Source of the DNA: a virus
Taxonomy: Duplodnaviria > Caudoviricetes
Direction: 5' to 3' (one strand)
IMG/VR virus record: IMGVR_UViG_3300005805_006996
Coordinates: 1-45,436 of that record
Length of the DNA stretch: 45,436 bases
Shown here: positions 1-45,436 of the stretch, in pieces
How the letters are laid out: the number at the start of each line of letters is the position of its first letter
How positions within the stretch are numbered: the stretch's first letter is position 1
Program-made: the position numbers and the translations under genes
The notes under the pieces: model-generated
Database searches by the model: none
The model's input: only the letters and a program-made list of their open reading frames with translations
What the model was told of the DNA's origin: nothing

Positions 1-1
1 T

Positions 2-1657
2 GGTACCCCAACCAAGCAATTTAGTTCATGTGTTCTTATACGTAGTGACGATGATCTCGATAGTATTTTTGCTAGTGGTGAAATGATGGCTAAGTATGCT
101 AGCAAACGTGCTGGTATTGGTTTAGAAATTGGTCGCCTACGTCCATTGGGTAGTCCTATACGGGGCGGAGAAATCATGCACACCGGCATGATTCCTTTCT
201 TAAAGAAGTGGTTCGGTGATTTGCGTAGTTGCTCACAAGGAGGTATCCGTAATGCAAGTGCTACTGTATTTTATCCTATTTGGCATCATCAGTTTGATGA
301 TCTTATCGTTCTTAAAAACAATCAGGGAACAGAGGAAACCCGAGTCCGTCATATGGATTATGGGGTTGTGCTTACCAGTTTATTTTGGCGACGATTCAAA
401 AACAAAGAAAACATAACATTCTTTGATCCTAACGAAGTGCCTGATTTATATGAAGCTTTTTATAAGGATACAAAACTTTTTGAAGAATTGTATGTAAAGT
501 ATGAAAAAAAACTAGGACTCAGAAAGAAAACAATCAGTGCTGAAGAAGTGTTCAAGGGCGGTATTCTAAAAGAACGCACAGACACTGGCAGAATTTATCT
601 AGTATTCATTGATAACGTTATGAATCAAGGTCCATTTGATTCTGAATGGCATACAATTTATCAAAGTAATCTTTGCTTAGAAATTCTATTGCCCACCAAG
701 CCGTTCAAACGTTTAGATGATCCAAATGGTAGAATTGCTCTTTGTACATTGGGTAGTATAAATTGGGGAGCGTTCCGCAATCCTGAGGACATGCGCCGTG
801 CATGTAGGATATTGCATCGTAGTCTAAACAACATCTTAGATTATCAAGATTTTTTGTCTATTCAATCCAAATTAAGCAATGACGAAATTCGTCCTCTTGG
901 AATCGGAGTCACAAATTTAGCATATTGGCATGCAAAACGTGGTTTAAAATATGGTGATAAAGACGCATTACAAGAAGTCAAGAGTTGGATTGAACATCAA
1001 ATGTTCTATTTGACAGAGGCAAGTGTAGAACTAGCTAGAGAGCGTGGTAAATGTTTAGATAGCGACAAAACTTTCTACGGTAAAGGCGTTTTCCCTTGGG
1101 AACGTAGAGCCAATGGAGTTAATGAACTAGCAGACTTTAAACCTGAATTAGACTGGGAACCTCTACGTCAAGAAATGATCACGCATGGTGTTAGAAATGC
1201 TACAAATGGTGCTATTGCGCCAGTAGAGTCTAGCAGCGTTGTTATCAATAGCACAAATGGTATTGAGCTACCGATGTCACTAATCTCTACTAAAGAGAGT
1301 AAGGCGGGCAGCTTCACACAAGTTGTTCCTGAATTTCACAAGTTAAAAAACAAATATCAACTAATGTGGGATCAGAAAGATTGCACACCTTATTTGAAAA
1401 CAGCAGCGGTCCTGCAGGCATACATCGATCAAAGTATCAGTACAAATACATTCTATAATCCTGCACATTTCCCAGATAGAAAAGTACCTACTACATTGAT
1501 TGCTAAAAATTTAATGCAGGCACAGCTATGGGGTATTAAAACTTTCTATTATAGCCTTATCAACAAAGCAGGTTCTAAAGTAACTGAACATTCTGAGAAT
1601 GTTCAGCCACTAATTTTAGAAGAATTGGATGATGATTGTGAGGCTTGCAAGTTATGA
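2..1657 (+). CDS. nrdA: Class Ia ribonucleotide reductase alpha subunit (5'-truncated by window)
   Basis: Frame is open from base 2 (GTPTKQFSSCVL...). Motifs SSC, SNLCLEI, LCTLGSIN, APVESSS, KTFYY and C-terminal CEACKL. Confidence 0.97.
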   Translation, partial: GTPTKQFSSCVLIRSDDDLDSIFASGEMMAKYASKRAGIGLEIGRLRPLGSPIRGGEIMHTGMIPFLKKWFGDLRSCSQGGIRNASATVFYPIWHHQFDDLIVLKNNQGTEETRVRHMDYGVVLTSLFWRRFKNKENITFFDPNEVPDLYEAFYKDTKLFEELYVKYEKKLGLRKKTISAEEVFKGGILKERTDTGRIYLVFIDNVMNQGPFDSEWHTIYQSNLCLEILLPTKPFKRLDDPNGRIALCTLGSINWGAFRNPEDMRRACRILHRSLNNILDYQDFLSIQSKLSNDEIRPLGIGVTNLAYWHAKRGLKYGDKDALQEVKSWIEHQMFYLTEASVELARERGKCLDSDKTFYGKGVFPWERRANGVNELADFKPELDWEPLRQEMITHGVRNATNGAIAPVESSSVVINSTNGIELPMSLISTKESKAGSFTQVVPEFHKLKNKYQLMWDQKDCTPYLKTAAVLQAYIDQSISTNTFYNPAHFPDRKVPTTLIAKNLMQAQLWGIKTFYYSLINKAGSKVTEHSENVQPLILEELDDDCEACKL

Positions 1658-2391
1658 AGATAGCTATTTATGGTGACAGTTATGCAGATTTTTACCGCGA
1701 GTGGAAACATACCTGGGAATATTATTTACGGGAAATGTTGGGTGTAGGTACAGATATACACAATTATGCTAAAGGCGGATCCTCATTATACTTTTCCTAC
1801 AAAACTTTTGTAGAAACACGTGACTTGTACGATTTGGTGATATTTTTAGTAACAGAACCTCATCGTTACCCTATCAAATTTAAACCGTCACAATCAAAAC
1901 AAACGCATTATATTACATGCTCGGCTCATGTTGAACAAATAGAAAAAAATTCAGAAGCTTTATTGACCGTAGAAGAAAAAAAGTTTTTAAGTAATTTAAA
2001 AGGTTGGTTCGGCGCAAGTTCAGATGAATACAACGTAGATATGGCTGATATTATGGTTGACAATATTGAACGTATGCATGGTAACATAATACTTTATCCC
2101 TGCTTCTTCAATAGTCTTAAAAAAGAAAGATTTAAAAAATATAATCTAGATCCTATTTTACATCCTATGCATTCTTTTTGGCATAGACAATTAGAATTGT
2201 TGGGTATTGACCCTAATAATTTTACTGCACTTGAAAAACATACTTTAGCTGGACATCTTACCCCAGAATTCAATAAATATTTTGCAAAAGTATTACACTC
2301 TAAAATTACAAAAGGGGTATGGGATCATAGCGGATTCTTTGATGTAGTGATAGAACACCCTAAAACACATTATTATAAAAATTGGGATTAA
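1654..2391 (+). CDS. SGNH/GDSL-like hypothetical protein
   Basis: IAIYGDSY block I, NYAKGGSS and C-terminal GHLTPEFN. ATG at 1654 overlaps the nrdA TGA (ATGA). Confidence 0.6.
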   Translation: MKIAIYGDSYADFYREWKHTWEYYLREMLGVGTDIHNYAKGGSSLYFSYKTFVETRDLYDLVIFLVTEPHRYPIKFKPSQSKQTHYITCSAHVEQIEKNSEALLTVEEKKFLSNLKGWFGASSDEYNVDMADIMVDNIERMHGNIILYPCFFNSLKKERFKKYNLDPILHPMHSFWHRQLELLGIDPNNFTALEKHTLAGHLTPEFNKYFAKVLHSKITKGVWDHSGFFDVVIEHPKTHYYKNWD

Positions 2392-2395
2392 TTAT

Positions 2396-3556
2396 ATGAG
2401 TAAAGCACAATACAATTTAAACACAAAGACGGACTACCTTAATCGTAAAATGTTTTTAGATCCATCGGGTCCTGTGACTATTCAACGTTTTGAAGAAGTC
2501 AAGTATAACAAGATTGCAGACTTTGAGAAAACCGCACGTGGTTTCTTTTGGGTTCCAGAAGAAGTTAGTCTTACTAAAGATGCACAAGACTTTAAAGATG
2601 CTAGTGATGCAGTAAAACACATTTTTACTAGTAACCTATTGCGTCAAACAGCACTAGACAGTATCCAAGGTAGAGGACCTAGTCAGATATTTACGCCAGT
2701 CATTAGCCTACCTGAATTAGAGGCATTAGTTTACAACTGGACATTCTTTGAGACTAATATTCATAGTCGTAGCTATAGCCACATTATTCGTAACATCTAC
2801 AATGTACCTAAAGAAGTATTCAACACTATACATGATACAACAGAAATCGTTGACATGGCAAGTAGTGTAGGACATTACTATGATAGATTACATGAAATAA
2901 ACTGTGCTAAACAATTAGATCCCGTGAACGTGGGGCTGAGACAATACATAGGTGGAGATGCTCAAGTAGGAACATTGGTTCATCAATTTAGTGAAGAAAG
3001 CCATATCAAAGCCATATATCTAGCACTACACGCAAGCTATGCATTAGAAGCGTTTAGATTCATGGTATCATTTGCTACCAGTCTAGCAATGGTTGAAAAC
3101 AAAATCTTTATCGGTAATGGTAACATTATCAGTTTGATTTTACAAGATGAGTTGCTGCACAAAGGTTGGACAGCTTACATTATCAATCAGGTTGTAAAAG
3201 AAGACCAAAGATTTGCAAAAATAGCAAATGAATGCCAAGCTGAAGTTATTCAAATTTATAAAGATGTTATTGATGAAGAAAAGAGATGGGCAGACTACTT
3301 GTTTAAGAAAGGGCCTGTCATTGGATTAAACGCCAACATTCTTAAGGATTTTGTTGATTACACTGCGGTTGGAGCACTAAAGGACATAGGAATTAAGTAT
3401 TGGAACCCAGCTCCAAAGACTACACCTATTCCATGGTTCAACAAGCACAGCGATACTAGCAAAAAGCAAACAGCATTACAAGAAAACGAGTCTACCAACT
3501 ATGTGATTGGTGTCATGAGTGATGTGATAGACTACGATGAACTACCTGCAATTTAA
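2396..3556 (+). CDS. nrdB: Ribonucleotide reductase beta subunit
   Basis: FFWVPEE, LDSIQG, ETNIHSRSY, LEAFRF, DELLH di-iron motifs and C-terminal QENESTNY. Confidence 0.97.
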   Translation: MSKAQYNLNTKTDYLNRKMFLDPSGPVTIQRFEEVKYNKIADFEKTARGFFWVPEEVSLTKDAQDFKDASDAVKHIFTSNLLRQTALDSIQGRGPSQIFTPVISLPELEALVYNWTFFETNIHSRSYSHIIRNIYNVPKEVFNTIHDTTEIVDMASSVGHYYDRLHEINCAKQLDPVNVGLRQYIGGDAQVGTLVHQFSEESHIKAIYLALHASYALEAFRFMVSFATSLAMVENKIFIGNGNIISLILQDELLHKGWTAYIINQVVKEDQRFAKIANECQAEVIQIYKDVIDEEKRWADYLFKKGPVIGLNANILKDFVDYTAVGALKDIGIKYWNPAPKTTPIPWFNKHSDTSKKQTALQENESTNYVIGVMSDVIDYDELPAI

Positions 3557-3565
3557 GGAGAATAT

Positions 3566-3790
3566 ATGAAAGCAATTATTTGGAGCAAATACCATTGCAC
3601 TTTTTGCGATCAAGCAAAAGCATTACTACAACAAAAGGGTATACCTTTTGAAGAACGTAAGATCGGTGACGGTTGGACAAAAGAAGAATTACTTGAGGCA
3701 GTGCCTAATGCACGAACAGTTCCTCAAATTTTTATCAACGAAGAATACGTCGGTGGATATTCTGAACTGAAACAAAAACTAACAGCATAA
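3566..3790 (+). CDS. Glutaredoxin
   Basis: CTFC active site, TVPQIF, VGGY; AAGGAG RBS; directly after nrdB. Confidence 0.93.
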   Translation: MKAIIWSKYHCTFCDQAKALLQQKGIPFEERKIGDGWTKEELLEAVPNARTVPQIFINEEYVGGYSELKQKLTA

Positions 3791-3799
3791 GGAAACTAA

Positions 3800-4099
3800 A
3801 TGGAAATTAAAGTAGATGAAGTATACAGTTTTAAACTAAACAGTGGGGAAGAACTCATAGCAAAAGTAAAATCTGTAGATAAGGATGTAATATTAGTAGA
3901 GGAACCAGTATCAGTGGCACCTAATCATCAAGGTATGGGACTTGTTCCTAGTCTTTTTACAGCAGAACCCCGCGGTTTGGCCAGACTAAATACATATAGT
4001 ATTGCTATTGTTGCCAATACTGAGGATAATGTAAAGATGAAGTATTTAGAAGCAACAACAGGAATTAAAGTTCCTAGCAAAAAAATAGTATTGGGGTAA
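3800..4099 (+). CDS. Conserved T4-like phage protein, Sm-like fold candidate
   Basis: KLNSGEELIAKV ... Y.EATTGI pattern typical of myophage small proteins; recognised by pattern only. Confidence 0.5.
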   Translation: MEIKVDEVYSFKLNSGEELIAKVKSVDKDVILVEEPVSVAPNHQGMGLVPSLFTAEPRGLARLNTYSIAIVANTEDNVKMKYLEATTGIKVPSKKIVLG

Positions 4100-4101
4100 A
4101 T

Positions 4102-4398
4102 ATGCCAGCAGTTGCAAGACAAGGTGATAGTTTTAGTACTGGACATGGTTGTACAGGTCAATCGACCATTACTGGTCCGTCAGGTAATGTATTTGCTGAT
4201 GGGAGGGGTGTCGAGCGCCGCGGAGATCCATCGGTTCCTCATACTATAAAAAGCGGTAGAAGTTGTGTCAATCACACAGTTCGTATATCTAGTGGTTCTG
4301 GAACAGTTTTTGTTAATGGTAGACCCATTGCTAGAGTAGGAGATTCTATCGACGCAGGTTCTATAACAAGTGGATCATCTACAGTATTTGCTGGATAA
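4102..4398 (+). CDS. PAAR-repeat spike tip protein (T4 gp5.4-like)
   Basis: PAVARQGD, VERRGD and PIARVGD repeats, His/Cys metal ligands, C-terminal SGSSTVFAG; TAAATA immediately upstream. Confidence 0.92.
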   Translation: MPAVARQGDSFSTGHGCTGQSTITGPSGNVFADGRGVERRGDPSVPHTIKSGRSCVNHTVRISSGSGTVFVNGRPIARVGDSIDAGSITSGSSTVFAG

Positions 4399-4406
4399 AA
4401 AATGTT

Positions 4407-5720
4407 ATGACAACACCGAAGCAAACACCATTGGGTGTTAATGTACAAGGATCTCTATTACAAGGTATAGGGATCAATATTAATCCCATTAATCAAACAT
4501 ATATAGGAACAAGTAAAGTAAATCCTACGTATACGTTTGGTTCTATTGTTTCTGGTACTTGCTTAAATTTACTAACATATGCGATTAACGATGCATATGT
4601 TAGGGGTGTTGTTACTAAAACTCCTGCAGGATCTAGCGTGTACGATGACTTGATATCTATAGGAGAAGGATATTGTTCTGCGTTAGGCAATTCTAAACCA
4701 CCTACCTATGCAGCAGTTGATCCAAGCGGACAATGGACCGGTGCAGGCGCACCTGCTACTACCGGTTATGCTAATGATATAAACCCTGACTATCCTAATA
4801 ATGATGAAGGACAGGGACAAGAAGCAAGTTGGTTGCCTTATGATACTACTAATCCAAACAATGCTGTCACGCAATGGGGCTTTTTAAGAAACTATGCATT
4901 ACAAGCATGGAATGAATTTAACTATAATGGTTCTAGTCCTTCTAATACAGCAGTAAGCTATAAAGATTTCTTAGGTTCGTTTTTAACTGCTAAAGGTTTC
5001 ATAGAAGATACAAACGTTTCAATTCATGCAATTGCTAATAGTGGTACTTTTTTAAAAGGTACTTACAGTAATATGAATGACCTAACCAGTGCAGACGTTA
5101 CAGGTGTTAACTTAGCTACTGCTGAATTTGGTCAAGATTGTATTAAGGCAGGTAAAGCAATCGATTTATCTAAAATAAGTAAATTTGGATTACCTTCAGT
5201 ATTGTTACAAACAATAAAAAAATATAATGCCATATCGCAATCGTTAACTGTAGCATTCTTATCCGCTGGCTTAGAACCAGACGAAGTAGAAGCTATTGCT
5301 AATAATACAATACCGTATGTGACAAAACAACAAGAGCAACAAATATATGGAGCCTTCTTAGTTATTGTGGGGACAGATTTACAAGATATATTAGTTCCAT
5401 TAAACTGCAAAACAAGAGGATTAGAGTCGTTAGCAGATTTGCTCAATATTAAAAAGTTGTTTCCTAACAGTTATATGTCTTTAACAGTACCTGTTTATAA
5501 TACTACAGAAGGTCCTACAAATAGTAAAACTTATTATCCTATCTTTGAAAATAATGGTGTAAGTCCTAGACTTAAGAATCCTACTATCGCAACACAAATA
5601 GGTGAAGTATTGCCGGCTGGAACACCACCAGTAGTAGAATCTACGTTAATCTTAACTGTAGAAAATACTTCGTCATACTTAGATGATAGCGATCTTCCTG
5701 TTAATGGACAAGGAATCTGA
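4407..5720 (+). CDS. Hypothetical protein, probable virion structural component
   Basis: Long ORF rich in G/T/N/S next to PAAR; no catalytic motif seen. Confidence 0.5.
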   Translation: MTTPKQTPLGVNVQGSLLQGIGININPINQTYIGTSKVNPTYTFGSIVSGTCLNLLTYAINDAYVRGVVTKTPAGSSVYDDLISIGEGYCSALGNSKPPTYAAVDPSGQWTGAGAPATTGYANDINPDYPNNDEGQGQEASWLPYDTTNPNNAVTQWGFLRNYALQAWNEFNYNGSSPSNTAVSYKDFLGSFLTAKGFIEDTNVSIHAIANSGTFLKGTYSNMNDLTSADVTGVNLATAEFGQDCIKAGKAIDLSKISKFGLPSVLLQTIKKYNAISQSLTVAFLSAGLEPDEVEAIANNTIPYVTKQQEQQIYGAFLVIVGTDLQDILVPLNCKTRGLESLADLLNIKKLFPNSYMSLTVPVYNTTEGPTNSKTYYPIFENNGVSPRLKNPTIATQIGEVLPAGTPPVVESTLILTVENTSSYLDDSDLPVNGQGI

Positions 5721-5722
5721 TA

Positions 5723-7579
5723 ATGGCCGATCAACCAAACTTTCAAATACCCCCATTAGGATTCGGGTCATACCTTCAAGATATATTACCTGACGATTTA
5801 GCTGTTTCGGCTGGCGCCTTTTCCTCTGCAATGCAACAGATTAGAAATATTGAAAACGTAAACTTTGAACAGTTTTCACAGGTTGTATCGTCATTGGAAA
5901 TTACTACCAAAGATTTAGATTTAATAAATGGAACTGATGTCCCTACAGACACTACATTAGCTAACGCTGGACAAAACATATTAGCATTGGGTAGTGGTCC
6001 AAATGGTGCGTATACTGCTAGTGATTTATTCGGTTGTATGTCCGGACTTCCGTATAGTTGGAATGAATTAAAAACTAACATATTAGATGCTCAAACAACT
6101 AAACTAAGCAATATATACAATCAATTATATTTGGCAACAACATGGGAAGCTGCTACTGTATCTGTTCAATATACAACTAGTGCAGGTCCCACGTATACTG
6201 TTACCGGAATAACTATTACTGATTCTGGTGGAGGTTATGGAAGAGGCGCCGCTGTAGCGCCCACTATAACAATTGCCGGTGGATCTGGCGCAACCGCTAC
6301 ATGCACAATAGGCACTGATTCTACTAATGCAGGATCTAACGGTAGTGGGACATTTGGTAGAGTAACAACGGTTACCTTAACGTCAGCAGGAATAACTACC
6401 GGAACGATACCTACAGCTACAATTCAGTGTCCACCGACTGCAACGTTACCTATAGCGATAGACGGAAGTATATCAACTCTCGGCACAAATACAGCTAGTG
6501 GTACAGCAGGCTGGCCAGGAATGAATACTGTGGTAAGTGCATATATAACACAAGCTAACGATGAAATAGTAAGTATATCCGCCACTAAGAAAAACATAGT
6601 AAATGTGTTGAACACTGTTTATAATGCAGCCGGTAAACAATTAATGATCGAACAGCGTTCAAGGTATAATGCAATAGCACCTGTACCACCAGAGTTTGAT
6701 TCATATATTAATCAATACTTAAGCACTGTAATTAATTTTACAGATGCATTAGGAGATTTAGCAAAAAATACATATCCACATATGTATGCACAAACACTAG
6801 AAGCAATAGCAGACTTATCTACTGTAGGTGGACAGAGTATTGTTGGTTTGATGCGCCAAGAAAGAAATTCGGATAGACTGCAAAAAATAGGAATCGAGTT
6901 AGACACTGAGATACCAGGAAACATTGGAGAAAATATGTGTCCTGTATTAATTTCAAATAATACTGTTCCTACAGGAGTTGTAGGAATTGAGGTTAATGGA
7001 ATAAATGGTAACGCGGCAGATCCTACAACAACCTATACATTGCCTTCTATGTTATTACAAGAAACAGATGATGGAACTATTGCACCCAAACCATATGGAT
7101 ATTTTGATCCCAATACAAATGACTATATTCAAGTAAATTCAATATCAAATATACAACAGAATCCACCTATACAAGGAATTTTGAATGTTTCAAATACGAT
7201 AAATAATAATACAAATTTACTAGGTCCAAATAATAATGGAACAGGTCCGGCAGTTCCATTAGTATCGGTAGCATCAACTAGTGTAGCAGAACTACAATCA
7301 GGTCTCACTGATACTTCTATTAGTGGAAGTAACATAGTTCAAACACAACCGATTGCAGTAGTAACTGTAGGTGCTAGAGTCCCCACAGGACAAGGAGCAC
7401 CATTAGATGTTGGTAAACCGGAATTTCCTGGTAGTCTAGCAGGATCAGAGGCAACTAATTTGATACCTTGCACATTGAATTCGGCATATACTTCTTCCGT
7501 TCTTTTACCGAATCAGTTGACTGTCCAAGAAGCTATAGATGAAGTAATAAAATGTAACTGTACCTGTTGGGTAGATTAA
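5723..7579 (+). CDS. Hypothetical protein, probable virion/tail structural component
   Basis: T/G/S-rich beta-repeat segment (ITITDSGGGYG..PTITIAGGSGATA) typical of myophage tail/baseplate proteins; C-terminal CNCTCW. Confidence 0.55.
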   Translation: MADQPNFQIPPLGFGSYLQDILPDDLAVSAGAFSSAMQQIRNIENVNFEQFSQVVSSLEITTKDLDLINGTDVPTDTTLANAGQNILALGSGPNGAYTASDLFGCMSGLPYSWNELKTNILDAQTTKLSNIYNQLYLATTWEAATVSVQYTTSAGPTYTVTGITITDSGGGYGRGAAVAPTITIAGGSGATATCTIGTDSTNAGSNGSGTFGRVTTVTLTSAGITTGTIPTATIQCPPTATLPIAIDGSISTLGTNTASGTAGWPGMNTVVSAYITQANDEIVSISATKKNIVNVLNTVYNAAGKQLMIEQRSRYNAIAPVPPEFDSYINQYLSTVINFTDALGDLAKNTYPHMYAQTLEAIADLSTVGGQSIVGLMRQERNSDRLQKIGIELDTEIPGNIGENMCPVLISNNTVPTGVVGIEVNGINGNAADPTTTYTLPSMLLQETDDGTIAPKPYGYFDPNTNDYIQVNSISNIQQNPPIQGILNVSNTINNNTNLLGPNNNGTGPAVPLVSVASTSVAELQSGLTDTSISGSNIVQTQPIAVVTVGARVPTGQGAPLDVGKPEFPGSLAGSEATNLIPCTLNSAYTSSVLLPNQLTVQEAIDEVIKCNCTCWVD

Positions 7580-7592
7580 CTAACCGTTTTGC

Positions 7593-7621
7593 TTGAAGTT
7601 TATTACCGAAAGTAGTATACT
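7593..7621 (+). promoter_or_regulatory. sigma70-type promoter candidate
   Basis: TTGAAG-17 nt-TATACT upstream of the hydrolase gene. Confidence 0.45.
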
Positions 7622-7682
7622 TCAGTGTGTTAGTATTTTCTACCAAAATTTGGTATCACTAACTAAGAAAGGAAAGTTGAAA

Positions 7683-8243
7683 ATGGATACAACTATAAAA
7701 ACATTTAATAGACTAGTGGGTCTATTTCTAGTGTATATTTTGGTTACCACTGTGACCAATTTTAAATTGGAACGCATGGTAGATGCAGGAACGTATGCAA
7801 CATTTACCAGTTCGCCCAAATCTTATGTCTCGTCTAAGACGATTGATAAAACACTTGAATGTTTAGCTTTAAATATTTACAAAGAAGCAGGTCATGAAAG
7901 TTTCGAAGGGAAGGTTGCGGTAGCTCAAGTAACATTAAATAGAGTTGACCATCCACAATTTCCAAAAGAAGTTTGTAGCGTTGTTTATCAAAAAAACGTT
8001 ATTATGGAAAAAGTAGTATGCCAATTTAGTTGGTATTGTGATTCGAAACACAGGGCACGCCCGGTCAATAAAGCTGCGTATGAAGAAAGTTATGCAGTAG
8101 CCAAAAAAGTATTACTAGAAGGATTCAGGCTTGATTCTTTGAAAGATGCTATTTATTATCATGCGGACTATGTAAACCCACGCTGGCCGTATGAACGAGT
8201 GGGGAAAGTGGGAAGACATATTTTTTATAGGGGTAGAACATGA
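7683..8243 (+). CDS. SleB/Hydrolase_2-family cell wall hydrolase with N-terminal hydrophobic anchor
   Basis: CLALNIYKEAGHE, VAQVTLNRV, CQFSW, YYHADYVNPRW, GRHIFY. ATG at 7683 follows AAGGAAAG. Confidence 0.9.
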   Translation: MDTTIKTFNRLVGLFLVYILVTTVTNFKLERMVDAGTYATFTSSPKSYVSSKTIDKTLECLALNIYKEAGHESFEGKVAVAQVTLNRVDHPQFPKEVCSVVYQKNVIMEKVVCQFSWYCDSKHRARPVNKAAYEESYAVAKKVLLEGFRLDSLKDAIYYHADYVNPRWPYERVGKVGRHIFYRGRT

Positions 8244-8551
8244 GTTATGTTGTTAAAATTGTAGATTACATTAGAGATTTTTTCTATAACAAATTAGGAA
8301 AAGTTTCTGCGGATACATTGGGTTGGTTAGCTAACATTGCATTGCATTGTGCTACTATCCCGTCGTTTTTTGCGTTGATGACGGGGCTTACCGATAAGCC
8401 CCCTGCAGTAGATTTGGTATTGATGATTTGGGCTACATTAGGTTTGCTATTTTTTAAATCTGTATTGCTTAAAGACTATCTAAACGTAGTCACGATTGGT
8501 GTCGGTTTTATTTTACAAGCCGCAGCAATGGCTCTAATATTTTTCAAGTAA
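8240..8551 (+). CDS. Small 3-TM membrane protein (holin candidate)
   Basis: Three hydrophobic segments; translationally coupled to the hydrolase (ATGA overlap). Confidence 0.5.
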   Translation: MSYVVKIVDYIRDFFYNKLGKVSADTLGWLANIALHCATIPSFFALMTGLTDKPPAVDLVLMIWATLGLLFFKSVLLKDYLNVVTIGVGFILQAAAMALIFFK

Positions 8552-8587
8552 TAATTACATCAGTAAATACTCTACTGAAAGGAAATT

Positions 8588-9688
8588 ATGAGTTATTTAT
8601 TTACCAGTGAAAGCGTTAGTGAGGGTCATCCGGATAAAGTTGCTGATGCAATCAGTGACGCCATCCTAGATTTAATCATGTCTAGCGAGGATCCATCACT
8701 ACGATGTGCGTGTGAAACACTAGTTACTACAAATCAAGTTGTTGTAGCAGGTGAATACAAAGGCACACTACATGATCTTCAAGTAGATAGTTCTGTACGT
8801 AGAGTAGTTAAATTATTGGGATACGAACAACCGGGTTTCGATTGGAAGACATTAAAGGTTACTAACCTAATGCATGGACAAAGCCCGGATATTGCTTTAG
8901 GCACAGACAGTTTTGGTGCTGGTGATCAAGGATTAATGTTTGGGTATGCTTGCAACGAAACTAGTGCATACATGCCTAGTGCTATTTACTATGCACACCG
9001 AATCGTAGAAAAGTTAACTGAATTACGAAAAAACAAAATCATGAATTGTTTAGGACCTGATGCTAAAAGTCAAGTCACTTTTGAATATGATGAGAATAAT
9101 AAACCTGTAAGGATCGCTAAAGTAGTGTGTTCTAGCCAACACACAGACGATACAGACATAAATACATTGCGTAAGGCAGTAGAAGAAGTAATTCGTGCTT
9201 TACTGCCACCGCAATATATTGATAATGATACTGAGTTTTTCATTAATCCTACTGGTAGGTTTGTTATTGGCGGTCCTGACGGGGACACAGGACTTACCGG
9301 TCGTAAGATCATCGTTGATACTTACGGCGGCTATAGTCCTCATGGTGGTGGGGCTTTCAGTGGCAAAGATCCTACCAAGGTAGACCGTAGTGCTGCATAT
9401 ATGATGCGATATATTGCCAAGAATATTGTAGCTAGCGGAAAAGCCGACTGGGCAACATGTCAGGTTAGTTATGCAATTGGTTTGAAAGATCCAATGAGTT
9501 TTTACATCGAAACTGCTGATGCTAGCCAAGCACGGCAATTGACAAAGTGGGTTCAAGATAACATAGATTTAACTCCCAAGGGCATCATTGATCGATTTAA
9601 TTTGTTTAGGCCAATTTATAGCAAAACAACAAACTATGGTCATTTTGGAAAATCCGATTTGCCATGGGAACAAGTAAACTTATTCTAA
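8588..9688 (+). CDS. metK: S-adenosylmethionine synthetase
   Basis: FTSESVSEGHPDK, GAGDQG and GGGAFSGKDPTKVDRS signatures. Confidence 0.98.
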   Translation: MSYLFTSESVSEGHPDKVADAISDAILDLIMSSEDPSLRCACETLVTTNQVVVAGEYKGTLHDLQVDSSVRRVVKLLGYEQPGFDWKTLKVTNLMHGQSPDIALGTDSFGAGDQGLMFGYACNETSAYMPSAIYYAHRIVEKLTELRKNKIMNCLGPDAKSQVTFEYDENNKPVRIAKVVCSSQHTDDTDINTLRKAVEEVIRALLPPQYIDNDTEFFINPTGRFVIGGPDGDTGLTGRKIIVDTYGGYSPHGGGAFSGKDPTKVDRSAAYMMRYIAKNIVASGKADWATCQVSYAIGLKDPMSFYIETADASQARQLTKWVQDNIDLTPKGIIDRFNLFRPIYSKTTNYGHFGKSDLPWEQVNLF

Positions 9689-10176
9689 TGGATGAAGAAA
9701 AAAGCAATCTTGCCAAAGGTCGAGATAGCTTTGACGCTACTATAGGCAATAGTCTCGTCCAATTTTTTAATAGAAACGTGAGCGCACACCCCACAGAAGT
9801 GGGGGCTCCTAAATTTGATCTTGTCCCTGTTACTAAACAAAAGGACATAATGGTTAACGTTGCACGTTTACATGCTCAACAAGAGTATGATAGAATAATG
9901 CAACTTGTAGAAGTCTTACAACATCAAGCACAACAGATTAAAAAACGTCTTGATTTGACTGACATGGTCAATAAAGCTAAATATGATTTTCAGACATATC
10001 ATGGACAGTTTTATTGGTTAGTTTATGATCATAGGAAAGATTTTAGTAGACTCGTAATGATAGGACCCAATGATTGGTCCACAGGCAAACCAGAAGAATA
10101 CGAATACTTATGCAGAATTAAATGGTTGGGTGATTACACTTGGTTAGAAGTAGACGAAAACGGTAATTCTTTATGA
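9688..10176 (+). CDS. DUF2452-like hypothetical protein
   Basis: PTEVGAPKF and IGPNDW...GDYTW pattern; ATG overlaps the metK stop (TAATG). Confidence 0.55.
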   Translation: MDEEKSNLAKGRDSFDATIGNSLVQFFNRNVSAHPTEVGAPKFDLVPVTKQKDIMVNVARLHAQQEYDRIMQLVEVLQHQAQQIKKRLDLTDMVNKAKYDFQTYHGQFYWLVYDHRKDFSRLVMIGPNDWSTGKPEEYEYLCRIKWLGDYTWLEVDENGNSL

Positions 10177-10718
10177 TATCTAAAAGCCCAGAAAGAGGAA
10201 CTTTTCAACAAGAAAGTTCTAAGAAAAAACTAAATGATCCTAATTCTTCCGAAGAAGAACGTCAGAATGCATTGGAAATGATTCGACTTTACGAGAGCTA
10301 TCGCCAAAAATCTGAAGAGGTAGAAGCAGACCCTGAATGGCAGAAGAATAATATGGAGTATGATTTACGTACTACAGATTGGATTTTACAGAAAGTAAGG
10401 GAAAGTAAAACATACGCACAGAACCTATATGCAGCAATGTGCAATAATGACTTTATTCGCAACGATGTTTGGCCTATATTAGTAGAAGAAAAATGGCACT
10501 GTTCTTGGCGGTATGCAGGTGGTATAATTGCTAATATGCGTCAGCAAGGAGACTACATTGATTGGTATTGTTCGGGTATAGGTGATGGATTAGGTAACGG
10601 AGATAAAGATAGAACAAAAGGGTATGTATCTGAAAGTTTTGTTACAGATGAAGTTCGCCAAGACTTATTAAAATTGGGTTGGATAGTAATTGATGAAGAT
10701 GGTGGAAACCATGTATAA
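10173..10718 (+). CDS. Conserved phage hypothetical protein
   Basis: YAQNLYAAMCNN, CSWRYAGG and DYIDWYCSG motifs; coupled start. Confidence 0.6.
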   Translation: MISKSPERGTFQQESSKKKLNDPNSSEEERQNALEMIRLYESYRQKSEEVEADPEWQKNNMEYDLRTTDWILQKVRESKTYAQNLYAAMCNNDFIRNDVWPILVEEKWHCSWRYAGGIIANMRQQGDYIDWYCSGIGDGLGNGDKDRTKGYVSESFVTDEVRQDLLKLGWIVIDEDGGNHV

Positions 10719-10869
10719 ATACTTGGTATGGATTAGATTAAATCCATACCAAACTGCTAATGTGATTGTTTACGCAGATAATGATTATCTTGCTAAACAA
10801 ATTGCAGAAGCACAATATGGAGTGGGAAACGTTCTTAATTATACAAGGGTAAACGAAGATGGCATATAG
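10711..10869 (+). CDS. Small hypothetical protein (52 aa, below ORF-track cutoff)
   Basis: MYKYLVWIRLNPYQTANVIVYADNDYLAKQIAEAQYGVGNVLNYTRVNEDGI*; fills the gap and overlaps both neighbours. Confidence 0.55.
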   Translation: MYKYLVWIRLNPYQTANVIVYADNDYLAKQIAEAQYGVGNVLNYTRVNEDGI

Positions 10870-11239
10870 TTCACAAGTAATAGATCATTACGAAAATCCA
10901 AGAAATGTTGGTAGTTTTTCTAAAGACGATCTTGATGTAGGTACTGGTATGGTCGGTGCCCCTGCATGCGGAGACGTTATGAAACTACAAATTAAAGTCA
11001 ATCCAGAAACGGGGTTAATAGAAGATGCTAGATTTAAAACGTATGGGTGCGGGTCGGCGATTGCTAGCTCAAGTCTTGTCACAGAGTGGGTTAAAGGGAA
11101 GTCCCTTGACGAAGCCGCAACAATCAAAAACACTCAAATCGCACAAGAACTGGCCCTCCCCCCAGTCAAAATCCACTGCTCGATCCTAGCCGAAGATGCA
11201 ATACGAGCCGCTATCGACGACTACCGCCAAAAACATTAA
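10859..11239 (+). CDS. iscU: Fe-S cluster scaffold IscU
   Basis: DHYENPRNVG, GAPACGDVM, GCGSAIASSS, LPPVKIHCS. Confidence 0.98.
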   Translation: MAYSSQVIDHYENPRNVGSFSKDDLDVGTGMVGAPACGDVMKLQIKVNPETGLIEDARFKTYGCGSAIASSSLVTEWVKGKSLDEAATIKNTQIAQELALPPVKIHCSILAEDAIRAAIDDYRQKH

Positions 11240-11381
11240 AAGTCCTTGCAACAATATATGCAGACTTGATGATAACAAGTATTGCATAAGTTGTAAGAGA
11301 CATATTGATGAAATTGCGGATTGGGGCCGTATGTCCGATATGGAAAAATTATCTATTCTAAAACGACTAGAGAATGTATGA
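11196..11381 (+). CDS. DUF1289-like small Cys-rich protein (start uncertain)
   Basis: SPCNNICRLD..YCISCKR..DEIADW. Confidence 0.75.
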   Translation: MQYEPLSTTTAKNIKSPCNNICRLDDNKYCISCKRHIDEIADWGRMSDMEKLSILKRLENV

Positions 11382-12411
11382 TGTAGTAGAACCAGACTCT
11401 AATGTACAACCACCATTTTTGATAACATGGGAAAGTACGCTAAAGTGTAATTTGGATTGTTCTTATTGTTCGTCACACGATAATTCTATTCCACATCCTT
11501 CACTAAAAGAATGCTACGATACTTTAGATTTTTTATACGAGTATGTAGATGTATACATGAATCTTAAAGTAGAAAATCAACGACATGTAAGCCTAAATAT
11601 ATTCGGTGGAGAAAGTTTGTTCCATCCGAACATCACAGAGATATTAGAATATGCAATAAGAAAACACAAAGAAGGCAATTATATATGGTCTTTGGGTATC
11701 AGTACAATTACTAATGGAATAGTAAAACCAAAAGTATGGAACAACATAATTAAGTATTTTGATTTTTTAACTGTTAGTCATCATGCCGAAACTACCACTG
11801 AAGAAAAAGAGTTGTTTAGAAATAACCTATTAGTGTTAAAAGAAAACAACAAAAATTTTCAAGTTTCTATATTAAAACATCCGGATTATGTACAAGAATA
11901 TACTGCAATAATAAATTGGTGCGAACAACATCAGATAAAATATTGGGCTAGAAATTTAGACGGACCTCGCAAAGCTTCACAAGAACAAACTATTACATTT
12001 GTGCAAAAAAATAACGCACTAAGGAATACACCATTGGGAAGAAGTTGTTGCGGCGGGCAAAAATTCAATGTAAATCAAAATTACGAAACTCCGATATCGT
12101 TTATTGACCACAATCGGTTTGTAGATTGGCATTGTAGTGTTAATTACTTTTTTGTGTTTGTGAAACAAGTCACAAAAGAGGTATTTGTGAATAAAGATTG
12201 CAGAATGGGGTATGATGGAAAATATGGGCCAATTGGTTATCTTTATGACACTGATGCAATTTTAAATGAACTGAAACAAAGAACAGTAAATAAATCTGTA
12301 TTGCCTATTATTTGTAAAAAAGAAAGATGTTGGTGCGGATTGTGTACGCCCAAAGCTAAGACTGAAAATCTGTTTAATGATATAATTGGCAAATACTTAT
12401 TGCAGGAATAA
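11374..12411 (+). CDS. Radical SAM protein
   Basis: CNLDCSYC (CxxxCxxC), FGGE, TNG; extra C-terminal Cys cluster (CxxxxCWCGLC). Confidence 0.9.
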   Translation: MYDVVEPDSNVQPPFLITWESTLKCNLDCSYCSSHDNSIPHPSLKECYDTLDFLYEYVDVYMNLKVENQRHVSLNIFGGESLFHPNITEILEYAIRKHKEGNYIWSLGISTITNGIVKPKVWNNIIKYFDFLTVSHHAETTTEEKELFRNNLLVLKENNKNFQVSILKHPDYVQEYTAIINWCEQHQIKYWARNLDGPRKASQEQTITFVQKNNALRNTPLGRSCCGGQKFNVNQNYETPISFIDHNRFVDWHCSVNYFFVFVKQVTKEVFVNKDCRMGYDGKYGPIGYLYDTDAILNELKQRTVNKSVLPIICKKERCWCGLCTPKAKTENLFNDIIGKYLLQE

Positions 12412-12412
12412 A

Positions 12413-12883
12413 ATGCCAAAAGCTTATATTTTAGTGGGAGTTCCGGGTTCGGGAAAATCGACTTGGATAACCAAAGCACCTTTAGATTGGTCTAACACAG
12501 TTATTGCCAGCACAGATAGCTATGTAGAAAAAGAAGCAAAACGGCAGGGGAAAACATATACAGAAGTTTTTAAAGATGTTATGCCGGATGCTGTAAACGA
12601 TATGGCTAAAACAGTAGTAGATGCAGTAAAAAGTAGGCAAGACATAGTATGGGATCAAACCAGTACGACACAACACACACGTGCCAAAAAAATAAGAATG
12701 CTACCCGATGATTACGAAATTATTGCAGTAGTGTTTCCTACTCCACCAATGGATGTTTTAATGAAACGTTTAGCAAGCAGACCCGGTAAAGAAATTCCAT
12801 GGGAAGTTGTATCTAGCATGATTGGTAAGTTTGAAATGCCAACTGAAGCAGAGGGTTTTGACCAAATAATTCACGTTAAATAA
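12413..12883 (+). CDS. P-loop kinase (AAA_33/polynucleotide-kinase-like)
   Basis: GVPGSGKST Walker A, STD, WDQTS, RxxxR lid, EGFD tail. Confidence 0.85.
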   Translation: MPKAYILVGVPGSGKSTWITKAPLDWSNTVIASTDSYVEKEAKRQGKTYTEVFKDVMPDAVNDMAKTVVDAVKSRQDIVWDQTSTTQHTRAKKIRMLPDDYEIIAVVFPTPPMDVLMKRLASRPGKEIPWEVVSSMIGKFEMPTEAEGFDQIIHVK

Positions 12884-12884
12884 A

Positions 12885-13190
12885 ATGAACCACGAAGAAG
12901 AAAAACTTAAAAATTCTAAAAGGCGTCATCGTGACGAAGTTGCTGTTAAAAGGCAAGTAAGAATTGCCAAAGAACATCATCTAACAGAACTCGGTAAGTT
13001 TCTAGAAAATGCACACAAGTACCACAAAAGACATGCAATGGATTGTGGTAATCCGCAATGCTATCTATGTGGTAATCCTAGAAAAACACATAAAGACAAA
13101 TTGACCCAACAAGAAAAAAGACTCTTCCAAGACATAGACACACCTAACGATAAGCATAGTAACGGACTGCGACCAGCAGAAGATGAATGA
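12885..13190 (+). CDS. Basic hypothetical protein with CxxxxCxxC motif
   Basis: CGNPQCYLCGNPRK. Confidence 0.6.
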   Translation: MNHEEEKLKNSKRRHRDEVAVKRQVRIAKEHHLTELGKFLENAHKYHKRHAMDCGNPQCYLCGNPRKTHKDKLTQQEKRLFQDIDTPNDKHSNGLRPAEDE

Positions 13191-14086
13191 ATCTTTTATT
13201 GTTAGGTGGAAATGGTTATATTGGTTCGGCATTTTGTTCTCAGACGAAGCACAATGTTAAGTCTATTGACCTTTGTCTTTTCGAAAAGGACCTGTTATAC
13301 TCTCAACGTGTAAACTACAATAACTTTCCCATTGATGAGTATGATGTTATTGTTTGTTTAGCAGGACATAGCAGTGTCCCTATGTGCGAGTCTAGTCCTC
13401 AGCGATCTTGGACAAATAACGTTACTAATTTTCGAAATCTATGTGAAAAATTGCGTAAAGATCAAAAACTAATATACGCATCAAGTGCTAGCGTATACGG
13501 AAAAACCAGTGGTCTTTCGACAGAAGAATCTAAGATAAACTTTAACGTGCTGAATCATTACGATCTCCAAAAAATCACTATTGATCTTATAGCCAATAAA
13601 TATATTTCTGAGGGAAAGAGCATAGTAGGATTAAGATTTGGTACTGTTAATGGAGCTAGCCCAAATACAAGAAGTGACCTTATGATAAATTCTATGGTTA
13701 AATCTGTTGAAAAAACGGGAAAGATTCATGCAAAGAACCTACACATACGCCGTGCTATATTAGGAATAAACGATTTGTGTAGGGCACTAGAACTTGTCAT
13801 TTCTACAACTATTAAATCTGGACAATATAATTTAGCATCTTTTAATAGCACAGTTTACAGTATCTCAAATACAATTAGGGAATATACGAACGCAGAAATT
13901 ATTAAAGGATTAGATGATACTATTGCATATGATTTTGAATTGAGTACAGAAAAATTTAAAAATGAAACTGGATTCACATTTAACGATACCATAGAAATTT
14001 TAGTTGAAGGATTACACTATCATATGCATAACTCAAATTTTGATGTGAGAGATAATGATAGAAACTTCCAATTTTACGCACCTTGA
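13187..14086 (+). CDS. NAD-dependent epimerase/dehydratase
   Basis: GGNGYIG Rossmann motif, ASSASVYG, YDLQK (YxxxK), LRFGTVNG. Confidence 0.9.
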   Translation: MNLLLLGGNGYIGSAFCSQTKHNVKSIDLCLFEKDLLYSQRVNYNNFPIDEYDVIVCLAGHSSVPMCESSPQRSWTNNVTNFRNLCEKLRKDQKLIYASSASVYGKTSGLSTEESKINFNVLNHYDLQKITIDLIANKYISEGKSIVGLRFGTVNGASPNTRSDLMINSMVKSVEKTGKIHAKNLHIRRAILGINDLCRALELVISTTIKSGQYNLASFNSTVYSISNTIREYTNAEIIKGLDDTIAYDFELSTEKFKNETGFTFNDTIEILVEGLHYHMHNSNFDVRDNDRNFQFYAP

Positions 14087-15275
14087 CAAATGTTTATGTT
14101 GTGAAGGTAAAAATCTAAAAACCGTTCTAGATTTGCATGATCAGCCACTGGCTAATTCATATCTTTCAAGTGTAAACGAACGTGAAGATTTTTATCCTCT
14201 AGCTTTAAATTACTGCTTAGATTGCACACATTTACAGTTATCCGTAGGAGTAGATCCAGACTTACTATTCAAAAACTATCTTTATGTAAGTGGTACTACA
14301 CAGACTCTTAGAGATTATTTTGATAGCTTTGTAAAACGAGTATCTGTACATATGCCCTATTTAGGTCCGTACAAAGTATTAGATATCGCTTGCAACGATG
14401 GTTCTCAACTTGATGCATTTAAAAAATACGGACATATAACATATGGTATAGATCCGGCGGAAAACTTATACCCATTGAGTAGTAAAAATCACAATGTAGT
14501 TTGTGATTACTTCAGCTCCGATTCGATAAGCAAATTAGAAGTTAAGAAATTTGATATCATCATTGCACAAAATGTTTTTGCACACAATACCTATCCTGAT
14601 GAGTTTTTAAAGACTTGTGAAAAATATTTAGATTACGATGGGAAACTGTTCATACAGACAAGTCAAGCAGATATGGTAAAATATGGACAATTTGATACGA
14701 TATATCACGAACATATTTCATTTTTTAATACGAGGTCAATGGCTACATTGGCTAACAGATGCAATATGTATTTGGAAGACGTATTCAAAACAGATATTCA
14801 CGGAACAAGTTATGTTTTTGTATTGACTAAGGATGCCAACTTTGATAACACTAAAATGTTGATCGAAAGCGAAGAAAAACAAACACTGGATATAGTTAAT
14901 AGTTTTGCTAACAAAGCAACAGAAGTAGTCCTTCAATTGAAAATTGAATTACAACAATTAAAAGGATGTTATAGAGTAGGTTATGGTGCAGCCGCAAAAG
15001 GCAATACACTATTGAATTTTGCAGAGTTAGATTTAGATTACATAGTTGATGATAATCCATTAAAACAGGGATTATTGACTCCCGGTCGAAAAATAAAAAT
15101 TGTTTCATTGGACGAGATGATTCAGATTGCCGGTGACAAGGCAGTAGTTTGGATACCGTTGTCTTGGAACTTCTTTGATGAAATTAGGAAAAGAATTCGA
15201 AACAAGTATTTTAAACCTACCGTTTTTATTAAATATTTTCCTAAAATGCAAGTTATATTGGAATCTGAAGAATGA
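14055..15275 (+). CDS. NDP-sugar C-methyltransferase (Zn-binding N-terminus)
   Basis: CxxC..CxxC, QPLAN, DIACNDG, IYHEH, HGTS, YGAAAKGNT, DDNPLKQG, SWNF. Confidence 0.9.
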   Translation: MIETSNFTHLDKCLCCEGKNLKTVLDLHDQPLANSYLSSVNEREDFYPLALNYCLDCTHLQLSVGVDPDLLFKNYLYVSGTTQTLRDYFDSFVKRVSVHMPYLGPYKVLDIACNDGSQLDAFKKYGHITYGIDPAENLYPLSSKNHNVVCDYFSSDSISKLEVKKFDIIIAQNVFAHNTYPDEFLKTCEKYLDYDGKLFIQTSQADMVKYGQFDTIYHEHISFFNTRSMATLANRCNMYLEDVFKTDIHGTSYVFVLTKDANFDNTKMLIESEEKQTLDIVNSFANKATEVVLQLKIELQQLKGCYRVGYGAAAKGNTLLNFAELDLDYIVDDNPLKQGLLTPGRKIKIVSLDEMIQIAGDKAVVWIPLSWNFFDEIRKRIRNKYFKPTVFIKYFPKMQVILESEE

Positions 15276-16012
15276 AAACAGTAATCACACATTTTTATAA
15301 TGAAGAATATTTGCTACCATGGTGGTTAGAACATCACAAAAAATATTTCGATTTTGGGGTTCTTATAGATTATCAAAGCACCGATAGCTCCGTAGAAATT
15401 TGTAAAGAAATATGCCCACATTGGCAAGTAGTTCCTTCTATGCACTCACAGTTTGACGCTGCTGCATGTGATTTTGAAATTACGTTCTACGAAAGACAAT
15501 TGCAAGGGTGGAGAATAGCATTAACCACTACAGAATTTCTAGTAGGAAATATAGATAGTTTGGCTAATAATCTACAGCACAAACAACAGCATTTTGTACC
15601 AGGTATACGTTTTACAAAATGGGATCCATTGGGTACACTAGACAAAAGTAAACCACTATGGGAACAAATTAAAACAGGAATAAACTATTATGATAATCCG
15701 GTTGCTCACCAGTGTCGTAGTTTTCATAATTTTGCTGATATTGAGTATCCTGTTGGAAGGCATTATTGGCCACCTTCAACAGAAGAATGTATTATCTTTC
15801 ATTACGCACATTGCATCGTAGGATCTCCTATGATAAAACGTAGATTGCAAATTCAACATCGGGTGTCAGACAGAGATAAGAATGATTTGAACGGTAATCA
15901 TCATTATGTTGACCATACTGGACTAACCTTTAATAAATTATATCTCATGCATCAGGAATACATAGCAGTTGGAGAAACTGATTGTTCCGATTTAATTGCT
16001 AAGGTAACATAA
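15272..16012 (+). CDS. Glycosyltransferase family 2-like protein
   Basis: FYNEEYLLPWWLEHH..FD..LIDYQSTDSS GT-A N-terminus. Confidence 0.75.
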   Translation: MKTVITHFYNEEYLLPWWLEHHKKYFDFGVLIDYQSTDSSVEICKEICPHWQVVPSMHSQFDAAACDFEITFYERQLQGWRIALTTTEFLVGNIDSLANNLQHKQQHFVPGIRFTKWDPLGTLDKSKPLWEQIKTGINYYDNPVAHQCRSFHNFADIEYPVGRHYWPPSTEECIIFHYAHCIVGSPMIKRRLQIQHRVSDRDKNDLNGNHHYVDHTGLTFNKLYLMHQEYIAVGETDCSDLIAKVT

Positions 16013-16023
16013 AACACATACAA

Positions 16024-16031
16024 TATAAATA
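16024..16031 (+). promoter_or_regulatory. T4-type late promoter motif
   Basis: TATAAATA immediately upstream of the suppressor tRNA; second ATAAATA at 16111. Confidence 0.55.
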
Positions 16032-16032
16032 T

Positions 16033-16107
16033 GCGTTAGTAGCTAAGTGGCATAGCAGGAGCCTCTAAAACTCTATATCGCGGGTTCGATTCCCGCCTAA
16101 CGCACCA
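16033..16107 (+). tRNA. Amber suppressor tRNA (anticodon CUA)
   Basis: GCGTTAG/CTAACGC acceptor, D-arm GCTA/TAGC, loop CT-CTA-AA (16065-16067), T-arm GCGGG TTCGATT CCCGC, A73, encoded CCA; C31-A39 mismatch. Confidence 0.88.
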
Positions 16108-16135
16108 TTCATAAATACATTTTTAGGAGAAACAA

Positions 16136-16723
16136 ATGTCGTAGATTGAATTTGATTGTGAGAATATAGTGTTTCACTTTAACAAGAAGCACTTAGAAGA
16201 CCAAACTATACCCATGTGGGTCTTAAAATTTCATGGGGAAACATATTATGTGAATCATGTGGAATGCAATGTTCCCTGGTCTACCAAAGAGACACCTGAT
16301 AATTCACATACTAAGGGCAGTATCAAAGTCAAAAACTGTTTATTACAGATCGATGACAGCAACGAAGCCAAAATCTTACCTATAACTGCAATTGATAAAG
16401 CACGTATTCGTAACCTCAAAAAAGGTATTACCAGAATTGTGGTTAGTGAAAAGAACTGGGGCGGAACAAAGTTACGCAACATACTGAAAGAAAGTAATAT
16501 TAAACATGGACCTATTAAAAGTATAGGCGGTGCATGTTCAACAACGTTCTATGTTACTGATATCTACAAAGAAAGTGATGTGACATACCTTTCATTGATG
16601 CTGTGTGATACTGATTTTAGAAAACTTATGCCCAATGAAGGGTACTATAGGATATATGACGACCCAAAGTATCAAAAGACCAACGATATCAATACGGATG
16701 CCTATGATGACGAAGATGAATGA
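16136..16723 (+). CDS. Hypothetical protein with in-frame UAG at codon 3 (readthrough candidate; ORF track starts at GTG 16169)
   Basis: AGGAG-6 nt-ATG TCG TAG ATT GAA TTT GAT TGT GAG AAT ATA GTG..., in frame with the 184-aa ORF. Confidence 0.7.
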
Positions 16724-16752
16724 TTGTCACAGAATTGTAACAATTTTGTAGT
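16724..16752 (+). promoter_or_regulatory. Pho box (PhoB-type site)
   Basis: TTGTCAC-AGAA-TTGTAAC-AATT-TTGTAGT: three half-sites at 11-bp pitch resembling CTGTCAT-N4, upstream of pstS. Confidence 0.75.
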
Positions 16753-16794
16753 AAAATTATTCTAAATACAAATGTTCAATACAAGGAGACACAG

Positions 16795-17805
16795 ATGAAC
16801 AAAATATTTACTGTATTAATAGGAATGATTTTTACAACTGCTGCATATGCAACAGGTATTACGGGCGCCGGAGCAACATTTCCTTATCCTGTCTATTCTA
16901 AATGGGCTGAAGGTTACAAAAAAGAAACAGGAACAGGTTTAAACTATCAAAGCATAGGAAGTTCGGGTGGTATAAGACAAATTAACGCGGGAACTGTATT
17001 ATTCGGAGCAACAGACGCTCCAGTAAAAGGTGAAGAACTAGATAAAAGGGGGCAAGTACAGTTTCCTGCAATTATAGGAGGAACAGTTCCTATTCTAAAT
17101 TTAGACGGTTTTAAGCCGGGTGAGTTGCGTATAACAGGACCCCTATTAGCTGAAGTCTTTATGGGAAATATTGTTAAATGGAATGATCCTAAATTACTTG
17201 CCGTGAATCCTGGTAAGCGTCTTCCAGACATGAACATCACTATAATACATCGAGCAGATGGTAGCGGGACTACATTCAATTGGACCGACTATCTTACGGT
17301 AGTTAGTCCAGAATGGGAAAAACGTGTTGGACGAGGTGCAGCAGTTAAATGGCCTGCAACAAGTTCTGTAGGCGGTAAAGGAAATGAAGGAGTAGCAGCT
17401 AACGTAACTAGAATTAAGGGTGCTATTGGTTATGTAGAATATGCCTATGTAAAAAAGAATAATTTAGTGCATATGCAATTGCAGAATAAAGATGGTAACT
17501 TTGTAAATCCTGATGATAAGACATTTGCTGCGGCAGCAGTAGGTGCAGATTGGTTTAGCGTTCCTGGTATGGGACTAAGTATAGTAGATCAATCAGGCAA
17601 AGATACATGGCCCGTAACTACAGCGAGTTTTATTATCATGTATAAAGATCCTAAGGATACTAAAGCTAGCCAAGAGGTGTTAAAGTTTTTTGATTGGGCT
17701 TTTAAAAATGGCAAGCAAGCAGCATTAGAATTAGATTATGTACCCTTGCCCGATGTTCTGACAGATCAAATTAGACAACGTGTATGGACACAAATTAAAA
17801 AGTAA
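16795..17805 (+). CDS. pstS: Phosphate ABC transporter substrate-binding protein
   Basis: Signal peptide, GAGATFPYP, YQSIGSSGG, FGATD, RADGSGTT, GYVE. Confidence 0.98.
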   Translation: MNKIFTVLIGMIFTTAAYATGITGAGATFPYPVYSKWAEGYKKETGTGLNYQSIGSSGGIRQINAGTVLFGATDAPVKGEELDKRGQVQFPAIIGGTVPILNLDGFKPGELRITGPLLAEVFMGNIVKWNDPKLLAVNPGKRLPDMNITIIHRADGSGTTFNWTDYLTVVSPEWEKRVGRGAAVKWPATSSVGGKGNEGVAANVTRIKGAIGYVEYAYVKKNNLVHMQLQNKDGNFVNPDDKTFAAAAVGADWFSVPGMGLSIVDQSGKDTWPVTTASFIIMYKDPKDTKASQEVLKFFDWAFKNGKQAALELDYVPLPDVLTDQIRQRVWTQIKK

Positions 17806-17848
17806 AACGACCACAATGATAGAGTGGTGCTGGATGCTCGTAACCAGC

Positions 17849-17880
17849 AAAGGGTCAATTGACCCTTTTTTCTTTTCTTT
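17849..17880 (+). terminator. Intrinsic terminator after pstS
   Basis: AAAGGGTC-AATT-GACCCTTT followed by a T-rich tail. Confidence 0.8.
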
Positions 17881-17985
17881 AGGTAGCTTTTTTAGTAATA
17901 TAAATATTTGTATGAAGCAAGGTGCTTCAACCCAACACTCTTTAAATGTTAGGTACTTAGAGTGTGTACCGTAAAAGGAGAAATC

Positions 17986-18813
17986 ATGATGTACAATCAA
18001 AAGCTGGTGGCCAGCCTAAAAGCCAAAGGTAAAATCCTTCGTGAATTCAAGGATACTGTCTACTGCCCATTTGGAGCAGAATACTCAATCTTACTCAAGA
18101 ACCTAAATACTGTACGTGCAGTGGTCAATGTTTACATTGATGGTGAAGATATGGTTCCTGGTGGACTTGTACTACTTGCAGGACAAGAAGTTGATTTGGA
18201 ACGCAGTGTTAAAAACGGGAATCTAACAGAGGGCAACCGTTTTAAGTTCATTGAACGCACAAGTGCAATCGAACAACATCGAGGCATCAAACTAGAAGAT
18301 GGATTGATTCGTATCGAGTACCAATTTGAAATGCCGGTAATGTCAACATACATTAAAACTGATTGGCAAAACAAAGAATGGGTGCCCGGACATTGGCGAG
18401 ATAAGCCATACAATGTTAATGGTATGTTGCGTAGTGTAGATTATAGTGCAGGTGAAAATACTAGACTTAGTGCAACATCTGCAACAAATGCTACACTGAA
18501 GTTCATGAATATGTCTGTTTCATCTTCAGTTCACGACGGTGCTGCTACAATGGACTGGTGTGCTAACGAAACTGGTATCACTGTTCCGGGTAGTAAGAGC
18601 GAACAACGATTTCAAACCACAACGATTGGTGCATTAGATCCAGTTAAGCACACAATCATATTGAAAATTTTGGGTGAAACTGAAAGTAATCAACCTATCA
18701 GAGAACCCATTACTACTAAATACAAGCCTAAGTGTATTACATGCGGTAAACAAAACAAAGCAACAGCTAAATTTTGCACCGAATGTGGTACTGCCTTAGA
18801 AATATTTGCGTAA
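17986..18813 (+). CDS. Conserved phage protein with C-terminal zinc ribbon
   Basis: AAGGAG RBS before ATG 17986; C-terminal CITCG..KFCTECG. Confidence 0.7.
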   Translation: MMYNQKLVASLKAKGKILREFKDTVYCPFGAEYSILLKNLNTVRAVVNVYIDGEDMVPGGLVLLAGQEVDLERSVKNGNLTEGNRFKFIERTSAIEQHRGIKLEDGLIRIEYQFEMPVMSTYIKTDWQNKEWVPGHWRDKPYNVNGMLRSVDYSAGENTRLSATSATNATLKFMNMSVSSSVHDGAATMDWCANETGITVPGSKSEQRFQTTTIGALDPVKHTIILKILGETESNQPIREPITTKYKPKCITCGKQNKATAKFCTECGTALEIFA

Positions 18814-18869
18814 ACATAACTATACGTAAATAATATATCATTTTATACACAGAGAAAAGGAGCCTATAA

Positions 18870-19403
18870 ATGAAAACAGTTGGTGATAAATTAGAAGCAT
18901 TTGCCGTAACCGGCGTAAATCCCGGTAGTGATCAATTTTTTGACATTACTCAAACTAGCTTTGCTGGTAAGTGGAAAGTAATTGTTTACTATCCTAAGGA
19001 CTTCACGTTCGTGTGTCCTACTGAAATCGTAGCTTACGATAAGCTATTCCAAGATTTTGCAGATCGTGATGCTGTGCTACTAACCGGTAGTACTGATAAC
19101 GAGTTCTGCAAGCTTGCATGGCAAAAGGCACACCCAGATTTGGCCAAGATTCGTCATATTCAATTCGCTGACAGTCAGCGAGGAGAATTAAGTCTAATCA
19201 ATCAACTAGGTGTATTCTATGCTCCTGCAGGTGCTGCATTACGTGCAACATTCATTGTTGATCCTAATAATGAAATCCAACATGTAACGGTAAACAACCT
19301 TAATGTTGGACGTAGCCCAGAAGAAACATTGCGTGTTCTTGATGCATTGCAAACCGGTGAATTATGCCCTTGCAGCCGTCCCGTAGGCGGCGCCACTTTG
19401 TGA
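18870..19403 (+). CDS. ahpC: Peroxiredoxin AhpC
   Basis: YPKDFTFVCPTE, GRSPEETLR, ELCP. Confidence 0.96.
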   Translation: MKTVGDKLEAFAVTGVNPGSDQFFDITQTSFAGKWKVIVYYPKDFTFVCPTEIVAYDKLFQDFADRDAVLLTGSTDNEFCKLAWQKAHPDLAKIRHIQFADSQRGELSLINQLGVFYAPAGAALRATFIVDPNNEIQHVTVNNLNVGRSPEETLRVLDALQTGELCPCSRPVGGATL

Positions 19404-19813
19404 TCGATTGTTTAATATTAGGTGACAGCATTGCGGTAGGAACCGCAATGCAGAGACCAGAGTGCATAAGTTATAGCAGAGGTGGATGGAATAGTTGGCA
19501 ATGGAACAGAGATTATTTGGACGTAGCTAAAACTAAACCTGCTAAAACTATAATTATTAGCTTGGGCGCTAACGATCATAGTGGTGTTAAGACTGAGCAA
19601 GAGTTAAGAAAGATGCGGTCCGCTGTAACAGCAGATCGTGTTTTTTGGATTGACCCCGGCAAAGATCGAAAACCTATTGCCCATGATGCGATTATACGAA
19701 TCGCTAAAGAGTACGGAGATACCGTATTACTTAGACCAAAAAATAATATGAGTGCAGATGGTATACACCCTACTGGAAAAGGTTATAAAGAATTAGCAGA
19801 GCAAACTAAATGA
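19400..19813 (+). CDS. SGNH/GDSL hydrolase
   Basis: GDSIA, SLGAND, DGIHPT..GY; GTG start overlaps the ahpC stop. Confidence 0.85.
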   Translation: MIDCLILGDSIAVGTAMQRPECISYSRGGWNSWQWNRDYLDVAKTKPAKTIIISLGANDHSGVKTEQELRKMRSAVTADRVFWIDPGKDRKPIAHDAIIRIAKEYGDTVLLRPKNNMSADGIHPTGKGYKELAEQTK

Positions 19814-20202
19814 AAAAAATCTTTGTTAATGGTACATTTGATGTGTTGCATGTTGGGCACGTTTTTTTATTAAACTTTGCAAAAAGCCTAGGAGATCATT
19901 TAACTGTAGCTATTGACAGTGATGATAGAATTCGTAGACTAAAGGGACAAAACAGGCCCATCAATAATTATTATGAACGCACAATCATGCTTCAAAATTT
20001 AAAAGCAGTAGATCAAGTAGAGATATTTGATACTGACGAAGAACTGATTGACATGATTAAGAAATGTGACATAATGGTTAAAGGTGGCGATTATGCTAAC
20101 TTACCGATCATCGGTAAAGAACACATTCAAGTAATATTGTTTGAGAGAATAAATGGATATTCCAGCACACAAAAGATTCAAGATACTATTAATAGGGGAT
20201 AA
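19810..20202 (+). CDS. rfaE2: Heptose-1-phosphate adenylyltransferase-like (RfaE domain II/HldC)
   Basis: NGTFDVLHVGH (HxGH), KGQNRPIN, KGGDY, YSST. Confidence 0.88.
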   Translation: MKKIFVNGTFDVLHVGHVFLLNFAKSLGDHLTVAIDSDDRIRRLKGQNRPINNYYERTIMLQNLKAVDQVEIFDTDEELIDMIKKCDIMVKGGDYANLPIIGKEHIQVILFERINGYSSTQKIQDTINRG

Positions 20203-20920
20203 TTGTAAAGATACCTATGTATATGGTACAGTTGCTAGGTTAAGTCCCGAAGCACCGGTACCGGTATTTCAACCTCAGTCAGAAGTAGTATTAGATGGTA
20301 TGGCTGGAAACGTATGCAAAAATTTAGAAGCATTACATTGTGAAGTTAAGTTTTTTCACAGTGAAAGTAGTGAAAAGAAACGTCTTATAGACGAACGTAG
20401 TAAACAACATCTATTACGTATAGATCAAGACGCTAAATGTACTCCAATATTGGGTGCATTTATAGAAACAAGTGAGTTAAATCAATTCCAAGCAGTAGTG
20501 ATTAGCGACTACAATAAAGGTACAGTTCCATCTACACTAATAGATTGGCTACGAAAAGAATACAATGGACCTATCTTCTTAGATACTAAGAAAACAGATT
20601 TAGCGAAGTTTAATGGTTGTTACATCAAAATTAATCAGTTAGAAAGAAGTTTAGCAAAAACATTACCTGATGACGAATGGCTCATCGTTACAAAAGGTGA
20701 TAAGGGTGCAGAATACTTGGGACACACACTAGTTCCTACCGAAGTAGATGATGTGATAGATGTGTGTGGCGCCGGCGACACATTTTTAGCTGCGTTAGTA
20801 TATAGGTTCTTAGATACAAAAGACATACGAAAGGCTATTATGTTTGCAAATAAGGCTGCAGGTATAACTGTACAACACGTAGGAGTTTATGCTCCAAAAC
20901 TAGAGGAACTAATACCATGA
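20153..20920 (+). CDS. rfaE1: Heptose-7-phosphate kinase-like (RfaE domain I/HldA, PfkB family)
   Basis: RLSPEAPVPV, GMAGNV, SDYNKG, DVCGAGDTF. Confidence 0.88.
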   Translation: MDIPAHKRFKILLIGDNCKDTYVYGTVARLSPEAPVPVFQPQSEVVLDGMAGNVCKNLEALHCEVKFFHSESSEKKRLIDERSKQHLLRIDQDAKCTPILGAFIETSELNQFQAVVISDYNKGTVPSTLIDWLRKEYNGPIFLDTKKTDLAKFNGCYIKINQLERSLAKTLPDDEWLIVTKGDKGAEYLGHTLVPTEVDDVIDVCGAGDTFLAALVYRFLDTKDIRKAIMFANKAAGITVQHVGVYAPKLEELIP

Positions 20921-21276
20921 GTAGATTAGAAGGTTATGTAGAAAAGGGTTGGGGGCATGAGTTTATCTTTGCAACCAACGATAAGTATTGTGGTAAGATA
21001 TTGAAGTTCAATAAGGGCGCAAAGTTCAGTATGCACTTTCATGCTGAAAAAGATGAAACATGGTTCGTACTAGATGGTAAATTTATAGTAAAATATATTG
21101 ATACAAAAACAGCTACAGAACATGAACAAGAATTGAATCCCAATGAAGTATGGCGTAATATGCCACTTTTCCCACATCAGGTTATTTGTGTAGAAGAAGG
21201 TGTTATAATTGAAGTCTCTACACCTGATAGTGTAGAAGATAACTATAGGGTAGGGAAAGGTGATAGTCAAAAATGA
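20917..21276 (+). CDS. Cupin-fold sugar isomerase-like protein
   Basis: KGWGHE, SMHFHAEKDETW, PH, EVST..D..R. Confidence 0.8.
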   Translation: MSRLEGYVEKGWGHEFIFATNDKYCGKILKFNKGAKFSMHFHAEKDETWFVLDGKFIVKYIDTKTATEHEQELNPNEVWRNMPLFPHQVICVEEGVIIEVSTPDSVEDNYRVGKGDSQK

Positions 21277-21569
21277 GTGTATATATGGTGGATATAGATA
21301 ACACTATTTGCGTTAGTGAAGGTAGTGATTATGCCAATAGTAAACCATTGCCAGAACGTATTAAAAAAATTAATGAATTGTATGATGCCGGTCATACTGT
21401 AATATATTGGACCGCACGTGGTGGCAATAGTGGTATTGATTGGACAGACAAAACACATAGTCAGTTAGCAGCATGGGGCTGTAAGTATGATGAAATACGT
21501 ATGAAGAAGCCAGTCTACGATATTTGGATTGACGACAAAGCCATTAACTCGGAAGACTTTTTCAAATGA
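21273..21569 (+). CDS. Small HAD-superfamily phosphatase
   Basis: DIDNT, WTARG, KP..D.WIDDKA. Confidence 0.85.
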   Translation: MSVYMVDIDNTICVSEGSDYANSKPLPERIKKINELYDAGHTVIYWTARGGNSGIDWTDKTHSQLAAWGCKYDEIRMKKPVYDIWIDDKAINSEDFFK

Positions 21570-22357
21570 AGATATTGCTTACAGGTCATAAAGGTTTTAT
21601 TGGTTCTAATATGCTAAACGCATTGAAGGACCACGAAGTAACTACATTCGAATGGGGAGACGCATTACCTGACGTTAAAGGACATGATTGGGTAGTTCAC
21701 ATGGGCGCTAATAGCTCTACTACCGAACGCAACATCGAAAAAATCATGATGCAAAACGTTGATTTTAGTATATGGCTTCTTAAACAATGTATAGAGCATG
21801 GAGTAGATTTTCAATATTCTAGTAGTGCTAGTATATATGGTATGCGTAAAATGGATTTTAGAGAAGATTCACCCGTCGATCCACGTAATCCATATGCATG
21901 GACTAAGTACTTAGTCGAAAGACACATTAGCAACCTGACACCCAAGACCTTAAAGGGAATACGTGTACAGGGTTTTAGATATTTCAATGTGTATGGGTCT
22001 AACGAAGATCATAAAGGTGATCAAGCTAGTCCATATCATAAATTTATGAAACAATATCGTGAAACAGGTAAGATAAAGTTGTTTGAAAATAGCGACAAAT
22101 ATCTTAGAGATTTTGTACCAGTAGAACAAGTATGTCAAACACATATTGATTTTTTTGATGTGCGTGAATCTGGAGTATGGAATATAGGAACAGGAACACC
22201 TAAGAGTTTCTTAGATGTTGCATTAAGTATAGCACCACTAGACTGTATCGAGTTTATACCGATGCCTGCTATATTGCGTGACAGTTATCAAGAATACACA
22301 TGTGCAGACATGACAAAAACACAGGACAGTTTAAAACACAGAGGAGATAAACTATGA
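21566..22357 (+). CDS. rfaD: ADP-L-glycero-D-manno-heptose 6-epimerase-like
   Basis: GHKGFIG, HMGANSSTTE, YxxxK, FRYFNVYG..E.HKG.QAS, RDFV, YQEYTCAD. Confidence 0.88.
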   Translation: MKILLTGHKGFIGSNMLNALKDHEVTTFEWGDALPDVKGHDWVVHMGANSSTTERNIEKIMMQNVDFSIWLLKQCIEHGVDFQYSSSASIYGMRKMDFREDSPVDPRNPYAWTKYLVERHISNLTPKTLKGIRVQGFRYFNVYGSNEDHKGDQASPYHKFMKQYRETGKIKLFENSDKYLRDFVPVEQVCQTHIDFFDVRESGVWNIGTGTPKSFLDVALSIAPLDCIEFIPMPAILRDSYQEYTCADMTKTQDSLKHRGDKL

Positions 22358-22911
22358 CAGTAGTGACAAGTATGCCACCAGTAACAGTAGGTGGAAATTG
22401 GTTAGATCAGGTTAAGGAAAGTATTCCTGATCATGCTAAGGATATTAAGTTAAACTTAGATGCAGTAATTAATCGCAGCGGACTAGATCCAGTAGATACA
22501 CATGCAATTGCATATACCGCTGCACTAGCAGCAGGTAACGGTGGACTTGCATTTGAAATCGAAATGAATAGTCCATTATTTTTACATGAGCCAGAACGTC
22601 TTGCAGCTAAAACAGCAGCAGCACTTATGGGTATGAATAACACTTACTATCCATTTGTTGAAATGACACAAGATGAAGCACTAAAAGGTCTGCCTCCTGG
22701 TTTACGTATGAATGCATATGCTACACACGGTGGTGTAAGTAAGAAGAAATTCGAAATGTATGCACTGGCTGCAAGTATTGTAGGTAAGTGCCACTTCTGT
22801 GTTAAGAATCACTATGATGTTCTAAAGAAAGAAGGCATGACAGTTCAAGAACTACAAATGGTCGGAAAAATTGCTAGCGTAATTAACGCCGTAGGAAAAG
22901 TGGCTATTTGA
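22354..22911 (+). CDS. ahpD: Alkylhydroperoxidase AhpD
   Basis: IPDHAKDIKLNL, MGMNNTYY, GLRMN, ASIVGKCHFCVKNH. Confidence 0.93.
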   Translation: MTVVTSMPPVTVGGNWLDQVKESIPDHAKDIKLNLDAVINRSGLDPVDTHAIAYTAALAAGNGGLAFEIEMNSPLFLHEPERLAAKTAAALMGMNNTYYPFVEMTQDEALKGLPPGLRMNAYATHGGVSKKKFEMYALAASIVGKCHFCVKNHYDVLKKEGMTVQELQMVGKIASVINAVGKVAI

Positions 22912-23452
22912 TACCTATAGTCATGTAACGATCATAACCGCTATCACTATAGCGTATAGGTAGTATACCAGAATAAATACCCACACTTAGTGGGTATTTT
23001 TCTAAGAAGCTTTCATAAGTTGGGCTAGGATTTTTAACTAGCCACGGTTCATTGGGGTCGGTGACGTTACTAGATTGGATACATACTAGTGTGTTGGGCG
23101 CTATGCTATCAAACCAAACGTCACTGTCCATGTGTTCTCCGCTGCAATTTATGACTACATCATATCCTTGAGAATTAAAAGTATTTGCGTCCGCACATTC
23201 TGATCGCTGAATACACTCAATATACCAATAACTACAAATTTTATTAGCAGTATCTACAGCAGACATATCTATGTCGATGCCGTGTATATGTCCATAATGA
23301 TTAGGTCTACGTGTAAGTAACATAAACCCTAAAACATTAATCCAACACCCCAGTATTGCTACACTAGATTGTTCTTTAATAAGTGGTTCTAATTTTTCAC
23401 ATAGCCAAATTTTACTACTGATTTGGCCATGGCTAAAGCTATCAAGATTCAT
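22904..23452 (-). CDS. Class I SAM-dependent methyltransferase-like
   Basis: DSFSHGQ..SKIWL, ILGCW, GIDID, VINCSGEHM, QS; probable start MNLDSF. Confidence 0.75.
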   Translation of the reverse strand: MNLDSFSHGQISSKIWLCEKLEPLIKEQSSVAILGCWINVLGFMLLTRRPNHYGHIHGIDIDMSAVDTANKICSYWYIECIQRSECADANTFNSQGYDVVINCSGEHMDSDVWFDSIAPNTLVCIQSSNVTDPNEPWLVKNPSPTYESFLEKYPLSVGIYSGILPIRYSDSGYDRYMTIGIK

Positions 23453-24038
23453 TAGTATATTTAAGTTGGTTCCAATCATACGAAAAGGAATCATCTAAGT
23501 TTTCGTATAGGACATATTGCTTTGTATATTGAATGTTTACAGCAAATTCTAATGTGTGCAAACCCTTAAATCCAAAATGATAATCTTTTCTATTGGGTCT
23601 ACGCTCCCCGAATCCCTTTCTAAACCACATATTAATTAAGTTTTTATTGTAGTCGTTAAATGTCAAGGCCATACATTTCAAATTATTATCGATTGCCCAA
23701 CGTCTTTCAAAAGGCAATAGATATTCTCTGGATATATTTTTGTTTCTATATTCTTTATCTATCCATGTTCTAGAACCAGCAATCAATACATCGTCGGAGA
23801 AACTAGAAACATAACACCCGCTACATGCAATTATGTTTTCATTGTGAAATAGAATATTAAATTGTCCGTTTTTAAAACGGTCACTATTATCCAATATATA
23901 AAGTAATGTGTTATTTTCGCCATCCAATGTCATATTACTATGCGCCGGCTGCTTTAATTCCATAGAGGCTTTAAGCAAGAACTGTAAAAACTTCTCACGT
24001 TCATCTGAATTTATATCGTAGTAATTTTTTATTAGCAT
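23442..24038 (-). CDS. GNAT-like hypothetical protein
   Basis: IIACSG...RTWIDKEYRNKNIS resembles the acetyl-CoA-binding motif A. Confidence 0.5.
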   Translation of the reverse strand: MLIKNYYDINSDEREKFLQFLLKASMELKQPAHSNMTLDGENNTLLYILDNSDRFKNGQFNILFHNENIIACSGCYVSSFSDDVLIAGSRTWIDKEYRNKNISREYLLPFERRWAIDNNLKCMALTFNDYNKNLINMWFRKGFGERRPNRKDYHFGFKGLHTLEFAVNIQYTKQYVLYENLDDSFSYDWNQLKYTNES

Positions 24039-24568
24039 AATAGTATGTGATCTTTTGGGTTATGTTCAAATCTCATAGTGAAAATCCATCTATCCTCATT
24101 TATATTAGATTCTGCGCTATGTGGTTTGTCTACTCTGATTAGGTATGGTTTTGTAATCTCTAAACTTTCTACACATATAGGTTCCCCCTTCCATACTACA
24201 GAATAAAAAATTATATCACGTACATTGGTTTTTATCAATTCATATTCTCCGTCGTACCAATTAAACTTTGAACCAATAGTCCCGCTCAGTGGAATATTTA
24301 TAGCTAGAGATATTAGTTCGCTATCTCCGTCAACATGAATACCCTGTTTTGTGTTTTTTCTTCTTATATAACTTTGAGCATAGGACAATTTGGGCAATCC
24401 TAAATTATATAAATCATTGTTTATCGTGTTTAGTAGATTTCCTGAAATATTGTGTTTGATTCTAACCTGTTCTGAAAAGGTACTGTTCAATTTCTTTTTG
24501 ATATCTTCTATAGCGAATTCTTGTATATTAGTATAGCAAGGTAGCTCAACAGGATAGTAATATTTCAT
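24032..24568 (-). CDS. 2OG-Fe(II)/cupin-like oxygenase
   Basis: HVD...PH..N..RW pattern. Confidence 0.65.
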   Translation of the reverse strand: MKYYYPVELPCYTNIQEFAIEDIKKKLNSTFSEQVRIKHNISGNLLNTINNDLYNLGLPKLSYAQSYIRRKNTKQGIHVDGDSELISLAINIPLSGTIGSKFNWYDGEYELIKTNVRDIIFYSVVWKGEPICVESLEITKPYLIRVDKPHSAESNINEDRWIFTMRFEHNPKDHILLC

Positions 24569-25161
24569 ATATTGATACAATGTTCCTTATACTTGTCTGC
24601 ACCACAACTAATTAGTTTTGATATGTCCCCCATGTAATTGATTTGTATCAATAACTTTTTATTATTAGAGTCAAAGTCGCTACCGTGCCAACAATGCAAA
24701 TCATTATATGTGAACCACATTGTATCAATTGGCATGGTCATATAGTGTCTAGTCGTGTCATTTGGTTTAGTGTAGTACCATTGGTTCTGCGCAGGATAGT
24801 GAAGCATACCACGTATTTCCCATTTATCAATATTATTGTCTGAATGGGATTCTATGTTAGTCAAGCTTTGTACTATTCTAATACGTTTTATAACAGGAAT
24901 AGGTAAGCTCATCAACCCTTCATAAAATTTAGGTAAATCGTTTTTGATATCGTAATACGGTGCTTCGTGAGCAACAGATCCGTATCTGAGCATAATGTCT
25001 AACCCTACCCATAGATCAGTTGATCCTACAGGACTCTTTGAATCTGTATGATTTACTTTTTTCTTGTATAACACTTTTGCATGTTTATTCCAAATATTCC
25101 AAAAAGTGTCCCAAGAATCGGGATAAATATTGGGCAAATCTAATGGACTATGTATTAGCAT
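24565..25161 (-). CDS. 2OG-Fe(II)/cupin-like oxygenase
   Basis: HSD...WHG...K pattern. Confidence 0.55.
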   Translation of the reverse strand: MLIHSPLDLPNIYPDSWDTFWNIWNKHAKVLYKKKVNHTDSKSPVGSTDLWVGLDIMLRYGSVAHEAPYYDIKNDLPKFYEGLMSLPIPVIKRIRIVQSLTNIESHSDNNIDKWEIRGMLHYPAQNQWYYTKPNDTTRHYMTMPIDTMWFTYNDLHCWHGSDFDSNNKKLLIQINYMGDISKLISCGADKYKEHCINI

Positions 25162-25170
25162 ATAAATAGT

Positions 25171-25947
25171 ATGATGAAATATTTATCAGCGTCCAATAAG
25201 ACTTTAGGGTTCCTAAACTCATTAATACTATTAGGTACCATATATGGGACAATTACCTATGAATTTACGATTCCATATATCCTGCTGACCATACTTTTTT
25301 ATTTTATTTTTAGTGGGTTAGGTGTAGGAATGATGCTACATAGATATTATAGCCACGGCAGTTTTGAATTTAAATCTGATGTTCTGAGAAAAGTTTTAAC
25401 CTATGTAAGTTTGCTATCTGCAAGGGGTAGTATAATAGGTTGGGTCTATGTTCACAGGATGCACCACAAACACAGCGATACAGAGAATGATCCTCATATT
25501 AGGAACATGAAAATTCTTAACTTATTGTTTCCTTATTTTTCCGATCACGGGAAGAGTATCAATAAATTTGTGATAAAAGACTTATTGAACCAAGAACAAT
25601 TAAAGATTAACCAACATTACATGGCTATCGTATTGCTTCCCGTGGCAGTTCTGTCCATTGTCAGTTTTAAAATTGCCTTCTTTTGCTGGTTTTTGCCAGT
25701 ATTTCTTACACATGTAATTTGGAACATTTTCTTTTGGTTAGGCCATCACGAAAAATTTGGATATCGAAATTTTGCTACATCGGACAAGAGTTCTAATTCA
25801 TGGCTATTTGCTATATTGACATTTGGTGAAGGGTGGCACAATAACCATCATCAACAACCAAAGAGTTACACAACTAAAGTACATAAACATGAATTTGACT
25901 TAATTGGTTCTATCATTCTGTTATTGCGAAAAACACAGACTAAATAA
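25171..25947 (+). CDS. Membrane fatty-acid (delta-9-type) desaturase
   Basis: His boxes HRYYSH, HRMHH, GEGWHNNHH; TM segments. Confidence 0.93.
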   Translation: MMKYLSASNKTLGFLNSLILLGTIYGTITYEFTIPYILLTILFYFIFSGLGVGMMLHRYYSHGSFEFKSDVLRKVLTYVSLLSARGSIIGWVYVHRMHHKHSDTENDPHIRNMKILNLLFPYFSDHGKSINKFVIKDLLNQEQLKINQHYMAIVLLPVAVLSIVSFKIAFFCWFLPVFLTHVIWNIFFWLGHHEKFGYRNFATSDKSSNSWLFAILTFGEGWHNNHHQQPKSYTTKVHKHEFDLIGSIILLLRKTQTK

Positions 25948-25951
25948 TTTC

Positions 25952-26749
25952 ATGACTAATATATTTGCAAGTTCAACTATCGGGGCACAGCGTTTTCAAT
26001 TAATAGCGTTATTGTGTACGCTTTTTGGGTTATTTTATTATGCCCCATCACTGGAAATGTTATTACTAGTTCTTACCGGATACTTTATCTACGGTTGTCT
26101 AGGTATCGTAGTAACATTTCACAGATTGCTTACGCACGGTAGTTATGAAACTAATAAGTATTTAAGTCGTTTATTTTCTATATTTGGATGTTTTGCGGGT
26201 ACAGGTAGTCCTATAGCTTGGGTCGCAATTCATATAAATCATCATCTTAAAAGTGATAAAGAAGGTGATCCTCATAGCCCATGGTTCAAAGGTTTCAAGA
26301 TATTCACGCTAGATTACGAACATGAAGTAGACAAGAATACCAAATGGAGAATGAGGCATTTGATTACTGATAAGTTCCAACAAGCATTACATAGGTACTA
26401 TTTCTTAATTATGTTTGCTTATGGATTTCTTTTATTCCTAATAGGTGGATTTTATTTATTGACGTTTTTCTTTTTAGCTCCTGCATTGGTTACTGGTTTA
26501 ATGAGTAACGTAGTGAATTATGTTGGGCACATGCCGCATTGGTTTGGAAGTTCTAGAACTTACAACCTAGCAGATAAAAGTGCAAACAATTGGTTATGGG
26601 CTATCCCTAGTTGGGGTGAGGCATGGCACAATAATCATCACCGTTATCCCAGACGAAGTTACTTCGGTGATAAATGGTATCAGATTGACATATCAGGGGT
26701 TATCATAAAACTTATAAGGACGAAAAGTGATAGTTACGTCAGAGAATAA
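25952..26749 (+). CDS. Membrane fatty-acid (delta-9-type) desaturase
   Basis: HRLLTH, HINHH..SD..GDPHSP, GEAWHNNHH. Confidence 0.93.
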   Translation: MTNIFASSTIGAQRFQLIALLCTLFGLFYYAPSLEMLLLVLTGYFIYGCLGIVVTFHRLLTHGSYETNKYLSRLFSIFGCFAGTGSPIAWVAIHINHHLKSDKEGDPHSPWFKGFKIFTLDYEHEVDKNTKWRMRHLITDKFQQALHRYYFLIMFAYGFLLFLIGGFYLLTFFFLAPALVTGLMSNVVNYVGHMPHWFGSSRTYNLADKSANNWLWAIPSWGEAWHNNHHRYPRRSYFGDKWYQIDISGVIIKLIRTKSDSYVRE

Positions 26750-27668
26750 CTATTTTCAATGGTTTTATGAGGATGAATTATTTGCTAGAAAACCATTTGA
26801 AGATTCTAAATTGAAAATCAAATATAACGCAAAAGTTGAAAATTTTGGTTCTTTTAAAGAAGAATTAATCAATAATGCCAATAAGCTTATAGACTTATAC
26901 CCTAACAGGAAGTTTTCTATTTTACTCTCGGGTGGCAGTGAGAGTGAAACTATGATTAGATTATACCGATCACAAAATATTGACTTTACAGCATATATTT
27001 TTAGATATGAAAAAGATATTAATTTATATGATGTGAGCTATGCAATCAGCGCAGCAGAGAGTATCGGCGCCACCTACAAGGTTATTGACTTCAATCTAAC
27101 ACAGTTTTATGAAAGTGGTGATGCAGAGAAAATTAGTGAAATAGCTCAGATTGACAGACCCCGCGCTTTACCTCAATTAAAATTTTTAGATTATATCACA
27201 GATAATTCTGTAGTATTGGGTGGGCAAGGAGCTACGGCATGGCGTAGACCTGGCGACATAGACTATACCATAAAATCTATTTGGGTAGATGTATACGACG
27301 AATTTGAAATAGGATGGGATAGGTATGTTAAAGAAACAAATCGTGAGGCATGCCTAACATGGTTACGATATTCTCCGCAGCTTGTGTTGGCACATAATTC
27401 TACTGATTGGGCAAAAAAATTAAGATCCGACGGTATTATAGGAAAGACGGGAGTCAAGAGTACAAAATTACAAGGTTACCAAGAAGTTTTTCCCGAAATG
27501 CTGCAAAGAATTAAAAAACATGGAATGGAACCTGCAGATGATATTATAAATGAATATCAAGAATTTTTGATTAAAAAATATAACGGTTTACCTTTTAGAG
27601 GGTATGCGGAAAAAACTTGGAATGAAATATGTCAAGAATTACTCGGAAAACAAGCATCATATCAATAA
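26727..27668 (+). CDS. Adenine-nucleotide alpha-hydrolase (PP-loop)-like protein
   Basis: LLSGGSESE variant PP-loop; late RIKKHGME motif. Confidence 0.6.
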   Translation: MIVTSENNYFQWFYEDELFARKPFEDSKLKIKYNAKVENFGSFKEELINNANKLIDLYPNRKFSILLSGGSESETMIRLYRSQNIDFTAYIFRYEKDINLYDVSYAISAAESIGATYKVIDFNLTQFYESGDAEKISEIAQIDRPRALPQLKFLDYITDNSVVLGGQGATAWRRPGDIDYTIKSIWVDVYDEFEIGWDRYVKETNREACLTWLRYSPQLVLAHNSTDWAKKLRSDGIIGKTGVKSTKLQGYQEVFPEMLQRIKKHGMEPADDIINEYQEFLIKKYNGLPFRGYAEKTWNEICQELLGKQASYQ

Positions 27669-27669
27669 A

Positions 27670-28857
27670 ATGTTATTAGACTGCCACACAACATTAGGTC
27701 ACTATTCTGTTGGTGACAAAAAATTTACATATAAGAATTCTGCCATCTATGAGGCAATGAACACAAATCAAAGTGTACAGTGGCACTTTTTTGATGATGT
27801 TTGGCAAAAATTCACAGACACTAAATTGCATACATTGGGAAGAGAATCACTTAAATCTGTATATAGACGCAGAGCCCAACAGTTGCGTGATGAATATGAT
27901 TATCTTATTCTACACTATAGCGGTGGTAGCGATAGTCATGAAATACTTATGACGTTTTTAGAAAACAACATAAAACTGGACGAAATCCTCGTTCAATTAG
28001 CATTAACAGCAAAAGAAAAAGTTCACACCCCGAACAATATAGACAAATCTGCTTCTAATATATTGAGCGAATGGGATTATGCTATAAAACCCGTATTAGA
28101 TATTGTAAAACAAAAGTATCCTAATATTAAAATAACTATAAGCGATTATTTAAATGACTACGGTAAGAAATTTGAAACACTTTTAACAGAAGATATTTAC
28201 CTAAACAATTATCATTTTAACACTACATTAGAAATGCTCAGGGCGCATTTTGCTACAAGTGATACTTTGGTAATCGGAAATGTAAAAAACAAAAAGGTCG
28301 CGGAGGTTATAGGGATAGACAAGCCATTGGTCTTTCTGAAAGACAACAAATTCTATATGACTTTTTGCGATACTTTTGCTAGTATAATTCATCCGGTTAG
28401 GTATCAAAAATGGGGAGCTACTCCAGAACCGTTTTATTGGAGCCCCAAAATGCCAGAGCTTTGTTTTGAGCAGGCTTATGTGTTATTGAACTATTTTGAA
28501 ACAAGACCCGATCTAAGACATATATACGATTCATCATTGTTCAGTGCAATGGATTCAAACTATCGTCACCGTAAAGAAATTTCTAGGAAGATATTCTATC
28601 AGACAATATACCATTATTTTGATAGTAACACATTTCAAGTTGATAAGCCTGAACCTTATTCAAATCACGGGGCCAGTAGAGAAAAGTATTTTGTGAATAT
28701 ACCTGAATTTAAGCCGTATTTAGAGAAAGTAGACTTTTATATTAGTAGCTTTGTAAAAGCCTTTAAGGAAAAGGACTTTATGAGTGAGTCTAAATTTAAG
28801 AAACAGTATTTTTCAAAATGGTTTTATATAGGAGAATTTTCCCCTATTATACAATGA
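27670..28857 (+). CDS. PP-loop ATPase-like protein (paralog 1)
   Basis: RAQQLRDEYDYLILHYSGGSDS, GIDKP, FQVDKP. Confidence 0.7.
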   Translation: MLLDCHTTLGHYSVGDKKFTYKNSAIYEAMNTNQSVQWHFFDDVWQKFTDTKLHTLGRESLKSVYRRRAQQLRDEYDYLILHYSGGSDSHEILMTFLENNIKLDEILVQLALTAKEKVHTPNNIDKSASNILSEWDYAIKPVLDIVKQKYPNIKITISDYLNDYGKKFETLLTEDIYLNNYHFNTTLEMLRAHFATSDTLVIGNVKNKKVAEVIGIDKPLVFLKDNKFYMTFCDTFASIIHPVRYQKWGATPEPFYWSPKMPELCFEQAYVLLNYFETRPDLRHIYDSSLFSAMDSNYRHRKEISRKIFYQTIYHYFDSNTFQVDKPEPYSNHGASREKYFVNIPEFKPYLEKVDFYISSFVKAFKEKDFMSESKFKKQYFSKWFYIGEFSPIIQ

Positions 28858-29143
28858 TTTCTCTTTTCATTGTAATACCTACAGATTCATGATAGGCTTG
28901 ACGTTCTTGAAACATTGGAAAAATCTCTGGGTCACTACAAAAATCAATCCAGTCCGCTTCAGTTCCAAAATAAGTTGTTCGTACTTGCACTAACCCGTCA
29001 GGAGAATCTACAATAGAAGCGTAAATGATTTTATTAGTATCCTTATAAGCCGTTTGCACGTGTTGGTTAAATTCGTTTGTGTATTCAAAAAACGGAATAG
29101 ATGTGCTAGGTCTTGTATAAGTGTTTTTGTAAGCGTATGCCAT
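28847..29143 (-). CDS. Small hypothetical protein
   Basis: AGGAG RBS and two TAAATA motifs upstream on the minus strand. Confidence 0.7.
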   Translation of the reverse strand: MAYAYKNTYTRPSTSIPFFEYTNEFNQHVQTAYKDTNKIIYASIVDSPDGLVQVRTTYFGTEADWIDFCSDPEIFPMFQERQAYHESVGITMKREIIV

Positions 29144-29221
29144 TCTGAATGATCTCCTGTTGTACTATATTTATCTATATATTTATAATTTAGTGCGGTA
29201 GAATAACTAAATATTTACACT

Positions 29222-30430
29222 ATGATACATGAAAAATCTCTTGCAAATAGGGTTTCTTACCAAAGGAACAGCGGTTATTGGGAAGTAGACAATAAGTACT
29301 TTTTCAATAAAGCCGAATGTCTACGACATGCTACTAAGACAGGAAATGGTAATATCAAGTATCATTTTTTTGATGAAGTTTTTTCCGAGTCGGACTGGTC
29401 TATAGAGCCTCCGCAGTCATTGGATCAATTATACGGTGAAAGAGCCAGACAATTAAGAGATAAGTATGATTATATTTTGCTATCTGTAAGCGGCGGTTCT
29501 GATAGCATGAACATGTTATACGCCTTTTTAAATAATGGGCTTCATGTAGATGAAGTTGTAACGTGGTATCCGGTCGCTGCTATAGAAAAACTGATTAGCA
29601 CATTTAATTACGACAAAAAAGATCCTACAAATGTTATGTTTGAATATGTTACTGCTTTCATGCCACAAATGAAAGAAGTTCATAAAAAGTATCCAAACTT
29701 AAAAATAACGATACTAGATCATACAGATCATGCATTAACTGTTATAGGTGGTGCAAACGCACATAAATTTGATATGGCAGGATTGACAATGGGACCGGGT
29801 ACTGCCGGCCCATTGAGTTTAGTTGGATACCAGCGAAAACTTGATATACCTAATTCTGCTATTATTGTGGGGGTAGATAAACCTAGACTAGTGTTATGCC
29901 CCAAAACAAAAAGATTTGGTAATTTCTTTTTAGATTTTCATTCAATGTGGGGAGGTGTAAGTGATGCGATCTATGGTGGATTTCACCCTACAGTTGAGTA
30001 TTTCTACTTTGCTTGGGAATTTCCAAATCTGATTAAAAAACAATCACATGTAGTTAAACAGGCAGTCCAACCATTAATCGAAGGTGAAAAAGGTATCGAT
30101 TCTCCTGAATATACAAAATTACTAATATCCAAGCGTAAGAATTCTCCATACGACATATTCAACGTACAACTAGATTTCTTTGAGAAATTGTTATACCCCA
30201 CTACGTACAATCCAAACGTGTTTCAAGCAGCCAAACCAACCTCGTTATTATATGCTGAAGCAAACAAATGGTTCACTGATTCTCACTTGACTGACGACAA
30301 AACTAAATCATTTTATACTGGACAAATTGATGAATTTGTTGCCGGCATACACTCTGGATATTTGTATCTCAACAAGCAAGGTCGTGTGGGTGGGTTTAAG
30401 CCTTTTAACTCGCCTATTAAATTCTTTTAA
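29222..30430 (+). CDS. PP-loop ATPase-like protein (paralog 2)
   Basis: RARQLRDKYDYILLSVSGGSDS, GVDKPR, FQAAKP. Confidence 0.7.
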   Translation: MIHEKSLANRVSYQRNSGYWEVDNKYFFNKAECLRHATKTGNGNIKYHFFDEVFSESDWSIEPPQSLDQLYGERARQLRDKYDYILLSVSGGSDSMNMLYAFLNNGLHVDEVVTWYPVAAIEKLISTFNYDKKDPTNVMFEYVTAFMPQMKEVHKKYPNLKITILDHTDHALTVIGGANAHKFDMAGLTMGPGTAGPLSLVGYQRKLDIPNSAIIVGVDKPRLVLCPKTKRFGNFFLDFHSMWGGVSDAIYGGFHPTVEYFYFAWEFPNLIKKQSHVVKQAVQPLIEGEKGIDSPEYTKLLISKRKNSPYDIFNVQLDFFEKLLYPTTYNPNVFQAAKPTSLLYAEANKWFTDSHLTDDKTKSFYTGQIDEFVAGIHSGYLYLNKQGRVGGFKPFNSPIKFF

Positions 30431-31032
30431 AAAACGATGTATTGCGGGTACTTGAGTATAAATTGATCAAACGTAATTTCATAAAAACTCAACGTAAACA
30501 TTATACGTCTGTTTTCTACGTTTTCAATGCTATGCGCCCTACGAACACTTAATCCATACCATTTGTTCATTTCAAAGTGTGCAGTATAGTGAGGTTCTAC
30601 CTCTTCATACTGCCATCTTTTTCCTGTACCTTTACCAGGAGTATGGTCTATCATTTGTTTGTAAAAAACTGTAGTAACATTGTCTCCACCTTCTTTGTAA
30701 TAGTAATTCATAGCAAAAATTCTTTCTCTATCGCTATGAGGTGGCCAACATGCATATTTAGAATTTGAATCTACATTAGTCAATATTCCTACTACGGGAA
30801 AAATTTCTTCATCAAAATACGGTTGATATTGTTCTCTACCTAACTTGATTACAACATCATCTTCTTTTTCATACTGTCGTGATACAGCATTGACAGGTTG
30901 ATTTTGAAACCTCTCATGATGCCCCTTAAAAACTGCGTCAATTGGAGCTCCGTATGCACATCTTAGAATTTCTCTTTCCAAATCAGGATTTGGTCTAGGC
31001 AAATTCATTTCAAAAATAGAGTCATTTATCAT
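30427..31032 (-). CDS. 2OG-Fe(II)/cupin-like oxygenase
   Basis: PHSD...AHSIEN..RRIMFTLSF. Confidence 0.65.
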   Translation of the reverse strand: MINDSIFEMNLPRPNPDLEREILRCAYGAPIDAVFKGHHERFQNQPVNAVSRQYEKEDDVVIKLGREQYQPYFDEEIFPVVGILTNVDSNSKYACWPPHSDRERIFAMNYYYKEGGDNVTTVFYKQMIDHTPGKGTGKRWQYEEVEPHYTAHFEMNKWYGLSVRRAHSIENVENRRIMFTLSFYEITFDQFILKYPQYIVF

Positions 31033-31040
31033 AGAAGTAT

Positions 31041-32249
31041 TTAGTTGTTTATATGAATGGGTGTAGTTGTAAACTGTTTGAACCTAAGTGGTAAACCGTT
31101 TTCATTATATTCGATCAAACTACTGTCAATACCGTGTAAGAACTCCATCACTTGACCATAGTGGTAATCTTTTGCTCTTTTATCTGTTAATTTTGATTTT
31201 AGATACCAATTGCTATGTTCTTGAAAAAAGTATCCTGAAGGTTTTCCTGCTTGAAAGAAAATTGCTGACCAATCTTTGTATAGTAATTTTTTGAAGAATA
31301 TATCATGTGTGTAAAATACGTAATGATTGTTTTTAGAAATTTTAGTGAACCTGTTAAAGAAATCAGGACGTTTTTCTTTAGGTAAATCTACGTAGGGCTG
31401 CAATGCACGTTTTATAATAGCTAGTTGTTTTTGCCAAATGCTTGGCATCTCCATGGTATAGTAAAAATGTTCTACCAGTGGGTTATATCCACTAAAAGCA
31501 TCCTTCCTATAATTCCCTAGCACTAAAGAGATATCGTCAAAATATGTTCCATATTTTTTACTGTTTGGGTTGTATCCGAATCGAGGCTTATCAACTCCAG
31601 TAAGATATACTGCTTTACCTTTGTTAGCATATTCCCTGACCTTCTCTCCAATTAAGTAATGACCTGCTAGTCCGGGAGCAGCACCGATACCACCAACCGG
31701 CATAAGATGTAACTTACCGTTGCCCAACATATCAATGGCAGTGTTAGTATGGTCTAATACTGCTATTTCTGTTTTAGGTGATTTTTTAGACACTTCTAAA
31801 AGTTTTGGCAACGCAACTTCAGAGTATTCAAATATTACGTTACCAGCACTACGATCATTTTTATTAAAGTATGGTTTTAATTTGTCAATGGCTGCGACAG
31901 GATAGGAAGTAGCTACACAATCTAAATGTATGCCGTTATTGATAAATGTGTTCAATACGTTATAGCTATCACTGCCACCGCTAAACGACAAAATAATATA
32001 ATCGTATTTCTCTCTTAATTGTTTGGCTCGCTGAACATAAAGTTCCTCTAAAGACTCTTTAGGTTCAGTGTGCCATTGTAACGAGTTATAAAATTCATCA
32101 TTGTAATGAAAAGTAATATTATGATCTTTTATAGTAGTGGCATATCGCAAGCATTCGGATTTGTCAAAAAAGTACTTTCCTCCTACTTGCCAATAACCGC
32201 CACCGTATGATCCTGCAATCTGTTTGGCTAAACTTTCTTCAGAGACCAT
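31041..32249 (-). CDS. PP-loop ATPase-like protein (paralog 3)
   Basis: RAKQLREKYDYIILSFSGGSDS, GVDKPR, FQAGKP; clearly similar to 29222-30430. Confidence 0.7.
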   Translation of the reverse strand: MVSEESLAKQIAGSYGGGYWQVGGKYFFDKSECLRYATTIKDHNITFHYNDEFYNSLQWHTEPKESLEELYVQRAKQLREKYDYIILSFSGGSDSYNVLNTFINNGIHLDCVATSYPVAAIDKLKPYFNKNDRSAGNVIFEYSEVALPKLLEVSKKSPKTEIAVLDHTNTAIDMLGNGKLHLMPVGGIGAAPGLAGHYLIGEKVREYANKGKAVYLTGVDKPRFGYNPNSKKYGTYFDDISLVLGNYRKDAFSGYNPLVEHFYYTMEMPSIWQKQLAIIKRALQPYVDLPKEKRPDFFNRFTKISKNNHYVFYTHDIFFKKLLYKDWSAIFFQAGKPSGYFFQEHSNWYLKSKLTDKRAKDYHYGQVMEFLHGIDSSLIEYNENGLPLRFKQFTTTPIHINN

Positions 32250-33057
32250 ATTTTTTCATGAAGCCTACATATTGTCCAAACAGTTTATCTTTTTCTTTTC
32301 CACCTATGTTTAATGGAGTTACTTTTAAAGAATTAAGAGTTTCTTTATACAACGGTGTCGTAACAGCATCTTCAATGCATTTCATCGCTTTAGCCTTTTG
32401 TTCAGCAGTAGCATCTTTGTGTACAAACATTCCATTAAATGCTACACTAGTTAACGATATTTGTCCCCTTTTAAACTCTTCACCTAAGGCAATCGTGAAT
32501 ATTGTTTTAAAATTAAAATCTCTACTCCAATTAAATCCGTTAGTGCTACTTACGAGATACACATCTAAATCCTTGTTCATAATCAATGGTAATGCTTTGG
32601 CATCGCCACCTGTAGGTATGATGTTTATATTTGGATTTACTTCTTGTAATTGTAATGCTAATACGTGATGTGATGTACCTAAGCCTGGTATACCCAAGTT
32701 AATTTTTTCAGTGACCAGTTGTTGCCAAGTAACATCTTTGTTTGTAAGTGCATATAGCGGAGCACTTAACACAATCTTTAACAATTCAATAGGTGGATTT
32801 TTGATTGGACTATTGTTACCAAATGCAGCAGGACTTCCGAAAAAGATGAAGTCTTTGTTTTCTTCAAGATGCCTGACTGCTATCGCCGACATTCCACCTA
32901 TTTTATACTCTAAAACTTTAAAATTAGGGTTAGCTTTCATCATTAGTCGAGCTTGGGTGTCTAATGCGCCACCGGGTGGATAGTCTATAACCATTTTACA
33001 AGTTTCTGCGTGTGCAACGTTTATTGCTAAAATTAATGCTAATATGTATTTTACCAT
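32239..33057 (-). CDS. TctC/Bug-like periplasmic solute-binding protein
   Basis: Signal peptide MVKYILALILAINVAHA, YPPGGALDTQAR, GIPGLGTSHH; AAAGGA RBS. Confidence 0.75.
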   Translation of the reverse strand: MVKYILALILAINVAHAETCKMVIDYPPGGALDTQARLMMKANPNFKVLEYKIGGMSAIAVRHLEENKDFIFFGSPAAFGNNSPIKNPPIELLKIVLSAPLYALTNKDVTWQQLVTEKINLGIPGLGTSHHVLALQLQEVNPNINIIPTGGDAKALPLIMNKDLDVYLVSSTNGFNWSRDFNFKTIFTIALGEEFKRGQISLTSVAFNGMFVHKDATAEQKAKAMKCIEDAVTTPLYKETLNSLKVTPLNIGGKEKDKLFGQYVGFMKKYGL

Positions 33058-33111
33058 GCGTGGTTCCTTTATGTATAAATATTTAATATATAATTGGGTA
33101 ATACAAAAAAA

Positions 33112-34167
33112 ATGATCATCGACTGCGATAGCCACTATCTACCGTTAGACGTTTACAAGTACGTAAGTGAACGCTACAAAAAATATCTTCCTACATATAC
33201 GTATGTAGATGGTGTTCCTAAGATTACGGGATCTGATCCTATTAAACAGCACGATAACCCTTATGAATTTAACAGACACTGTGATTTACCCGGTGTAACC
33301 GATATACCTTCTAGACTAGAAGATATGGAAAAAATGCAAGTTAATATGCAGGTATTGGCGCCTCAAGACTTAGCATTACGTTTTAATTATAGTGTCGATC
33401 CTGATCTTGCAGCAGAAATGTGTCATAGTTATAATTTGTCATTGTTAAATTTAGATAGAAACAAATTTATCCTTGTGGGTTACGCTCCGTTGCAATCTAT
33501 AGAATCATCAATAAAAGAAGTAGAATGGCTACACAGTGTGGGTATCAATCAAATTTATGTGGATTTTGCAATACCCAACTCGGAAACAAAATTGTGTGGA
33601 TTGTGGAGAACAGTTAAAGATATAGACAAATTTTTAAAAGTAGTAGAAGCCAATGGCATGATTCTCTATGCACATCATTTTATGCATAGTCTTAAGCTTA
33701 ATCCAGAACAGTTTATAGATAAGCGATTGCCTGTTGATTTTATTAATGGCTTCATATCTGATTTTACATTGGGTGGTCTATTGCATAAGTTTCCCGATTT
33801 AAAAATTGTTTTGGCAGAATCTCCTAAGCTGGGAGCAGAATTGGTTAAGACTTTAGGTTTATGCATTCAACTATATGAAGAAGGAAACTTCGAAGGTGCT
33901 CACCCAAATGTTTACTACAAAAAAAATTTCTATGCTACAATTGATATTGAAGCTGAAGAAGTCGTTGAAAACTTCATCAAGTACTTTGGTGAAGATAAAG
34001 TTTTGTTCAGCACCGACTATCCGCACATAGACCCTTCGGGGATGAATAAATGGAATGATACAGAAGACCTAAAAAAATCTAAGTTGAACAGTATTACAAA
34101 AGAAAAAATAGCATACAAAAATGCAGTAGAATTGTTTAATTTAAATTTTGGGCAAACACAAATTTGA
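33112..34167 (+). CDS. Amidohydrolase-2 family protein (ACMSD/LigW-like)
   Basis: IIDCDSH, RLEDM, LLHKFPDLKIVLAE, LFSTDYPH. Confidence 0.85.
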   Translation: MIIDCDSHYLPLDVYKYVSERYKKYLPTYTYVDGVPKITGSDPIKQHDNPYEFNRHCDLPGVTDIPSRLEDMEKMQVNMQVLAPQDLALRFNYSVDPDLAAEMCHSYNLSLLNLDRNKFILVGYAPLQSIESSIKEVEWLHSVGINQIYVDFAIPNSETKLCGLWRTVKDIDKFLKVVEANGMILYAHHFMHSLKLNPEQFIDKRLPVDFINGFISDFTLGGLLHKFPDLKIVLAESPKLGAELVKTLGLCIQLYEEGNFEGAHPNVYYKKNFYATIDIEAEEVVENFIKYFGEDKVLFSTDYPHIDPSGMNKWNDTEDLKKSKLNSITKEKIAYKNAVELFNLNFGQTQI

Positions 34168-34192
34168 CTTTTAAAGAAAAAGCTGATATTAT
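34164..34192 (+). promoter_or_regulatory. sigma70-type promoter upstream of leader ORF
   Basis: TTGACT-17 nt-TATTAT; a TAAATA late-type motif also at 34216. Confidence 0.55.
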
Positions 34193-34229
34193 TACACACT
34201 ATTGATTCACAGGACTAAATAAACTTACT

Positions 34230-34367
34230 ATGAAAAACTTTACTTGTAACGCTATACTAAAACATGAGGCATTATGGTCCATTACAGCCATGAATACCTT
34301 TGCGCCAGTATATCCTACAAGTATCCGTGGCTCAAACGATCAAAGAGGCAGCCCGGGGACTAGGTAA
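34230..34367 (+). CDS. Putative attenuator leader peptide (45 aa, all 20 amino acids)
   Basis: MKNFTCNAILKHEALWSITAMNTFAPVYPTSIRGSNDQRGSPGTR*; 37 distinct codons; its 3' end lies inside the antiterminator arm. Confidence 0.7.
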   Translation: MKNFTCNAILKHEALWSITAMNTFAPVYPTSIRGSNDQRGSPGTR

Positions 34368-34402
34368 AGTCTAACATAGTACAGATTTATCTAACCCCTG
34401 GG
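34352..34402 (+). promoter_or_regulatory. Antiterminator hairpin (competes with terminator)
   Basis: CCCGGGGACTAGGTAAAGTCT (34352-72) pairs with AGATTTATCTAACCCCTGGG (34383-402), sequestering the terminator 5' arm. Confidence 0.7.
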
Positions 34403-34431
34403 AAACTAAAAAGTCTCAGGGGTTTTTGTTT
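34393..34431 (+). terminator. Intrinsic terminator (attenuator) before tRNA array
   Basis: AACCCCTGGG(AA)ACT-AAAA-AGTCTCAGGGGTT followed by TTTGTTT. Confidence 0.85.
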
Positions 34432-34447
34432 AGTGCTTTAGAAAAAT

Positions 34448-34476
34448 TTGACAATAAATGGAGAACAGATTAGAAT
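34448..34476 (+). promoter_or_regulatory. sigma70 promoter (copy 1 of direct repeat)
   Basis: TTGACA-ATAAATGGAGAACAGAT-TAGAAT. Confidence 0.8.
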
Positions 34477-34538
34477 GAGGATCTTTGACAGATTGGATCA
34501 ACATTCAAGTCTGCAAAAAAACAGAGACAAAAAATATT

Positions 34539-34567
34539 TTGACAATAAATGGAGAACAGTTTAGAAT
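34539..34567 (+). promoter_or_regulatory. sigma70 promoter (copy 2 of direct repeat)
   Basis: TTGACA-ATAAATGGAGAACAGTT-TAGAAT; 28/29 identical to copy 1. Confidence 0.8.
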
Positions 34568-34712
34568 ACGCAACTCAAGAATTTACAGATTGGTCAGAGC
34601 ATGTATATCTGACTTCAGAGCAAGTCGAGCAATTGATTGCCGAGAAGTTTGAACGTGCAAGGATTCAATCATTGGCTACTAAGCATCTACGAGAACAAGT
34701 GGATGTGTAGCA

Positions 34713-34928
34713 AAGTGTGTAGGCAACGCGGGCCAAGCGGCGCACTTAAAACATGTCGTGAAAGGGCGGACTGTAGGATGAAGCCTCTCTTGTGAGGTGA
34801 AAAATTACAGGCTAGGGTACAACCCTAGCATAGCGTAGAAATACGCTATTCTATAGTATACTGATGAAAATACGCCCATGGCTTTTGGCGCCATGACTAG
34901 CCCTCTAGTGTACTATAGAATAGTGTAT
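34713..34928 (+). ncRNA. Structured leader RNA of tRNA array (unassigned)
   Basis: Several hairpins (GCTAGGGT/ACCCTAGC; ATAGCGTA/TACGCTAT) and a 22-bp stem 34841-62/34907-28 ending at the tRNA-Gln 5' end. Confidence 0.5.
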
Positions 34929-35003
34929 AGCCCGTTCGCCAAGTGGTAAGGCATCGGATTTTGATTCCGACATTCGGTGGTTCGAATCCATCACGGGCTG
35001 CCA
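34929..35003 (+). tRNA. tRNA-Gln(TTG)
   Basis: Full cloverleaf, loop TT-TTG-AT, G73, CCA. Confidence 0.93.
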
Positions 35004-35018
35004 ACTAATAAATAGAAT

Positions 35019-35570
35019 ATGTTTTACTATCTATATGAATTTGCCTCCGAAAAAACAATTCAAAGGATTTGGGATATCATCAACAATGCCAAACCTGAAG
35101 ATTGGTGGAGAGAAAAAATGGGTGTTGAATGGCGTCTAAGTTTACCTCACAATATTTTTGAAAATGACTACAAGACAAATATTTTAATACAAAAATTTGT
35201 AGAACCACATAGGTTGTATGTGCAACGTTTAGAAGCGCATACATCATATGATTGGCATACTGACTATGCAAGAGACACATCTATTACATTGTGTCTTAAT
35301 GAATTAATTAGAAGTATGACGATTTTTTCAGAACATAAATCTATAAAAAGTCCTACTCATTGGCCTAATATAATGCCATTGCGATATCAAAAAAATGGTC
35401 TATATCTGATAGACGGTACTAAGCCTCATACAGGTATAAACTTCAGTGACAATATTAGATACTTGGTATCAGTGTCATTATCTAGACGAATGAATTTAGG
35501 TAAAGCAGTACGATACTTAAATACAATTTCAGAAGATCAGAGTTCCAAAGTAGGAATTCTTAGTCATTAA
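35019..35570 (+). CDS. 2OG-Fe(II)/cupin-like oxygenase
   Basis: WHTD...PHTGIN...RY; ATAAATA just upstream. Confidence 0.65.
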   Translation: MFYYLYEFASEKTIQRIWDIINNAKPEDWWREKMGVEWRLSLPHNIFENDYKTNILIQKFVEPHRLYVQRLEAHTSYDWHTDYARDTSITLCLNELIRSMTIFSEHKSIKSPTHWPNIMPLRYQKNGLYLIDGTKPHTGINFSDNIRYLVSVSLSRRMNLGKAVRYLNTISEDQSSKVGILSH

Positions 35571-35577
35571 TAGTAAT

Positions 35578-35652
35578 GCCTGGTTAGCTCAGAGGTAGAG
35601 CAGCGTCTTGATAAGGCGTTGGCCGCTGGTTCGATCCCAGCACTAGGCACCA
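35578..35652 (+). tRNA. tRNA-Ile(GAT)
   Basis: Canonical cloverleaf, loop TT-GAT-AA, CCA. Confidence 0.93.
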
Positions 35653-35661
35653 ATCAACAAT

Positions 35662-35749
35662 GTGTCTTGTCCCCGCTTGCGGTCTGTAAAATCGTAGCCA
35701 AAATAAGGTGGGTGGTTGGCAAGAGGTTCGATTCCTTCAAGACACACCA
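35662..35749 (+). tRNA. D-armless tRNA-Tyr(GTA)-like RNA
   Basis: GTGTCTTG/CAAGACAC acceptor, GCGGT CT-GTA-AA ATCGT, long variable arm, TTCGATT loop, CCA; no D-arm. Confidence 0.6.
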
Positions 35750-35755
35750 AACAAT

Positions 35756-35852
35756 GCCTCTATAGCTTAATTGGTAAAGCTCCTGATTGATACTCAGGCG
35801 ACGGCTCTAGATGAGGGCGTGAGTGTAGGTTCGAATCCTACTAGAGGTACCA
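35756..35852 (+). tRNA. tRNA-Ile(GAT) with abnormally long variable arm
   Basis: CCTGA TT-GAT-AC TCAGG followed by a ~26-nt extra arm; normal acceptor, D and T arms; CCA. Confidence 0.75.
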
Positions 35853-35860
35853 AATACAAA

Positions 35861-35938
35861 CTGGGTATATTGTCAACTTGGTAGACGGCCGGGCTTGGAA
35901 CTCGGAGGCTGCAGGTTCAAATCCTGCTACCCAGACCA
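35861..35938 (+). tRNA. tRNA-Pro(TGG)
   Basis: C1-G72, loop CT-TGG-AA (A37 instead of the usual G37), CCA. Confidence 0.88.
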
Positions 35939-35946
35939 AAGTTTTT

Positions 35947-36006
35947 AGGATGCTAACAGCAAATTTTAACATCAAACTGCTAATTTGAAACGTTAAAATG
36001 CATCCT
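35947..36006 (+). ncRNA. Scaffolded anticodon-arm RNA 1 (Ser GCU)
   Basis: AGGATGC/GCATCCT stem, TAACAGCAA, inner stem, TCAAA CT-GCT-AA TTTGA. Confidence 0.7.
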
Positions 36007-36017
36007 GTTATATCTGT

Positions 36018-36094
36018 TGGGGTGAGATGCGATAGGAAGCATACTGTCCTTTGAAGTCAGGTCTTAAGGGGTTCGAATCCCCTCACCCTTGCCA
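36018..36094 (+). tRNA. tRNA-Gln(TTG), divergent second copy
   Basis: Loop CT-TTG-AA, T-T mismatch in anticodon stem, G73, CCA. Confidence 0.78.
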
Positions 36095-36104
36095 AAATTT
36101 AAAT

Positions 36105-36180
36105 GCCGCTTTAGCTGATGTGGTCATAGCAACGGTTTGAAGCATCGTGGAAGTAGGTTCGATCCCTACAGGCGGCACCA
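36105..36180 (+). tRNA. tRNA-Phe(GAA), atypical loop
   Basis: Loop TT-GAA-GC, CCA. Confidence 0.85.
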
Positions 36181-36185
36181 ATCAT

Positions 36186-36261
36186 GCCCGCGAAGTATTA
36201 GCTGGTGGTATGCTGCCTTCGTAACGCAGAGGATTCAGTTCGAGGCTGAACGTGGGCACCA
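36186..36261 (+). tRNA. tRNA-Thr(CGT)
   Basis: Loop TT-CGT-AA, C-C mismatch at 31-39, T-loop TTCGAGG, CCA. Confidence 0.75.
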
Positions 36262-36264
36262 AAG

Positions 36265-36293
36265 TTGACAATAAATCCATTGTCATGTACAAT
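36265..36293 (+). promoter_or_regulatory. sigma70 promoter
   Basis: TTGACA-ATAAATCCATTGTCATG-TACAAT. Confidence 0.8.
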
Positions 36294-36324
36294 GCTTGCA
36301 TACGCTGAGAAATCAGCAATGCTC

Positions 36325-36520
36325 TTTAAAAGTTAATAGTAGGTTCTGTCTCTTGAAAAAGAGAACGGTAACGAAACGACAGCCAGCAGTTCTTAGTAAG
36401 TCAATGCGACTGAAAAGAGGGTGTCTTAGTAGAGAGGTGAATCCCCGTAGGGGATTTGTGATAAAGCCCTGGAGGCCTAAGCATGTAATGTGAGAAATCA
36501 TCCTACTGTCAATTTTTAAA
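36325..36520 (+). ncRNA. Unassigned ~195-nt structured RNA
   Basis: 19-bp closing stem 36325-43/36502-20; internal hairpins TCTCTT/AAGAGA, AGTC/GACT, AATCCCC/GGGGATT. Confidence 0.55.
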
Positions 36521-36589
36521 AGTTTGTTCTTTAATAAAGTGTGTATAAAGCGTGGGTTCTCAAAGAACCTCTGTGCAGAGAACATCTGT

Positions 36590-36663
36590 CCCGACACTAA
36601 TAGCGCCTGATGAGAGAGTAACGCCTCGAAACCATTTGGTAGCGCGGAGTGGCAACAGTCGGG
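36590..36663 (+). ncRNA. Type I hammerhead ribozyme within a 17-bp-stem-closed RNA (36540-36702)
   Basis: Stem I GCGC/GCGC, core CTGATGA (36607-13), stem II GAG/CTC, GAAA (36628-31), stem III ACC/GGT, GUA cleavage triplet ending 36641. Confidence 0.8.
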
Positions 36664-36706
36664 GAATAACGGTGCCACCAGGAGGTTCACGCTTTATGCA
36701 CATTTT

Positions 36707-36781
36707 ACACCGTGAGGCAGCTGGTGTGGCCGCTAGTCCTTCAAACTAGTGAGATGGGATCAAAACCCATACGGTGTACCA
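36707..36781 (+). tRNA. tRNA-Glu(TTC)-like, atypical (C33, A73)
   Basis: CTAGT CC-TTC-AA ACTAG, T-loop ATCAAAA, CCA. Confidence 0.65.
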
Positions 36782-36790
36782 AGAATCTAT

Positions 36791-36869
36791 TCCGCAGAAT
36801 CCGAGCATGGTGCACGGACTTGACTGTTAATCAATGACTAGCTGGGATCGTTACCCAGATGCGGAGCCA
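36791..36869 (+). tRNA. tRNA-Asn(GTT)
   Basis: Loop CT-GTT-AA, G73, atypical T-loop ATCGTTA, CCA. Confidence 0.8.
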
Positions 36870-36874
36870 AACAT

Positions 36875-36949
36875 GCCGTAGTGGTAGACTGGTAATACAC
36901 CGGATTGTCTATCCGTTCTATGAGGGTTCGATTCCCTTCTACGGCGCCA
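36875..36949 (+). tRNA. tRNA-Asp(GTC)
   Basis: Loop TT-GTC-TA, G73, CCA. Confidence 0.85.
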
Positions 36950-36951
36950 AT

Positions 36952-37101
36952 TATGGGATAGACGGTATGCTTGAGTCCCGAGCAGTCTAACATATCATGG
37001 GATATGTGACGAGCAAAGTGACTGTAAGGTAGATAAACTCGCATATACGAGACAATCCAACGAGGTCAGGTAACGCTGAATAGTTGGGCACCCGGCTCAT
37101 A
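36952..37101 (+). ncRNA. Unassigned ~150-nt structured RNA
   Basis: TATGGG/CTCATA ends; hairpins ACATATC/GATATGT, CTCG/CGAG, CCAAC..TCAG/CTGA..GTTGG. Confidence 0.45.
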
Positions 37102-37111
37102 TAAATATGAT

Positions 37112-37774
37112 ATGCTAAATCCAGTACATATAATTAACAATACTGATTCAGCCTCTATTCGAATTGGGCTTAAATTGTTACCTGCACAGCATAAGTATGC
37201 TATGCTCACCGATAAAGAAAAACTATTACTACTAACATTAGCTAAAACTATACCTAATAAGTCGGCTATAGTAGAAATAGGAACATATTTAGGAGGCAGT
37301 GCTAGTATACTTGCTCATGCAAATCCTAACAATAAAATTTTTTGTTTTGATACTTTCGATAAACAATTAGAAAATCGCATTTTAGATCCAGTATGGATTT
37401 CAGAAACTATCGGGCTTGGATCTATTCGTACTCTTGACAGTGTACAAGAAATTTTAAAAGAGTTTAAAAATATTAGACTAACAAAAGTTCCAACAAAACA
37501 TACTGTTATGGTTAATTGGCGAGCTCCAATTGATTTATATTTTGAGGATGGGAACCATACTGATCCGGTTCTTACTAAAAATATAATACATTGGTCATCC
37601 AATTTAAAGATAGGTGGCTTCATGGTATTACATGACTTTAGGCCGTATTTAGAAGTAGGATTTGGTAAACACCCAGATGTAGACCGAGCAGTAAATACGC
37701 TCATTAGGAATGATAAATGGAAATTCTGTGGTGTTGTTGATAGCACGGCAGTGTTTCAAAAATTAGAAATATAA
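37112..37774 (+). CDS. Class I SAM-dependent methyltransferase (Methyltransf_24-like)
   Basis: VEIGTYLGGSA, FDTF, DLYFEDGNH, GGFMVLHDF; TATAAATA upstream. Confidence 0.85.
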   Translation: MLNPVHIINNTDSASIRIGLKLLPAQHKYAMLTDKEKLLLLTLAKTIPNKSAIVEIGTYLGGSASILAHANPNNKIFCFDTFDKQLENRILDPVWISETIGLGSIRTLDSVQEILKEFKNIRLTKVPTKHTVMVNWRAPIDLYFEDGNHTDPVLTKNIIHWSSNLKIGGFMVLHDFRPYLEVGFGKHPDVDRAVNTLIRNDKWKFCGVVDSTAVFQKLEI

Positions 37775-37777
37775 ATT

Positions 37778-37852
37778 GGGGGCAGCAGTGGGCTGCGGCT
37801 GGGGCTTGCAACCTTAGTGTCTAGATGAGTTCGATTCTCACGGTCTCCACCA
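37778..37852 (+). tRNA. tRNA-Ala(TGC) with short D-arm
   Basis: G3-U70, A73, loop CT-TGC-AA, CCA. Confidence 0.75.
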
Positions 37853-37858
37853 ATCAAT

Positions 37859-37934
37859 GGGCCTTCGGCAGCTACAAGAGCGACCGGCGGAAACGCTTGC
37901 GGGCATTGACCGTAGCTGGTCATTGGGTCCACCA
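37859..37934 (+). ncRNA. 76-nt CCA-ending RNA with Ala-type acceptor stem but no D/T arms
   Basis: GGGCCT/GGGTCC-A-CCA (G1-C, G2-C, G3-U, A73); internal CAGCTAC/GTAGCTG stem. Confidence 0.55.
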
Positions 37935-37941
37935 AATATAT

Positions 37942-38036
37942 AGTGAGTTGACAGAGCCTGGCTTAATGTGCCTTCCTGCTAAGAAGTGCGCCGGCTAATA
38001 CCCGGCACGAGGGTTCGAATCCCTCACTCACTGCCA
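37942..38036 (+). tRNA. tRNA-Ser(GCT)
   Basis: Loop CT-GCT-AA, long variable arm, G73, CCA. Confidence 0.9.
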
Positions 38037-38041
38037 ATTTT

Positions 38042-38101
38042 AGGATGCTAACTGCAAATACAAGCATTTCACTGATAATGAAACCAAGCTCAATGCATCC
38101 T
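38042..38101 (+). ncRNA. Scaffolded anticodon-arm RNA 2 (Ile GAU)
   Basis: AGGATGC/GCATCCT, TAACTGCAA, TTTCA CT-GAT-AA TGAAA. Confidence 0.7.
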
Positions 38102-38112
38102 GTTATTTCAAT

Positions 38113-38186
38113 GGTGTCTTTAGTGTAGTGGTAGCAAACTTGACTGTGAATCAAGAGGCGAGGGTTCGATTCCCCAAGGCACCCCA
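38113..38186 (+). tRNA. tRNA-His(GTG)
   Basis: G-1:C73, loop CT-GTG-AA, CCA. Confidence 0.88.
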
Positions 38187-38196
38187 AACAATTTAT

Positions 38197-38273
38197 GCCC
38201 CAGTAACTCAGTGGACTAGAGTACTGTGCTACGAACGCAGGAGTCGGAGGTTCGAATCCTTCCTGGGGTGCCA
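38197..38273 (+). tRNA. tRNA-Arg(ACG)
   Basis: Canonical cloverleaf, loop CT-ACG-AA, CCA. Confidence 0.93.
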
Positions 38274-38280
38274 AACATAT

Positions 38281-38358
38281 GCGGGTAGATTGCGGCAAGG
38301 GGCGCCCAGCAGTCTTCCAAACTGATAATGCGGAGTTCGACTCTCCCTACCCGCTCCA
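38281..38358 (+). tRNA. tRNA-Gly(TCC), irregular D-arm
   Basis: GCGGGTA acceptor, U73, loop CT-TCC-AA, CCA. Confidence 0.8.
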
Positions 38359-38363
38359 CTTTT

Positions 38364-38423
38364 AGGATGCTAACTGCAAAATTATTTTTTTACTTTTATT
38401 GGAAAAAGCAAAAAATGCATCCT
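38364..38423 (+). ncRNA. Scaffolded anticodon-arm RNA 3 (Lys UUU)
   Basis: AGGATGC/GCATCCT, TAACTGCAA, TTTTA CT-TTT-AT TGGAA (two G-U pairs). Confidence 0.6.
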
Positions 38424-38433
38424 GTTATATATC

Positions 38434-38509
38434 GCTGATGTGGCACAGTCGGTAGCGCATTTCCTTGGTAAGGAAAAGGTCGCCGGTTCGATCCCGGCCA
38501 TCAGCACCA
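38434..38509 (+). tRNA. tRNA-Thr(GGT)
   Basis: Canonical cloverleaf, loop TT-GGT-AA, CCA. Confidence 0.93.
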
Positions 38510-38515
38510 ATTTAT

Positions 38516-38591
38516 GCCTAGTTGGAGTGAGAGGTTAACCGGCATCCTTACAAGATGTCTTATGCTGGTTCGAGTCCAGCACTAGGTACCA
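38516..38591 (+). tRNA. tRNA-Val(TAC)
   Basis: Loop CT-TAC-AA, weak D-arm, CCA. Confidence 0.8.
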
Positions 38592-38596
38592 GTTAG

Positions 38597-38705
38597 GGGA
38601 TACTCACAGCAAAACTATCCAAACGATAGGTTACTGGTTCGATTCCAGTATTACGCACATGCGTGATTAGCTCATAGGTAGAGCATTCGTCAAGAATAGT
38701 ATCCC
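38597..38705 (+). ncRNA. Circularly permuted tRNA (Gly-like) in CAGCAA scaffold
   Basis: Order is TCC-AA, anticodon 3' strand ACGAT, AGGTT, T-arm, acceptor 3' ATTACGC, ACAT linker, acceptor 5' GCGTGAT, TA, D-arm, A, TTCGT; closed by GGGATACT/AGTATCCC. Confidence 0.75.
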
Positions 38706-38714
38706 GTTTTATTT

Positions 38715-38842
38715 GGAGATGTGATGTAATGGTAGCATAGCACAGCAAAAACCGTATTCTGTTTTAGCATACGTGCAGCAACTCTATAGCTATCCCTCTG
38801 TAAAAGGGCTTGTCCGTGGTTCGAATCCCGGCGTCTCCACCA
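38715..38842 (+). tRNA. tRNA-Tyr(GTA)-like gene with ~53-nt insertion in the anticodon stem
   Basis: GGAGATG/CGTCTCC, D-arm, GC|insert with CAGCAA twice|CCT CT-GTA-AA AGGGC, T-arm, CCA. Confidence 0.6.
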
Positions 38843-38850
38843 AACACATT

Positions 38851-38926
38851 GTCCGGTTAGTTCAGCGGTATGAACGCTACCCTGACACGGTAGAGGTCAC
38901 TGGTTCGATCCCAGTACTGGACACCA
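38851..38926 (+). tRNA. tRNA-Val(GAC)
   Basis: Canonical cloverleaf, loop CT-GAC-AC, CCA. Confidence 0.93.
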
Positions 38927-38930
38927 AGGC

Positions 38931-38959
38931 TTGACAAATATTAGCAAGTCATATAGAAT
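38931..38959 (+). promoter_or_regulatory. sigma70 promoter
   Basis: TTGACA-17 nt-TAGAAT. Confidence 0.8.
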
Positions 38960-38986
38960 GAGTATATTCGATTAAAGGAGATTGAC

Positions 38987-39007
38987 ATGAAACGAGGTAA
39001 ACTCTAG
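38987..39007 (+). other. Minigene MKRGKL-UAG with strong RBS, followed by hairpin 39007-39043
   Basis: AAGGAG at 38975-80, ATG 38987, TAG 39005-07; GTGTCATCTTG/CAGGATGGCAC stem. Confidence 0.5.
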
Positions 39008-39070
39008 TGTCATCTTGAGACTCCGTATGGTCCAGGATGGCACGTTAAAGAAAACAAATAGTACGACCAT

Positions 39071-39145
39071 CCCAGAGAAACTTTGACGGTGAAGTCCTGC
39101 CTCTTAAGCAGAGAGAACTGAGTTCGAATCTCAGCACTGGGACCA
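39071..39145 (+). tRNA. tRNA-Lys(CTT)
   Basis: Loop CT-CTT-AA, one acceptor mismatch, CCA. Confidence 0.78.
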
Positions 39146-39148
39146 ATA

Positions 39149-39223
39149 CGGAGTATGGTGAAATGGTATCACAGCGGACTTTTAATCCGCCAATTCAGGG
39201 TTCGAATCCCTGTGCTCCGACCA
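39149..39223 (+). tRNA. tRNA-Lys(TTT)
   Basis: GCGGA CT-TTT-AA TCCGC, CCA. Confidence 0.92.
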
Positions 39224-39229
39224 AACTAT

Positions 39230-39305
39230 GCGGGTATAGCTCAGTTGGTAGAGCAGTAGACTTTTAATCTATTGGTCGTGGGTTCGAATCCCCCTGCCCG
39301 TACCA
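39230..39305 (+). tRNA. tRNA-Lys(TTT), second copy
   Basis: GTAGA CT-TTT-AA TCTAT, CCA. Confidence 0.92.
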
Positions 39306-39385
39306 TATAAAAACACATTCTAAAACATAACGATTTAGGATCATCAACGGATACTTTCAGCACATCCGCGAGTGTGTTTCTATAT

Positions 39386-39460
39386 GGTGATGTAGCATTA
39401 AGGTAATGTACCACCCTCATAAGGTGTCCTAAGGCGGTTCGATTCCGCCCATCACTACCA
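39386..39460 (+). tRNA. tRNA-Met/Ile2(CAT)
   Basis: Loop CT-CAT-AA, elongator-type acceptor, CCA; Met vs Ile2 not resolvable by eye. Confidence 0.85.
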
Positions 39461-39476
39461 AATTAAAGGAGATGAC

Positions 39477-39659
39477 ATGAAAACTGTATACTTTGAAAAT
39501 CCTAGAAACCACGAGAAATTTGAATGTCATGATTTAAAAGATGTACGAGTAATTGATGGCATCGAATATCTCAGAGTGTTTAAATTCGGAACGCAACGTG
39601 ATTGTCTTGTGCGTAAGGACCAATTGCGTAAGCTTAGTAAGAATGAAAAGCCGATGTAG
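39477..39659 (+). CDS. Small hypothetical protein overlapping tRNA-Phe 5' end
   Basis: AAGGAG RBS; TAG stop lies within the tRNA (GCCGATG-TAG). Confidence 0.7.
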   Translation: MKTVYFENPRNHEKFECHDLKDVRVIDGIEYLRVFKFGTQRDCLVRKDQLRKLSKNEKPM

Positions 39660-39725
39660 CTCAGTTGGTAGAGCAGCGGACTGAAAATCCGTGTGTCACT
39701 GGTTCGAACCCGGTCTTCGGCACCA
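39650..39725 (+). tRNA. tRNA-Phe(GAA)
   Basis: Canonical cloverleaf, loop CT-GAA-AA, CCA. Confidence 0.93.
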
Positions 39726-39826
39726 TGTGTCCAATTCTCTAGACTTTTACAGAAAAATTTTGTATAGTAACGTTATGCATACATGTTCTTGTGTGCTAAA
39801 CATTAACAGAGATTAGGACTTATTCA

Positions 39827-40663
39827 ATGAAAAAACACGTAAAAAACATTTTGGCTGCTACTATTATCGGTATGGCAAGTGCAGGCGCAATGGCTGACAC
39901 TAAACAGTGTAAGGTCGTTACACAGGGCCCCGGCGGTCTTACTGACCAGCTTTTTAGGATTATGGAAAAATATAATCCTGACTTTCAGGTTCAGTATAGG
40001 ATTTCTGGGTTTAACGTAACTCAAATTGATTTGCTAGAACAAGACAAGTCGTGGATGATGTTGTCCCCGCCTATTTTCTTTAGCAAACAAAATCCTCGCC
40101 CCAATCCTCCGATTGAGCAATTGAGGGTAGTTAGTTCTAGTAACGCTGCTATTGTTACAAACAAAGACTTGACTATCAAAGACTTTGCTGATAAGAAATT
40201 GAATGTAGGTATTCCGGCATTTGCTCAATACTCACACATTCTAGCACTCACGTTACAACAAAAGAATCCTGGTATCAACATTGTTCCGGTACCTGCTAAG
40301 GATGCTCCTGTTATATTGAAGAACGGTGATTTGGACGTATACATTCACACAGAACCAACAATTGACGTTATGGTAACTAATTTTGGTTTCAAGAAAATGG
40401 TTGTTGTTGCACCCGATGTACCAACAGATTTTAACGGAATCAAAACCCGTAGCTTGCATTTTAGTTCTATTTGGGTGCATAAAGATGCAACACCCGCACA
40501 AAAGCAAAATGCTATTAATTGTTTAGATAAACTTGCAACCAATCCTGCTTTCATCGAGGAGATTGCAAAAACAGGATCTACATCTAGGTTGACTATTTCA
40601 TCCGAAGAGCGTGATCGTTATCTAAATGATTTCAAAAATATGCTAAGGCAATGGGGTCATTAA
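39827..40663 (+). CDS. TctC/Bug-like periplasmic solute-binding protein (paralog of 32239-33057)
   Basis: Signal peptide ending AMA, GPGGLTD, NPPIE, KLNVGIP, DLDVY, VHKDAT..QK shared with the other copy. Confidence 0.72.
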   Translation: MKKHVKNILAATIIGMASAGAMADTKQCKVVTQGPGGLTDQLFRIMEKYNPDFQVQYRISGFNVTQIDLLEQDKSWMMLSPPIFFSKQNPRPNPPIEQLRVVSSSNAAIVTNKDLTIKDFADKKLNVGIPAFAQYSHILALTLQQKNPGINIVPVPAKDAPVILKNGDLDVYIHTEPTIDVMVTNFGFKKMVVVAPDVPTDFNGIKTRSLHFSSIWVHKDATPAQKQNAINCLDKLATNPAFIEEIAKTGSTSRLTISSEERDRYLNDFKNMLRQWGH

Positions 40664-40672
40664 AATAAAAAT

Positions 40673-40696
40673 AAACCGCTGATATCAGCGGTTTTT
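40673..40696 (+). terminator. Intrinsic terminator
   Basis: AAACCGCTG-ATAT-CAGCGGTTT-TT. Confidence 0.75.
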
Positions 40697-40700
40697 ACAT

Positions 40701-40790
40701 AGAGAGTTGCCTGAGAGGCTTAAGGGCGCACACTGGAAATGTGATGGTCGTGAAAGCGGCACGAGGGTTCGAATCCCTCACTCTCTGCCA
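40701..40790 (+). tRNA. tRNA-Ser(GGA)
   Basis: Loop CT-GGA-AA, long variable arm, G73, CCA. Confidence 0.9.
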
Positions 40791-40795
40791 ATTAT

Positions 40796-40903
40796 AGGAT
40801 GCACACAGCAAAACTTTAATGCCACCAACAATTTCGGCATGCCGTGCAAGTGGGCACCGTGGTTGAAATAGGGGTTCGATTCCCGGCTATACCACAGCAT
40901 CCT
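40796..40903 (+). ncRNA. Scaffold RNA 5 carrying T-arm/D-loop-like modules
   Basis: AGGATGC/GCATCCT, ACACAGCAA, hairpins TGCC/GGCA (x2, one with a GCAAGTG loop) and GGG TTCGATT CCC. Confidence 0.6.
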
Positions 40904-40916
40904 GTTTTACTACATT

Positions 40917-41004
40917 GGAAAGTTATCTAGGCTGGGCCTAGCACTGTCTCGAAAACAGATGGACTCAGTAATGGGTTAGAGTTCGATTCTCTAGCTTTCC
41001 TCCA
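40917..41004 (+). tRNA. tRNA-Ser(CGA)
   Basis: Loop CT-CGA-AA, long variable arm, irregular D-arm, U73, CCA. Confidence 0.75.
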
Positions 41005-41590
41005 GGATATATGGACGGAAATATTCTACCGCATCTGCCCAGTTAAGTATTAAATTTCCTCTGATACTAATGCAATGTCTAATGCTATGAGAGTGATTTA
41101 CAACTTGGTGCGGTACATCAATTCTTACTAACACTAGTTTGTTTTTTGGAAAAGTTAATTCTTCACTTACTTTTACTTGCCCGGGATCGTACATGATATA
41201 TGGAGAATCGGCATCGGTTATTCGTGATTTGCCGGCGTTGAATCTTGCAGGATAAAACCAGCGCATTGTTGAATGACTGTCACTGAACATGTAATTAAGT
41301 GCATAACTTTGAATTGGTTTTTTATTTATGTAAGTATCATAAGAAGTATCATCGTGAATTACTGATTTGGCTTTTGGATCACCTATAAATATTCTGGTCT
41401 GCATTCTAGGTTTTATGTTTAGAGTTTTGATGAAATCAAAAGCTTCAGTAGTAATGACCGTTGGTAAAAGCGGGTTTATAACAGTCCAAGCATACTCTAA
41501 ATTTTTTACATAGTTTTTAGGTGGTTGTACTTTGAGGTTTTCTCTAATAAAGGGACCGTGGTAATTTAAGATATAGTAATTTTTCAACAT
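40991..41590 (-). CDS. 2OG-Fe(II)/cupin-like oxygenase (tandem paralog A)
   Basis: IHDD...PHQVVN...RHCISIR. Confidence 0.65.
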   Translation of the reverse strand: MLKNYYILNYHGPFIRENLKVQPPKNYVKNLEYAWTVINPLLPTVITTEAFDFIKTLNIKPRMQTRIFIGDPKAKSVIHDDTSYDTYINKKPIQSYALNYMFSDSHSTMRWFYPARFNAGKSRITDADSPYIMYDPGQVKVSEELTFPKNKLVLVRIDVPHQVVNHSHSIRHCISIRGNLILNWADAVEYFRPYILEES

Positions 41591-41596
41591 TCTATT

Positions 41597-42184
41597 TTAG
41601 CTTCCGTTAACGAAGTGTGGGGAAAAGTAATCTACTGCATCTTCCCAATTTAATACAGGTTGTCCACGCATACTAAGACAATATCTGGTATTGTAAGAAC
41701 AATTTGTTACTTGGTGTGGTACATCAATTCGTACTAAAACTAATTTATTAATGGGAAAATCAATTTCTTCGTAAACCTTTAAACCCTTTTCAGATTCAAA
41801 TATCATATACGGACCACCTACGTTGTTCACACGTGGTGTAGCAACGTCAGGTCTGGCAGGATAAAACCATCGCATTTTAGCCTCAGTGTTAGTGAACACG
41901 TAGTTCAGTGCGTAACTCAAAACTGGTTTATTTTGTGATATCGTATCATATGCAGTATCCGTGTGAATTTTAGTACTTTTGCGAGGTTTGCCTACGTAGA
42001 TTCTACTGTCATACGCATGTTTAAATTTTAAATTTAAACGTATATAGTGTAATCCTTGTCTAGTTACCAAGCTCCACAATGGTGGGTTTAAAACAGACCA
42101 GTCTGTATCGTTTTTTTCAACATTAAGTTGCAGATTGTCACGAACAAATGGACCTTCATAGTCGAGTACATAGTAATTTTTCAT
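41597..42184 (-). CDS. 2OG-Fe(II)/cupin-like oxygenase (tandem paralog B)
   Basis: IHTD...PHQVTN...RYCLSMR; shares SYALNY, MRWFYPAR and NKLVLVRIDVPHQV with A. Confidence 0.65.
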   Translation of the reverse strand: MKNYYVLDYEGPFVRDNLQLNVEKNDTDWSVLNPPLWSLVTRQGLHYIRLNLKFKHAYDSRIYVGKPRKSTKIHTDTAYDTISQNKPVLSYALNYVFTNTEAKMRWFYPARPDVATPRVNNVGGPYMIFESEKGLKVYEEIDFPINKLVLVRIDVPHQVTNCSYNTRYCLSMRGQPVLNWEDAVDYFSPHFVNGS

Positions 42185-42196
42185 ATAGATATTTAT

Positions 42197-42283
42197 GCCC
42201 CGATGGACGAATGGGTAGAGTCACTGCGTTGAGGTCGCGGGTTAAGCGAATAGCTGGGAGTTCGAATCTCCCTCGGGGTACCA
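42197..42283 (+). tRNA. tRNA-Leu(GAG)
   Basis: Loop TT-GAG-GT, long variable arm, A73, CCA. Confidence 0.88.
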
Positions 42284-42286
42284 ATA

Positions 42287-42484
42287 ATTCAACATCCGAC
42301 CTAACGCAGGAAACTGAGGAAGTTCGGGACTTGTGGCAAGTGCGAGTAGGAGCGAAAGCGTTAATACTACCTTGATATAACAAGCAACACAAACAGAACT
42401 AGGCAACACTTGCGCTATTAGTTCGGGTTGTGGCAAAGACGAATGTTAGGATTGAAACAGAATCCCGGCTATGAGATGTTGAAT
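42287..42484 (+). ncRNA. rnpB: Minimal RNase P RNA
   Basis: P1 ATTCAACATC/GATGTTGAAT; P2 CCTAACG/TGTTAGG; P3 CAG-GAAA-CTG; CR-I GAGGAAGTTCGGG pairing with CR-V ACAGAATCCCGGCTA (P4 with bulged U); CR-IV AGACGAATG. Confidence 0.85.
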
Positions 42485-42487
42485 ATT

Positions 42488-42562
42488 CTCGCTGTAGTTC
42501 AATGGATAGAATAGTTCTCTCCTAAAGAATAGATGCAGGTTCGAATCCTGCCAGCGAGACCA
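42488..42562 (+). tRNA. tRNA-Arg(CCT)
   Basis: Loop CT-CCT-AA, CCA. Confidence 0.92.
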
Positions 42563-42564
42563 AC

Positions 42565-42593
42565 TTGACAAATAATGGTATTTGTTTTATAAT
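42565..42593 (+). promoter_or_regulatory. sigma70 promoter
   Basis: TTGACA-17 nt-TATAAT (perfect consensus). Confidence 0.85.
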
Positions 42594-42601
42594 CTAATCA
42601 T

Positions 42602-42676
42602 GGGACATTAACTCAGTGGAAGAGTCTTGGTCTTCGAAACCAAAGGTCGGAGGTTCGAATCCTCTATGTCCCTCCA
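42602..42676 (+). tRNA. tRNA-Arg(TCG)
   Basis: Loop CT-TCG-AA, U73, CCA. Confidence 0.88.
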
Positions 42677-42727
42677 ACAGGACGTTAAATAATGTGACAG
42701 ACATTTGATTTATTGAAAGGAGCGAAA

Positions 42728-43288
42728 ATGGCTGTTCTAGCACTTGATATCGCAGGAACTCCTCGGCAATGGATTTCCTACAACGATGCAATTAGTTATC
42801 ATGGTAGAAAAGCCGTGGCTTGGAGTCTAGGTGAAATCGTAGCACGATATCGCGGAGGCTTCCAAAAAGATGGTCGCCAAAGCTATCTAGAAACTACAAG
42901 CATCATCGCCATCAAAGGTCATGCGTTTGACCCGAGTAAACATGCACAAGTTGCACTAAGCAACCGAACACTGTTCGGTCGTGACCGTAACGTGTGTGCA
43001 TACTGTGGTGGACATTTTCCTAACTACAATCATCTTAGCCGAGACCACATTGTGCCTAAAAGCCGCGGTGGACTTAACACTTGGATGAACGTTGTTACAG
43101 CCTGTAAGGAATGTAACAGCTACAAGGGAAGCAAAACGCTTAAGGAAGCACGTATGGAACTTCTATATCTTCCTTATGTTCCTAACCACTTTGAAAACAT
43201 GATTCTGCAAAACCGTAATATTATTGCAGATCAAATGGAATATCTGCTAGCAGGTGTTCCGAAGCATAGTAGGATTCTACTCTCATAG
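42728..43288 (+). CDS. HNH endonuclease (McrA-like)
   Basis: RDRNVCAYCG, DHIVPKSRGG, W.NVVTACKECN; AAGGAG RBS. Confidence 0.93.
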   Translation: MAVLALDIAGTPRQWISYNDAISYHGRKAVAWSLGEIVARYRGGFQKDGRQSYLETTSIIAIKGHAFDPSKHAQVALSNRTLFGRDRNVCAYCGGHFPNYNHLSRDHIVPKSRGGLNTWMNVVTACKECNSYKGSKTLKEARMELLYLPYVPNHFENMILQNRNIIADQMEYLLAGVPKHSRILLS

Positions 43289-43293
43289 GAAGA

Positions 43294-43319
43294 AATCATG
43301 CGGGGAAACCCGCATGATT
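43294..43319 (+). terminator. Strong hairpin after HNH gene (terminator or processing site)
   Basis: AATCATGCGGG-GAAA-CCCGCATGATT; no clear U-tract. Confidence 0.5.
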
Positions 43320-43324
43320 ATTAA

Positions 43325-44704
43325 ATGGCAAATTTGATACTTTGGAATTGTTACAACATTGATTATGCTCCCGTTAGACCAGCCGGACCGCATCAGCTGG
43401 CTCATTGGTTGAATATTCATGGATACAATGTTAAAGTCATTGATTTTTGTCATTTGATGTCCGCGGATGATTTAGTAAATATTACACTTAAGCATGTTGG
43501 TAACGACACGATAGCCATAGGTGTAAGTACAACATTTTGGCATACTGAAAACAAGGCACTTCATAAGACTGAGCCGGACTGGGTCTTAAACGCTAGACAG
43601 AAATTAAGTAATATAAATGTCAAGTGGATGTTAGGAGGAGCCAATAGTAATGGAAATTTTTTGCTACCATGGGATATACTACATGGACACGCAGAAGATT
43701 CATTACTAAAATACATGGATGAGAATTCTTCAAAAAGTTTTCTTAGACCTAGTTTCGATATAACGAAACTAGAAAATTGTTTTTATGATGACTTGGCTAT
43801 ACAGCCTGATGAAGTATTACCTATAGAGTTAAGTCGTGGCTGTCAGTTCAAGTGTAGATTTTGCAGATATCCTCTTTTGGGAAAAAAGAAAAATACATAC
43901 ATTCGTGATTACAAATTGATAGAACAAGAGTTTTTAGAAAACTATCATAGATATGGTGTGACTAAATATTTTTTTCTAGATGATACTGTAAATGAAAGTG
44001 ATGAGAAGGTAGAAAATTTAGCAGAGATTGCACAACGATTACCATTCAAGCTAAGTTGGTTTGGTTATAATAGACTAGATATAATAGGTGTTAAGCCGCA
44101 TACAGCCGAGTTGTTAAAGCTGAGTGGGTTGAAAAGTTCATTTTTCGGTATTGAAAGCTTTCATCCACAGGCGAGTAAGATCGTAGGTAAAGGTTGGAGT
44201 GGCGCTAAAGGTAAAGAGTTTATCTTAAACTTAAGAGAAGAATGGAAGTCTGATATAAATTTTACTTTAGCCTTTATCATAGGTTTAACTGGAGAAACAG
44301 AACAAGATATCGACGCCACACATCAGTGGTGTATAGATAATGATATGCCCAGCTGGAGATTTGCGGGTCTGCACATTAATGCAGGGGATAATCAAATTTG
44401 GAAAAGTGACTTTGATTTGAACTATAGCTTATATGGATACAAGATACCTTTTCCAAATAATAAAGAATTTTGGATTAACAAACATTGGACTAGTATAACT
44501 GCGAGACAAAAAGCAAAAGCGTTGACTATAGATTTACAGCCGAGAACTAAGCCTGCAGTTTGGCTGCTAGGTGAATTATCTACTTTGGGTTATGATATGT
44601 CATATCTAATGCAAACTTATAAAAAAGATATCGACTGGGAAGATGTTAGGCAACGCAACAAACAGTTTGTTAATTTTTATGTATGGAAGCAATTAAATGA
44701 ATAA
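43325..44704 (+). CDS. Radical SAM protein with B12-binding-like N-terminal domain
   Basis: GVSTTF, LGGA, ELSRGCQFKCRFC, DDTVN, FGIES, FIIGLTGET. Confidence 0.85.
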   Translation: MANLILWNCYNIDYAPVRPAGPHQLAHWLNIHGYNVKVIDFCHLMSADDLVNITLKHVGNDTIAIGVSTTFWHTENKALHKTEPDWVLNARQKLSNINVKWMLGGANSNGNFLLPWDILHGHAEDSLLKYMDENSSKSFLRPSFDITKLENCFYDDLAIQPDEVLPIELSRGCQFKCRFCRYPLLGKKKNTYIRDYKLIEQEFLENYHRYGVTKYFFLDDTVNESDEKVENLAEIAQRLPFKLSWFGYNRLDIIGVKPHTAELLKLSGLKSSFFGIESFHPQASKIVGKGWSGAKGKEFILNLREEWKSDINFTLAFIIGLTGETEQDIDATHQWCIDNDMPSWRFAGLHINAGDNQIWKSDFDLNYSLYGYKIPFPNNKEFWINKHWTSITARQKAKALTIDLQPRTKPAVWLLGELSTLGYDMSYLMQTYKKDIDWEDVRQRNKQFVNFYVWKQLNE

Positions 44705-45269
44705 TATACTTTGGTGTCCAATAGACTTACCTAAATGTCCAGTAATTCCATCTGCTAAAACTGATTTTGTTTGGCATTTTTGGGAAGTTACCAAGCTAAC
44801 CGTAAATCACGACAATCCATACGATGTAACAGATTTTACAGAAGAAGTAAAAACGCTACATCCTGAGTTGGTGAAATGGTTTGAATTTTTTCCTTATAAA
44901 AATATAAGGAATATAAAATTGAATCATCAAATTACTCCGGTTAAAAGACACATAGATTTTACCAAGCCAGACATGGACCCATTGCTGCATGAAAATAATG
45001 CATTCAATGAGCCATGTGGGTATAGAATTCTATTAAAGGGCACTCGCAAAAATAAGTTGTATGTAGTACAAAATGGAGAAAAAATATATTGCGAAATGCC
45101 TGAAGATACTGACGTATACGTATTGGGACACACCTCTACTATGCACGGTGTCGATGATGATGAAGATAGGTGGACCATCTTTACGCATTTCGAAATCGAT
45201 GAATCAAGGCATCAAGAATTGCTCCAAAAATCATTGACAAAATATTCGAAATATGCTATTATTCGTTAA
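44697..45269 (+). CDS. 2OG-Fe(II)/cupin-like oxygenase
   Basis: RHID...MHGV...RW. Confidence 0.55.
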   Translation: MNNILWCPIDLPKCPVIPSAKTDFVWHFWEVTKLTVNHDNPYDVTDFTEEVKTLHPELVKWFEFFPYKNIRNIKLNHQITPVKRHIDFTKPDMDPLLHENNAFNEPCGYRILLKGTRKNKLYVVQNGEKIYCEMPEDTDVYVLGHTSTMHGVDDDEDRWTIFTHFEIDESRHQELLQKSLTKYSKYAIIR

Positions 45270-45279
45270 ATAAGATTAC

Positions 45280-45354
45280 GCCGAATTAGCACAGTGGTAG
45301 TGCAATCGCCTTGTAAGCGATAGGTCGTCTGTTCGAATCAGACATTCGGCACCA
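45280..45354 (+). tRNA. tRNA-Thr(TGT)
   Basis: Canonical cloverleaf, loop CT-TGT-AA, CCA. Confidence 0.92.
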
Positions 45355-45361
45355 ATCAATT

Positions 45362-45436
45362 CCCTGGTAGCTCAGTGGTAGAGTAGACGATCATATTTCA
45401 CGTCAACGGTTTTGTCCGAACCCTTGACGCGCATGC
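45362..45436 (+). tRNA. Partial tRNA-like gene (5' half followed by non-canonical sequence; runs off window)
   Basis: TCCCTGG TA GCTC AGTGGTA GAGT A GACG..., then an 11-nt loop and no T-arm within the window. Confidence 0.4.

Follow-up and report, generated by a model that had tools for sequence, protein, structure and literature searches.

A short open reading frame (ORF) encoding all 20 amino acids stands at the head of a phage tRNA array and, with the RNA that follows it, probably constitutes a ribosome-driven transcription attenuator, in which a delay at almost any amino acid would let transcription reach the tRNA genes. Comparison of related sequences demonstrated the leader ORF, its place in front of the tRNA genes, the selection for a full residue set and the completion of this set just upstream of the predicted antiterminator. 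The stretch of DNA analysed, hereafter the window, is a whole linear virus record of 45,436 bases with a completeness estimate of 13%; the features discussed below are listed in Table 1.

Table 1. Features of the leader region and of the downstream units in the window.
Feature	Position	Strand	Description
Sigma70-type promoter (early/host RNAP), extended -10	34164..34192	+	10/12 match with TG
AGGA, possible distant ribosome-binding site	34211..34214	+	15 nt before ATG; putative function
T4-type late promoter motif CTAAATA	34215..34221	+	8 nt before ATG; presumably near-leaderless transcript
Leader ORF	34230..34367	+	45 codons; contains all 20 amino acids, the last to appear being Gln (codon 38)
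Predicted long hairpin inside ORF	34241..34323	+	-20.8 kcal/mol; outer helix ACTTGT:ACAAGT
Predicted 1:2 hairpin	34324..34357	+	segment 1 = codons Ile-Arg-Gly; segment 2 = CCCGGGG; -8.9 kcal/mol; weakly supported
Predicted antiterminator (2:3)	34352..34402	+	last five codons and stop paired with terminator 5' arm; -20.0 kcal/mol
Predicted intrinsic terminator (3:4)	34393..34431	+	stem 34393-34424, -16.5 kcal/mol, then U tract to 34431
Downstream sigma70-type promoter copy 1	34448..34476	+	11/12; bypasses switch
Downstream sigma70-type promoter copy 2	34539..34567	+	11/12; 30-nt duplicate of copy 1
orfX, conserved 53-aa protein	34549..34710	+	start codon inside downstream promoter's spacer
Conserved structured non-coding RNA	34715..34830 (ends approximate)	+	ahead of first tRNA
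tRNA array	34929..45354	+	ORFs and additional promoters in between; truncated by contig end

A recount of the leader ORF at 34230-34367 gave 45 codons, 37 of them distinct, and all 20 amino acids, in agreement with an earlier, sequence-only reading of this DNA, whose codon list for the ORF was likewise reproduced. That reading had proposed a simulation of random 45-codon ORFs, in which the diversity might have turned out unremarkable; it did not, since one random 45-codon ORF would reach both marks with a probability of 4e-4 (window composition) to 1.7e-3 (uniform). Among 9,972 45-codon segments taken from the window's long ORFs, none reached 37 distinct codons. All 20 residues were found in 6 of 353 ATG-initiated ORFs of 40-58 aa from the relative G002 and the window, both leaders being among the six. 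Folding of the whole leader returned z = -3.82. Contigs of RNA runs, which carry no strand, ends or level, cover 34355-34521 and 34546-34744 with 0-3 differences in one run and span the leader of a relative in another, and 33900-34186, the end of the upstream gene, is uncovered by contigs in 4/4 RNA runs.

Homologues of the leader were collected in protein searches with 9, then 120 of 122, then 36 matches. Locus searches, one of them taking 80 of 85 pattern matches, gave at least 111 records including the window, at least 74 of them distinct. One locus (L031) was left out because its terminator is missing; at 3001-3213 of this contig, shared with L200, the leader is fused directly to the structured RNA and the antiterminator end and terminator are gone, representing a natural deletion or a misassembly. 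In the remaining 73 loci, which are related sequences so that counts over them are not independent events, the leader, the predicted antiterminator and the predicted terminator are all kept, the ORFs having 43-57 codons. The sequence-only reading had allowed for an absence of this architecture from related genomes; at least 73 related loci were found to keep it. tRNAs lie downstream in 67/73 loci, and the other six contigs end no more than 613 nt past the stop codon; within 2.4 kb upstream, none of the 74 loci has a tRNA. Neither of the two remaining sense frames is open in any of 71 loci. Short-type peptides keep a Trp and a YPTSIRG block, and only Ser31 and Gly43 are invariant among 75 of them. 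In five long relatives (221-525 kb), a gp55-like sigma factor was found in 5/5, with 27-32% identity to T4 gp55 (E 4e-6 to 4e-5), and no sigma70-family gene was found in any of the five, which together identify the phages as T4-like jumbo phages.

For the analysis of residue content, 15 records were dropped (11 internal-start calls, two untrimmable, two long and unrelated), leaving 175 distinct homologous peptides. All 20 residues are present in 144 of these, 19 in a further 27 and fewer in four; the 31 incomplete peptides mostly miss Cys (13) or Val (9). In a column shuffle that kept site preferences, 42.7 ± 4.9 of the 148 short-type peptides would be complete versus 119 observed, and for the longer type the corresponding values were 11.0 ± 2.2 and 25 of 27. 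Among representatives with less than 60% identity, 20/27 were complete versus 4.6 ± 1.8 after shuffling. When sequences were simulated on the tree, starting from real all-20 roots, 52 ± 17 of 148 peptides were complete, with a maximum of 98 in 300 runs, compared with the 119 observed; the simulation diverges less than the real set, and at half rate 5/300 runs reach 119. Single copies of Cys, Val, Asp, Glu and Lys shift between alignment columns.

To avoid collecting look-alikes only, leaders were also sought via the downstream structured RNA. For this set, 80 of 114 matches were taken, at least 70 distinct loci had enough upstream DNA, and the terminator was defined first and the ORF second. 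A terminator plus an ORF was found at 61/70 loci; the nine failing the terminator pattern comprised four apparent chance matches in unrelated DNA, one deletion and four with leader and terminator. Of the 61 ORFs, 45 contain 20 residues, 11 contain 19 and five fewer. Among 29 divergent leaders with a mean pairwise identity of 26%, 16 have 20 residues and 25 have at least 19, versus 2.9 and 11.3 after shuffling. The neighbouring orfX served as control, with all 20 residues in 0/41 proteins. Judged by these comparisons, completeness of the 20-residue set is a selected trait. The conserved diversity that the sequence-only reading had suggested looking for in leaders of related phages was thus found as an amino-acid completeness beyond shuffle and tree expectations. 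A chance ORF was ruled out by the random-ORF odds, the column shuffles, the tree simulation and the independent ascertainment via the downstream RNA.

The residue set is completed 7-10 codons before the stop codon in 108/119 short-type peptides. The completion point tracks the position of the antiterminator (rho 0.80, n = 41), an antiterminator lying deeper in the ORF going along with earlier completion (6-10 vs 8-17 codons), and the set is complete before the antiterminator bound in 40/41 leaders compared with 10.8 when the order is shuffled; all these values are raised by relatedness and by the G-rich constraint at the end of the ORF. Such a shift of the completion point with the antiterminator is a prediction of the attenuator model.

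At the level of codons, 71 leaders average 35.3 distinct codons, compared with 31.6 expected from phage gene usage and 33.8 from uniform choice given their residues. They cover 31.8 of 42 decoding classes versus 28.0 (gene usage) and 29.1 (uniform). The 37 codons of the window are at the top of the range across leaders (31-40). Five anticodon types of the array have no cognate codon in the window's leader (Val-GAC, Leu-GAG, Thr-CGT, Ser-CGA and Lys-CTT), and the G002 leader contains Phe and Cys with no such tRNA among the 24 found in G002. A strict pan-codon design was weakened by the rarity of Val GUY and Leu CUY, present in 11% and 14% of the 71 leaders. Of the 'pan-codon' leader initially proposed, the part concerning amino acids, all of them under strong selection, stood, and the part concerning codons was reduced to a tendency: the leader is established as 'pan-amino-acid' and tends towards 'pan-codon'.

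The two helices at the end of the leader are predicted to be mutually exclusive, from folding with covariation support. The arms of the antiterminator are 34352-34372 and 34383-34402, and the window folds as originally described (-20.0 vs -16.5 kcal/mol), with the hairpin at the ORF end sequestering the 5' arm of the terminator. Over the 73 loci, the competing 2:3 fold has a median of -20.9 kcal/mol; the core of the predicted terminator stem lies 21-31 nt past the stop codon in 73/73, with a median of -13.9 kcal/mol, and changes on both sides at 3/10 of its pairs. In 42 aligned loci, with one clade one base out of register, 84.3% of the cells of the 2:3 helix are paired compared with 19-60% in slid controls, and 21 cells are changed on both sides versus 6.2 ± 2.0 after shuffling (0/500 shuffles reach 21). 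The three-way pairing of segments 2, 3 and 4 is kept, with all three changing together in L042, L004 and L009, and segment 2 is retained in two different reading frames. This retention across frames and the joint change of the segments would follow if it is the RNA that matters rather than the residues. Covarying hairpins before the tRNA arrays of related phages, which had been put forward as a check, were accordingly found for the 2:3 and 3:4 helices.

Inside the ORF, the outer helix of the long hairpin is conserved including wobble positions (ACAAGT in 64/64 and ACTTGT in 62/64 short-type loci); covariation was looked for in this hairpin and none was found. For the 1:2 stretch, the best fold has a median of -8.4 kcal/mol over 73 loci, with little sequence variation, and the sequence block of this hairpin is absent from divergent leaders.

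Folding with a ribosome mask, the nascent RNA being taken up to the terminator loop, gave 2:3 in at least 98% of 64 loci at A-site positions -12 to -7 and in 3% at -6; with a longer ribosome footprint, the 2:3 edge was at -9/-8. The helix formed at all A-site positions as far as 7 codons ahead of the stop codon (9 with the longer footprint) and was lost past this point. At equilibrium with the full transcript, the terminator wins at most early stalls (median P 0.84-1.0, A-site -45 to -19), and in the absence of a ribosome its median P was 0.999. Termination dips only where the ribosome covers segment 1, and the combination of 1:2 with 3:4 has roughly the same stability as 2:3. Since equilibrium favours the terminator at early stalls, sensing of early codons would rest on kinetic trapping of the 2:3 helix.

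The promoters named in the sequence-only reading were recovered at 34164 (10/12) before the leader and at 34448 and 34539 (11/12 each) past the terminator. Upstream of the leader, a sigma70 match of at least 10/12 is present in 73/73 loci, AGG(A/G/C) is kept in 72/73 and TAAATA occurs in 73/73, 5-8 nt before the ATG and in 69 of them 7-8 nt. From the T4 late consensus, we take TAAATA to be a late promoter giving a near-leaderless RNA. In G002, TAAATA peaks 4-5 nt before ATGs, at 25 genes versus one for three pooled control motifs. The same motif stands 4-5 nt before starts at five genes in the window. The peak before starts in G002 and these window genes suggest that late mRNAs lacking a leader are common in these phages. 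In 23/30 divergent loci, the distance from the end of the sigma70 -10 box to the ATG is 6-10 nt; given such starts and the late motif near the ATG, leaderless initiation is likely. The Shine-Dalgarno sequence that had been called weak adjoins the late promoter motif, 7-8 nt ahead of the ATG, and starts would often be leaderless. By eye, TAAATA is nested in the spacer of the leader's sigma70 promoter in the divergent loci L146, L158, L173, L182 and L210.

Downstream of the terminator, 62/67 close relatives show a sigma70 match (10/12 or better) ahead of the first tRNA; among divergent loci, a strong match lies in this stretch in 8/23 and is missing in 15/23. The window's array holds four more sigma70 matches of 11-12/12, giving six strong ones downstream in total. 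With two promoters past the terminator and four in the array, the window's switch cannot gate the whole array, and the early caveat that control may apply only to late or boosted transcription agrees with these six promoters, which fit boosting.

The protein encoded by orfX has 46 distinct homologues of 47-57 aa, the start lying in the spacer of the downstream sigma70 promoter or directly before this promoter, a position that the homologue filter itself required. No convincing match was found for it in Pfam, PHROG, NCBIfam or Atlas. With its start inside the promoter spacer, orfX could be encoded only by readthrough RNA in single-promoter relatives, and in most relatives it would be reached by readthrough alone; in the window, promoter copy 1 can transcribe it. 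The structured RNA shows compensatory changes at 19/23 predicted pairs (27 sequences) and occurs in 67 distinct copies in related loci, its core missing in 4/73; a 20-letter pattern for it gave 114 matches in viral contigs. Neither this RNA nor the leader has an Rfam match. Just before the first tRNA (34846-34928, + strand), inverted-repeat arms surround a spacer, and similar arms were seen by eye in relatives. The count of about 31 phage tRNAs had been too high: 22 were detected at the ARAGORN default threshold and 28-29 with relaxed settings, and the contig ends inside the array. Elsewhere in the window, a lone tRNA at 16033-16107 (+ strand) has the anticodon CTA (amber suppressor type; Pyl according to ARAGORN), and TAG terminates only 3/43 long ORFs.

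In the proposed mechanism, folding predicts that a ribosome about 6-7 codons or less from the stop codon removes the 2:3 helix, upon which the terminator would form. With the ribosome lagging upstream, 2:3 would form before the 3' arm of the terminator exists, and readthrough would be the default unless translation keeps pace. The early sigma70 promoter and the late promoter would both feed the switch. In the window, readthrough would add to basal transcription from the downstream promoters, as a boost or late control and not as gating; in most of the divergent relatives, it would be the only evident route to orfX, the structured RNA and the first tRNAs. The purpose may be a resupply of tRNA when charged tRNA is short, be it through host tRNA decay, anticodon nucleases or starvation. 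We lean, if only slightly, towards a wider reading in which a large group of T4-like jumbo phages carries a universal decoding gauge, its leader selected to probe each amino acid ahead of a kinetic stop/go switch, with negative feedback on their own tRNA supply and a readthrough-only protein, so that tRNA-cleaving defences would switch on the antidote.

An attenuator that is real and has orfX, with the structured RNA, as its main output, a stress-induced small protein, the tRNAs being transcribed mostly from their own promoters, is the least improbable of the alternatives, albeit unlikely. In its favour are the 46 distinct sequences (pre-filtered for position) in which orfX starts within the downstream promoter or a short way before it, a start contained only in readthrough RNA where one promoter copy exists, and the bypass promoters in 62/67 loci. 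Against it, the full switch occurs without orfX in several clades (L009, L024, L035-type and L079), 15/23 divergent loci lack a strong sigma70 match between the terminator and the first tRNA, and the window's promoter copy 1 can transcribe orfX. That the ORF instead encodes a functional small protein, with a plain constitutive terminator after it and the 20 residues inherited as by-products, is very improbable. The Trp and the YPTSIRG block kept by short-type peptides speak for it; the conserved block, however, falls on predicted helices and on wobble bases that do not vary, completeness exceeds the column-wise and tree-wise expectation and persists at 26% identity, the leader peptide has no family match, and the conserved antiterminator would be left without a role.

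We give hardly any credence to a nascent-peptide arrest sensor of the SecM/TnaC/ErmCL type, with one stall site for a specific ligand or drug. The conserved Trp and the C-terminal S-I-R-G loosely recall arrest peptides, but some members have Cys, Phe or Leu in place of the motif's Arg, the motif is missing from the 29 divergent leaders, and one arrest site alone would not account for keeping all 20 residues. There is an equally slight chance of an RNA switch or small RNA that acts independently of translation and is a target of protein or RNA binding, the ORF being incidental: the stable ORF-internal hairpin with its invariant outer helix and the preference for termination in equilibrium folding without a ribosome speak for it, whereas the closure of the other two sense frames in all 71 loci and the absence of an Rfam match speak against it, and completeness with its tie to the antiterminator position needs translation. 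The translated attenuator is the reading that we retain.

An exact 23-nt pattern scan of viral contigs gave 0 matches, and blastn and tblastn searches against cultured phages (50,697 phage records) gave only tRNA matches or E > 5. In 185,579 bacterial and archaeal genomes, the short-type motif was met at two loci, both rejected as chance matches, in frames resembling membrane proteins and with no tRNAs. From five cultured phages, stretches flanking the arrays were filtered for an ATG-initiated ORF of 30-70 aa with at least 19 residues and a hairpin plus U run; nothing passed in those analysed for Mendera, RSP15, XacN1 and Atu_ph07. Xanthomonas phage X1 (OQ427096 about 135559-135734; L259 4560-4735) has an unannotated 39-codon ORF after ATAAATA, with 19 residues, a terminator and a helix across the stop codon, situated about 370 nt ahead of the first tRNA annotated there. 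Phage BUDD (L270 721-895) has a counterpart with 18 amino-acid types. Equilibrium folding of the X1 look-alike gave the terminator at every ribosome position. In the main text of the X1 genome paper, the terms 'leader', 'attenuat', 'terminator' and 'promoter' do not occur (PMC13384950). A possible relation of the X1/BUDD look-alike to the phage leader family is a lead.

It has long been asked why phages carry tRNAs. A sensor of all 20 amino acids, selected as such and wired to the array, would mean that the phage expects unpredictable decoding failure and supplies tRNA on demand, which would favour depletion or defence as explanation over the compensation of codon bias. If true, this would represent a feedback-controlled tRNA array in a virus as well as a compact natural reporter of starvation for any amino acid. 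In a T5-like tRNA-rich region, phage tRNAs were reported to offset the loss of host tRNA under tRNA-targeting defence, the rescue depending on the level of expression and on promoter strength (PMC11555353). For that array a strong promoter is described, and 'leader' and 'attenuat' are absent from the main text (PMC11555353); here, feedback control is proposed.

In leaders of amino-acid operons, codons for between one and three cognate amino acids are repeated, and the genes under control are biosynthetic ones or encode synthetases. The phage leader resembles those of trpL, hisL and pheL and the multivalent ones of thrL and ilvGMEDA in having a short ORF, predicted 2:3 and 3:4 helices and a predicted intrinsic terminator tens of bases past the stop codon; the 1:2 helix of such leaders has a weakly supported candidate in the phage. 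The phage leader differs from them in containing all 20 residues, the rare ones mostly as single copies, in a sensing that would be spread over about 38 codons, in starts that would often be leaderless, and in having orfX, a structured RNA and tRNAs downstream. T-box riboswitches likewise sense uncharged tRNA and switch between terminator and antiterminator; they bind one tRNA directly via a specifier codon, with no translation, and no Rfam T-box model matched at gathering score or E ≤ 5. Unlike arrest peptides of the SecM/TnaC/ErmCL type, the phage leaders lack an invariant C-terminal arrest motif.

The statement in the sequence-only reading that no system like this had been described was too strong, since the upstream ORF (uORF) of Mycobacterium smegmatis whiB7, with 19 amino acids, is reported to sense many starvations (PMC10274678). 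There, according to the same account, a single Trp codon suffices for Trp sensing and loss of the start codon raises readthrough (PMC10274678), and the tRNA-cleaving toxin VapC5 induces whiB7, which its authors link to uORF stalling (PMC10287673). Common to whiB7/wblC and the phage element is an ORF of broad amino-acid content before an antiterminator and terminator, stalling in the uORF leading to antitermination in the former (PMC10274678). The whiB7 uORFs are described as enriched in alanine, that of M. tuberculosis as missing several residues, and the target as a transcription factor (PMC10274678); in the phage leader, completeness is selected within 40-60 codons, the mean Ala content is 2.6, the setting is a virus and not an actinobacterial chromosome, and a tRNA array is targeted. 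Neither an all-amino-acid leader nor attenuation of a phage tRNA array was found described in full-text literature, a search with most subscription journals outside its coverage. The phage leader is not a member of the whiB7 family, nor does it belong to the single-amino-acid type of attenuator. Leader-peptide attenuation and broad sensing by the whiB7 uORF are known; new are the selected coverage of 20 residues, its occurrence in phages and its position upstream of tRNA arrays.

Follow-up and report, generated by a model that had tools for sequence, protein, structure and literature searches.

The window (the whole stretch of DNA analysed, 45,436 nucleotides) carries a jumbo-phage tRNA cluster with six small RNA genes, which share a common handle and display isolated pieces of tRNA, anticodon loops included. 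With a probability of roughly one half, these RNAs, made of a common stem, an ACAGCAA handle and tRNA parts, would be bound by a DUF2828/DUF7788 protein and act as baits for host defence enzymes that attack tRNAs. As a whole, the observation of an earlier sequence-only reading of this DNA is confirmed with corrections, and its interpretation, that of decoys or inhibitors of anticodon nucleases, is partly supported. The features are the following:

35947..36006, plus strand: short Y-like RNA with a 7-bp terminal stem and the handle ACAGCAA at 35956-35962
35977-35983, plus strand: anticodon loop CU-GCU-AA (Ser GCU) of the 35947 element on a 5-bp stem; the minimum free energy fold forms this arm
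38042..38101, plus strand: short Y-like RNA with the handle ACTGCAA and a CU-GAU-AA loop at 38072-38078 (Ile GAU)
38364..38423, plus strand: short Y-like RNA of a U-rich, UGG-loop subtype (50.5 bits, outside the training set)
38597..38705, plus strand: RNA of YrlA architecture, with handle, V hairpin, T arm, sealed acceptor hairpin and D arm
38715..38842, plus strand: sixth member, with an unpermuted tRNA body comprising acceptor stem, encoded CCA, and D, V-like and T arms
40796..40903, plus strand: long Y-like RNA with handle, a hairpin whose loop starts ACCA, a second hairpin and a T-loop stem

The motif AGGATGC occurs at 35947, 38042, 38364 and 40796, and GCATCCT at 36000, 38095, 38417 and 40897, so that the identical stem and the exact length of 60 nt claimed for the first three elements are borne out, the fourth measuring 108 nt. 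Taken as a family constant, on the other hand, 60 nt does not stand: pooled lengths run from 46 to 78, mostly 51-60, within the limits of the search. The handle reads ACAGCAA or ACTGCAA, and the scaffold reported at 38597 does contain a copy of it, but on a stem (GGGATAC/GTATCCC) that is similar rather than identical to the others. The terminal stem has 7-8 bp in five elements and is supported by covariation. As had been noticed, five elements start shortly after a tRNA CCA (5-8 nt downstream in all of them), and full genes for tRNA-Ser(GCU), tRNA-Ile(GAU) and tRNA-Lys(UUU) are present in the window. ARAGORN does not call the tRNA preceding 38364 (38281-38358), for which Rfam gives a weak match; a gene for an RNase P RNA seems to be present in the phage as well. 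Contigs assembled from RNA libraries cover the 38042 element, where one metatranscriptome contig (X1 record 2) spans it without differences, and parts of 38597 and 40796, together with neighbouring coding DNA.

The interiors of the short elements are not unrelated, as first thought, because those at 35947 (76.5 bits, a member of the training alignment) and 38042 belong to one anticodon-arm class. Each of the three 60-mers allows a 7-nt loop on a 5-bp stem (5/5 pairs), but RNAfold does not predict it consistently: the arm is predicted for 35947 (z -3.65), appears at low ensemble frequency in 38364 (z -1.98) and gives way to a different 4-bp hairpin in 38042 (z -1.61). The Lys(UUU) assignment of 38364 finds no support: what its nearest homologues retain is a CUUUU...UGG...AAAAAG hairpin, while the 5′ side of the presumed anticodon stem is not conserved, and a 1-nt deletion at 38399 in a variant contig shifts the register of that stem. 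This element is therefore probably not a Lys anticodon arm, and its UGG loop may be D-loop-like or complementary to CCA. As candidates for functional tRNAs the 60-mers were rejected, since they have no acceptor, D or T arms.

Among the longer elements, the 38597 copy (fold z -4.68; acceptor hairpin changed in homologues) matches the whole Rfam model RF02553 with 31.1 bits (E 0.0016 and 4.2e-5), short of the gathering score of 69. The YrlAs published for CcrColossus themselves reach no more than 29.9-42.3 bits, which makes that threshold a weak test. The permuted order of T arm, acceptor hairpin and D arm is found in the window at 38597-38705 only, the 60-mers having none, and recurs in 15 of 94 long handle elements under a strict regular expression. 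The member at 38715-38842, overlooked by the sequence-only reading, matches the Rfam tRNA model at 33.9 bits with a 66-nt insert, its anticodon arm being swapped for one that carries a pair of handles (ACAGCAA at 38742 and GCAGCAA). In the alignment of five distinct sequences all 7/7 acceptor pairs are kept, five of them with changes on both sides. It was discarded as a functional tRNA on account of this handle arm and of the next hairpin, whose loop varies among homologues. In the 40796 element (fold z -2.15; homologues 87-88% identical in the contigs L604, L610 and L687), the proposed T arm is indeed a stem carrying the T-loop TTCGATT.

A modular family of RNAs mimicking tRNA parts is supported by the homologous interiors, in which anticodon-form loops are strongly enriched, as had been predicted. 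"Nearly always" was too strong: a canonical loop occurs in 69 of 226 unbiased short elements (about 30%). Nor do all anticodons end in U36, as was seen in the window; 62 of 94 in the canonical class do, but 28 end in A. Anticodon switching recurs on one scaffold, and Lys-UUU is in strong excess among the displayed anticodons. Debris of tRNAs without function, processing spacers or repeated DNA elements could be suspected from the location among tRNA genes, the AT-richness and the weak folding of single sequences. Such an origin seems highly improbable in view of the compensatory changes in both stems, the strand specificity of the anticodon loops, the avoidance of A34, anticodon stems unlike those of cognate tRNAs, and the tight linkage with one protein family. 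It is improbable, too, that the ribonucleoproteins would bind synthetases, EF-Tu or the ribosome and bias translation towards the phage. The set does span mimics of the anticodon, the elbow and the CCA-bearing body, yet Ser anticodons are common (15/94) although SerRS does not read the anticodon, and CAU, the commonest phage tRNA anticodon (108/1499), is absent from the canonical class.

For the protein that CAGCAA had been proposed to recruit, a strong candidate emerged in the DUF2828 protein, with a predicted Ro60 fold. Fold predictions and genome comparison indicate that, across many phages, handle RNAs travel with a protein of this ring fold: among the relatives, 35 of 50 element-bearing contigs have a DUF2828/DUF7788 gene nearby on the same strand, at a distance of up to 5 kb in 15 of the 35. 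In our 13%-complete fragment the partner gene was not found; its predicted place is 2-17 kb downstream of the point where the HNH gene starts. The partner modelled from one relative (L193) is predicted to form a ring of helical repeats, which a vWA domain containing a DxSxS motif closes. By sequence, a TROVE (PF05731) gene was found in none of the 50 element-bearing contigs, none of the 8 near-complete ones and not in our own fragment; the partner itself has no PF05731 match, PF25045 matches a single one of 24 members (E 0.004), and the best Ro60 in a PDB sequence search has an E of 0.52. Alignment with single TROVE proteins by hhalign gave 50-65%, over the vWA part only. Protein and RNA are both absent from one near-complete relative (G109, 95%), and the system is therefore dispensable.

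The idea that no similar family had been described is not supported, since the 38597 copy has the architecture of YrlA (Chen et al. 2014, PMC4201824). As reported there, YrlA and YrlB (RF02553) likewise have a terminal stem whose 5′ strand bears a conserved single-stranded motif, occur as several RNAs at loci close to a Ro60-fold gene, are accompanied by short hairpin RNAs and show, as in the 38597 copy, the order T arm, sealed acceptor, D arm; bacterial Y RNAs are bound by a Ro60 protein and carry pseudouridine-55 and dihydrouridine. Their motif near the 5′ end is GNCGAAN0-1G, whereas handle RNAs have AC(A/U)GCAA at that position. They further differ in a partner that scores nothing with PF05731, in a two-handle form with a tRNA body, and in the canonical 7-nt anticodon loops of the short RNAs, which the available text on YrlA/YrlB does not describe. 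The Ro60 of Thermus phage phiLo with Yrl1/Yrl2 (PMC12135203; PDB 9KOP, 9L5Y) is a TROVE-type protein with CGAA-motif RNAs, shares about 17% identity with the DUF2828/DUF7788 partner in structural alignment and acts, as described, through PNPase; the word 'anticodon' is absent from the main text on these RNAs. For Bas63 gp130 (Felixounavirus), it was guessed that the Y RNAs are some of the annotated tRNAs (bioRxiv 2024.10.10.617714). Instead, handle RNAs, which the available text of that preprint does not describe, sit between the tRNA genes of Bas63.

In the favoured pathway, the RNAs would be co-transcribed within the tRNA cluster and, given their position, released by tRNA 5′ and 3′ processing. 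Stem and handle would then bind the Ro60-like ring in the way that known Y RNAs do through GNCGAA, a step suggested by co-occurrence, gene order and fold. The distal module presents, as sequence and covariation show, an anticodon arm, D-like loop, T/D elbow or acceptor/CCA body. Finally, anticodon arms that have been adjusted through point changes, on common AU-rich stems, would engage anticodon nucleases, either competing with real tRNAs or tethering the nuclease to the ring. Such a decoy role is plausible and agrees with the anticodon spectrum, which is shared, as is the tRNA-cluster location, with the phage tRNAs known to escape these nucleases (T5 tRNA-Lys/Thr/Asn against PARIS, tRNA-Tyr against retron-Eco7). 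The latter are complete and functional and take the place of the cut host tRNAs, often without the cleavage motif, whereas handle RNAs cannot decode and retain the cleavage-sensitive U36AAU39. Several observations speak against baits. The U36AAU39 contrast could go back to a single ancestral A31-U39 stem rich in AU (stem GC 0.24 versus 0.60), and UAAUC, the complete AriB site, occurs in mimics (11/29) no more often than in full tRNAs (82/187). None of the three Bas63 copies found has a canonical Lys, Thr or Tyr loop, and Ser GCU and Ile GAU, displayed in this window, are not among the nuclease targets in the available descriptions. The low share of canonical loops, the partner gene missing from this fragment, the relative that lacks the system and the activity of gp130 by itself point the same way.

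The same Ro60-like ring could also serve a classical Y-RNA tether rather than nuclease baits: enzymes that handle tRNA (RNA ligases, CCA-adding or modifying enzymes, PNPase) would be brought in by the tRNA parts, for repair or for decay, unless these parts do no more than stabilise the RNA. tRNAs with anticodons ending in U or A have a hypermodified A37, and 90 of the 94 canonical-class anticodons are of this kind; close to the homologue, phages CBB and LP-066 have a gene for an RNA ligase, and CBB and S13 one for a tRNA nucleotidyltransferase. Known Y RNAs link Rsr to PNPase (PMC4201824; PMC12135203). A general tether has, however, no need of repeated anticodon switching or of the Lys-UUU excess, and we consider it rather unlikely. 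Alternatively, the RNA might gate the protein: once an activated host nuclease cuts the displayed anticodon arm, the protein would be free to work in anti-defence or RNA repair. In rRNA maturation, Rsr is active when free of RNA and is inhibited by Y RNA (PMC4201824). The retained U36AAU39 would suit such gating, as would the restoration of T7 plaquing on Ppl by gp130 alone, without handle RNAs (bioRxiv 2024.10.10.617714), which makes at least that activity independent of them. The handle is nevertheless distant from the loop, so a cut there need not release the protein, and gating seems quite unlikely.

A broader form of the bait reading, tentative and possible rather than probable, would make DUF2828/DUF7788 a second, phage-centred Ro60 branch and its RNAs a programmable display library for counter-defence against tRNA-destroying immunity. 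One handle would carry swappable modules (nuclease-matched anticodon arms, elbows and CCA-bearing bodies), comparable to RNA anti-CRISPRs. If the bait role holds, phages would counter tRNA-cutting immunity by resistant tRNAs plus non-decoding RNA mimics, whose anticodons would track the nucleases encountered and point to undiscovered ones (Ser GCU, Arg UCU, Cys GCA, Ser UGA). For a domain of unknown function that 711 cultured phage records contain, a fold and an RNA partner can now be named as likely; a reading becomes available for spacers left unannotated in the tRNA clusters of phages, and the role of the tRNA-like module of Y RNAs becomes a testable question. Handle RNAs lie beside the partner protein in Bas63, FelixO1, KVP40, S13, BUCT-ZZ01, LP-066 and Lumos, and Bas63 (E. 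coli K-12) and Lumos (M. smegmatis) are model phages for direct tests.

The window is an entire virus record (45,436 bases, linear, with an estimated completeness of 13%) and is therefore probably a fragment of a jumbo-phage genome. Its + strand carries a tRNA cluster from ~34.9 kb, interrupted by a few ORFs, and 23 tRNA genes were detected by ARAGORN across the window. The five element positions proposed in the sequence-only reading were confirmed, the three short ones being 60 nt long, and all five begin, as had been claimed, soon after a tRNA CCA (5-8 nt downstream). With a sixth member, the small Y-like RNA genes are:

35947-36006, +: anticodon-class element, Ser GCU
38042-38101, +: anticodon-class element, Ile GAU
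38364-38423, +: UGG-loop class, not anticodon-class, from its grouping with UGG-loop elements
38597-38705, +: RNA with the architecture of YrlA (bacterial Y RNA, Rfam RF02553), from a sub-threshold whole-model match
38715-38842, +: sixth member, a tRNA body in unpermuted order that encodes its CCA and has a two-handle arm in place of the anticodon arm
40796-40903, +: T-loop plus a hairpin loop beginning ACCA; three homologues, 87-88% identical

A covariance model trained on 74 anticodon-class elements, two of them window copies, scored 76.5 bits at 35947, 61.0 at 38042 and 50.5 at 38364, with E 0.065 at 40795 and no further window match below E 0.28. Single-sequence folding gave a clear anticodon arm at 35947 only. 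In Rfam, tRNAs alone reached gathering scores in the window; the whole YrlA model matched 38596-38709 below threshold (31.1 bits). Metatranscriptome contigs (riverine, freshwater, aquaculture) contain near-identical pieces of the window; these RNA-library contigs cover 38042 exactly and 38597 and 40796 in part, adjacent coding DNA being covered too. The Lys(UUU) arm once read at 38364 is not supported, as one homologue, read whole (L002), has an A-run in place of the 5′ arm of the stem, and one U of the loop is missing in other homologues and in a variant contig. The last 32 nt of this element are common to five homologues at 94% identity, and the UGG loop of its class could be a D-loop mimic or a pairing partner of CCA ends. 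Homologues of the sixth member were sought by two pattern scans, whose 10 and 120 loci were chance matches for the most part; five other copies were recovered, two of them almost identical. In five aligned sequences all pairs of its acceptor stem are formed and 5/7 change on both sides; pairing in the T stem is incomplete, at 76%.

The exact pattern of terminal stem and handle, the AC(A/T)GCAA motif beside that stem, occurs at no fewer than 127 loci in viral contigs, with 91 distinct elements among the matches listed. The predicted enrichment of anticodon loops was borne out: CU-NNN-A(A/C) on a stem of 5/5 pairs is present in 32/91 elements, against 0.37 in 300 dinucleotide shuffles (maximum 2) and none on the reverse strand of the 91; with the stem relaxed to 4 of 5 pairs, the loop is found in 43/91, against 2.0. 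Only the strict loop is informative, since the looser YU-NNN-RN form scores 58/91 (12.7 in shuffles) yet 57 on the reverse strand. The pool of all viral loci holds 252 short elements, 94 of them with a canonical anticodon loop, although one contributing search demanded the loop context, leaving the anticodon itself free. When that search is left out, anticodon loops are found in 69/226 short elements (2.2 in shuffles) and UGG loops in 27/226 (5.5 in shuffles), so that most of this unbiased set displays loops other than the anticodon form once expected nearly always. All five pairs of the aligned anticodon arm show changes on both sides, and 94.6% of cells are paired, a figure that leans towards the arm because the alignment was selected for it.

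The displayed triplets behave as anticodons, since A34 is avoided (1/94, against 43% A in element interiors) and 91/94 are anticodons of at least five among 1,499 phage tRNAs at the same loci; two of the 94 are UUA. Lys-UUU accounts for 28/94 where 5.4 would be expected, and this excess holds after clustering at 80% identity (12/54, p 4e-5). Next in frequency are Tyr-GUA (9), Ser-GCU, Thr-UGU and Arg-UCU (8 each), Cys-GCA (7) and Ser-UGA (6). More than one anticodon occurs within 6/44 clusters, and the AU-rich mimic stems resemble the cognate tRNA stem no more than others (p 0.65). From these sequences we infer that anticodons would have been retuned on common scaffolds, not captured from tRNA genes.

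The 80 stem-and-handle loci among the matches listed fall on 51 distinct contigs of at least 20 kb, and 50 of these were searched for a protein partner. In that set the TROVE profile (PF05731) matched 0/50 element-bearing contigs, and DUF2828 (PF11443) was present in 35/50, including 8/8 near-complete records. As a control, 47 of 50 contigs >21 kb from 80 listed matches to a generic tRNA pattern were searched, omitting smaller ones and one shared with the test set; PF11443 occurred in 3/47, and in 1/11 near-complete records, among the matches listed (35/50 versus 3/47, p 5e-11; median lengths 47.4 and 45.9 kb). Conversely, among the 47 control contigs and 32 contigs with the HNH gene of the window, the RNA model matched 10/10 PF11443-positive contigs and 6/69 negative ones, all six incomplete. 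Gene and RNA share the strand in 34/35 cases among the matches listed, at distances of ≤1 kb in 8 and ≤15 kb in 27 of the 35, RNA arrays often lying just upstream. The window itself has no PF11443 match; in the seven HNH relatives that carry this gene, it is found downstream of HNH, 2.4-17 kb from the start of the latter, and because the window ends 2.7 kb past that start, its PF11443 gene is probably just beyond the fragment end.

Among relatives collected by database searches (L-numbers), a GAATG-stem subclass of handle RNAs (L186-L194, L587-L706) has degenerate (C/U)AUA loops and, in L186-L194, lies ~65 nt ahead of the DUF2828 start codon, possibly as an autoregulatory site. Handle RNAs of 100-180 nt with conserved non-tRNA interiors also precede DUF2828 genes (L186-L194, L196-L197). 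Lachnospiraceae/Ruminococcus MAG contigs (L361:4001-4250, L412, L385, L423), which may be phage-derived, carry handle-RNA arrays immediately ahead of DUF2828 genes, including two RNAs with a tandem pair of anticodon-like arms.

These RNAs are structured and modular, their anticodons are selected, and they are linked to a single protein family, DUF2828, for which a Ro60 fold is predicted. Such a Ro60-like protein would very probably bind the RNA through the handle. That the RNAs would in turn serve as baits for tRNA-cutting nucleases has, overall, a probability of about 0.5. The commonest displayed anticodons overlap the targets of known nucleases, as far as the specificities available from PMC12409363, PMC13056530, PMC12445682 and PMC11555353 go, and U36AAU39 is present in 44/44 unbiased U36 mimics versus 137/379 full phage tRNAs, a contrast that may however reflect descent. 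Against baiting, the complete AriB site is not enriched and most short elements carry other kinds of loop. Moreover, in the accessible text of the PhageMaP preprint (bioRxiv 2024.10.10.617714), Felixounavirus Bas63 gp130, a Ro60-like protein that counters Ppl, rescues T7 when expressed alone, and was thus active without its RNAs in the sole published test; its sequence identity with the DUF2828 protein is 35%.

The family is real and widespread and is predicted to work like Y RNAs, from which it differs in matching neither the YrlA motif nor the TROVE profile. According to the portions available of Chen et al. 2014 (PMC4201824), YrlA is defined by GNCGAAN0-1G, T/D arms and an adjoining TROVE gene. 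The 22 phages of that study are TROVE-annotated, and ACAGCA is absent from six supplement files. Likewise in partial text, Hu et al. 2025 describe the phiLo Ro60 with CGAA RNAs (PMC12135203), and Iyer et al. 2021 note that certain jumbo phages encode a ROT/TROVE protein (PMC7824862). A literature search spanning few subscription journals, with some queries swamped, returned nothing on ACAGCAA RNAs, anticodon-displaying Y RNAs or phage DUF2828, and the family is best placed as a DUF2828-linked branch with anticodon display, of which we found no description. Canonical Y RNAs may display anticodons as well. In Caulobacter phage CcrColossus (L737:2837-2946, −), a published TROVE-type YrlA bears a CU-GUU-AA loop, its stem directly ahead of the T arm at the position named V by Chen et al. 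(PMC4201824). Mycobacteriophage Lumos (L345:4484-4741) has three handle RNAs directly after a Ro-like gene, one of YrlA architecture (39.3 bits) and another with a CU-GCU-AA loop identical to that of window 35947.

Other features accompany the elements in the window. The tRNA cluster includes a compact RNase P RNA-like gene (42288-42483, +) of ~196 nt, its specificity domain being reduced; it matches the whole Rfam RNaseP_arch model at 32.4 bits (GA 84), with E 5e-8 when 221 bases were searched. At ~36590-36680 (+), CTGATGA, a short stem, GAAAC and a GTA triplet within an outer helix form what we take to be a hammerhead-like core, with no Rfam ribozyme match. By eye, 36266-36330 and ~36525 (+) hold first a sigma70-like promoter, then a hairpin resembling that of an rRNA leader and two motifs similar to boxA, possibly for antitermination of the tRNA cluster. 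Non-coding stretches at ~34780-34925 and 36955-37095 (+) look structured, without Rfam match. Rfam alone, ARAGORN being negative, reports tRNA-like genes, some weak, at 36018, 36707, 39071, 40917, 38281, 35661 and 37777. A tRNA with a CUA anticodon (16033-16107, +; 'Pyl' in ARAGORN, 65.8 bits in Rfam) is a possible amber suppressor.

Follow-up and report, generated by a model that had tools for sequence, protein, structure and literature searches.

The final 11 kb of a 45,436-nucleotide phage fragment (hereafter the window; its record is rated 13% complete) contain a tRNA array, and ARAGORN places 23 genes in the window as a whole. An element at 38597–38706, flanked by tRNA-Val(UAC) on one side and the next tRNA-like gene on the other, receives no ARAGORN call; an earlier note had read it as a circularly permuted tRNA opened at the anticodon loop. 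Is this element a tRNA gene with its halves exchanged, or an RNA that imitates a tRNA without serving as one?

Architecture of the element and its relatives

The features of the element, preceded by one normal-order tRNA gene of the same array, are as follows; counts out of 36 refer to the aligned relatives described below.

38281–38358: tRNA-Gly(UCC) in normal order, its D arm unusual, with U73 and CCA; not called by ARAGORN and given a weak tRNA-clan Rfam match
38597–38612, + strand: handle, 5' side, with stem strand GGGATAC (7 nt), a 3-nt spacer and CAGCAA at 38607–38612
38615–38629, + strand: local hairpin CTATC-CAAAC-GATAG in the place of the anticodon arm (CTATC/GATAG in 30/36, CTAAC/GTTAG in 6/36)
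38633–38649, + strand: T arm ACTGG-TTCGATT-CCAGT, 5 bp, 100% paired with double changes at 2 pairs
38650–38667, + strand: acceptor-like 7-bp stem without CCA, strands 38650–38656 and 38661–38667, ACAT loop 38657–38660
38668–38685, + strand: U8-A9, D arm (38670–38684; GCTC/GAGC, with G18 and G19 in the loop) and A26
38686–38690, + strand: anticodon-like stem, 5' strand, pairing in trans with 38623–38627
38699–38706, + strand: handle, 3' side, with stem strand GTATCCC (38699–38705) and the next G

Sequence reading, a fold z of −5.6 (0/200 shuffles as good) and covariation bear out the earlier note in its claim that all tRNA arms are present, correctly spaced and in 3'-half-first order. It was likewise right that ACAT joins the acceptor strands, which are 7/7 paired (one G-U), and that a CAGCAA scaffold holds the element: the stem GGGATAC/GTATCCC (38597–38603/38699–38705) closes off all of its arms. 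The anticodon-like trans stem (38623–38627/38686–38690) forms 4 of 5 pairs, and the Levitt pair is T:T, a combination found in 4 of the 36 relatives (T:A in 25). The permuted arms exceed chance by fold z and by the Rfam match to YrlA given below. Among cultured phages, no record spans 80% of 38560–38860 by blastn, the best match (LR756501) being a mirror-topology sibling of the kind listed in the next section.

Contigs from RNA runs span the element unbroken in X1 (38434–38694, 4 differences) and X3 (38527–38746, none); X1 contigs also cover coding stretches, so DNA carry-over is possible. No joint inside the element is listed in six RNA runs (X1, X2, X3, X4, X7 and X14), whose contigs, at depth 3–4, drop rare forms and may let circular or ligated forms escape. 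Sigma-70-like sites at 36265 and 38931 flank the element, a weak observation given 23 such sites against 15.7 in shuffles.

A loose pattern of CAGCAA, T loop and D stem at the permuted spacing, demanding neither acceptor pairing nor a closing stem, matched 112 loci in bacterial and archaeal assemblies and 122 viral loci in 14 of the 64 parts of IMG/VR (an estimated ~550 in total). The viral matches make 112 distinct contexts; the acceptor is 6–7/7 paired in 100 of them, and 92 of these 100 elements, the window's included, have a closing stem of at least 7 pairs. Among distinct genome contexts, 54/100 have acceptor pairing as well as the closing stem.

A tighter pattern returned 49 loci that reduce to 37 distinct elements including the window's; 36 were aligned, L173 being left out because a contig end cuts its element. 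In the alignment, pairing reaches 96.3% and 12 pairs are doubly changed, exceeding all 500 shuffles, a count inflated by relatedness in that related phages among the loci keep the changes from being independent events; slid controls are paired only 33–48%. In the acceptor, both partners have changed at six of the seven pairs; this stem, 7/7 paired in 34/36, takes 19 different sequences, with a GCG start in 12. The handle stem is 100% paired with double changes at 2 pairs. The D stem, invariant and partly fixed by the set parsing, is uninformative on covariation.

The anticodon-like trans stem has 2 doubly changed pairs and 80% of cells paired (variants TTCG/CGAT, GACG/CGTT and GACA/TGTT), and it is mutually exclusive with the local hairpin, which also covaries in this 36-element subfamily and is predicted to be ~6 kcal/mol more stable in 36/36. 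The predicted probability of the trans stem against the hairpin is near zero, and the resting fold may therefore be something other than the full L shape. An intact anticodon loop is retained by 34 of 175 elements in the wider family, whose handle interrupts the anticodon stem in its 5' strand, so that an opening 'at the anticodon loop', as the earlier note had it, does not hold in general. Since no fixed break point is conserved, the PrrC-type cut site that it had brought in is without support.

A family of handle-bearing RNAs

The handle, a stem followed by NNN and CAGCAA, has 5 copies in the tRNA region of the window (shuffle mean 0.07) and none in window bases 1–34000. The siblings of the element in the array are:

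35947–36007, + strand: handle RNA with anticodon stem-loop CT-GCT-AA (Ser GCU)
38042–38102, + strand: handle RNA, CTGCAA variant, with 5-bp stem-loop CT-GAT-AA (Ile GAU), read by eye; the minimum-energy fold differs
38364–38424, + strand: handle RNA, CTGCAA variant, with stem-loop CT-TTT-AT (Lys UUU-like)
38715–38842, + strand: mirror-topology sibling, a normal-order tRNA body with a Tyr GUA-like arm and CCA end, its D and anticodon arms separated by the inserted handle
40796–40904, + strand: handle RNA with three-hairpin cargo including a T-loop-like sequence

The fetched loci yielded 594 distinct handle RNAs, of which 189 are permuted tRNA mimics, 114 have a T loop, 81 are short and bear a canonical anticodon stem-loop, and 210 are of other kinds. 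A canonical anticodon stem-loop is present in 81 of the 221 short handle RNAs, compared with 2.1 in shuffles, and its loops, canonical and of 7 nt, are enriched for TTT, TGT, GTT and TCT. Mirror-topology elements number 30, with CCA in 9. We hold with high confidence that the window element belongs to this family. Neither literature nor Rfam scans yielded a description of CAGCAA handle RNAs, although Burroughs and Aravind 2016 or the supplement of PMC7824862 may list such RNAs or already place DUF2828 with ROT/TROVE; the class is widespread and apparently unannotated, and the underlying Ro60/Y RNA concept is already known. If this reading is true, handle RNAs offer a reason for unannotated gaps in phage tRNA arrays.

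Several observations concern the array itself. The mirror-topology sibling has a second CAGCAA (38743–38748) directly after its D arm, as does the orthologue in L169. A 158-nt X1 contig (depth 3.4) runs from 38715 to 38841 and, after one extra C, starts again at 38715; the resulting cycle of 128 nt corresponds to this sibling with its tRNA-like ends joined and its insert retained, either a real circle or a library artefact; an X4 contig likewise begins at 38715. Long non-coding gaps of the array at 34330–34930, 36290–36700 and 42285–42470 have no Rfam match; they contain inverted repeats (for example 34841–34928 and 36535–36707), and RNA-run contigs cover part of the gap at 34330–34930.

The dictyostelid Class I RNAs (RF01414), as described in the available text of PMC7919456, resemble the handle RNAs in having a short terminal stem, an adjacent unpaired 11-nt motif, a CUGU-like end and a variable interior, but they are eukaryotic, ~60 nt long, driven by a DUSE promoter and bound, as far as that text names a binder, by an RRM protein. 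The motif positions T3, C6, C9, A10 and A11 are all matched in the window element and in 267 of the 594 handle RNAs, although the scan itself fixes C6, C9, A11 and nearly A10, leaving only T3 free (45%). A threshold of E ≤ 5 gives no RF01414 match in the window, and 20 loci have a single sub-threshold match (L085, 30.5 versus 41.5 bits). Because the scan fixes most motif positions and the Rfam scores fall below cut-off, the likeness is one of resemblance only.

A probable protein partner and a possible decoy role

In relatives of the element, a DUF2828/DUF7788 gene adjoins the handle RNA on the same strand. Its product is predicted to have the Ro60 fold, at 12–18% identity to solved Ro60s. The DUF2828 profile finds PDB sequences only at E ≥ 0.09, with TROVE at 0.21, and an Atlas feature search with DUF2828 leads to TROVE/Ro60 at 0.93, which we treat as a lead only. 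The gene is absent from the window's record (13% complete) and from 4 of 20 near-complete carriers, and three of seven loci found protein-first lack a credible handle RNA in the flanks fetched. DUF2828-type proteins occur in 706 of 50,697 cultured-phage records.

A member of the same protein family is gp130 of Bas63 (Felixounavirus), described in 10.1101/2024.10.10.617714 as a Ro60-like counter of the Ppl defence. Its authors noted the Ro60 fold and guessed at Y RNAs in the downstream tRNA stretch; the accessible portion of that study names no RNA as partner of gp130. We find four handle RNAs there (MZ501086.1, 82072–82907) in the gaps between annotated tRNAs, whereas the study suggested that some of the annotated tRNAs were themselves Y RNAs. 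A hypothetical ORF annotated in Bas63 (bas63_0137; locus L297, MZ501086.1 82748–82900) overlaps two of the handle RNAs in antisense orientation and was probably called in error. If the pairing is true, the missing RNA partners of the DUF2828 protein are supplied and the Ro60/Y RNA system extends to a second protein lineage, with test systems ready in Bas63 in E. coli K-12 and phage Finnry in M. smegmatis.

By analogy with Ro60, there is good reason to expect that the handle RNA is bound by the DUF2828 protein. We further consider it on balance likely that the permuted tRNA elbow on its handle is a Y-RNA-like tRNA mimic held by a DUF2828/DUF7788 protein rather than a decoding tRNA, which favours the 'mimic of tRNA shape' branch of the earlier note. 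The helices, the handle family, its varied cargo of tRNA parts and the DUF2828 linkage in relatives are direct observations, and a predicted course of events would lead on from them. The RNA would be co-transcribed with the tRNA array and freed as flanking tRNAs are processed; its handle would then be bound by the DUF2828 protein, as Ro60 sits on the terminal stem of a Y RNA; and the protected particle would show tRNA parts, elbows here and bare anticodon loops in siblings, that, in the infected cell, may engage or draw away host proteins of tRNA-directed defence or RNA decay.

Whether the particle acts as a decoy in this way is, in our judgement, about evenly poised. Lys(UUU) is a known anticodon-nuclease target, and the enrichment of sibling loops for TTT, TGT, GTT and TCT favours a decoy role. 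The Ppl result, in the available text of 10.1101/2024.10.10.617714, covers no more than the protein, and degradation of DNA is the activity that the authors propose for Ppl, so a tRNA decoy is not obviously called for in that case. More tentatively, and with less than even expectation, we suggest that DUF2828/DUF7788 could be a second Ro60 lineage with Y RNAs of its own, that large phages could employ it as a modular platform presenting selected tRNA parts (Lys, Thr, Asn and Arg anticodon loops, elbows and whole bodies) as decoys that resist nucleases and draw off tRNA-directed immunity, and that the handle may be the origin of the dictyostelid Class I RNAs.

Alternative interpretations

One alternative is that the RNA acts as a tether or gate (RYPER-like) linking the Ro60-fold protein to a host ligase or nuclease such as RtcB or PNPase, the tRNA fold serving mainly for stability. 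Tethering is an established Y RNA role in D. radiodurans (PMC4201824), the Ro60 of phage phiLo and its Yrl RNAs are described as forming a complex with host PNPase in the parts of PMC12135203 at hand, and RtcB-cluster genes occur in 16 of the 80 bacterial loci examined (L175–L254, not every one of which holds a true handle RNA). We nevertheless consider it unlikely, because a tether leaves the canonical 7-nt anticodon loops of the siblings unexplained and RtcB is found in only 3 of 32 phage records. The same bacterial loci contain WYL/WCX (13/80) and Band-7 (10/80) cluster genes, an RNA-repair-type neighbourhood.

Somewhat more doubtful, and compatible with protein binding, is the possibility that RNase P opens the acceptor loop and CCA is added, giving a two-piece, possibly chargeable tRNA-like molecule on the handle. 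Besides the 7-bp acceptor of 34/36 relatives, this would account for G1-C72 in 35/36, for T at −1 in 27/36 (494/607 among ordinary tRNAs of the same loci), which is partly chance because the loops are AT-rich, for the open acceptors and occasional CCA (9/30) of mirror-topology siblings, and for the N-CCA that starts 10 of 75 viral loops. A YrlA of M. smegmatis with a 7-bp acceptor is, by the account available in PMC4201824, cut there by RNase P and CCA-tailed, so that 'unchargeable', as the earlier note had put it, is likely but not certain. Yet the acceptor varies so freely (19 forms) that no synthetase identity is kept, CCA lies within the acceptor loop in 1 of 36 relatives, and the loops of the family are just 2–4 nt in 27 of 75.

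The element might instead be a genuine YrlA Y RNA whose partner is an Rsr of the TROVE family. YrlA (RF02553) is its best non-tRNA Rfam match (31.1 bits against a cut-off of 69; E 0.0064 window-wide), and all of 20 other loci score 28.7–49.9 bits, below the same cut-off. According to the available parts of PMC4201824, 10.1101/312249 and PMC12135203, YrlA with Ro60/Rsr shares the T arm, loop-closed acceptor and D arm in permuted order, a terminal stem with a conserved 5' motif, a Ro60-fold gene adjacent on the same strand, and occurrence in phages, at times in arrays (CcrColossus), and near rtcB in bacteria. The differences are these: the handle is a 7-bp stem, 3 nt and CAGCAA instead of GNCGAAN0-1G, the partner is DUF2828/DUF7788 instead of TROVE, and the cargo can be anything from a bare anticodon loop to an entire tRNA, in either of two topologies. 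The Rfam match leaves the handle region unmatched, GNCGAAN0-1G is found in none of the 594 handle RNAs, and no TROVE domain (PF05731) was detected among the 57 ORFs scanned in the window, whose record is 13% complete. A TROVE gene near a pattern match occurs in 1 of 30 carrier records, and the closing stem beside CAGCAA there has only 5 bp. Three published phage YrlA loci that we checked carry TROVE rather than DUF2828 and a different handle, without CAGCAA; the 22 phages of Table S2 of Chen et al. are listed by TROVE annotation. YrlA identity is thus largely refuted and very improbable. Judged by sequence, the handle element appears to act like YrlA, yet its Rfam score, its motif and the family of its partner all place it outside YrlA; the earlier note had overlooked both YrlA, the closest known family, and the protein partner.

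Two TROVE loci merit description in their own right. In L006 (record G017; 1067–2722), a permuted tRNA-like element that includes CAGCAA but not the tight handle is followed after ~280 nt by a true TROVE/Ro60 gene. DUF2828 is missing from this record, and the locus is a possible intermediate of the two systems. The TROVE-linked array of CcrColossus (L294; JX100810.1, 108500–109600) seems by eye to contain further repeated RNAs with a handle, beyond the three YrlAs of the 2014 list, including one with an intact-looking GTT anticodon loop.

The element is not a glycine tRNA. The letters that the earlier note had read as Gly(UCC), TCC-AA with a GCG/CGC acceptor, are there, and the arm spacings are correct, but the identity they implied does not hold: positions 34–36 take six triplets among the relatives (TCC 14, CAT 9, ATC 9, CAC 2, CTC 1 and AAC 1), the acceptor has its 19 forms, and the discriminator of the window element is A. 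Bacterial tRNA-Gly has U73. In the 5' half, 30/36 relatives have A and 4/36 have T at position 33, not a conserved U33. An ordinary Gly(TCC) is present at 11 of 33 kin loci, and the window's own array has its normal-order Gly(UCC) at 38281–38358. The ligase search that the earlier note had proposed for this genome was run on 32 carrier records and found RtcB in 3 and Rnl1 in 7. The permuted tRNA genes of algae and an archaeon, as outlined in the available text of 10.1101/312249, share the 3'-half-first order and the initially closed acceptor, but here no anticodon or break point is conserved and a handle takes the place of splice motifs. That the element is a tRNA-Gly(UCC) gene in permuted form which, like those of red algae, matures by being excised, ligated and opened is consequently hardly credible: Wang et al. 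raised processing of some YrlAs as a possibility (10.1101/312249), but the available text of that work reports no bacterial equivalent of the splicing endonuclease, RNA ligases occur in a minority of carriers, and A33, a variable acceptor and an ordinary Gly(UCC) in the same array all speak against it. We caution that phage permuted tRNA look-alikes should not be annotated as tRNA genes.

Outside the array, the stretch 22904–33135 contains several ORFs of 180–420 aa on alternating strands, some of near-equal length (~198 and ~402 aa), without a Pfam match. An isolated tRNA at 16033–16107 with a CUA (amber suppressor-type) anticodon, labelled Pyl by ARAGORN, lies among metabolic genes, and similar genes are present in L129 and L146.
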